From: an uncultured Candidatus Saccharibacteria bacterium | Lineage (GTDB): Bacteria > Patescibacteriota > Minisyncoccia > Phycocordibacterales > UBA918 | Length of the DNA stretch: 31,599 nucleotides | Assembly (NCBI GenBank): GCA_964515625.1 | Contig: CAZEUI010000004.1 | Span: 1 to 31,599 of the forward strand | Reading direction: 5' to 3' | In this document: piece by piece, positions 1 to 31,599 of the stretch | How positions within the stretch are numbered: the stretch's first letter is position 1 | Layout: each line of letters begins with the position of its first letter | The notes under the pieces: model-generated | Databases searched by the model: none | Seen by the model: the letters and a program-made list of their open reading frames with translations, nothing else | Told to the model about the DNA's origin: nothing | Translations under genes and position numbers: made by a program

Positions 1-56
1 AAAGGTCCAAATATTTTGTCCTCAACCTCAATAAATTGTGGTACTTCAAATTTCAT
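1..56 (-). CDS. prgI: PrgI-family (VirB3-like) membrane protein, 5' end only; runs off the window edge
   Basis: Not in the ORF track. The reverse complement of 56..1 reads MKFEVPQFIEVEDKIFGP, the N-terminus typical of CPR PrgI-family proteins. TATAAT lies 10 nt upstream of the ATG. Confidence 0.7.
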   Translation of the reverse strand, partial: MKFEVPQFIEVEDKIFGP

Positions 57-149
57 ATACTCTATTATTATACACTGTCAGTCAGTTATGAAGAGGATGT
101 TGTCAGGAGTATTGGAAGGTTGTTGTTTTGACTATTTAGATTTTTCAGA

Positions 150-587
150 TTAATTATTACTTGTGTGTAGTATTTCAGATTGGGAGGAAGAAAAAGTTCT
201 CTCAATTGTACTAGGTTCGGGTACGTTAGGTAGTGTAGAGTGATCTGATTGAAGTGTTGCTGCCTTTTTATTCAGTTTGTCGAACTCTAGTGAATGGGTA
301 CTTGTAAAGTCTGTGGGTAGTACAAGTGTCAAGGCTCGAGTGATGTCTTGTGCAATTAGTTTTGTAACCTCGCACTCCTTAGTTATGAAGTTCGTTAATT
401 CCTCCAAATCAATAAACAGTAATAAATAAAGATAAAAACCGTTGTTGAGCATGATTGTACTCTCATCACTCAGCTTGTCGATATGGGCAATTTCTCTAGA
501 AATTAAGGTTGAAAAACTACTATTCAAAAACGTTCTGTAAACAGGTTTGAGCGTATAGAATCTCTGCTGAATCAGTTTATCTGTCAT
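150..587 (-). CDS. Hypothetical protein (145 aa) in the T4SS-like locus
   Basis: Intact ORF starting 1 nt after the stop of the VirB6-like gene. Helical N-terminal part, S/T/P-rich tail. No family recognised. Confidence 0.75.
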   Translation of the reverse strand: MTDKLIQQRFYTLKPVYRTFLNSSFSTLISREIAHIDKLSDESTIMLNNGFYLYLLLFIDLEELTNFITKECEVTKLIAQDITRALTLVLPTDFTSTHSLEFDKLNKKAATLQSDHSTLPNVPEPSTIERTFSSSQSEILHTSNN

Positions 588-588
588 A

Positions 589-2883
589 TTATTCTCCTTC
601 AGTTATATTAACAGCCTCTTCTTTATTTTTGGATCCACCTTCCATCCTTTTTATTTCATTGGCGATAATTTTAAACTCAGAACGTTTCTTTTCTGTATTG
701 GTCATTTTAACACCGTCACGTCCATAATTTTTCTCCAGATTTTTCCGTGCAGAGCTGGCAAGGTGACCTTGAGATTGGACTGATGCAACACCAGCTACTA
801 ATCCTGCTGTAACACCTAACGTACCTGCTCCTACAGCAAGTCCTGTAGATGAGCCAATAAGTCCTCCTGATAACTTGTTTCCTGCACGGTTCCAGAATTG
901 TTCTGATTTCTCAAGTTCATCCATTTGTGCAATAACGTTAGCGTATTTTGTTTCGGATGTTGCATACTTTAAAGCATCTTTAGCTTTAGATTCTAGGTCA
1001 GAGATTCTAATCTGAGTCGCTTCTTGTAAGGTTTCATACTGAGTATCATAAGTTAATAGCTCCTTATTTTTATTTTCAATTTCTTGTTGAGCTTTTATTT
1101 TATCTTTATTTGAAATATTAGGGGTAGCTGCTTCTTTTTGTAGAGTTTCTATTTCACTTTGAATATCACTTTTTCCTGAGGCGTGACTAAGTATCACATT
1201 CTTGGTATTAAGGTCAGCTTCGTACTTTGTAATCTTGTCTTTAAGAGAAGCTAGTTGACTGGTAGTTTTAGTTGAGCTTGCTACATCTTGCTTGTATGCA
1301 AGTTTTGCATCAGAAATTTTCTTTTTCTGAGTGATTACCTGATTTTTAATGTCGCCAACTGAAACATTTTTATTATCCCTTAATTGTTCAGCCACTTCAC
1401 TATACTCTCCCTTTTTTAGTTCAGATTCAGCTTTAATTTCTCTTGATCTCGCACTAATCTTTGCCCTAACTACAGGGTCATTCATGTCAATATCAGCTTC
1501 CGTATCTTTAGCAAATTTTTCTTTAGCAGTATTATTATCCTTGATAGTCTTAGAGTAACCACCTTTCTGACCTGTTCCGATACCTAAGGAATTTCCAATA
1601 TTTCCAACATTACGTGCATCAAAACTAGAGCTTGCTACTACTTGAGAAGCTTTAAAAGCCCCTTTTCCTATAAGACTATGTCTACTAGCATAGTTTTTAA
1701 ATGTTTCATTTTCAGTGGCTCTTTGAGCAAGACTTCCAACTCCCCTACGTCCAGCCCAAGCGGCAGTTCCGAAGGTTGCACTACCGACACCTCTTTGCAT
1801 CTTTCGACGCATGTTGGTACCCATTTTTAATGCAGCATCTGCACCTTGAGCACCCATTTTCTTAGCAATAACAACGGCTGATAATAGAAAAATTATAGCA
1901 ACGATAAACGGTGGAATCGTATTTTCAAAATTCGCAATAATCTCGTTACCATCACCACCAAAAACTTTACCAAATTGGGCAGAAGAGTTGCCATAAAAAG
2001 CATTAATTATCACAGCTGCAAAGTAGATTAGTAACAGATACGCCGGTGCGAAAAAAGCTCGGCCAAGGAATCCGCTCCAATATCGCTTGCTATAACTTTC
2101 CATTTGAGGGAAGACCCAGCCGATGAACATGAATGGTGATAGTATCATATATAGACAAAGCACTGCATATCGAATAATAAGTAATATTCCGCCCACTGCA
2201 AAAACAAAAGAGGCTACGATAAATAGTATTGCAGAGCCAAAAATGTATCCCCATGCAGAGCTTTTACCTCTGTCTTTCATTGTTTCTGGTAGTCCTCCAA
2301 AAGCACTTTGAATACCAAGGCTATTCATGAAAGTCTTGGAGACATTAGGACCCTTTTTTCCAGTTTGTGGATCTGTTGTTTCAGCAAATCCACTATTCAC
2401 TATTTGAGTTGCTGTAATGTTTGAGACATCAACAACAAACTTAGTGATAAATAAACTAAAGTTTACTAAAAGGGCTGCTAGTATCAAGTGTACCAGCCAT
2501 CTTCGGGTGTTAGAATCATCACTATTCAAGATTATTTTAAACCCGATGTAAACCAGTGCAAAAATAAAAGTTAGGTTGAATATGTCCCGAACACTTTCCC
2601 AAAGAGTGTCCACAGCCTGTCCTACTCCAGAACTAAGAAAAGATTGTCCAAATCCGATGACAAAAAACTCAATCCCTGAGTCCAATATCATGCCTGAAAG
2701 ACCAAGAAGGCGACCAAAAACGTTATTTACCAGCCCCCAGACTATATCCTCTATAACGGTAAAGGCTTGTACTTGGGGAGCAGATATTGTAAATATAAGA
2801 ATAGAAAGAGTCGCAATGAGTGACCATTTTTTGGCGGTACTCCCTTTTATGTTTAGTAATAGTTTTTTACTTAGTAATCTCAT
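589..2883 (-). CDS. VirB6/TrbL-like polytopic membrane protein with a long C-terminal coiled coil (764 aa)
   Basis: Signal-like N-terminus ending VQA. About 6-7 hydrophobic segments with CPR VirB6-like motifs (W..VRDIFNLTFIFALVYIGFKIIL; AALLVNFSLFITKFVVDVSN; IIRYAVL..YMILSPFMF..WVFP). Then a K/E/Q-rich heptad region and a Gly-rich hydrophobic tail. Confidence 0.7.
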   Translation of the reverse strand: MRLLSKKLLLNIKGSTAKKWSLIATLSILIFTISAPQVQAFTVIEDIVWGLVNNVFGRLLGLSGMILDSGIEFFVIGFGQSFLSSGVGQAVDTLWESVRDIFNLTFIFALVYIGFKIILNSDDSNTRRWLVHLILAALLVNFSLFITKFVVDVSNITATQIVNSGFAETTDPQTGKKGPNVSKTFMNSLGIQSAFGGLPETMKDRGKSSAWGYIFGSAILFIVASFVFAVGGILLIIRYAVLCLYMILSPFMFIGWVFPQMESYSKRYWSGFLGRAFFAPAYLLLIYFAAVIINAFYGNSSAQFGKVFGGDGNEIIANFENTIPPFIVAIIFLLSAVVIAKKMGAQGADAALKMGTNMRRKMQRGVGSATFGTAAWAGRRGVGSLAQRATENETFKNYASRHSLIGKGAFKASQVVASSSFDARNVGNIGNSLGIGTGQKGGYSKTIKDNNTAKEKFAKDTEADIDMNDPVVRAKISARSREIKAESELKKGEYSEVAEQLRDNKNVSVGDIKNQVITQKKKISDAKLAYKQDVASSTKTTSQLASLKDKITKYEADLNTKNVILSHASGKSDIQSEIETLQKEAATPNISNKDKIKAQQEIENKNKELLTYDTQYETLQEATQIRISDLESKAKDALKYATSETKYANVIAQMDELEKSEQFWNRAGNKLSGGLIGSSTGLAVGAGTLGVTAGLVAGVASVQSQGHLASSARKNLEKNYGRDGVKMTNTEKKRSEFKIIANEIKRMEGGSKNKEEAVNITEGE

Positions 2884-2947
2884 GTTTATATCTTAACACC
2901 CTTCGCTACAATTTATTTGATTTATGTTAGTTCAGTTCTCGTGTGCT

Positions 2948-4930
2948 TTAAAGCGCTCTTTCTGTTTCGTAAACAGAATTAAATAACATCTGTTCTGACT
3001 CTATGTCTGCTTCTCTTGCAATGTCCTTCTCCTTATCAGTTGTTATTTCTGCGTTCGAAATCTCAATATTATTGATGTTTGAAATCGTCCCTGACCACAC
3101 AGACTTGGACGAATTTATCGATGTTTCGAGATAATAGGTGTTTGAGTTGAAGATTGCTATTCTTCTATCTTTCTCGGCCGCATTTGCGGTTTTGAAAGTT
3201 AAAGATTGCTGTGACCCCAAGTTTGATCCGTCACCATTGATTAATTTAGTTATTGACAGGGTGTCTCTATTGGTTTTATTTATTACCGTAATCATATCAG
3301 CCCTGTCCCCTGTCGTCATTTCTATAAAAGTTTTGTTGATAGAGTTGGTGTCACTAAATGGTGTATAGAGACAGACAGATAGTGAGTTGTTGATTGTGTG
3401 TCCAAATGTGTTTGTTCCATAGTCTGAGCAGGTGTAACTTGGGGTTGCTATAGCAACCTGTTGACTGAGTGTATTGTCTACATCTAAGCAGTGGAAAGAT
3501 TGTGTTCCATCATCAATAAATACTTTGTTGTTGGTGAGGCAGCCAGCTTTAAATATACTAATCTGATTTTCATCAAACAGGTTCTGGGTCAAGTATGGAT
3601 AAAGCATGGTTGTTCCATAAGGTTCATTCATGACAAGACTAGTGTTTATTGATCCTGTGCCTCCAATATGATCCGATGGTATTGAAGTTAGAGAATTGAT
3701 ACCAATAGGTTGTATAGCAAAGGGTGGCTTACTGTAGTAAAAGTTTCCGACAGTATTGTAATTTTTTTGTATAGATAAGGTATTCATCATCTCAACAAGT
3801 TGTGAATCATATAAGATTGAATTTGCCTCCTCTTGCGGTGTTTGAGGTGTTGTTGCAACAGGAGTGTTAATGTTCCCAAAATTATTACTGTTTAAATTAT
3901 TAACAAAATTTGAATAAGATCCTGAAGAGTTACTACTAGAGTCTCCCATGATGACGGAGATGCCATTGTTTACCACATGATTAACAACACTGCTTAATAA
4001 AGATCCAATGATCTCATCAATCTCGTCTGCTTGAACTAAAGACTGACGTCCTGAGTCAAGGTTGAAGCTTAACGCATCTTGAATTATCTTTCCTGGTGTT
4101 GATACAAAACATTCTTGTGTGGCTCCAGATCCGGTACATTTTTTATCTGACATAAATCCTGACCCAAAACTTAAAAATGACATTTCTTCATTTGCTGCTT
4201 TTAAGATCCGGTTATTTAGAGAAATTTCTGCTGAAATACTCGCTCCATATGGTGTGTAGACTTGTGGAGAATTTGTTACATCAAACCAGTCATTCCACCC
4301 GCCTTTAGAAAATGAATCTTTTCCACCGCTTAAGAAATCTTTAAAATTTTCTACATTATCAATAATATCGTCAAGGTTACATCCTCTTGCAGAAGTTGAG
4401 TTTGATTCCATGCTAGCACCAAAATTTAAAGCTAATGAAAGCTTTACATCAAGTCTAAACGGTTCACAGATAAGTGCCTCAAAATCATCACCAATGAAAT
4501 CAAGAAAAGTATTGGTTGCTGTATTTATTAAAAAGTTTTGAATATCCTGTACAAACATAGGTCCCCCATCAGGAAAACCATTTGCTGCCCAGCTGACAAC
4601 ACTCTGCAATAATGTATTGACTACTCCTTTAGCTATAGACCAAGCTAAACCATCTAGTACATACTCTTTATACTTTAGAGCAGTTTCCATTGCTGCACTT
4701 ATATGAGTATTTGCTTGAGTCAAGTAAGTATTTGCTTCAGTCAAAGTTTCTGTAATGTTCATCCAGATGAGTTCAAGTTGTTGTGTTATCTGTAGGGGTA
4801 GTGTAGCAACAACTGCTTCAGCAGGCTTTATGTTGTTTGCTTGATGTGGAACATAAACAGCCATCGTTCCAAAGATTAGAAACACAGTAGCAACGATACT
4901 TTTCTTTAGGATTGTAAAAAATGTATTCAT
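2948..4930 (-). CDS. Exported or membrane-anchored hypothetical protein (660 aa) of the T4SS-like locus
   Basis: N-terminal signal/TM ending AEA. Cys-containing N-half (ICEPFRLDVKLSL, GGWNDW, SDKKC...ECFVSTPG, LVQADEIDEI) and an N/T/S-rich C-half. Confidence 0.8.
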   Translation of the reverse strand: MNTFFTILKKSIVATVFLIFGTMAVYVPHQANNIKPAEAVVATLPLQITQQLELIWMNITETLTEANTYLTQANTHISAAMETALKYKEYVLDGLAWSIAKGVVNTLLQSVVSWAANGFPDGGPMFVQDIQNFLINTATNTFLDFIGDDFEALICEPFRLDVKLSLALNFGASMESNSTSARGCNLDDIIDNVENFKDFLSGGKDSFSKGGWNDWFDVTNSPQVYTPYGASISAEISLNNRILKAANEEMSFLSFGSGFMSDKKCTGSGATQECFVSTPGKIIQDALSFNLDSGRQSLVQADEIDEIIGSLLSSVVNHVVNNGISVIMGDSSSNSSGSYSNFVNNLNSNNFGNINTPVATTPQTPQEEANSILYDSQLVEMMNTLSIQKNYNTVGNFYYSKPPFAIQPIGINSLTSIPSDHIGGTGSINTSLVMNEPYGTTMLYPYLTQNLFDENQISIFKAGCLTNNKVFIDDGTQSFHCLDVDNTLSQQVAIATPSYTCSDYGTNTFGHTINNSLSVCLYTPFSDTNSINKTFIEMTTGDRADMITVINKTNRDTLSITKLINGDGSNLGSQQSLTFKTANAAEKDRRIAIFNSNTYYLETSINSSKSVWSGTISNINNIEISNAEITTDKEKDIAREADIESEQMLFNSVYETERAL

Positions 4931-4940
4931 AAGATAAAAA

Positions 4941-5831
4941 TTAATTCTGTGCTACTGGTCCAAAAATATTGATTGCTAATCCTGGATCATCCATAGAAAA
5001 CCCACTACTAAACGGTGCTACGGCGGTGTAGATGTTTTGTAGTGAATTATGAAGACTGACAGCATCGTTTTGATAATGTTTTAGACGAAGAAGAGTGACA
5101 ACAGGGTCAGAATTAAAGAGTGACATTGCATAGATGTCATAATAGATAGCTTCAAATGTGTTAATGAGGTCTAAATGTTCCTTCGCCATAATTGAAGGGA
5201 CTGGTAAAATGAGTGTGTTGTCTCGGTATTGTTCATAGACGTTAGCTACAGCCTCGAGCTCTTTTATTTCCTTAGGGTTATTATTTCTAACGGCTTCATT
5301 CAAGATATCAAGTTCTCCTCGTAATGTAGGGTCACTGTTCTCAGCAATTATAGTGATTAGGCTGTTTGTGTATCGGATAACATCAGCCTCTTCCCCGCCG
5401 GGAATAATGATAATATCATCGATTGTATATAGTTTTTGTTGTGTTTCATCAAACAGATAGTCAACAGTGTTGTCTATGATCTCTAAATCAGTTTCTCCAA
5501 ATGGTGCATAGATACGAGAACCTAAAATACCCTCCATAAACTGAAGACTCATCTTTCCTGTAAGAGTGTCTGGTGGTGTGTAAGTTGATGTTGCAACATC
5601 AACTATTATGGCATCAGTAGTTATAAACTCGTCTCTCCAGTCTTCTATTCCGTTTAAATCATTATCGGAGACTGTTATAGACATTCTTTCTTGAATCTGT
5701 GGAGTGAGGGAAGCTGCTACAAGTTGGGTTGATTTTGGTTTTTGTAAATTGCTGACTGTGTAAGCTCCTGCAACTAAAGCAAAACCTATGATTGCAGCTC
5801 CAACAATTTTTGAATTAATTTCTGCTTTCAT
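4941..5831 (-). CDS. Membrane-anchored acidic hypothetical protein with a DxDxNG Ca-binding-like motif (about 296 aa)
   Basis: The second ATG (5831, MKAEINSK) is preferred because TATAAT lies 9 nt upstream. N-terminal TM (IVGAAIIGFALVAGAY) and DNDLNGIEDW. Confidence 0.75.
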   Translation of the reverse strand: MKAEINSKIVGAAIIGFALVAGAYTVSNLQKPKSTQLVAASLTPQIQERMSITVSDNDLNGIEDWRDEFITTDAIIVDVATSTYTPPDTLTGKMSLQFMEGILGSRIYAPFGETDLEIIDNTVDYLFDETQQKLYTIDDIIIIPGGEEADVIRYTNSLITIIAENSDPTLRGELDILNEAVRNNNPKEIKELEAVANVYEQYRDNTLILPVPSIMAKEHLDLINTFEAIYYDIYAMSLFNSDPVVTLLRLKHYQNDAVSLHNSLQNIYTAVAPFSSGFSMDDPGLAINIFGPVAQN

Positions 5832-5933
5832 ATGCCTTATATTATATATTAGATTCATCTGAATTTTTTCAATATAGATAGATATGTGTATGAATCTGTG
5901 TATAAGCTGTTGATTAAGGTGTCAGTTGTGTGT

Positions 5934-6740
5934 TTATAGAGCTGTGGAGTGTATTTTTTTTGCTAATTCAAGCCAAGATTGTAGTGAAACATCCTCCCCT
6001 CTTACTGTAGCTGGTAGATTTAGTTCTGAAAAGAGTACGGTCAGCTCTTTACGATCGAATTCTTTGGAGAGGTTTCCGATAAGTTGTTTCCTTTTTTGTC
6101 CAAAACCTAGATGAATAATCTTGAAAAATAACTCTTCGGAAATGCCTTGAAAATTATTCTTATTAATATACTTAACCGCTACTATTGCAGAGTCGACTCG
6201 TGGTGGTGGTGTGAAGTGTCCACGTTTAACAGTATTTATATATGTAGGTTCACCAAAAACTTTAATTGAGAGAGATAGTAAAGACTCTTTTTCTGATCGA
6301 GTGATTCTTTCAGCAACTTCTTTCTGCACTAAGAAGACCAAGCTGTTTGGCTGACAGTCTGTATCAAGAAGTGCACGGAATAAGAATCCTGATAAATAGT
6401 AAGGGATATTAGACACTACTTTATATTGTTGTTTTACAAGGTTAAATGAAGGCAGATCAAGAGTTCTTGCATCATGGTGATGAATGATTAGTTCTTGATT
6501 CTTGATTTCTGTTGCAAATATCTCATTCAGTTCCTTGATTGCCCTTGAATCGGTCTCGATTGCTACGACTTTTGCTCCACGCTTTAAAATTTCTCTAGTT
6601 AAAATTCCAGTCCCTGGACCAATTTCCAACACAGTCTCGCCTGTTTGTAGATCTGCGGCGTCACACATCTTTTTTGGTGCATAGTCACTGTTGAGGAAGT
6701 GTTGCCCTAAGGATTTTTTGTGTTGAAATTTTTCTTTCAT
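5934..6740 (-). CDS. rsmA: 16S rRNA m6,2A dimethyltransferase RsmA/KsgA
   Basis: KKSLGQHFL, VLEIGPGTG (SAM binding), SNIPYY, PPPRVDSAIV, FGQKRKQL. Confidence 0.97.
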   Translation of the reverse strand: MKEKFQHKKSLGQHFLNSDYAPKKMCDAADLQTGETVLEIGPGTGILTREILKRGAKVVAIETDSRAIKELNEIFATEIKNQELIIHHHDARTLDLPSFNLVKQQYKVVSNIPYYLSGFLFRALLDTDCQPNSLVFLVQKEVAERITRSEKESLLSLSIKVFGEPTYINTVKRGHFTPPPRVDSAIVAVKYINKNNFQGISEELFFKIIHLGFGQKRKQLIGNLSKEFDRKELTVLFSELNLPATVRGEDVSLQSWLELAKKIHSTAL

Positions 6741-6790
6741 ATTTCTAGGTTACTTTAAGCTAGGGTGTTAGACAAGGATATTCTTGTTGT

Positions 6791-8749
6791 TTAGTCTAAA
6801 TAAACAGTTGTTTCAAAGCCTGTTTTTCCACCTTCAGGCTCTGCAGACTCTACATATTTTTTACTAATATCATTCAGAAATGAAGATGGTAAATTAACCT
6901 TTTGTTGTCCAAAGATTGTTCTCATGTGCGCATAGGTAAGGAATATTTTCTTTTCAGCTCTTGTTAGGGCGACATAGAACAGCCTTCTCTCCTCCTCTTG
7001 GTCGGTACGACCATCATCTAATCTTTCGTGTGGAAATAGCCCCTCTTCAAGTCCGGAGATGAACACATAAGCAAACTCTAGTCCTTTAGCGGCATGAATA
7101 GTCATTAATCGCACAGCATTCTGTTCTTCTTTCTCTTTTAATTCATCCTGATCACTTTGTAAAGCCGCTGTCTCTAGTAGTTGTTCAACAGCTTCACTAG
7201 GCTCTGTTTCATTGAATCGGCTTGCTAAGGTGACTAATTCTCGTAAGTTTTCTAACCTTTCCAATGCGTCTTCAGTACCTTCTTTAATCAAACTATCTTC
7301 AATACCACTCCGCTTCATTATGAATTTAATGGTATCAGAAAGTGGTTTCTCAACAGCTACTTTAGCAATATCCTCCATAATGACATCAAATAGCTGAACC
7401 TTCGCTAAGGATCCTTTGTTTAAATCAGTCCTGTTGCCTTCTATTACCTTTAGCATCGTCACTTTTCCGATTCCGCGTGCGGGAGTGTTGATGACTCTTG
7501 TTAAGTCGGCGTTGCTACCGGGGTTTAAAGCTAGTCTTAAGTAAGATAAAGTATCCTTCACTTCTTTTCGTTCGAAGAATTTTGTACCTAAAAGTTGATA
7601 TGGCACTTCGAAGTTTAGAAAAGCTTCTTCTAAAGAGCGGGATTGGAAGTTTGTTCTGTAAAGTATGGCGATTGATGATGGTTCTGCACCGTCTTTAATT
7701 AATGATTGTGCAGTGATGGCGATGTATTCAGCTTCATCATAGCCTGTCATTCCTGCATATAAGGTTATTTTCTCTCCCTCTTCATTACTTGTGAAAACAT
7801 TCTTGTTGACGCGGTTTTGATTCTTTTTGATGATTTCGTTAGACGCCTCAATAATTATCTTTGTTGAACGATAGTTCTCTTCTAGGAGAATAGTAGTAGC
7901 TCTCGGGAAATGTTTTTCAAACTGTAAAACATTTTTAATGTCAGCACCTCTCCATGAGTATATATTTTGATCAATGTCCCCCACTACACATATATTGTGA
8001 GTGTCACCAGCTAATAGTTTAACGATAGTGAATTGTACTCGGTTTGTGTCCTGGTACTCATCAACATGGATATATTGATAGCGTTGCTGAAGGGTTTCTC
8101 GAACTGATTTATTTTCACGTATCAAATAAAGGGTTTTTGCGAGAAGATCATCAAAATCGAGAGCATGTTCAGACTTAAGGATAGCTTCGTATCTGACCCA
8201 TACTTCAGCAGCTACTTGTTCAGGATGTGAACTAGCAGCATCTTTAAATTCTAGCGGTGAAACAGCATCGCCTTTGGCACGTGAAATTATTGAAAGTATT
8301 TTACGAGGTTCAAACTCTTTCGGATTATATCCAGCTTTTTCGATAGACTGCTTCACAGCTTTTTGACTGTCACTTCTGTCATAAATAGTGAAATGCCTCC
8401 GCAACCCTAATGTGTCATGAAATTCACGTAACAAACGGACTCCGAGAGAGTGAAACGTTGTAACTAATGGTTGACTGTCTACAACAGCACGGTCGGAAGG
8501 AAGGTGTTTGTTGGTAAGTTTCGTCACTCTCCCTCTCATCTCCTTTGCAGCCTTGTTAGTGAAAGTGACAGCTAGAATGTTGTGTGGGGCCACACCTTGG
8601 TGTATTAGATGGACGATACGGTGGGTAATAACTCTGGTTTTTCCAGATCCAGCTCCCGCTAGTACCATCAAGGGTCCGTCGATGTGTAAAACAGCTTGTT
8701 TTTGAGGATTGTTTAACCCTTCTAAATATAAGGTTTCTGACATGTGCAA
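6791..8749 (-). CDS. pcrA: UvrD/PcrA superfamily 1 DNA helicase
   Basis: LAGAGSGKT, VDEYQDTN, VVGD.DQNIYSWRGA, LEENYRST, LYRTNFQSR, LMTIHAAKGLEF, EERRLFYVALTRA. Ends without the C-terminal Tudor-like domain. Confidence 0.97.
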   Translation of the reverse strand: MHMSETLYLEGLNNPQKQAVLHIDGPLMVLAGAGSGKTRVITHRIVHLIHQGVAPHNILAVTFTNKAAKEMRGRVTKLTNKHLPSDRAVVDSQPLVTTFHSLGVRLLREFHDTLGLRRHFTIYDRSDSQKAVKQSIEKAGYNPKEFEPRKILSIISRAKGDAVSPLEFKDAASSHPEQVAAEVWVRYEAILKSEHALDFDDLLAKTLYLIRENKSVRETLQQRYQYIHVDEYQDTNRVQFTIVKLLAGDTHNICVVGDIDQNIYSWRGADIKNVLQFEKHFPRATTILLEENYRSTKIIIEASNEIIKKNQNRVNKNVFTSNEEGEKITLYAGMTGYDEAEYIAITAQSLIKDGAEPSSIAILYRTNFQSRSLEEAFLNFEVPYQLLGTKFFERKEVKDTLSYLRLALNPGSNADLTRVINTPARGIGKVTMLKVIEGNRTDLNKGSLAKVQLFDVIMEDIAKVAVEKPLSDTIKFIMKRSGIEDSLIKEGTEDALERLENLRELVTLASRFNETEPSEAVEQLLETAALQSDQDELKEKEEQNAVRLMTIHAAKGLEFAYVFISGLEEGLFPHERLDDGRTDQEEERRLFYVALTRAEKKIFLTYAHMRTIFGQQKVNLPSSFLNDISKKYVESAEPEGGKTGFETTVYLD

Positions 8750-8822
8750 AACACTATAACATATACACTTAAGGTTTTTTGTTTGGCTGTACAGCTGTTG
8801 GTGGTATCCTTAGTTATATAAT

Positions 8823-8850
8823 AACAAACCGGTACTAGTGCCGGTTTGTT
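8823..8850. terminator. Hairpin, probable terminator of the GNAT gene
   Basis: AACAAACCGG-TACTAGTG-CCGGTTTGTT: perfect 10-bp stem, 13 nt past the GNAT stop. Confidence 0.65.
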
Positions 8851-8862
8851 GGGTTTAGAAAA

Positions 8863-9496
8863 TTAACTAATGTTAGTTGGTTTCTTGGCTCCTTTAATAA
8901 TAGGAAGCTCATCTTTGCAATATTTTTCCCAGTATGATTGCCATTCATCTCGAAAAACTACGTAGATTTCCTTATCACACCATTTTCCGTCTCTAAAAAT
9001 CTCTTTTTCAATAGTAGCCATGTGCCGATAGCTACAGTGTGTTGCGTAGCGTTTACTGGCAGTATTTGGTCAAATTATTGTTGAAGTAACTTTTCGTAAG
9101 CCGAATTGATTGAATGCGTAGTTTAAAAGTAACATTTTATCAGCAGTCGCATAACCTCTTCCTTTATGTTTATGTGACCCGATCAGAGTTCCTGTGATAG
9201 CATTTGCGTTAGTAATATTAAACAATAAGGGAAATGTTGCCAATTAACTTTCCTCTAGCTGTGCAAATCGCTACACATATATTATGAAGATTATTTTCTG
9301 AGATAGAGTCAAACTAGCCTTTTTGAACTTTCCGGTTCATAGGTTGACCAACTGATATGTAATTACTGTTCAGCGGGTCATTAATCCATTTTGTAAAAAG
9401 TGGAATATCTGATTCTTCAACAGGGCGTAAAATTACCTTTTTATTCTGTCTCCAGATAACAAAATTCTTTTTATTAAGCTTCTTCATTATGTTCAC
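8863..9496 (-). pseudogene. RimJ/RimL-type GNAT N-acetyltransferase pseudogene
   Basis: Hand translation: ...VILRPVEESDIPLFTKWINDP...QKG*(TAG, 9314-9316)FDSISE...KLIGNISL / frameshift near 9225 / FNITNANAITGTLIG...KGRGYATADKMLLLNYAFNQFGLRKVTSTII*(TGA)PNTASKRY...EIFRDGKWCDKEIY...TNIS*. Three lesions. Confidence 0.85.
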
Positions 9497-9665
9497 TCTC
9501 TATTTTTTACAAATAACAAATCATCTCTTAAGCGTAAATTAGCTTTAGAAATGTCTATTAATAAATTAACCACTTTATATGATCATTGTCAATACGTAAA
9601 TGACGGCTTTAAATATTGTTATTATAAGCCTATTTTTAAATAGAGGGAAAAGTGCATTTCGTCAA

Positions 9666-9693
9666 TTGCGAAGAGTGACAACTTTAGTAAAAT
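9666..9693 (+). promoter_or_regulatory. Putative sigma70 promoter of the LysM-M23 gene
   Basis: TTGCGA (9666-9671), 16-nt spacer, TAAAAT (9688-9693). Confidence 0.4.
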
Positions 9694-9869
9694 AGTCCGG
9701 TACCAGTGTTGGTATACGGATGGAGAACTTCAACTCCAAATTACACTATGCACGGAAGTATTGTCTGAACTGGCGGCGAGTCCATAACTGAAGGCGTATT
9801 CAACAAAATTCTCAAAAAACTGATGATGACTCTAATGAGTCTTGTTATCAAATATCAAATAATAAAGTA

Positions 9870-10889
9870 ATTGTTCCTAGCCACATAAAAGTTGTTGGTG
9901 AATTAATTTTCATATTTCTAGTTATTGTTGTACCTGTCTCTGTGCAGGCAGGTTTCTTTAGTAGTTTCTTTAGTAGTGATGAAACCTTATCGGAAACGGT
10001 TGAGCACTCTTTAAATGTGTTGGCTGTTGACATACCATTACTGACTGCTTTGCAGAATCCTAATCCTCTTGGTGCTAGAGGTGGAGCTGAGGTTGTTGTC
10101 GATGAGGATGTTCTTGTTGCGACAGGTCCTGTAGGTGCTGATGTTATTGCTGAGCAAAAAAGTAACGACGGGGAGATTAGGGTCTATACAGTGCGGGATA
10201 ATGATTCTTTGTCAGAAATAGCAGACATGTTTGGGGTGACTACTAATACTATTATGTGGGCAAACGACCTGACTAAAGCAACAGGGATACATCCTGGAGA
10301 CACGCTAGTTATCCTACCTGTTGTTGGTGTAAGGTATTCTGTGAAGAATGGCGACACTATTGGTTCAATTGCTAAAAAATATGAAGGTGATGTTGAAGAA
10401 ATACTTGCCTATAACCAACTTATTTCTGCTAAAGATTTGTCAATTGGTGACATTCTTATTATTCCTGGCGGGGCAATGCATGCTGCTCCGGTAAGAGTTG
10501 CTGCACAAGCTCAGCCTGTGCGTGTGTCAGGAACCTCGATTGCTTCTGTTGGGTTTTCACACCCAGCTCCTGGTTCTGTTAGGACTCAAGGTATTCATGG
10601 TTATAATGCTGTAGATTTAGCTAACAGTATGGGTACTCCTATTAAAGCAGCTGCCTCTGGTGAAGTTATTGTATCTAAAGATTCTGGTTGGAATGGTGGT
10701 TACGGTCAATATATCGTGATAAAACACGCTGACGGTACTCAAACATTGTACTCCCATCTTTCTAGTAATTCAGTTGGGGTTGGTGCTTATGTTTCCCAAG
10801 GTCAGGTTATAGGAGGAATGGGAAGTACTGGCAAATCTACTGGATCACATCTGCACTTTGAAGTGCGTGGTACTAATAATCCGTTTTAA
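9870..10889 (+). CDS. LysM-LysM-M23 metallopeptidase (peptidoglycan hydrolase); start codon uncertain
   Basis: Two LysM repeats (YTVRDNDSLSEIADMFGV; YSVKNGDTIGSIAKKY) and an M23 domain (HGYNAVD, GGYGQYIVIKH, TLYSHL, GSTGKSTGSHLHFEV). The in-frame signal peptide IKVVGELIFIFLVIVVPVSVQA lies upstream of the GTG called at 9942, so the true start is further upstream. Confidence 0.88.
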   Translation: MVPSHIKVVGELIFIFLVIVVPVSVQAGFFSSFFSSDETLSETVEHSLNVLAVDIPLLTALQNPNPLGARGGAEVVVDEDVLVATGPVGADVIAEQKSNDGEIRVYTVRDNDSLSEIADMFGVTTNTIMWANDLTKATGIHPGDTLVILPVVGVRYSVKNGDTIGSIAKKYEGDVEEILAYNQLISAKDLSIGDILIIPGGAMHAAPVRVAAQAQPVRVSGTSIASVGFSHPAPGSVRTQGIHGYNAVDLANSMGTPIKAAASGEVIVSKDSGWNGGYGQYIVIKHADGTQTLYSHLSSNSVGVGAYVSQGQVIGGMGSTGKSTGSHLHFEVRGTNNPF

Positions 10890-10898
10890 TACTTTAGT

Positions 10899-10939
10899 TA
10901 TAAAAAGAACTAAACCAGTAAGGTTCAGTTTTTTTTATA
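10899..10939. terminator. Imperfect bidirectional hairpin between the convergent M23 and comM genes
   Basis: TATAAAAAGAACT..AACC-AGTAA-GGTT..AGTTTTTTTTATA, with A and T tracts on the two sides. Confidence 0.5.
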
Positions 10940-12464
10940 AAGGTACTCTATATTGCAAAGCTTCAAGTATGTGACCTGTTTCAATATCACTACTATTGTC
11001 TAAGTCTGCAATAGTTCTAGCAACTTTAATCAGTCTATGGTAACTGCGGGGAGAAAGATTTAAGTTAGCGCTGGATACTTTAAGTATACCTTTCACTTCT
11101 GGAGAGAGTGAGATAATCTTTTCAATATCGCGAGCAGACATCCCTGAGTTTGTGTTGGTTTTAGTTTTAGAAAACCGTTTCAATTGCCGAGCTCTCGTGT
11201 TTGAAATTTTCTCACGTGCATCACTAGTCTCTTCATTTTTACTTGGTAGAGAGGTTAATGTTTCGTACGGGACATGGGGAACTTCTAGCCAGAGGTCAAT
11301 CCTGTCCAGCATTGGTCCAGACACTTTGTTTTTATATGTCTCTTGCATGGCTCTAAGTAAATCAGTAGTGCCATCCTCACTTCCTCTGTAGGGATTCAGA
11401 GCTGCTATTAAGATAAAATCAGCCGGGAATTCTGCTGTACCTTGTATTCGGGAGATAGAAACCATTCGGTCTTCTAGGGGCTGACGAAGAGCATCTAGCG
11501 ACCGTCTTTCAAATTCTGGAAACTCATCCATGAAAAGAACTCCATTATGAGCCAGAGTGATTTCTCCAGGTTTTGGGCGCGCCCCTCCTCCGACTAAAGA
11601 GGTATGTGAGGCTGTGTGGTGCGGGCTTCGGAAAGGTGGTCGTGTAGTGATTGTGAAATCATTGCTGGACAATGAGTAAATAGCCGTTACTTCCAAAGCT
11701 TCTTTTCTTGTGAGTGGAGGTAGTAAGGATCGTAAGGCGCGCGCAAGCATTGTTTTTCCTGTTCCAGGAGGTCCTACCAACATCACGTTATGTCTACCGG
11801 CTGCTGCAATAATAAGCCCCCTTTTAGCACTCTCTTGTCCCTTAATGTCTTCAAGTTTTATGTCACTTTCGTACCAGTCGTCAGTAATGATTGTTGGGGT
11901 TTGAATGGGTAGTTTGAAGATGCTTTCTGTTTCAGAGTCAGATTTTTTAATATTTATATGAGAAATTACATCAACCAAGTTTGAAGCAGGGTGGATGATT
12001 ATGTTGTCAATCAGAGCTGCTTCTCTAGCATTTTCTACAGGTATGATTATTTCGGAAAAACCAGCTTGCTGTGCCGTCATTACAGAATTTAAGATACCTT
12101 TCACAGGTCGTAATGTTCCATCTAAGCTAAGTTCCCCAATATAGATTCTCTGTGTATCGTCTATCTCTATCTCTTTAGCTGCTACTAGGTAAGCGATGGC
12201 AATAGGTAAATCAAATAGAGGGCCTTCTTTTTTTAGGTCTGCGGGAGAAAGTGAGATAACAATCTTATTATTTTTTGTTTTAGGTGAATCATATCCAGAA
12301 TGTTTAATAGCACTACCTACTCGATCTTTAGATTCATCAACAGCTTTACTTGCAAGTCCTACTACAGAAAAAGCGTGCAAGCCACGCGATATATCTGCTT
12401 CAATTGTTATCACTGTGCCAGAAAGGATATCTGGTTGAATGGTGTTTATTTTTGCTACAGACAT
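10935..12464 (-). CDS. comM: YifB/ComM Mg-chelatase-like AAA+ ATPase
   Basis: FSVVGLASKAVDESKDRV, GPPGTGKT, PFRSPHHTAS, GEITLAHNGVLFMDEFPEF, LRQPLED, GPMLDRIDL, LSPRSYHRLIKVARTIADL. Confidence 0.95.
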   Translation of the reverse strand: MSVAKINTIQPDILSGTVITIEADISRGLHAFSVVGLASKAVDESKDRVGSAIKHSGYDSPKTKNNKIVISLSPADLKKEGPLFDLPIAIAYLVAAKEIEIDDTQRIYIGELSLDGTLRPVKGILNSVMTAQQAGFSEIIIPVENAREAALIDNIIIHPASNLVDVISHINIKKSDSETESIFKLPIQTPTIITDDWYESDIKLEDIKGQESAKRGLIIAAAGRHNVMLVGPPGTGKTMLARALRSLLPPLTRKEALEVTAIYSLSSNDFTITTRPPFRSPHHTASHTSLVGGGARPKPGEITLAHNGVLFMDEFPEFERRSLDALRQPLEDRMVSISRIQGTAEFPADFILIAALNPYRGSEDGTTDLLRAMQETYKNKVSGPMLDRIDLWLEVPHVPYETLTSLPSKNEETSDAREKISNTRARQLKRFSKTKTNTNSGMSARDIEKIISLSPEVKGILKVSSANLNLSPRSYHRLIKVARTIADLDNSSDIETGHILEALQYRVPL

Positions 12465-12519
12465 AGGAAGTTATCTTCTTGTATTAAATATGGTTACTTA
12501 ATTGCTTAGTAAACATGTT

Positions 12520-14265
12520 TTAATTAGATTTCAGCAGGTCTAAAATTTCTTTAAAATCGTTTAAATTATTAGAAATAATAGCTGTATTATCTATGATTCC
12601 ATAAACTAGAACCACCTCGTTATTATTGTTTCTGACTACCCTAGAGTCGATACCTTTAGTGGTTCTGTCTGTGAAAACTGGTATTTTTATATCTAAGTTT
12701 GGATACAAAATACTCAAGTCATTTATCATAGAAGTTTCCCAAATAAAGAAACTACCCTGTATTGACTCAAAGTCTGTGAATTTTAAAAGGATGCTTGGGA
12801 GACCGTCATTAATAGCTATAAATCTGACTGAAGTTAATGACTGCTCTAAGATTGGTGAAGTGCTGAGTCTCAGAAGATTGAATATATAAGCAGGTGAAAT
12901 CTCGGTTTTATCAGGAGAGATTAAAACAATTTCCCTTACCCCGCCCTGACCATTTGTTGACAAATCTTTTATTAGGTCAGGTAATTTATCAATGTTACTC
13001 GTAGTTAGGTTGAGTGGTGATAGTGAGGCTTTTTTTAAGATTAAGTCAATGCTTATTTCATTTACTTGTGTTGTGTTTTCAGATAAATTCTTCATAACAA
13101 TCATTGTAATGAAAATTATCACAATAAGGGCGATAATTATTATTAGAATATTAAGAGTTGTTTGATTAGTTTTTATCTTTCTACTTTCAGTCTTTTTTTC
13201 TACATTAAGAATAATATTCTGCTCTGCTACCGTGCTGTTATCAGGTGTTGCAGGATAGTTTTTAGTATCGGATCTTTCTACTATGTAGTCAGAATTCCAT
13301 CTACTTTCGTCTAGGTCAGAGTATTCTTTTGTGATTTCTTCGCCTCGAATCTCTTGTTCGACTGTAGTTTCAAGCGTTTCCTCTAAAGGGGGTTTAGGAA
13401 TAACCTCCTTTATTTCTTGTGGTGGAAGAACTTCTACTGGTTCAATTTGGGTTTCGATAAGATTCGTTGGTGGTATTTCTTTTTTGACAGGAGCAGACTG
13501 TTTTTTGTATTCAGTCTTTACATCTAGGGTTGAGTCAGAAGTTTCTAATAGTTTGAAGCTTGGCTCAGTATAAGGTGACCATGATATTTCCGGGTCATTA
13601 ATTGTTATTTCAGCTTCGTCTCCTTTTCTATTTTTGATTCTGTCCTTCAAAGTCTTGCTTGAAGTTGTGAACATTACTCCGCTTTGTGAAGTGGCTTTTT
13701 GGATGACACCCTTTCTTCGTTTCGTTTCAGGGATTTCGAATTTTGGAACACTCTTTCTCTTCCTGTCGCGTTTAAGTTTATTGAACCACTCCTTAATAGA
13801 TTTAATAATAGAAGGGACTACTTCAAAGCTGTCACTTTTAGTGTCAGTAATAATGGTGGCATCATAACCGATATTTAGTTTTTTCTGTTTCGGTAAGATT
13901 GTAATCTTATTCGTATTATCGTCTTTTGTTGCCAGTTTGTCTTTATGACTAGCCTCTACTTTTTTTTGAAGTTCATGAAAAGAAGGGGTGTTTTGAGAGC
14001 CTGACTCCTTCTTTGTGGGTTTAATTATGACTGGTTTAGGTATTTCTGGCCGGTCGGATTTTTTAGGAGCTGTAATATGAGATACTTTTATAACTTTTTC
14101 TTTTCTCTCTTTTTTTACCTTAGTAGCGGTGTGTTTTTTTACAGGTTCAGAAACAGCGCTTTTAAGGTCTTCATGTTTACCTTGCTTACGCCTCTTTCGT
14201 TCAGTTAATAGGTCACGAGCATAGGTGTGAATTGCTGTTGGCTGTTGTCTAGTCTGTCTGCTCAT
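12520..14265 (-). CDS. Single-pass membrane hypothetical protein (581 aa)
   Basis: K/R-rich N-terminus, E/P/T-rich linker, one TM (ILIIIIALIVIIFITMIVM) and a folded-looking C-terminal domain of about 185 aa. Confidence 0.8.
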   Translation of the reverse strand: MSRQTRQQPTAIHTYARDLLTERKRRKQGKHEDLKSAVSEPVKKHTATKVKKERKEKVIKVSHITAPKKSDRPEIPKPVIIKPTKKESGSQNTPSFHELQKKVEASHKDKLATKDDNTNKITILPKQKKLNIGYDATIITDTKSDSFEVVPSIIKSIKEWFNKLKRDRKRKSVPKFEIPETKRRKGVIQKATSQSGVMFTTSSKTLKDRIKNRKGDEAEITINDPEISWSPYTEPSFKLLETSDSTLDVKTEYKKQSAPVKKEIPPTNLIETQIEPVEVLPPQEIKEVIPKPPLEETLETTVEQEIRGEEITKEYSDLDESRWNSDYIVERSDTKNYPATPDNSTVAEQNIILNVEKKTESRKIKTNQTTLNILIIIIALIVIIFITMIVMKNLSENTTQVNEISIDLILKKASLSPLNLTTSNIDKLPDLIKDLSTNGQGGVREIVLISPDKTEISPAYIFNLLRLSTSPILEQSLTSVRFIAINDGLPSILLKFTDFESIQGSFFIWETSMINDLSILYPNLDIKIPVFTDRTTKGIDSRVVRNNNNEVVLVYGIIDNTAIISNNLNDFKEILDLLKSN

Positions 14266-14328
14266 TTATATGTATAGTATCGCACGATTATTGGGATTTG
14301 TTAGGGGTCTTTTCATTTTTATGGGGGT

Positions 14329-15530
14329 TCATATTTTATCACAGGTAGTCAACCTCCCTCTCCCCTTTTTTCTATTTTTAGCAAAATCACGACCAATTTG
14401 CTCTTCATTAATTTTGTCTAGTTTTGAAAAAGCCCCATAAGTAGTCAGTCTACTAATGATGACATTTATCAGGTCTCAAACTTCATAAACTTTTGTTAAT
14501 AAATGGATAGTTTCAGCAACGTCTGATGGTGCTCCATCCTTTTTCGTGATAAAAACACCAACTCCTTCTTTAATAGTAATCGCTCCTGCTTCAGAATCAT
14601 CCTTAATTTTGTTTATCATTTTCCCTCCACCCTTACGTCCAGCTGAATAGCTGTGACTCCTTCTGTCATTCCTACTACCTTAAGGTCCCCGTCGCCTAAC
14701 TTATCTTCAGAACCTTGAATTTGGTACTCCTCCATCCATCAAAGGTGATGGTTGATGTGTATACATAACCTATTGAGCTTGACGTTACTTAAAAGCGTTT
14801 CGGATACTAATCGAATTGTGTATGGAAAGACATCTCGACTTGGTATTATTGGCATGAGAGCTTTTTCTGCTAATGCACCATGCTCGATCATTCATCGATT
14901 AAAACCTCCAACACGACCAGTTTTCCCACTGAGTATGGTGGAAAATTATAGTGATGAATAAAATCTTTTCTCTCATTCTTAGATTCTATTGTGTCAATCA
15001 GTTGAGACGACCCCGGACCTCTAAGTGTTAATGTTAAAAAAATATGTGTATCATCTCGGTAGAAAATTCCAGACCTATGTAGGGCAGGTGAAATATTTCC
15101 TGCTTGTAAAAAAAGATTTCTAACTTCATGCACCCCTCGCCCATCAGCACGTCGCCCTCTCCTTAAGTGCTCCCCGATGCAACTCCTTGTCAATTTCATT
15201 TTTAAAAAAGTCGATGATGACTACTTGAATATCATGTCTGATATTTTAAAAAAGGTTTAATTGTTCGAGCAGTCATTTTCGCGGACAGGCTTGCCCTTCC
15301 TTCGTAAAAATCTGCTTTCGAGTATTTCGCCTACTGCATAAACTTCTCTTCAAGCTCGACGGATAATGGGAGGTGGTTAATATTAGATTTTCCCGATTGC
15401 TCATAACAACAATTACAAAATAGTAGTGTCTTCACATTTGAGTAAAACCGAACTGGTGGCTTCTGATGTTAATGTGGTAAATATATCGTTATTCTCCAAA
15501 ATGATAATGTTAGATTGTTTGTGAATTCGT
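14329..15530 (-). pseudogene. pnp: Polynucleotide phosphorylase (PNPase) pseudogene, heavily eroded
   Basis: Colinear fragments in shifting frames: LTSEATSSVLLKCEDTTIFVIVVMS; PLSVELEEKF/YAVGEILESRFLRRKGKP; RADGRG..EVR; HHYNFPPYSVG; [12 protein letters not shown]....[10 protein letters not shown]; MDGGVP; [23 protein letters not shown]; GGGKMINKI (KH); S1-like RLTTYGAF. About 1.2 kb against roughly 2.1 kb for an intact gene. The 5' boundary is approximate. Confidence 0.92.
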
Positions 15531-15540
15531 TAATATTTAC

Positions 15541-15581
15541 TTTTGTAAAAAGCACAGCTCAAGGCTGTACTTTTTACAAAA
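15541..15581. terminator. Hairpin between NYN and pnp
   Basis: TTTTGTAAAAAG-C-ACAGC-TCAAG-GCTGT-A-CTTTTTACAAAA: 12+5 bp stem with one G-U pair on the minus strand. Confidence 0.6.
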
Positions 15582-15588
15582 AACTTTT

Positions 15589-16200
15589 TTACAAAAGATC
15601 ATCAGTGTCAGTTCCTACAACTTTTTTCAAAATTGTTTTTTTAGTTTTTGAACGAGACGGTTTCATCTTTCTTGCTCCTGATTTTCTTGCTTGACGAAAT
15701 CCGAGTAAGAATTTTTTAGGGTCGTCATCCATATCTATAAAATCATCTAGTACTGCTCTAAGTCCAGATGAAGAAGAACGTCCAAAAGTGATAGCTTCAA
15801 CTTGGCAGCCTAAACTTTTAAGATGTTCGACTAGTGGAATAAAATCACCATCCCCGGTTGCTAGTACAATTGCGTCAACTTTAGGTGCAACCTTAATTGC
15901 ATCTACTGCCATACCTACATCCCAGTCAGCTTTTTTTGCTCCTCCATAAAAAATTTGTAAATCTTTAGTTTTGATTTCAATACCAACTTTTTCAAGTGCT
16001 TCAAAAAATGCGGACTCTTCTCCACTTTCTGTGTTCACTACATATGAAACTGCGCGAATAAGTTTTCTTCCTTGAACAGCAGTTTCTAGAACTGCACCAA
16101 AGTTTACTTTTGATTTGTATAAATTCTTAGCACTGTGATATAAGTTTTGTGTGTCGATAATGACAGCTACTCTTTGTTCGGGGTGTCTTGTTACTCCCAT
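15589..16200 (-). CDS. NYN domain (LabA/DUF88, PIN-like) putative ribonuclease
   Basis: VIIDTQNLY, KKADWDVGMAVD, LATGDGDFIPLV; basic C-terminal tail. Confidence 0.92.
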   Translation of the reverse strand: MGVTRHPEQRVAVIIDTQNLYHSAKNLYKSKVNFGAVLETAVQGRKLIRAVSYVVNTESGEESAFFEALEKVGIEIKTKDLQIFYGGAKKADWDVGMAVDAIKVAPKVDAIVLATGDGDFIPLVEHLKSLGCQVEAITFGRSSSSGLRAVLDDFIDMDDDPKKFLLGFRQARKSGARKMKPSRSKTKKTILKKVVGTDTDDLL

Positions 16201-16314
16201 AAATTATTAAATTAAATATTAAAAAGTTTTTACTATTTGTAAAACATGTCTACACAAACCACCTTTCAGAATCTTACTCATTATAAATGAAAAGATGATT
16301 GTGGCAACTATAGC

Positions 16315-16359
16315 GTGAAACAAACAATCGCTCCAGTGTGGAGCGATTGTTTGTTTCAC
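16315..16359. terminator. Perfect 21-bp inverted repeat downstream of rpsO
   Basis: GTGAAACAAACAATCGCTCCA-GTG-TGGAGCGATTGTTTGTTTCAC. Confidence 0.75.
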
Positions 16360-16372
16360 ATTAAAGTTGACC

Positions 16373-16639
16373 TTATCGTTTTAGTCCCAGCTTTTTGATG
16401 AGAGATTCGTAAGTATTAAAATCTTTTCTTGTAAGATATTTCAAGTGCTTTCGACGATCAGCTACCATTTGAAGTAGTCCTCGTCGTGAGTGAAAATCTT
16501 TCTTGTGCTTTCGCAAATGATTAGATAATTCCTCTATTTTACGGGTCAAGAGAGCAACTTGTGCTTCTGGTGATCCAGTGTCTGACTCATGACGACGAAC
16601 GTCTTTAAGTGTGTTTTCTTTAATTCGCTTTGTTAGCAT
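16373..16639 (-). CDS. rpsO: 30S ribosomal protein S15
   Basis: [43 protein letters not shown]; 88 aa. Confidence 0.98.
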
Positions 16640-16803
16640 AGATTTTTATATGTTACGCAACTGGTCGTATGTATCCACTTTTGCGGTACCACCTAAGTGC
16701 GGTAAGTAAATAACCTGTGAAGGTTTCACGTATAGTAGCATAGAATATTTAAAAATCAACCCCTATGGTAAAATGTTTTACATCTCCGTGTAACAGATTT
16801 TAT

Positions 16804-16812
16804 TGCTATAAT
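16804..16812 (+). promoter_or_regulatory. Extended -10 promoter (TGcTATAAT) of the Xer recombinase
   Basis: Consensus TGnTATAAT ending 9 nt before ATG 16822. Confidence 0.55.
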
Positions 16813-16821
16813 GTAACCATT

Positions 16822-17733
16822 ATGAAGCTCGTAGAACTGAAAAGACAATTTCTAGAGTACTTAGAAATAGAAAGAGGAAGAAGTGTAAAGACTGTTGAGA
16901 ACTATGATCGGTATCTTACTCGCTTCTTCATATTTTCTGATACGCAAAAACCTAGTGACCTCACTGAGGAACATGTGACAAAATTTCGCTTGTACCTAAA
17001 TCGACAACCTGGAACAAAAGTTGGTGGGCATATTGAGACTATGAAACGGCGGACTCAAAATTATTATTTGATTGCAATCAGAGCTTTTCTAAAATTTTTA
17101 CGCAAACGTAAGATTAGTGCAATCTCCCCAGAGCTAATTGAGTTGGCAAAAGTTCCTGAAAGGTCAATTGATTTAATTTCCTCTAAAGAACTCGAAAGAT
17201 TAATGGATGCGCCAGACCAAAAAACGTTAGAAGGAAAAAGAGATAGAGCAATTTTAGAATTATTTTTTTCTACAGGATTACGGATATCTGAACTTTGTGG
17301 ATTGTCGATTGATGATGTTGATTTAACTACGGATGAGTTTTCCGTACGTGGAAAAGGTGAAAAAGTTCGAGTAGTTTTTTTATCAGAATCAGCAAAGTAT
17401 GCAATTAAAATTTATTTAAAATTTCGAAAAGATATGGACGATGCACTTTTTGTTCGTTATGGAAGAAAAGTAAATGATGGAGGCGATCTCCGCATCTCCC
17501 CTCGTGCAATACAAAGGCTTCTAAAAAAATACGCAATTGAAGCTGGCATCACAAGAAAAGTAACACCCCATATTATCCGACACAGCTTTGCTACTGACTT
17601 ACTTTCTAACGGTGCCGATTTGCGTTCAGTGCAAGCTTTGCTCGGTCACGCTAACATAGCCACAACTCAAATTTATACTCATGTAACAGACAAGCACTTA
17701 AGAGAGGTTCATAAAAAATTTCACTCTGACTAA
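16822..17733 (+). CDS. xerC: XerC/XerD-family tyrosine recombinase
   Basis: SVKTVENYDRYL, RDRAILELFFSTGLRISEL, GKGEKVR, TPHIIRHSFATDLL, LGHANIATTQIYTH: full R-K-H-R-H-Y set. ATG 16822 is preferred over 16765. XerC and XerD cannot be told apart by eye. Confidence 0.92.
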   Translation: MKLVELKRQFLEYLEIERGRSVKTVENYDRYLTRFFIFSDTQKPSDLTEEHVTKFRLYLNRQPGTKVGGHIETMKRRTQNYYLIAIRAFLKFLRKRKISAISPELIELAKVPERSIDLISSKELERLMDAPDQKTLEGKRDRAILELFFSTGLRISELCGLSIDDVDLTTDEFSVRGKGEKVRVVFLSESAKYAIKIYLKFRKDMDDALFVRYGRKVNDGGDLRISPRAIQRLLKKYAIEAGITRKVTPHIIRHSFATDLLSNGADLRSVQALLGHANIATTQIYTHVTDKHLREVHKKFHSD

Positions 17734-17966
17734 TTTATAAATATTGAAAGTCAGTAATAATTTTCTTTCATGATGGTTACGTAACTAGTTTTGCATACTG
17801 TTAAAATTACTTTGTAAATAATTTTCTCTCATATTTAAGCAGTGAGTTTTTGTTCATTAGTAACTCATTTTACATAGGATCATCCGCGATCATTCTAAAT
17901 AAATTAACTGGTGGATCGTCTTCATTAAAGTGTGTAGAATCATGTGTTAGGTTTTTAGATTTCAAA

Positions 17967-17991
17967 AAAACCACCTTTTTCAGGTGGTTTT
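17967..17991. terminator. Hairpin downstream of the DUF4349-like gene
   Basis: AAAACCACCT-TTTTC-AGGTGGTTTT. Confidence 0.65.
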
Positions 17992-18023
17992 GAAATTATT
18001 TAGTTATAGAATTATCTATCTAA

Positions 18024-19094
18024 TTAGTTGCTCTGATTGTTTTGTTGCGAGTCATTTTCTACTACACCTTCTTTCTTTTTCCATAGTAATTTAATAAATT
18101 TCCATAGCCCTCTTATTACGACCAATGTTACTAATAAATAAATTGCTGTTCGGATTGTCCATAGCAGGAAGATTCCGAAGTAGGCAGTTAGCCCTATTAG
18201 TGTATTAGTGTATTCATCTTTTAATTCTTTCCAGGCTGAATCCCACTTACGTGAATATTCCCCAATGTTGATTGGTTGTGAGCGGCTGATGTTTACTGAG
18301 AACTGTACGACATTCATTCTCTCTTCAAGATCAGCTGATTGTCGGTAGAGATTGTTTAGTTGGCTAGTGAGGCTAATTTTACGTTGTGTCAGTGTGTCAA
18401 TTAGAGAAAGTTTTTCACGAATCGCTTTTGACAAAGTTACAGCATCTCTTGATTGTCGTGCAAAATCTGCGATTTCATCAAACTGTGTTTCGGCAGCTGT
18501 TAGTGAGCGTTGGACACTCGCGAGCTGTTGTTGCAAGATGCTAGTCCTGCCTTGTAGTTGAGTCTTGTGTCGAGTGACTGATTCTGTAGTACGATTTATT
18601 TCAATATTTTCGAAAGTGTCTAAAGTGCTCAAGACGTTCGCTACTGTATTTTCTTCAACGAAAAATATAGCATTACAATAATTTGTTCCTGAAGTGATAA
18701 TTTTAAAATGGATCTGAGAATTAGATCTTAAGTTTGTGACTGTGGTACAAAGTTCATCAAACTGATGAGTTTGAGCAGAAACGCTATAGCTTGAAGTTTC
18801 GTATTTTTCAAGTTCTGAAGTGTATCCGTTAGGTGTTTCTATCGGTGGGTAATACGGTGCTGATTTTCCGTAGCTATCTTCAGTTACTCCATACGAAGTA
18901 CCTCTTACAGATTGTTCGTACTTGACACCTCCGGAATTACTATAAAGCGAGATACTGTCGAATGAATTTGATAGTATTCCTGTCGAGCTCGTAAATAAAT
19001 TCACTACTATAAAAAATAGTATAAAAAGTGTGACAAGAATCCCTACCCCTATCCCTCCGAAGCGAACAAATTTATTTTTTAAAATTGGGTGCAT
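18024..19094 (-). CDS. DUF4349-like membrane protein (TM, coiled coil, C-terminal TM)
   Basis: N-terminal TM, central heptad coil (LQQQLASVQRSL...LNNLYRQSADLEERMNVVQFSVNI) and a C-terminal hydrophobic helix ending LWKK. This is the DUF4349 architecture; the family call is from recognition only. Confidence 0.6.
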   Translation of the reverse strand: MHPILKNKFVRFGGIGVGILVTLFILFFIVVNLFTSSTGILSNSFDSISLYSNSGGVKYEQSVRGTSYGVTEDSYGKSAPYYPPIETPNGYTSELEKYETSSYSVSAQTHQFDELCTTVTNLRSNSQIHFKIITSGTNYCNAIFFVEENTVANVLSTLDTFENIEINRTTESVTRHKTQLQGRTSILQQQLASVQRSLTAAETQFDEIADFARQSRDAVTLSKAIREKLSLIDTLTQRKISLTSQLNNLYRQSADLEERMNVVQFSVNISRSQPINIGEYSRKWDSAWKELKDEYTNTLIGLTAYFGIFLLWTIRTAIYLLVTLVVIRGLWKFIKLLWKKKEGVVENDSQQNNQSN

Positions 19095-19137
19095 AAATTT
19101 TAATTAGATGATTAATGTTGTTTATATTTTAACATTA

Positions 19138-19166
19138 AAAATACGCTACTTTAAGTAACGTATTTT
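19138..19166. terminator. Hairpin downstream of the M14 pair
   Basis: AAAATACG...CGTATTTT with an inner TACT/AGTA stem. Confidence 0.45.
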
Positions 19167-19187
19167 CTCTTAACTTAATCTGAATTT

Positions 19188-20087
19188 CTACTCTTTATAT
19201 AACTCAAGCACTGCATTCATCCCTGCTAAATTTTGTGTCCATTCAATACTGGTACGACTACCAAGCTCAACTGTGACAGCAGGAATCCCGATGGAAGCCA
19301 ACCATCCTTCAGCGTCTCCAGTAATTGGATAAGCATCAAATACGGGAATGGCTCCGTAATTAGTAGCGTTTGAATACGCTCGCATGAGGGTAAGTGTTTG
19401 TGGTAAAACTCCGTTCTCACATTCTGAGGCATAAACATTGTTTGCCTTACTATGCCAAAAGATAGTTGCTTCTGGAGTGGTAGTTGAAACATAGTTCTGT
19501 AAAGCTTTTGCTTCTGGTTCTGAAAAAGCTTGAGTCCCAGCGCTCACTGTCTGCCCTCTCCAACTACTCGTTGGTGCCCACTTACAAGCAAAGTTACGGT
19601 TTAAGTCAACATTGTTTTTGTTGAAACGACCGAGTCCTGAGTTATGCATATCGTTGTTGGTAATGTCTGTAGCAACAAATTTTCCTTCCAGTCCAGTAGC
19701 AATAAATAAACCATCTGGATTCATGTTGGGGATGATGTGGGCAGTGATATTTTTTGGTATCGACAGATTGTCTTCACTAATATAATCAATCATCTCGTAA
19801 GCAAGTAAAATACTATTCCATTCATAACCACCATGAATACCTCCGACAAACAGAATATCCTGCTCACCAGTGCCAAATGTATAAACCTCAATGCTTCGTC
19901 CATCGACAGAATATCCGATGATGCTATGTGTCGAGGTAGGTACAGTTGCTTCGACTACTTGAACTACAGTATCTTCTGATATATGAATGTCTTTTCCAGT
20001 TTTGTTTCCAAAAATCATAAACAGCAATCCTACTGCAAGGAGTAGGATTGCTGTACCAATGAAAAGACTGGTTTTTTTATTGGTCAT
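19188..20087 (-). CDS. M14 zinc carboxypeptidase (MpaA-like), catalytically intact
   Basis: GGIHGGYEW (His and Glu ligands), NPDG, RFNKNNVDLNRNF, IFWHS (third ligand), GIPAVTVEL (catalytic Glu); N-terminal TM. Confidence 0.88.
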   Translation of the reverse strand: MTNKKTSLFIGTAILLLAVGLLFMIFGNKTGKDIHISEDTVVQVVEATVPTSTHSIIGYSVDGRSIEVYTFGTGEQDILFVGGIHGGYEWNSILLAYEMIDYISEDNLSIPKNITAHIIPNMNPDGLFIATGLEGKFVATDITNNDMHNSGLGRFNKNNVDLNRNFACKWAPTSSWRGQTVSAGTQAFSEPEAKALQNYVSTTTPEATIFWHSKANNVYASECENGVLPQTLTLMRAYSNATNYGAIPVFDAYPITGDAEGWLASIGIPAVTVELGSRTSIEWTQNLAGMNAVLELYKE

Positions 20088-21031
20088 TAGTTAGCGTAAG
20101 ATTTAAGTACTGCTTCTATACCCGCTTTGTTTTTATTCCACTCAGTGCTCCTGTGGTCAGTTAAAAGTACACTGATTGCAGGAATACCTTTTCCTGCCAT
20201 CCAGTTAACCATGTCTCCAGTTATTGCATAAGCATTAAATTCTGCCGCTGCATCGTATCCTGCCGCTGATGCAAAAGTTGCTGCAAGTCTAATAGAGTCT
20301 TTACTTTGGGCTCCTTCACACGATGAGGGGTAAACTTTTCCTTCAGCACTGAACCAGACAATCGCAGCTTCTGGTTTGTAAAAGTTCACGTAGTCACGTA
20401 AAGCAGCTGCCTCAGGTTCTGAAAAAGGTGCATCCCCACCACTTACTTGTTGATTTTTCCAGGTTGCTGTTTCGCTCCAGTCACAATCAAAGTTTCTGTT
20501 AAGATCTACTTTATTAGAGTTAAATCTCCCGGTAATCCTCGTCGCTTCACTTACAGCTAGTGCTTCGTTTGTGTCAAATCTACCAGATGTTCCGACTGTC
20601 GCCTTTAATCCGTCAGGGTTCAGAACAGGTATTACTGTAACTGTTACGTTACTAGGGATGATTTCAAGGTCTTCTTTCAAGTAGTCTACTAATTCATATC
20701 CCACTAAGGCTGTGTTCCATGAGTATCCCCCATGTACTCCACCAACAAAGAGTAACTCTGTTTCTCCTGTTCCAAAATGATAAGCTTTTATCTCAGATCC
20801 CTCAATTGATGTTCCGATAACAGTAACGTCTCCTCTTTTTTCGATAGTTACTTCCTCAACATAATCTGAAGAGGGTTCTTCAATGTATTCTAAGGGAGTA
20901 TCCTTTTCAATTTCTGTCGCTGTATCCTTAACGGGTACAGAACTTTCATCTCCAGAGTTTAATAATAAATAACCGACTGCTCCAACTAATACTAATAATA
21001 AGACCGCAATTACAATGTTTTTTGAATTCAT
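20087..21031 (-). CDS. M14 carboxypeptidase paralogue, predicted inactive
   Basis: Same fold motifs (NPDG, RFNSNKVDLNRNF, FSEPE) but GGVHGGYSW, IVWFS and GIPAISVLL. Its TAA overlaps the next ATG (TAATG). Confidence 0.85.
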   Translation of the reverse strand: MNSKNIVIAVLLLVLVGAVGYLLLNSGDESSVPVKDTATEIEKDTPLEYIEEPSSDYVEEVTIEKRGDVTVIGTSIEGSEIKAYHFGTGETELLFVGGVHGGYSWNTALVGYELVDYLKEDLEIIPSNVTVTVIPVLNPDGLKATVGTSGRFDTNEALAVSEATRITGRFNSNKVDLNRNFDCDWSETATWKNQQVSGGDAPFSEPEAAALRDYVNFYKPEAAIVWFSAEGKVYPSSCEGAQSKDSIRLAATFASAAGYDAAAEFNAYAITGDMVNWMAGKGIPAISVLLTDHRSTEWNKNKAGIEAVLKSYAN

Positions 21032-21223
21032 ATACTACTATTATATGCTAGACTAATTGTCTTGACCAGTATGACTTAAATAAAGGTTGGGAGAGTGTGT
21101 ATAACTATATTTAAATAATCCTATTCAGGTGTATACTCATGAGTAAGGAAGTAGTTCTTTTGTTCTTTATCACCCACCCACCCACCAAAAAAAAGCAGAA
21201 TAATTCTGCAGTAATACCCCCCT

Positions 21224-21269
21224 AGACTCGTAGTCACTCATTTCAAATGAAGACTTACGAGTCTTTTTT
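21224..21269 (+). terminator. Intrinsic terminator-like hairpin with U6 tail
   Basis: AGACTCGTA-GTC..TCATTT-C-AAATGA..GAC-T-TACGAGTCT followed by TTTTT. Confidence 0.6.
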
Positions 21270-21359
21270 CTGCCTTTTTATACCGGTAAATATAATTGGT
21301 ATGTAAAAAGGTAGGTGTTACACTATATAAAGTTGCACATGTGCAGAAACCTATTTTAA

Positions 21360-21737
21360 ATAACAGAAGAATATGAATACGAAACTACTGATTTAGAAGA
21401 AGTATGTGACCTTCTTGCTATAGGTCTGGATATTCCGGTTTCTGAGGTAGAAGAGGCTATTAATGATGTTGATGAGTACGTTGACTCAGACGAAAAAATA
21501 GATGCTACCGAGGACTATCTAGACAATGAAGATTATGCTGTTGCATAAGACTTAGTAAAAGAAGCTAAGGGTCTTGCAGAAGAAATCCTTAAGTATTTAG
21601 ACAAGGCTGACGACGACGATGATAAATGTGATGAAGAAAGCTCAGGTAAAAGTAGGTGGTGTAGAGATGATAATGGTGAAGAAGTTCACCCCAGTCAAAA
21701 TAAAGATAAATCTCAAGACAGGTTTAAAGATTATTGA
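21360..21737 (+). pseudogene. Remnant of a very acidic protein; no start codon, one internal stop
   Basis: ITEEYEYETTDLEEVCDLL...EDYAVA*(TAA 21546-21548)DLVKEAKGLAEEILKYLDKADDDDDK...FKDY*. The frame stays protein-like across the stop. Confidence 0.55.
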
Positions 21738-24169
21738 ACTACAGCTAGTTCTTCTTCACTAAAGTCTGATTTTGAAAGTGGAATAATATCTCCTCTTTTA
21801 ACTGCTCCAGAAATTATCTTTTGTGCTATTTTTTCTTCAACAGTATTTTGAAGCATTCTTTGCATTGGTCTGGCTCCAAATTCTGGGCTGTACCCCCTCT
21901 CTACTAGTGTGTCCAGTAAGTCTTTTGAGATGTTGATTTCATAACCTCTCTTCATAACACGATCTCTCAGTTGACCAAACATCAGACTGGCAATTTCTGT
22001 CTGATGTTCGATGTTTAAAGGTTCAAAGATGATAGTGTTGTCGAAACGGTTGATTAGTTCTGGTCGATATATTCCCTCTTTGACTATGCTGTCAATTATT
22101 TCTTGGGCTAGGTGTGATAGCTCCTTTCTTTGTTGAACCGTTTTCATGATTAGCTTACTGCCGGCATTTGAAGTGGCGATAATGATGACATTGCGAGCAT
22201 TTACTTTCGCTCCTCGAGCATCAGTAAAAAATCCCTCGTCTAATATCTGTAGGAATAAATCATGAACTTGTTGCGTAGACTTTTCGAACTCATCTAAAAG
22301 CAATACACAGTATGGGTGTTCTCGTAGAAGTGTTGGTAATACTCCAGGCTGTTCCCCCTCACCGATCATCTTTCTTAAAGCATTCACTCCGCTATATTCA
22401 GACATGTCTATTCTTTGTAATTTATCCTCACCACCGAAGAAAACATTAGCTAACGCTTTAGCTGTCTCCGTTTTACCAACACCTGTAGGTCCAAGAAAAA
22501 GGAAAGATCCTATAGGTTTCTCTGAAGACTGAATGCCTGCCCGAGCCCTGCGCATAGTTCTAGCGATGGCGTTCAATGCAACTTGTTGTCCGATTACCTG
22601 CTGATGAAGTCTGTCTTCTAGGTGGAGAAGAAGCTCACGTTCGGAGTCTTTGATCGGTCCAACCGGCACTCCGGTTGTGTCACTTACTACAGAGTAAACA
22701 AAATCTTCAGTAATCATTACGTCACCGGACTGACTTGCTTTGGTAGCTACGTTGATGAGTAATAATATTGCCTTGTCTGGCATAACACCTTCCACGATGT
22801 AACGTTCTGCTGATGTTGTTATTGCATGAAGTCCTGCATAGGTAAAAAGAATTTTGAATTTATATTCTTGCTGAAGAGCAATATTTTGTAAAACACGTGT
22901 AGTAGCATAAAGGTCGGGTGTATCGAGCAATACTTCGGAAAAACGCCTAACAAAAGCTCCTAAAGTTTCGATGTGAGTATGGTATTCACTAGGGGTGTCA
23001 GTGGCGATTATCTGCAATTGAGGTAAAGAGAGATATTCATCAATAAGTTCAGGGATGAAAACTCCCATAGCTTCTGCTTCCCGAATAAAGGTGCTTAAAT
23101 GTTCGATAACAATGATAATATTTCCCGCTTCTACCGCTTCGTCAAACATGTTGATAATGGTCTGCTCTAATTCAAATTTATCTTTATGGGTCGCAAACAG
23201 TCTATTTGTGTCCAATACAATTATCTGCTTCCCTACAATAGCATCTAAAGACTTTCCTATTCGTATACGTCTCTTCATCTCCATCACTAAATCTATTTTA
23301 CCAACACCTGCTTCACCAATAATGAGAACATTAGATGCTTTTGACCGAATTAAAGCAGTTTCAATCTCCTCAACTTTCTCTGTAGAAAAATCTGTATTAT
23401 TACCAAGTGTGGAAAAAATGGCACTAGTATTAATATTTCGTGAAAATTTGTTCAAAAGATAAGCTGTTCCGTACGCCCATTCTCGCCCGATACCTGTAGT
23501 TTTTGACAGATTGTCTTTCCCCCACCACCTAAGTTGTTTCTTTTCTTGATGATAAGTTCCGATTGTCCAACGTAAAGCCCCGATAAAAGTATCTTCAGAG
23601 ATTCCATTATTTTTCATTAAGGATTTAAACTCTAAGTCGTGAGTTAGAAGGTGTTTTCCTAATCCTATCAAACTAAAGATTTCATCCTCGGGCATCATTA
23701 CTGAAGATGCTGTTATTAGTTGTCGAGGAGATTTTAAGAATTCATCAATTTGATCCTGTGTTAGCCCTGTGCGGGATAATATCTGAGATCCAAATACTGA
23801 AGTGCAGAAAGAGCGAGTAACATCGTCTTTGTTTTTTAATACAGCTTCGGCAACATCGTAAGTAGCACCCGATACATTTTCATCATCAAGTCCGATGATA
23901 GAATTTAGACCCCGAAAATAGTAGCTATTATGGTAAGAAAAGGTAACTATTTGCTTGAGCCATAGAGAGCCGAATATTAATGATCCGCCTATGAGCTCTT
24001 GGAGGTATTGAGCATCAAAAAAATAGTAGCTTGTTGCAACTCCAAAGCTACATAAAGTAATACCTACAAAACTGCTGGTTCTGAGTGTGGAAAGTGTTTT
24101 CCTACTTAGAATGGAAGTAAGTTTGATAGGAGACTGGAACTTTTTAATGCTGTCTTCAAGATTGTTCAT
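21731..24169 (-). CDS. Membrane-anchored Clp/Hsp100-like double AAA+ ATPase (812 aa)
   Basis: Two N-terminal hydrophobic segments; degenerate NBD1 (GEAGVGKID, IIVIEHL); canonical NBD2 (GSFLFLGPTGVGKT, LLLDEFEK, IATSNAG, RPELINRFD, FGARPMQR). Confidence 0.9.
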   Translation of the reverse strand: MNNLEDSIKKFQSPIKLTSILSRKTLSTLRTSSFVGITLCSFGVATSYYFFDAQYLQELIGGSLIFGSLWLKQIVTFSYHNSYYFRGLNSIIGLDDENVSGATYDVAEAVLKNKDDVTRSFCTSVFGSQILSRTGLTQDQIDEFLKSPRQLITASSVMMPEDEIFSLIGLGKHLLTHDLEFKSLMKNNGISEDTFIGALRWTIGTYHQEKKQLRWWGKDNLSKTTGIGREWAYGTAYLLNKFSRNINTSAIFSTLGNNTDFSTEKVEEIETALIRSKASNVLIIGEAGVGKIDLVMEMKRRIRIGKSLDAIVGKQIIVLDTNRLFATHKDKFELEQTIINMFDEAVEAGNIIIVIEHLSTFIREAEAMGVFIPELIDEYLSLPQLQIIATDTPSEYHTHIETLGAFVRRFSEVLLDTPDLYATTRVLQNIALQQEYKFKILFTYAGLHAITTSAERYIVEGVMPDKAILLLINVATKASQSGDVMITEDFVYSVVSDTTGVPVGPIKDSERELLLHLEDRLHQQVIGQQVALNAIARTMRRARAGIQSSEKPIGSFLFLGPTGVGKTETAKALANVFFGGEDKLQRIDMSEYSGVNALRKMIGEGEQPGVLPTLLREHPYCVLLLDEFEKSTQQVHDLFLQILDEGFFTDARGAKVNARNVIIIATSNAGSKLIMKTVQQRKELSHLAQEIIDSIVKEGIYRPELINRFDNTIIFEPLNIEHQTEIASLMFGQLRDRVMKRGYEINISKDLLDTLVERGYSPEFGARPMQRMLQNTVEEKIAQKIISGAVKRGDIIPLSKSDFSEEELAVVQ

Positions 24170-24182
24170 ATAATATTTAGAA

Positions 24183-24572
24183 TTACGTAATGATGTAGGT
24201 AATACCTAGTGCCAACATACCGATAATAACAACAGGTGCTACTATCCAGAAGATGTAAGTAGTAAAGCCCATAATAATAACTAAAAATAGAAAAAATAAA
24301 CCAGCAGCTATTACTATACTTCGCATAACGAATCCTATAACTCTAGACAGAAAACCAATTATGATATAACCGGCAAAGTCTTCAAGATTAAATTTTCTCC
24401 CCCTCCCTTCCACCATCCGCTTCCAAGGAGAAAATAAAGAGAGAGTTAGTTGAGGGATGGAAAAGAAATTTATTGTAAACCAGAGAAGGTTTAGCCAGAC
24501 GTGAAAAATTTGCTTAAACGCTTGTGTGTAGTGCCAAAATAAATAATGATGGAGGATTGAAACAAGAATCAT
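24183..24572 (-). CDS. Small hydrophobic membrane protein upstream of the Clp-like ATPase
   Basis: 129 aa, W/F-rich with 3-4 hydrophobic segments; 13 nt from the ATPase start; extended -10 (TGtTATACT) 9 nt upstream of the ATG. Confidence 0.8.
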   Translation of the reverse strand: MILVSILHHYLFWHYTQAFKQIFHVWLNLLWFTINFFSIPQLTLSLFSPWKRMVEGRGRKFNLEDFAGYIIIGFLSRVIGFVMRSIVIAAGLFFLFLVIIMGFTTYIFWIVAPVVIIGMLALGITYIIT

Positions 24573-24614
24573 AATGCCTTAAGTATAACAAGAAAATACT
24601 TTTTTAATGAGATG

Positions 24615-24666
24615 TCTAACAATAAAAAGATGCACACCTGAAGGTGTGCATCTTTTTATTGTTAGA
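24615..24666. terminator. Perfect 24-bp inverted repeat downstream of the cold-shock gene
   Basis: TCTAACAATAAAAAGATGCACACC-TGAA-GGTGTGCATCTTTTTATTGTTAGA. Confidence 0.8.
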
Positions 24667-24673
24667 AGTGAAA

Positions 24674-24940
24674 TTATTCAGCTTCTGGAGTTGCTTCTTC
24701 AGTATCAGCTGAGTCGTCAGCAACTGGAGCGGGAATTGAAGCTTCAGCTCGTTGAACATTCGCTGCTGCAGGACCCTTAGGACCTTGCTCAACTTCAAAT
24801 GATACAACATCACCTTCTTTTAATTCATCAAAGACAATATCAACTAGTGATGAAGCGTGAAAGAATACGTCCTTATCACCGTCTTCTGGCTTAATGAATC
24901 CGTAACCTTCGTCTCGCTTTCGTACAATTGAACCTTTCAT
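24674..24940 (-). CDS. Cold-shock domain protein (CspA family) with an acidic tail
   Basis: GYGFI (RNP1), DVFFHASSL (RNP2), LKEGDVVSFEVEQGPKGPAAANV; extra A/P/E/D-rich tail of about 23 aa. Confidence 0.95.
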   Translation of the reverse strand: MKGSIVRKRDEGYGFIKPEDGDKDVFFHASSLVDIVFDELKEGDVVSFEVEQGPKGPAAANVQRAEASIPAPVADDSADTEEATPEAE

Positions 24941-25195
24941 ATTTTTTTGTATGATTTATTTTTTAATACAAAACATTTACTGCGCCTGATCTGTCTCAAC
25001 AACTTCAAGAGGGGCTCGTCGTTTCGTACCAGTATTAAAGCATACTGTGGATTTAATACAAGAAGATTTGTTGGTCTAATTTTAAGCAATCTTTTATTAA
25101 GGTTAGTCTTGGATGGCCTTCTTTTCTAAAAAACTCCCTTCTTATTAATTAAATCTCCGAGAGAAGTATATTCAATAAAATCTTTAGGTAAAAAT

Positions 25196-25680
25196 TTAAT
25201 CCCTGTCAGTAAGATATTTTAGAATATTTCTAACGAATGGGCTATTGATGACTTTAAGTTTTCTAACTTCACTTCTCTTGATATGACTTTTAATAGAGTT
25301 CTTTTTAATTTTACGGTTTCCTAAAGCACGATTCAATTCATCTTCATGGTTTCTGTCCTGCCAGATAATAATTATATTATTTTCTTTCGCCAAGTTCTCT
25401 AACCGAGCTTTGTTTTCTGTAGGGTTTAGTCCAAGTTCATGCAGTTGGTCAGTATCTATAAAACAAAGTATTAAATTGTAACTTTTCTGACAACAAACAT
25501 GGATACATTTCTCAAGAATCTTTTGGCATGACTCACCGCTTGCATGGTCTGGGGTTATTGCCCAATTTGGATACAAATCATTAAACTTCTGGCTATTCTC
25601 TAGTAATGAAAAGAAAAACTTTTCCTGCCCCCTTCGCCAAACAAGAAGACAGTTTTCTTTTCCTTACGTTGTTTTTTCAT
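25196..25680 (-). pseudogene. RloB-like TOPRIM protein, split by a 1-nt frameshift
   Basis: ATG at 25680 gives MKKQRKEKKTVFLFGEG. Adding one base in the G5 run (25628-25632) continues as QEKFFFSLL...LYPNW...CFIDTD... to the TAA at 25196 (161 aa). EG..E and DxD are TOPRIM motifs. Confidence 0.75.
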
Positions 25681-25682
25681 GA

Positions 25683-26843
25683 TTATATTCTTATCTTAGG
25701 ATAAGCTCCGTATACTCCACTTTGATACTTGGCGAAATAGTTATCCTCACTGCGAAACTTCATTTCGTCTAATCGAAACACCTCGCTAACATTATTTTCT
25801 TTCTCGACCAAGAATATCTGCTGAGCATCAAATTTCTTCATGAATTCTAAGGAGTGAGATGAGAAAATAAACTGTTTCTTACTTTCAGCTAGTTCGTCAA
25901 CAATAAACTGAATCAGTTTATTGACTGCTTCTGGATGTAGTCCAGTTTCTATTTCGTCAGATACCATTACAGTACCTTCACTAATAAAAAATATTATGCG
26001 ACCTAGTTCATAAAATAGTGCTCGTGTACCCCGAGATTCATAATCGATAGGTAATAAATATTTCTCCGTGCCTATTATATGGTTAGCTTTGATGTCATAT
26101 TTACCGTCAGAGTTTTTTGTGATTAAAAAGTCTTCAATACCAATATTAAAATCACGTATTATTTGCTCCATCCTCGTTTTTACTTCTGGAGATTTAAGGT
26201 AAGTTTCGGCAGCTAACTCAAGTCCGGTTATGTTGTGTATAGTTTCCCCACATTCAGAAAAATTTATTTGAAATAAACTAAAATACTCACCAATTTCACT
26301 CAGTATTGGTATGTCATAACTAGTATTAATAAATGCTACAGCAGATACACCGTTTTGTATGGACGACATCTTCTTTTTTGTGACACCAGTAAAATATTTA
26401 GGATTCAGATTAAATTCTCTCTCATTTCTGTCTATTAGAGTAGTAAACCGAGATCTTTTTTTAAGAGACTTAAAAGATACAAACTCCTTAATAACTAAGT
26501 AGTTTCTAATCTCAAGATAAATTTTAAATAGATGAGTATCATTTTCAAATTCAATCTCCACCAAACTAGTGTTATTTTTTATGAAAGAATAATTTTTAAA
26601 TGGCGTAAAAGTAATACCTTTAGCTTTATTGGAGACTGTTAATATATAGCTAATGAAGCCGAAAATCCTCATAGCATTTGTTTTACCAGAGGCATTTGAA
26701 CCGGCAAAACCAGCTACTTTTGAGATTAAAGTACCGTCATAGGCTTCGTAGTAATCACTACTTTTCTTTTTAGTGGTTGTAAAATCTATTTCCTGCCTAT
26801 CTTTAAAAGAATAAAAGTTCTCAAATGAAATTTTTCTTATCAT
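25683..26843 (-). CDS. RloA-like (AAA_21 / ABC-type) ATPase of a defence pair
   Basis: ISFENFYSFK, GSNASGKTN, ESRGT signature, VSDEIETGLHP, FIFSSHS, C-terminal YQSGVYGAYP. Confidence 0.85.
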   Translation of the reverse strand: MIRKISFENFYSFKDRQEIDFTTTKKKSSDYYEAYDGTLISKVAGFAGSNASGKTNAMRIFGFISYILTVSNKAKGITFTPFKNYSFIKNNTSLVEIEFENDTHLFKIYLEIRNYLVIKEFVSFKSLKKRSRFTTLIDRNEREFNLNPKYFTGVTKKKMSSIQNGVSAVAFINTSYDIPILSEIGEYFSLFQINFSECGETIHNITGLELAAETYLKSPEVKTRMEQIIRDFNIGIEDFLITKNSDGKYDIKANHIIGTEKYLLPIDYESRGTRALFYELGRIIFFISEGTVMVSDEIETGLHPEAVNKLIQFIVDELAESKKQFIFSSHSLEFMKKFDAQQIFLVEKENNVSEVFRLDEMKFRSEDNYFAKYQSGVYGAYPKIRI

Positions 26844-26845
26844 GG

Positions 26846-26914
26846 TTATAATGTAATATTATCACATTATAAAAGCAACTTAATACAAATTTTTGTATTA
26901 AGTTGCTTTTATAA
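26846..26914. repeat. Two overlapping palindromes between res and the ATPase gene
   Basis: 26867-26914: perfect 23-bp arms (TTATAAAAGCAACTTAATACAAA-TT-TTTGTATTAAGTTGCTTTTATAA). 26846-26872: TTATAATGT-9 nt-ACATTATAA. Confidence 0.9.
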
Positions 26915-26929
26915 ACAGGAAAAATGATT

Positions 26930-29596
26930 TTATAACTTCCCAACCATTCCTTCCATGTCCTTATGTGGTGCTACATACACCACCTCGCCTACCGCTTCAA
27001 AATGTTTCCTGCCAGACTTAATTTTTAGTTGTTCCATTAGCGATAAGTCTTCCAGTCTGTCTGTCCCTTTTGTTTCAGTTACCAAATATAACTTCTTGTC
27101 CCCCATAAACACAATTGCCCAGTCGGGGTTGTAGCTTCCTAGTGGAGTCTTGATTTTGAATTTTGGTGGTAACTTCATGTAAAACTCAATCTCGTCTCTG
27201 TCCTCTAGTTCAGCCGCAAAGTCGTTTTCTATCTGCGAATCAAAAGCTACGTGGTCATAAAGAGTTTTGTCTTTATTTTGTACTACTCGAACGTTATCTA
27301 TATACGATTCAATTTCTGCATCCTTAAATATTTGCATATCGTACACCTCTTCACCAATCTTCTCGTATTTGATTCCATCAATAATCATCTCTTGTTTAGT
27401 TCGACGGATTTCCTGCACCATATTATCCATAAAGTGTTGTGGGTTGGTGCGTAGTCTAGTCAACGCTTCCTTGCCGGCTAAGTTCAGAATAGTTGCGATA
27501 GTGTCAGGGCGGAGTTGGGTATGATAAGAAATATACTTCATTATATTCGGTATTGGTAGAGACTGTTTAAACTGCTTGCCTTTACCAACTTTCCGCACAG
27601 TAGTTAAAATTCCTTTTCTAGCATCAAATTGTAGTGATGCCACATCGGTTCTAATCCTTGGTGCTACCGAACTAATTTCCCCCACTGCTTCAGCCGCCTT
27701 TTTAACAAAAGTCTTATCACTAAAACTAACGGAATAATTAGTCTTGTATTTTATTCGTTGCCAGAGTTCCAGGAATTTTTCATCAAGTTCCCATTTTTTC
27801 TTCAGCTTCACCTGCTGTCGCTTGTATTTATTCTTTATTCTACCGCCATCAAACTTAACCCCAGTTTCTTCCTCAATCTCACCTTGCAGTCCTTTGGCAA
27901 AAGTATCATAACTTTCATTTGCAATCACCGTTAGGACATTGATTGAAGTATCGAAAATACGCACTCCTTCGTGGTTCACCGGCAGTCTTAATCCCCGTCC
28001 AATCTCCTGTCGCTTTTTAACGTAAGCCCCTGTTTCATTTAGAGTACAAATCTGAAAAACATTTGGATTATCCCAACCTTCTTTTAGAGTAGAGTGAGAA
28101 AAGATAAATTGTAAGGGCTCATCTGCTGAAAGTAGCTTCTCCTTGTCTTTCATTATTAGGGCGTAAGTATCGCGGTCGGCTTCAGTAGTGCCTCTAGTGT
28201 CCTTGTAGCCACCCGTTTTGTCTTTAGAAAAATAGCCGTCATGCACTAGTTCCACCTTTGGTAGTTTTATTTTTTTGTATTTAGGTAGAGCTGACAATTC
28301 ATTATAGATATCCTTAAACCACTGCGCATAAATACCACCTTCCCCCGCTTCATGGTTGCGGTACTTAACAACTGAATCAATAAAAAACAACGACAAAACC
28401 TTAATCTTTTCCCCTCGCTCCTGAAACTTCCGCATTTTTTCTAAATGCTCACTGACAGTGTCGTATATCTGCTGTTTCCGTATTTCATCATCAAGTTCAC
28501 CAATTCCTTTGCGGGTAGATACTATTTCACCATTTTGAAACTCCACTTCTTCACTACCAGCATCAATACTACTCACAATAAACCCGTCGTATGCCGGCAA
28601 GAATCCAGACTCTTCATACAAATTACATTCCTTAGTGGCTCGTGTTTTGTGTACTTGGGTTTTGATAGACTTCTTCTTAATAACACCCTTATTAACCACT
28701 TCAATTTCCAGAGTAGCGACAATGGCAGTTTTGCTCGCTTTAATACTTTTTACTTTCACATAAGCATCATTCTGCGCTCCTTCCTCTCGGACTGAAGCTA
28801 CTTCAATCCGTTTAACTAGCCCTTGGTCATAGGCATCGACAGGTGTTAAACGGTGGATTTGATTATATAAATTTCGGTGGGTGGCAGAATAACGTAGAGT
28901 ACAAAGTGGATTGAGTGATTCTATAGCGTTGCGTCGAATGTCCGTCTCCATATTTTGCGGTTCGTCAATAATCACTATCGGGTTGGTTTTTTGAATTAGT
29001 TCCATCGGTACGCCGATGATAGTGTCACTAGCTTTATTCATGACTCGATTTACCGTGTCAAAAGCTTCGATGTTTATTAGCATGACGCTCAAGTTGTTGC
29101 TGGTAGCAAAAGCACTCAGATCACTCGGACGTTTACTATTGTAGGCGAAGAAGCTGTAGTTTGGGTTGCCGTAAAGTGTCCGCAGGTGGTCACGAGTAAT
29201 TTCTAGTGACTTCAACACCCCTTCACGAATAGCCTTACCCGGTACTACAATAATAAACTTACCAAAGCCGTATCGCTTATGGAGTTCAAAAATGGTTCGT
29301 AAATAAACATAAGTCTTGCCGGTACCAGTCTCCATTTCGATGGTGAAATTTCGTCCTTGGTAATCCTCTTGTTTTGTAAGCTTGTTTCGCTCTTGAACAG
29401 CGTGCAGGTTTTTGATTATGGCGTCTTCTTCTATCTGTAGTAAATTACCCACGCCCATTCCGTTTTGAAATAAACCCAGACCGTTAGAGCTGAAAACATC
29501 GTTTCCACCGGTAGTTTGTTGTCCGTCAAATAAGTCTGTCACGCTTTTAATAGCGTCTAACTGATATTCTTGATGGGGATCAAATTGCAGTTTCAT
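26930..29596 (-). CDS. res: Type III restriction endonuclease subunit Res
   Basis: EMETGTGKT, IIDEPQN, LRYSATH, FIFSHSTLKEGWDNPNVFQICTL, QEIGRGLRL, C-terminal YNPDW...ETKG (PD-(D/E)xK); uninterrupted 888 aa. Confidence 0.95.
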   Translation of the reverse strand: MKLQFDPHQEYQLDAIKSVTDLFDGQQTTGGNDVFSSNGLGLFQNGMGVGNLLQIEEDAIIKNLHAVQERNKLTKQEDYQGRNFTIEMETGTGKTYVYLRTIFELHKRYGFGKFIIVVPGKAIREGVLKSLEITRDHLRTLYGNPNYSFFAYNSKRPSDLSAFATSNNLSVMLINIEAFDTVNRVMNKASDTIIGVPMELIQKTNPIVIIDEPQNMETDIRRNAIESLNPLCTLRYSATHRNLYNQIHRLTPVDAYDQGLVKRIEVASVREEGAQNDAYVKVKSIKASKTAIVATLEIEVVNKGVIKKKSIKTQVHKTRATKECNLYEESGFLPAYDGFIVSSIDAGSEEVEFQNGEIVSTRKGIGELDDEIRKQQIYDTVSEHLEKMRKFQERGEKIKVLSLFFIDSVVKYRNHEAGEGGIYAQWFKDIYNELSALPKYKKIKLPKVELVHDGYFSKDKTGGYKDTRGTTEADRDTYALIMKDKEKLLSADEPLQFIFSHSTLKEGWDNPNVFQICTLNETGAYVKKRQEIGRGLRLPVNHEGVRIFDTSINVLTVIANESYDTFAKGLQGEIEEETGVKFDGGRIKNKYKRQQVKLKKKWELDEKFLELWQRIKYKTNYSVSFSDKTFVKKAAEAVGEISSVAPRIRTDVASLQFDARKGILTTVRKVGKGKQFKQSLPIPNIMKYISYHTQLRPDTIATILNLAGKEALTRLRTNPQHFMDNMVQEIRRTKQEMIIDGIKYEKIGEEVYDMQIFKDAEIESYIDNVRVVQNKDKTLYDHVAFDSQIENDFAAELEDRDEIEFYMKLPPKFKIKTPLGSYNPDWAIVFMGDKKLYLVTETKGTDRLEDLSLMEQLKIKSGRKHFEAVGEVVYVAPHKDMEGMVGKL

Positions 29597-29597
29597 A

Positions 29598-31542
29598 TCA
29601 AACTGAGCGGAAAATTACCTTCTTCTCGGTGCAACGTAAATCAAAGTTTATCTTATCGACGTCTTTCTTAAAGATTTGCTCTAATACGACCACTTCAGTT
29701 GGCTTTTCTGCCAAAACTGACATTAAATCTTTGGCTTTGAAAGAGTCATTTAGTACCAAAGCCAGCGTGCCTCCCGCCATCAGCCAACCACCTTTGTCTT
29801 CCAACGGAGTTGTTAAAGGATAACCTAGCTTCAACAATATTTCGTCGGCCCGCTCCCTCTCTGTCCCCTCCGGCTTAGCTTTAGCAAAATCAATAATATC
29901 CTGCATCAGAGTATCGTTGTCTTCATAAGCTTTAGCTTGCCATTGCGGGAAATGCGAATCACTCGCCTGATACACTTGCATACCCAAGTCCCCAGCATAG
30001 TCGGGATGTTCAGTTTTTAGTTTGGCGCTGGCGCGCCCCACCCGCTCAATCGCAATATCCGAAATAGTTTCATACCCAGCACTTCCGTGCCTCACTCCCT
30101 TCCGGCGTATTCTCCGGCATCTGCACACATATATATGAACGATTCCCACCATCAGCAATATTTTGTGCCATAACAGCGTGAGCGGTAGTGCCAGATCCAG
30201 CAAAGAAGTCGAGGATTAGGTCGTTTGAGTCCTTGTTGGTTGAGAGTTGTAAAATTCTTCGAATAAGTCTGGTTGGTTTAGGGTTGTCAAAGAATCCTCC
30301 AAAATCTAATGATTTTAATTCTTGATTAGACTCATGATTATGTCCCACCTCATCATATTTCCAAATAGTTACTGGAACAACTCCATCAGAAACGTCACAC
30401 AAAAAACTTTTTCTTGCTGGATTTGACTTGCCGTCAGTACCAAACCAGATTTCATTATTATCCTCTAGTTCCTTGAGTCTTGCCTCACTAAATCTTGGAA
30501 AAGTGCCTTTAGGCGGTTGCCAGATTAAATTATTTTTGAAAACATACTTAAAATTTGTATTATTACCACTTTTTGCATGAAGTGGCGTTGATTTCCACAC
30601 TCCTTTCAGGTGATTATCAGGATTTTTATAAGCACTCAATTGCTGTTCGTTCCTAGGCTGCTTATTAAAATTTATTGCATTTATTTTTTTGCTGAACACA
30701 AGAATATGATCATGATTGTCAGAAAAGTATTTTGCGTCGTTACTTCGGGTGTGCTTCTTTTCCCATATAAGTTGTGTAACAAAATTCTCCTCCCCAAAAA
30801 TCTCATTCATCACCATGTGCAGATTATGTACCTCATTATCATCAATCGATACAAAAATCACTCCGTCATCACGCAGTAAGTTACGAGCCAAGAAAAGCCG
30901 TGGATAAATCATATTGAGCCAGTTGGAGTGAAACCGCCCACCATCACGAGAGTTTTGCTGGTAAGACTTAGTCAAATGACCGTTATTAGTAACGTTACAT
31001 TCATCACAATACTCATCCTCCGTCTGCTTAAAATTATCATGATAAACAAAGTCCTTGCCAGTGTTATAAGGCGGATCAATATAAATCATCTTCACCTTAT
31101 TAAAATAAGCCTTCTGTAAAGTCCGTAAAACCTCCAAATTCTCCCCTTCAATAAAAATATTGTCACTAGGCTCCTTTACATCCTTCCCTTTCTCGTCACT
31201 ACTTATTTTAGGTAAACTACGTTTCTTATCTAAAGTCAGGGTACAAACAGATTGCTTAGCAATTTCATCATAAACAAACCGCTTCCCAGCCCAATTCAAC
31301 CCATACCGTTCCCCCTCAGCCGTACCATCTAACGCTTCTTTACCAACACCAGCCACACTGTCTTTCTTAAACAGCTTCCCCAGCAAAGCCGGATCCAGTT
31401 TCCCTTACACAAAAGCCTCCGGTACCAACCGTCGCAAAGCATTCAACTTATCAGCCAAAATATCAGGATTCAATCCATTCAAAGATTTGACGCTCTTTCT
31501 CCTGCTCTTGTTACTATCACCACCCTTAACAGCTTTAGTCAT
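29598..31542 (-). pseudogene. mod: Type III N6-adenine methyltransferase Mod, with a nonsense mutation and a frameshift
   Basis: ATG 31542, in-frame TAA at codon 46 (31405-31407; EAFV*GKLD). RYGLNWAGK, YIDPPYNT, LDFFAGSGTTAH. One extra base at about 30081 (ARK-t-AGYETISDI) separates the C-terminal part, which ends at TGA 29598. Confidence 0.92.
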
Positions 31543-31599
31543 ACAAAAAAATACCCGCATTACCTAATAACACCCATTCATTAATATAAACCCATTGTA

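Follow-up and report, generated by a model that had tools for sequence, protein, structure and literature searches.

The pnp gene, which encodes the RNA-degrading enzyme PNPase (polynucleotide phosphorylase), is present in 94.85% of 505 high-quality CPR genomes and is among the genes kept in at least 90% of them (PMC12641178, Supplementary Table 3). The same table gives 96.8% for rnj, 99.0% for rnc, 16.0% for rnr, and 0% for rph. PNPase is one of a small number of ribonucleases retained this widely. When pnp and rnr are tabulated together, 59 genomes have both genes, 420 have pnp only, 22 have rnr only, and 4 have neither; for rplA and pnp, 336 genomes have both, 4 have rplA only, 143 have pnp only, and 22 have neither, and the rplA-less set consists mainly of Paceibacteria (PMC12641178). 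I calculated from these counts that rnr is found in 22 of the 26 pnp-less CPR genomes versus 59 of the 479 pnp-positive ones (12%; odds ratio 39, Fisher p=2e-15), and that 22 of the 26 pnp-less genomes also fall in the rplA-less set. Thus, the loss of pnp is already visible in published data as a recurrent, Paceibacteria-centred, and rnr-coupled event. The classical PNPase-less bacterium is Mycoplasma, which keeps an RNase R family enzyme (PMC1635327). For Patescibacteria, a 2026 preprint proposes that PNPase converts host RNA to NDPs and counts PNPase together with Adk in 78% of genomes (10.64898/2026.06.21.733656).

Here, a pnp locus was analysed in a 31.6-kb contig of 31,599 nucleotides (the window, meaning the whole stretch of DNA analysed). 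Judging from the relatives retrieved with its NYN protein, the organism is a Paceibacterium (Patescibacteria/CPR), and the sequence occurs in hydrothermal-vent metagenome runs. The NYN protein search yielded 80 species-representative loci, all from Patescibacteria of the Paceibacteria/'Parcubacteria' type (Nomurabacteria, Kaiserbacteria, Paceibacterota, and similar). The nearest loci, L001 (Ca. Nomurabacteria HK-STAS-PATE-30), L002, L012, and L083 (a contig of run ERR10493310 from the Logan assembly), show 78-86% amino acid identity in conserved proteins. In a collection of 5.8 billion proteins, the best NYN match was 85% identical and the best PNPase match to the read-through of the relic described below had ~69% local identity; within these limits, no closer sister genome for a finer dating of the loss was found. 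An exact-sequence look-up of the NYN protein gave no record, and a metagenome contig scan found no relative of the 581-aa neighbour.

In the relatives, a conserved block reads XerC-S15-NYN-pnp-X-(DksA)-ComM-M23 peptidase-UvrD-KsgA. The window has, on the minus strand, rpsO, the NYN gene, a 1.3-kb stretch with no ORF of more than 103 codons, a 581-aa gene, and a ComM/Mg-chelatase-like gene (Table 1). The 581-aa gene has no Pfam family; its homologues lie after pnp in L001, L002, and L084 and directly after the NYN gene in L083. A hairpin similar to that of the window, followed by a T-run, is found after the NYN gene of L083. The neighbours of 203, 581, 509, and 652 aa are all intact and 78-86% identical to those of the relatives. 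The window is densely coded, with 84% in open ORFs whose stop codons are mostly TAA, and tRNA and Rfam scans of it gave no match. Between the 581-aa gene and the ComM gene, a 124-aa DksA/TraR zinc-finger gene that is present in L001, L083, and L084 is cleanly absent, and only a 55-bp spacer (12465-12519) is left.

Table 1. Features of the pnp locus in the window. Residue numbers are those of the intact L001 PNPase.
Feature	Position	Strand	Remarks
rpsO (ribosomal protein S15), intact, 88 aa	16373..16639	-	Pfam Ribosomal_S15 E=2.7e-33; 80-85% identical to relatives
NYN/LabA-DUF88 family protein, intact, 203 aa	15589..16200	-	Pfam NYN, positions 1-145 of 145, E=1.2e-32
Palindromic terminator-like hairpin, gap between NYN gene and pnp relic	15554..15568	.	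Consensus scan; putative function
pnp pseudogene, full recognisable extent	14325..15481	-	376 codons, 16 blocks, 11-12 frame changes, 2 TGA, 5 deletions
PH1 remains (residues 19-116)	15213..15481	-	Six blocks, five frame changes, 6-aa deletion
Junction of 531-bp in-frame deletion (residues 117-293)	15213/15212	-	Same across four parameter/reference sets
End of helical domain and second (catalytic) RNase PH core (residues 294-457)	14722..15212	-	Five frame changes; includes 103-aa ORF
In-frame TGA in place of second Arg of GGFNRRMIGHG motif	14892..14894	-	
Second-PH fragment with GxEDxxGDxDFKV motif (residues 482-510)	14634..14720	-	Between 24-aa (upstream) and 61-aa (downstream) deletions
KH (from GGGK motif) and first half of S1 (residues 572-650)	14395..14631	-	tblastn E=2e-14
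Second in-frame TGA, KH-S1 boundary	14476..14478	-	Gly in orthologues
S1 tail (residues 675-694), weakly recognisable	14325..14390	-	After ~24-aa deletion; placement parameter-dependent
581-aa membrane protein, intact, fast-evolving, function-unassigned	12520..14265	-	Usual gene downstream of pnp
ComM/Mg-chelatase-like gene	10935..12464	-	

It was found that the stretch between the NYN gene and the 581-aa gene is the remnant of a pnp gene. In tblastn searches of the window with the 708-aa L001 PNPase, three minus-strand matches were obtained, for residues 309-390 (62% identity, E=1e-28), 572-647 (E=2e-14), and 19-105 (E=5e-5), and these are colinear with changing frames. No PNPase-like sequence was found by tblastn elsewhere within the 31.6-kb window. 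When the fragments are stitched into a read-through, the product matches Pfam RNase_PH (E=1.4e-9) and the NCBIfam PNPase equivalog NF008805 (E=8e-66) with 222.8 bits, below the 471-bit cut-off, while TIGR03591 gives 209.3 bits against a cut-off of 525. The read-through matches 3405 database proteins, and the source-named ones among them are polyribonucleotide nucleotidyltransferases. Only the stitched read-through is detectable in this way: four individual ORF pieces gave no Pfam match even at E<=1, and a word-indexed protein search with the 103-aa piece returned only itself.

The anatomy of the relic was resolved by a frameshift-tolerant alignment of a protein profile, built from 18 close intact orthologues, to the DNA. 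Of ~708 codons, 376 were recovered in the correct order, beginning at 15481, and the relic of ~1.2 kb has 57% of the length of the 2.13-kb intact gene. An intact orthologue has PH1 at residues 13-143, RNase_PH_C at 146-212, KH at 557-614, and S1 at 622-689; mapped on these limits, colinear fragments of all four domains PH1-PH2-KH-S1 are present in that order. A preliminary description of this DNA, which had been made from the letters and the ORF list, had proposed a fossil pnp at the native rpsO-NYN-pnp locus, with every domain surviving only as ordered fragments, two TGA stops, and a little over half of the normal length. All of this was borne out, and the alignment places both stops at exactly the positions given there. 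The locus itself is syntenic with 49 relatives that have an intact pnp there, its neighbours are intact, and the decay is specific to pnp. The remark that the ORF track holds only a 103-aa piece is also correct, since the ORF at 14888-15199 is both the longest in the relic and the sole one of at least 90 aa. An uninterrupted ORF of ~700 aa, as expected of a PNPase, is not found.

At least three internal deletions had been claimed as well, and those are real, although the total is five. The largest removes 177 residues (L001 117-293, junction 15213|15212) and takes the end of PH1, the whole RNase_PH_C, and most of the helical linker domain. It had been placed directly after a motif TIKPFF; the motif reads TIKPFL, and the deletion lies 12 codons past it, behind DIQVVII. 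The others remove 24 residues after LMDGGVP (L001 458-481), 61 residues after AIQLDV (L001 511-571), 6 residues in PH1 (L001 85-90), and about 24 residues within S1. The three largest junctions and the number of frame changes stayed constant with two penalty sets and three references, and only the S1 tail (14390-14325) was unstable. In sum, 11 deletions (-879 nt) stand against 4 insertions (+8 nt). Such an excess of deletions over insertions is the classical deletional bias of bacterial pseudogenes. In reductive genomes such as those of Rickettsia and Mycobacterium leprae, pseudogenes decay with the same bias, and the relic resembles them in its many small indels and larger deletions, with no difference in kind.

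The second, catalytic PH domain is incomplete. The second Arg of FNRR is replaced by the TGA codon, the SNGSSS motif is broken by a frameshift, and 24 aa are gone after LMDGGVP, while the Asp motif is still readable. By analogy with the E. coli PNPase, NRR and SNGSSS are presumably the phosphate-binding motifs and the Asp motif the metal-binding one.

What remains of the sequence has also drifted. Over the 376 columns that can be recovered, identity of the relic to the orthologues is 52-61% (61% to L001), whereas the intact orthologues are 73-84% identical to L001 on the same columns, with a mean pairwise identity of 75.5%. Of 168 columns that are invariant in the 18 orthologues, 44 (26%) are replaced in the relic. 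This suggests, as a rough estimate from the sequence comparison, about 0.13 neutral substitutions per site since inactivation; the figure assumes that ~75% of random substitutions are non-synonymous, and it is only approximate because the choice of the best frame by the alignment biases the identity upwards. The relic would then be old for a bacterial pseudogene, yet it would postdate by far the split from the closest relatives known. The long PNPase-free past that the preliminary description ascribed to the lineage is only partly upheld. An age of ~0.1 neutral substitutions per site is high for a bacterial pseudogene but small beside the divergence from the closest sequenced relatives, each of which has either retained pnp or lost it in a separate event.

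Is an empty pnp slot common in Paceibacteria? I compared the slot between the NYN and ComM genes among the related loci. The slot holds an intact pnp of 700-745 aa in all of the 21 closest species-representative (GTDB) loci, as it does in L084 (713 aa) and L085, while L081 has an open pnp of 486 aa up to the contig end. In total, an intact pnp follows the NYN gene in 49 of the 80 genome loci, and in several relatives pnp lies 1-4 kb from the NYN gene without being adjacent to it. In L083, 163 bp with a terminator hairpin separate the NYN gene from a 586-aa gene, and pnp has left no trace. Synteny is likewise kept, with no pnp between NYN and ComM, in 23 additional loci, which fall in at least 4 other places of the tree. 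Thus, 24 of ~77 informative Paceibacteria loci have no pnp in the slot (L022, L023, L026-L028, L031, L032, L035, L038, L040, L043, L044, L047, L049, L051, L055-L057, L061, L069, L071, L076, L077, and L083), in at least five places on a rough tree; these counts cover the NYN-ComM slot, where loss and relocation look alike. No other pnp fossil was detected at E<=0.1 in the NYN-to-ComM gaps of all pnp-less loci, in which the gap is one intact ORF. Among 86 loci, ongoing decay is therefore seen in the window alone. When the other non-coding gaps of the window were compared with the relatives by tblastx, only the leader of the M23 peptidase gene matched.

L083 is marginally the closest relative of the window by several proteins, and in a rough neighbour-joining tree it groups with the pnp-positive L001 and L002. 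An ancestral loss common to L083 and the window was rejected on the ground of this grouping, and also because a relic drifting since that split (~80% amino acid identity in conserved proteins) should be unrecognisable. The loss in L083 appears from the sequences to be independent of the loss in the window.

Compared with the intact Paceibacteria PNPases (NF008805/TIGR03591; 708 aa in L001 and 713 aa in L084), the relic occupies the same slot after rpsO-NYN and keeps the same PH1-PH2-KH-S1 order, but no frame is open, 2 stops and 11-12 frameshifts interrupt it, and deletions have taken 43% of its length. L083 and the 23 other empty-slot loci have the same neighbourhood without a functional pnp; they show no trace of the gene, whereas the window keeps a relic of 1.2 kb. 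The organism also resembles the 26 of 505 CPR genomes without pnp (PMC12641178) in being a CPR bacterium of an rplA-less lineage without a working native pnp. Those cases, however, are whole-genome presence/absence calls, while here the decaying gene is visible on one contig. With Mycoplasma (Mollicutes), it would share a reduced genome without PNPase, the RNase R family enzyme being a feature of Mycoplasma (PMC1635327); Mycoplasma belongs to a different phylum, its loss is ancient, and no relic is left.

The orthologous position, the multiple independent disabling lesions, and the lost constraint on invariant residues are those of a unitary pseudogene. Accordingly, my preferred reading, with a probability of roughly 0.92, is that the native pnp became inactive in this lineage and that deletions are now erasing it. 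Selection on pnp would have been lost, and nonsense mutations, small indels, and larger deletions would have followed with a strong deletion bias. With ~43% of pnp gone and no frame of more than 103 codons, a functional PNPase would be impossible from this locus. The relic would be without any function and is probably a transcribed spacer that separates the NYN gene from the one downstream. The loss would be lineage-specific, fairly recent relative to the divergence from the sequenced relatives, and one case of the recurrent disappearance of pnp from the slot in Paceibacteria.

Of the other explanations, the one that survives best, although I consider it unlikely, is that a second intact pnp, duplicated or horizontally acquired, took over elsewhere in the genome, so that the organism is not PNPase-less. 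The data are a single 31.6-kb contig with the rest of the genome outside it, the position of pnp is changeable as seen in the relatives with a pnp at some distance from the NYN gene, and some of the 24 slot-empty loci may carry pnp elsewhere. Against this, pnp is normally a single-copy gene, and the window holds no other PNPase-like sequence. Other pnp fragments in the same metagenome match the relic only over a conserved motif of ~40 nt, and one of them is also found in a sample where this organism is absent. A true loss is, moreover, well precedented in the class, given that 26 of 505 CPR genomes have no pnp and that most of these are rplA-less and Paceibacteria-like (PMC12641178). It is predicted that the genome of the window organism has no other pnp.

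Are the lesions real? The possibility that the frameshifts and deletions are sequencing or assembly artefacts of a low-coverage contig, and that the real gene is intact, draws on the depth of only 5-7x, on the contig-level nature of the data, and on a contig break inside the relic. The preliminary description had named a mis-assembly as a point to be checked, and the check was made on Logan assembler contigs of public runs, at a depth of 5-7x. Logan contigs of runs X1 and X2 showed 0 differences from 13800-16700 at a word depth of 5-7x, so every base is reproduced by an independent assembler. The relic is spanned by two Logan contigs that overlap by only 22 nt (14910-14931), and that join has no independent spanning; the break lies inside the HHYNFPPYSVG motif, where the pnp genes of other organisms in the sample share ~40 nt. 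No intact allele at >=80% identity was found in the contigs of four runs. The same relic occurs in run X3, which represents a second sample of the study, as a 228-nt contig at depth 3 from a strain ~1% different; this contig carries C>A at 15085, and one more C follows 15132 in a CCCC run, which would shift the frame of the 103-aa ORF and add a frameshift. Sequencing error does not explain the locus because the lesions are clustered (~12 small indels and five deletions in 1.2 kb, beside ~26 kb of neighbouring ORFs that are open) and because the 879 missing nucleotides and the replacement of 26% of the invariant residues could not be produced by indel errors. An artefact is highly improbable.

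Expression by recoding (TGA as sense, programmed frameshifting), or a functional mini-protein such as the 103-aa ORF, can be practically dismissed: both in-frame stops are TGA and preservation is best (62% identity) in the open 103-aa piece, but TGA ends two intact genes, ORFs of 650-890 aa have no in-frame TGA, and with TGA read through there remain 11-12 frame changes and a loss of at least 286 residues that affects PH2 and S1 in part and removes most of PH1 and the helical domain, while the 103-aa ORF is part of one PH domain only and its frame is shifted by the extra base in X3. An alternative genetic code was rejected on the same two observations, that TGA terminates intact genes and is absent inside the long ORFs. 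TGA is therefore a genuine stop here, and recoding does not rescue pnp.

If the native pnp is a unitary pseudogene, which enzyme replaces PNPase? The intact NYN nuclease next to the relic had been suggested as a candidate. NYN/PIN-like domains are predicted endonucleases and not 3'-5' exonucleases, and the NYN protein shows equal conservation (60-85% identity) across all 85 related loci, whether or not these have pnp; a compensating role is not supported. In 84 of the 85 related loci, all those reaching upstream of NYN, its gene follows rpsO, and where there is a pnp, it precedes that gene. The family (LabA/DUF88) has more than 6500 homologues at E<=1e-60 and is very conserved and uncharacterised. 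Since rnr is present in 22 of the 26 pnp-less CPR genomes, RNase R is a better candidate for the substitute than NYN. From these published co-occurrence counts, the likeliest substitute 3'-5' exoribonuclease is predicted to be an RNase R encoded elsewhere in the genome, and it may supply the 3'-5' exonuclease activity here.

Several other features of the window were recorded. CPR genomes are commonly portrayed as streamlined and poor in pseudogenes, yet the window holds two to four damaged genes. A probable second pseudogene lies at 8863-9496 on the minus strand as ORFs of 60, 57, and 52 aa, whose joined translations match Acetyltransf_3 of the GNAT family (27.4 bits, cut-off 25.4, E=6e-6); the site has other genes or nothing in the relatives, and the X3 strain has 6 differences in 375 nt there. 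The mod methyltransferase gene of a Type III R-M system is apparently split on the minus strand by a single-base frameshift at 30070-30203 (ORFs 30070-31386 and 29598-30203). Its 438-aa ORF matches residues 55-463 of 618 of the Mod structure 6k0w_B (E=3.5e-70) and ends in ...EGSEARKCWV*, and the continuation in the next frame is AGYETISDIAIER; at a depth of 5-7x, the split may be a one-base assembly error. The res gene (26930-29596, 888 aa) is intact. With a gene for an AAA_21/AbiEii-like ATPase at 25683-26843, the Type III R-M genes make up a small cluster of defence genes at the window's right end. The M23/LysM peptidase gene (9942-10889, plus strand) has an in-frame TGA at 9789 where the L083 orthologue has Leu, and the next ATG, GTG, or TTG is the one at 9942, where the N-terminal membrane helix ends. 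The gene therefore either starts at a rare ATT or ATA codon or no longer encodes the signal anchor. On the minus strand at 589-5858, there are three consecutive large ORFs of 764, 660, and 305 aa without a Pfam family; among the related loci, they have only weak partial matches (22-30% identity) in the distant L061 and L077.

The relic is, most probably, a real and well-preserved instance of an ordinary process: the loss of pnp in Paceibacteria, and pseudogene decay in a reduced genome. For the annotation, one pseudogene should stand in place of a 103-aa 'hypothetical protein'. A more speculative idea, which I regard as possible but doubtful, is that the organism is a Paceibacterium midway in a swap of phosphorolytic (PNPase) for hydrolytic (RNase R) 3'-5' decay, a switch that, by the survey of the slot, would have occurred at least five times in the class. 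If so, the fossil would be, of all the loci examined, the sole example that can be dated, and the pnp-less lineages would have given up an RNA-feeding, NDP-yielding energy metabolism, provided that PNPase is its core (bioRxiv 10.64898/2026.06.21.733656). Lineages without pnp are natural exceptions to the model in which PNPase converts host RNA to NDPs. The pnp slot has been emptied repeatedly in the class, and the window would provide a datable loss of PNPase in a phylum where the enzyme is otherwise nearly universal. The decayed pnp at its ancestral locus indicates that PNPase is dispensable in at least some Paceibacteria, and it offers a concrete lineage for asking what replaces this enzyme, with RNase R as the predicted answer.

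Follow-up and report, generated by a model that had tools for sequence, protein, structure and literature searches.

Two overlapping genes on the minus strand of the window (the whole 31,599-nucleotide stretch of DNA analysed here) encode paralogous proteins of the M14 peptidase fold, which we call A and B (Table 1). Both match the Pfam Peptidase_M14 model (PF00246; 62.6 bits for A and 76.7 bits for B, cut-off 21.6), and they are 45% identical to each other over 264 aa (E = 6e-79). Both frames are intact. The reading frames and their motifs (HGGYS, VWF and VLL in A; HGGYE, FWH and VEL in B) agree exactly with a first-pass annotation of this DNA, and the sequence bears out the TAATG overlap that it described, as well as the RFN...VDLNRNF motif, the two Cys and the N-terminal hydrophobic anchor in both A and B.

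Table 1. Features of the A-B locus (positions are those of the window; all lie on the minus strand)
Feature	Position	Strand	Description
Gene A	20087..21031	-	ORF, 314 aa; non-catalytic M14 paralogue, upstream copy
Gene B	19188..20087	-	ORF, 299 aa; predicted active M14 zinc carboxypeptidase, downstream copy
TAATG junction	20085..20089	-	A stop TAA (20089-20087) and B start ATG (20087-20085), 1 shared base
A signal anchor, aa 3-24	20960..21025	-	Hydrophobic helix; DSSP on AF2 model, hydropathy; in 80/80 orthologues
A HGGYS, H100-S104	20720..20734	-	First Zn ligand His retained; Glu72-equivalent replaced by Ser
A F227 (in VWF, 225-227)	20351..20353	-	His196-equivalent replaced by Phe
A L289 (in VLL, 288-290)	20165..20167	-	General base Glu270-equivalent replaced by Leu
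B signal anchor, aa 4-26	20010..20078	-	Hydrophobic helix; model and hydropathy; in 79/80 orthologues
B HGGYE, H85-E89	19821..19835	-	Predicted Zn ligands, HxxxE spacing
B H212 (in FWH, 210-212)	19452..19454	-	Third Zn ligand, His196-equivalent; aligned to CPB 'MHS', MpaA 'FHD'
B Y253-W262, YPITGDAEGW	19299..19328	-	Tyr248-equivalent and S1' pocket segment; aligned to CPT 'YITDGDMSDW'
B E274 (in VEL, 273-275)	19266..19268	-	General base, Glu270-equivalent; aligned to CPT 'FTFE', MpaA 'ITAEF'
Promoter-like TGGTCA-17-TATAAT	21040..21068	-	Consensus scan, 10/12 matches; weak evidence
Terminator-like hairpin	19137..19167	-	14-bp stem, 3-nt loop, then U-run; 20 nt past B stop

In A, an N-terminal anchor is followed by a linker, disordered and acidic, and then by the M14-fold ectodomain; B consists of an N-terminal anchor and a catalytic ectodomain. 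The AF2 model of A has a pLDDT of 86.5, with residues 27-54 below 50, and that of B a pLDDT of 90.1. Foldseek searches returned CPA, CPT and MpaA as the top matches of A (E ~1e-14) and CPB, CPA, CPT and MpaA as those of B (E ~1e-15), so that the models confirm both as M14-fold proteins. The cytoplasmic part of A amounts to 2-4 residues, with no output domain, and the Pfam search found no LysM or other wall-binding domain in A or B.

Residue equivalences were taken from HMMER alignments to solved structures (CPB, CPT and MpaA). B has all three predicted Zn ligands, His69, Glu72 and His196 (H85, E89 and H212), and the general base Glu270 (E274); H85 pairs with H69 and, after an insertion of one residue, E89 with E72 ('GIHGGYEW' versus 'GIHA-REW' in the target). 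In the alignment to CPT, E260 of B occupies position 255 of CPA, which is Asp255 in CPB. A retains H100 as its only Zn ligand, S104 and F227 being substitutions, and has L289 for the general base. The alignments thus agree with the first-pass annotation that, in this genome, two of the three Zn ligands are missing from A, and the general base with them. With Tyr or Phe for His196 and Leu for Glu270, A would be unable to hold a catalytic zinc or to activate water.

The terminator-like hairpin downstream of B has a predicted RNA folding energy of -17.1 kcal/mol (z = -4.4), and none of 200 shuffles was equally stable. Upstream of A, promoter-like sites in the region were no more numerous than in shuffles; the -10 box of the site in Table 1 ends 8 nt before the ATG of A, so the mRNA is possibly leaderless. 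Shine-Dalgarno-like motifs are nearly absent in the lineage (4/79 before A, 0/77 before B). Since they are scarce before A as well as before B, their absence before B is in itself no proof of translational coupling. No match came from Rfam or tRNA scans, either in the window or in the 700-nt gap that precedes A. The flanking genes (ClpB-like AAA+, CspA, S15, a XerC/D-type recombinase, NYN and a 356-aa membrane protein) have housekeeping roles or no annotation and recur in at most 24 of the 80 loci compared below; we dropped the neighbourhood as a functional clue. The sequencing runs that contain the sequence are exclusively DNA from hydrothermal vent metagenomes.

We compared the pair across 80 species loci of Patescibacteria type, mostly bearing Paceibacteria or Parcubacteria-group names. 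Each locus has two paralogues and no more, both on one strand, and the dead copy always precedes the active one. The junction is a 1-nt overlap of the TAATG type in 46 of them, a 4-nt overlap in 2 and a gap of 0-28 nt in 29. Pairing of the two genes, whose recurrence across CPR had been put forward as a check, thus holds in 80/80, but for loci of these groups and not for a sample across CPR. As the flanking genes are not conserved, the A-B pair itself is the unit.

The catalytic residues follow the same division. At the His196 position, A orthologues have Tyr (60/80) or Phe (20/80) and B orthologues His (79/79). At the Glu270 position, Leu is found in the A orthologues of all 80 species and in 120/120 database homologues. 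The His of the HGGYS motif is invariant, and the Glu72 position that follows it is Ser, Ala, Gly or Thr in 53 of the 80 A orthologues and Glu in the other 27. Of the substitutions expected to recur, Phe/Tyr and Leu are therefore universal in the sample, but Ser is not. The best 120 homologues of A carry the S/F(Y)/L pattern and the best 120 of B the E/H/E pattern, in a clean split; H/E/H/E is retained in all of the latter. Because the patterns hold in the best 120 homologues of each, the dichotomy is not due to chance. The first-pass annotation had held that orthologues of A with catalytic residues kept would mean mere decay; in this comparison none of the 80 had His at 196 or Glu at 270.

A orthologues are intact, anchored and equipped with the two Cys in 80/80 species. 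The mean pairwise identity of the ectodomains is 0.618 for A and 0.616 for B, which corresponds to an equal evolutionary rate, and in 52 columns identity reaches 95% or more in each of the two families, among them the Arg/Asn-Arg/Tyr clamp and both Cys. As judged from these alignments, the inactive member is under purifying selection. The pairwise identities of A and B correlate (r = 0.56), but as the two families share their phylogeny, which confounds this value, we do not take it as evidence of co-evolution. The comparison supports the view that A is a long-conserved pseudoenzyme whose catalytic residues were lost long ago, rather than a gene in decay. A dead copy just upstream of a live one in 80/80 loci indicates a working non-enzyme partner and not a decaying duplicate.

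We also examined the substrate site, which the first-pass annotation had described as kept in A. The carboxylate clamp (the Arg of GRFN, the Asn-Arg of DLNRNF and the Tyr of (D/N)xY, equivalent to Arg127, Asn144, Arg145 and Tyr248) is at least 95% conserved in both families, and to this extent the description stands. The S1' pocket, however, has been remodelled. Its positions are fixed as A-E-G in the B family and as M-V-N in the A family, and the CPA-255 column is Glu in 74/78 B orthologues versus Val in 75/80 A orthologues. As the pocket residues of A differ systematically from those of B, its substrate site has not simply been retained.

When the catalytic columns were masked, a neighbour-joining tree placed the dead sequences in a single monophyletic clade (15/15), sister to the clade of B, which fits one duplication and one inactivation. 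The H-G-G-Y-S/E motif of A and B is one residue longer than the HxxE spacing, and HMMER opens gaps in the targets to accommodate it ('GIHA-REW', 'HGDEN-S'). This HxxxE spacing, noted at first as atypical, is real in both copies, but it is a trait of a whole clade rather than something special to the pair: it occurs in ~110 of 148 representative clusters of the wide clade, HGG[YWF]E being present in most of the 148, and the clade with the HxxxE metal motif has several thousand members. Active members of this clade are fused to LysM in 22 of 105 representatives and in 6 others (28 in total), and also to M23 (2), SLT (2) and NAGPA (1) domains. The LysM, M23 and SLT fusions of these active relatives point to peptidoglycan peptides as the substrate. 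For the peptidoglycan link suggested by the first-pass annotation, these fusions are favourable, but A and B themselves have no such domain.

A second dead clade, in Chloroflexi, arose independently, with the same replacement of Glu270 by Leu and with the clamp kept. There the dead M14 domain commonly lies behind a cytoplasmic zinc ribbon, and in single proteins each it forms the ectodomain of a PknB-like Ser/Thr kinase or of an nSTAND1 NTPase. This second clade, with its single kinase and STAND fusions, makes a ligand-binding role for A plausible. It is a doubtful extension that dead M14 ectodomains form a class of receptors, new to science, by which bacteria bind the C-termini of peptides or muropeptides at their surface. 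If so, A of Patescibacteria would capture wall peptides, the cell's own or those of a host, and hand them to B or gate it, and the Chloroflexi module would take the place of PASTA domains as the wall-fragment sensor of the kinase. These fusions are a lead to a possible new sensor domain.

The reading that we favour, with a confidence somewhat above even, is that A and B form a co-translated surface module in which B is a wall-peptide enzyme and A its non-catalytic partner. This membrane-anchored, extracytoplasmic two-gene module would go back to a single tandem duplication in the ancestry of these Patescibacteria. In B, a zinc carboxypeptidase, the metal would be bound by the H-x3-E...H ligands, a Glu would act as general base, and the Glu at the CPA-255 position would make the S1' pocket acidic. 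Most likely, B would be a gamma-D-Glu-diamino-acid (DL) carboxypeptidase or amidase of peptidoglycan stem peptides, which would remove a basic or diamino acid from their C-terminus or cleave at it. A would be a pseudoenzyme that keeps the carboxylate clamp around a pocket turned hydrophobic (Met/Val/Leu/aromatic). The stop/start overlap would let A be made in step with B, and on the membrane surface A would serve as B's non-catalytic partner, binding a peptide C-terminus without cleaving it; alternatively, A may dock on B and position or regulate it. The roles that the first-pass annotation gave to A, in a heterodimer or as a receptor, perhaps for sensing or harvesting host wall fragments, are inferences, as are the substrate of B, a physical contact of A with B and a ligand of A.

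The acidic S1' residue of B fits a CPB-like general peptidase equally well, and the strongest competing explanation builds on this. The module may be nutritional, with B a CPB-like surface carboxypeptidase that supplies an auxotrophic cell with free basic amino acids, cut from peptides of the environment or of a host, and A its non-catalytic partner or peptide-capturing subunit; peptidoglycan would then not be the substrate. The best structural and sequence matches are indeed digestive-type CPB, CPA and CPT, the Glu of B sits where CPB has Asp255, both proteins are anchored and face outward with no LysM or other wall-binding domain, and Patescibacteria are widely inferred to need imported amino acids (PMC7304191). 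We nevertheless consider this explanation rather unlikely, as LysM is present in about one fifth of the active representatives of the clade and M23 or SLT in others, the only curated M14-type NCBIfam model matched by A, B and their clade is that of MpaA (NF007897), and an acidic S1' pocket would suit a stem tripeptide that ends in a diamino acid (Lys or DAP) as well.

It is less likely still that A works without B, as a free-standing surface receptor that binds the C-termini of muropeptides so that these can be sensed or taken up, the linkage reflecting a shared pathway only. The invariance of the clamp in A while the chemistry is abolished is what such a receptor would call for, and the Chloroflexi clade, with Glu270 replaced by Leu and the clamp kept, hints that an M14 ectodomain without activity can have a sensory role. 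With its 2-4 cytoplasmic residues, however, A would be unable to signal alone, the strict gene order in 80/80 and the stop/start overlap argue for stoichiometric co-function with B, and the putative fusions to a kinase and to a STAND NTPase are known from one sequence each, in another lineage.

Tyr can ligate metals in some metalloproteases. A could thus in principle be an enzyme of a different chemistry, built on His100, the Tyr at position 196 and other residues, rather than a pseudoenzyme, and the invariant His69-equivalent and the Glu72-equivalent kept in 27/80 species would accord with this. We regard it as very improbable: no acidic or His residue near the site is conserved in A alone, the general base has become an invariant Leu, one quarter of the orthologues have Phe and not Tyr at 196, and M14 proteins substituted at 270 (Ecm14, AEBP1) are inactive (PMC11266112). 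That A is a decaying or recently inactivated, functionless duplicate is scarcely credible and was rejected, since what speaks for it, namely that A in this genome is short of two Zn ligands and of the general base and that the Glu72 position varies (S, E, A, G or T), is outweighed by 80/80 intact orthologues with anchor and two Cys, a rate like that of B, an invariant Leu at 270 and universal Tyr/Phe at 196, a family-specific M-V-N fixed in the pocket, and the age and monophyly of the dead clade.

Returning to the module of an enzyme and its non-catalytic partner, we note that the lineage is large, almost uncultured and has tiny genomes, and that the dead/active M14 pair is fixed in 80/80 of its species sampled here. 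That such genomes keep up a 314-aa 'useless' protein implies that it does something important on the cell surface. The pair is a defined two-protein system that may show how ultra-small bacteria process or recycle wall peptides or acquire amino acids, and A, with its clamp kept, its base changed to Leu and its pocket hydrophobic, has the design of a natural 'substrate trap'.

Among known systems, MpaA, the murein tripeptide amidase of E. coli (M14C; 5hxd, 4axv), shares the M14 fold with both proteins and the His/Glu/His ligands, the Glu general base and the NRN motif with B. Its substrate is the gamma-D-Glu-DAP bond, with a C-terminal diamino acid (PMC6403190), and a substrate of this type would suit the acidic S1' pocket of B. 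The label 'MpaA-type' given in the first-pass annotation is weak, however. Against NF007897, B reaches 30.2 bits and A 24.4 bits, far below the equivalog cut-off of 157, so that A and B are not MpaA equivalogs, and although B reaches a target-normalised Foldseek TM-score of 0.70-0.72 to MpaA, both Foldseek and HMMER rank digestive-type CPA, CPB and CPT at least as high. MpaA has HGDE (HxxE) where A and B have HxxxE, and its chains of 237-243 aa match the catalytic domain only, whereas A and B add an N-terminal hydrophobic helix and a linker. The two conserved Cys and the anchored ectoprotein form are features of A and B, and a dead partner is not described for MpaA. We rejected an MpaA orthologue on score, spacing and topology.

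Csd4 and Pgp1 are extracytoplasmic M14 DL-carboxypeptidases that trim muramyl tripeptide (PMC4220969, PMC3310789), and LysM is a partner domain of M14 wall hydrolases (PMC6403190). Many active members of the HxxxE clade resemble the latter, LysM-bearing wall peptidases. Neither Csd4 nor Pgp1 was among the sequence matches of A and B to solved structures; Csd4 has extra C-terminal domains, and neither these two nor the LysM-M14 proteins have a dead paralogue as an obligate neighbour. Our literature search returned nothing relevant on HGGYE or HxxxE in M14, or on M14 or MpaA in CPR or Parcubacteria.

Dead M14 domains are familiar from eukaryotes. The pseudopeptidases AEBP1/ACLP, CPXM1, CPXM2, CPD domain III and yeast Ecm14 are conserved for binding and not for catalysis, with substitutions at 72, 196 and/or 270 (PMC11266112, Table 2); the M14 pseudopeptidases in that review are eukaryotic only, none being bacterial. 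At position 270 they have Tyr or Lys where A has Leu, in most of them Arg127 or Arg145 is gone as well, while the carboxylate clamp of A is complete, and none shares an operon with an active twin.

Closer in genetic arrangement are the prokaryotic M16B alpha/beta proteins (MPP-like), encoded by adjacent genes, in which a dead subunit helps to bind substrate and the two make one enzyme (PMC11266112). They belong to another clan and fold, and are soluble clam-shell dimers with no membrane anchors. The inactive LytM factors EnvC, NlpD, ActS and DipM are described as regulators of active wall hydrolases (10.1101/2022.09.10.507391, PMC8416486). Like A they are degenerate metallopeptidase domains, but they have the M23 fold and activate unrelated amidases, not their own paralogue. 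In Csd1-Csd2, a pair of M23B LytM-domain proteins of Helicobacter pylori, an active and an inactive member form a heterodimer (PMC5053510). As in A-B, these are paralogous proteins of a peptidoglycan metallopeptidase fold, one of them with a full Zn site. They are M23 and not M14 and dimerise through a helical domain that is absent from A and B, so that the heterodimer demonstrated for Csd1-Csd2 would, for A-B, be a matter of analogy. The arrangement typical of Csd1-Csd2 and M16B, adjacent co-oriented active and inactive genes across species, was found for A-B in 80/80 loci. Pseudoenzymes that partner active paralogues are a recurring means of controlling cell-wall hydrolases (Csd1-Csd2, LytM factors), and A-B is an enzyme/pseudoenzyme pair of this known kind, here in a bacterial M14 case.

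The two M14 genes, A upstream and B downstream, encode proteins that share 45% identity across 264 residues (E = 6e-79) and score well over the Pfam Peptidase_M14 cut-off of 21.6 bits (A, 62.6 bits; B, 76.7 bits). Both AlphaFold2 models were confident (mean pLDDT 86.5 for A, 90.1 for B), and Foldseek searches of the PDB with them returned solely M14 carboxypeptidases (CPA, CPB, CPT, MpaA) at 17-24% identity. Each protein starts with a hydrophobic helix (aa 3-24 in A, aa 4-26 in B), next to which comes a linker of low confidence, and a Pfam domain search found no wall-binding domain in either. GRFN...VDLNRNF and two Cys are present in both; at matching places A carries HGGYS, VWF and VLL, and B carries HGGYE, FWH and VEL. 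Residues were mapped to solved structures through HMMER alignments of B and of the B-family profile, and are given here in carboxypeptidase numbering (zinc ligands His69, Glu72 and His196; general base Glu270; carboxylate clamp Arg127, Asn144, Arg145 and Tyr248). The requirement for the ligands and Glu270, and the roles of Arg127 and Arg145, are tabulated in PMC11266112. H85 and E89 of B fell on His69 and Glu72, with the gap always on the target side ('GIHA-REW'; MpaA 'HGDEN-S'), H212 on His196 (target 'MHS', 'FHD') and E274 on the general base (carboxypeptidase T 'FTFE', MpaA 'ITAEF'). Because these residues align with the known ligands and general base, B is predicted to have the complete catalytic set, but with HxxxE, one residue longer, in place of HxxE. 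Of this set A retains the first His alone. The first-pass annotation had described a degenerate upstream and an intact downstream copy, and the mapping bears this out; to judge from its residues, A is an M14 pseudopeptidase.

The top 120 database homologues of A, with 52-69% identity, came from MAGs of Kaiser-, Nomura-, Pacei- and Parcubacteria. In these the Glu72 position was Ser in 118, Ala in one and Glu in one, the His196 position was Phe in 103 and Tyr in 17, and the Glu270 position was Leu in all 120. The 120 best homologues of B had E/H/E without exception. A one-genome-per-species scan gave 574 relatives, and the best 80 of the 574 loci were kept. Each of the 80 contained exactly two M14 paralogues on one strand, the dead copy first and the active copy second, so that the pairing seen in the window does recur. 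Signatures of the dead copies at positions 69, 72, 196 and 270 were HSYL (28), HEYL (25), HSFL (18), HAYL (3), HGYL (3), HEFL (2) and HTYL (1). Two of the three substitutions noted at first pass, the replacement of His196 by Tyr/Phe and that of Glu270 by Leu, were universal; the third was not, with Glu72 retained in 27/80 and lost in about two thirds. All 80 orthologues of A are intact (292-342 aa), with an N-terminal anchor and exactly two ectodomain Cys. In these species pairwise identity of the ectodomain averaged 0.618 (A) and 0.616 (B), which indicates that purifying selection on A is as strong as on B. Mere decay of A, which the first-pass annotation had linked to orthologues that keep the catalytic residues, is contradicted by the 80/80 intact orthologues, the identity equal to that of B and the universal Tyr/Phe196 and Leu270. 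We regard A as a probable conserved pseudoenzyme.

An exhaustive HMMER search with B against 1.84 billion cluster representatives yielded 3198 matches at E <= 1e-3, 262 of them at E <= 1e-30. H/E/H/E was present in 110 of 148 new representatives (from the best 150), and almost all of these 110 had HGG[YWF]E. HxxxE therefore characterises a large clade. The spacing had been flagged as atypical; it does occur in both copies, but as a clade character. B belongs to this uncharacterised clade of M14 peptidases. For a neighbour-joining tree of the M14 domain the four catalytic columns were masked; in it A-like dead representatives formed one clade (15/15), the sister group of which comprised B and four other active representatives. 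This topology fits a single duplication and, after it, a single inactivation; Glu72, no longer of use, would then have been lost repeatedly. Outside the window, the homologue P0095 retains HGGYE, yet has Tyr196 and Leu270, and P0264 (H-A-D-E) lies within the active sister group; going by these intermediate signatures, inactivation states across the clade are not all-or-none.

The annotated TAATG junction is present, one base being common to the TAA stop of A and the ATG of B. A 1-nt stop/start overlap, mostly TAATG, was found in 46/80 species, a 4-nt overlap in 2/80, a gap of 0-28 nt in 29/80 and a larger gap in 3/80. The promoter-like site and the hairpin that bound the pair (see table) are compatible with a self-contained bicistronic unit, and flanking genes are not conserved with it, each recurring in at most 24/80 loci. 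SD-like motifs (GGAG/GAGG/AGGA) occurred 5' of A in 4/79 and 5' of B in 0/77 of loci L001-L080. Since they are nearly absent before both genes, the missing SD before B is no independent proof of coupling; together with the short distance from the -10-like box to the ATG of A, their rarity suggests leaderless or SD-independent initiation in the lineage. By crude mononucleotide shuffles, the perfect hairpin at the 5' end of B had z = -6.1 (91-nt context, -28 kcal/mol), and the first 80 nt in 77 species were on average more structured in B than in A (mean z -1.05 vs 0.03), with z < -3 in 10 vs 1. Such a hairpin might tie initiation of B to ribosomes finishing A.

Features of the window, in order of position
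Feature	Position	Strand	Remarks
Four large ORFs (764, 660, 305, 581 aa)	589-5858 and 12520-14265	-	no Pfam match at E <= 1e-4
LysM-LysM-M23 protein	9942..10889	+	
Terminator-like 14-bp hairpin, then U-run	20 nt 3' of B stop	-	z = -4.4
B	19188..20087	-	ORF, 299 aa
Perfect 14-bp hairpin	20021-20054	-	B codons 12-22, TM-coding
A	20087..21031	-	ORF, 314 aa
Promoter-like TGGTCA-17-TATAAT	ends 8 nt 5' of A ATG	-	weak consensus match
Terminator-like hairpin	21195-21209	-	
Very acidic frame	21300-21700	+	in 700-nt gap between ClpB-like gene and A
ClpB/ClpC-like AAA+ protein, 812 aa	21731-24169	-	AAA_2, ClpB_D2-small strong in second ATPase module only
AAA_21/AbiEii-like ATPase	25683-26843	-	
ResIII helicase with RE_endonuc domain	26930-29596	-	adjoins AAA_21/AbiEii-like ATPase

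The acidic frame (…EEYEYETTDLEEV…DKADDDDDKCDEES…) has no ATG/GTG/TTG start, one in-frame TAA and no Rfam match; it could be either the relic of a gene or a small, unconventional one. The first half of the ClpB/ClpC-like protein gave a weak P-loop match only, with no Clp_N among the matches listed; its gene accompanies the M14 pair at 24/80 loci. The adjoining ATPase and helicase genes look like a defence or restriction island, which is missing from related loci.

In 52 alignment columns identity reaches 95% or more in the A and B families alike; among them are the equivalents of Arg127, Asn144-Arg145 and Tyr248 and both Cys. The two families differ in the segment after Tyr248, which aligns to the S1' specificity residues of carboxypeptidase T ('YITDGDMSDW'). 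It reads D-A-E-G-W in B, with Glu in 74/78 at the position of CPA Ile255 and CPB Asp255, and D-M-V-N-W in A (Met 76/80, Val 75/80, Asn 79/80). Given its acidic S1' residue, B is predicted to act on substrates that end in a basic or diamino acid. The pocket of A has turned hydrophobic (Met/Val, Leu270 and Tyr/Phe196) with the C-terminal-carboxylate clamp retained. We infer that A could bind without hydrolysing, with a preference unlike that of B; an alternative reading of the pocket is that it is plugged.

LysM was found on 22/105 HxxxE-clade representatives scanned together and on 6 more among those scanned singly; an M23 peptidase domain occurred on two, an SLT lytic transglycosylase domain on two and a NAGPA domain on one. 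For M14 wall peptidases and the LysM domains that partner them, see the review PMC6403190. Such evidence speaks for peptidoglycan stem peptides as the substrate without proving it, and a CPB-like nutritional role for B is a serious rival. The MpaA-type affinity suggested at first pass is weak: MpaA was the sole M14-type NCBIfam model matched by A, B or clade representatives, but always under its cut-off, and B fails as a member on score, HxxE spacing and topology. P0332 (636 aa, outside the window) joins an HGGYE-type M14 domain to a second, MpaA-like one (118.9 bits, NF007897) and a C-terminal LysM, a tandem suggesting that two M14 domains can act side by side on wall peptides. The LysM-LysM-M23 gene in the window, of typical peptidoglycan endopeptidase architecture, indicates that the organism encodes other surface wall hydrolases.

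Seven representatives from outside the window formed a separate monophyletic dead clade with signatures H-A-E-L, H-V-E-L or H-A-G-L. A search with one of its ectodomains found 869 proteins at E <= 1e-10, and all named matches were Chloroflexi (Anaerolineae, Promineifilaceae, Ardenticatenaceae). In 119 aligned sequences Leu270 was present in 105, Ala72 in 94, and Arg127, Asn144 and Arg145 in all 119. In the proteins of this clade (P0382, P0378, P0369, P0363, P0371, P0375, P0388 and P0396-P0514) the dead M14 domain lies outside a TM segment. About 20 of the 120 Chloroflexi proteins listed have, besides these two parts, a cytoplasmic zinc ribbon. Single sequences appear to join the dead domain, across a TM segment, to a PknB-like Ser/Thr kinase (P0382; 302 bits, PASTA-kinase model) or an nSTAND1 NTPase (P0378), and one protein (P0369) combines it with a Trypsin_2 (trypsin-like) domain. 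The same Glu-to-Leu change, the retained clamp and a placement typical of sensor domains make ligand binding by dead M14 domains plausible, and that of Chloroflexi is possibly a new extracytoplasmic sensor domain.

In the mode of action that we consider most likely, B would be the enzymatic subunit, exposed at the outside of the membrane, and A would come from the same message, its stop overlapping the start of B. A would be the anchored non-catalytic twin, putatively either docking on B or holding the peptide C-terminus. A search of open-access text turned up no paper dealing with this pair, with HGGYE or with M14 in CPR. The M14 pseudopeptidases in PMC11266112 are eukaryotic only. Most of them have lost Arg127 or Arg145, and their residue 270 is Tyr or Lys, whereas A keeps the clamp and has Leu270. 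The two-gene M16B peptidases described there are a precedent for an enzyme with a dead paralogue, and the LytM factors are a further one for A as non-catalytic partner. Csd1-Csd2, likewise a precedent, is a pair with one Zn site and one degenerate site, but of M23 peptidases and crystallised as a heterodimer (PMC5053510); A and B are M14 and a candidate heterodimer. An enzyme and its dead paralogue within one operon are already known; what is new is this family, lineage and site design.
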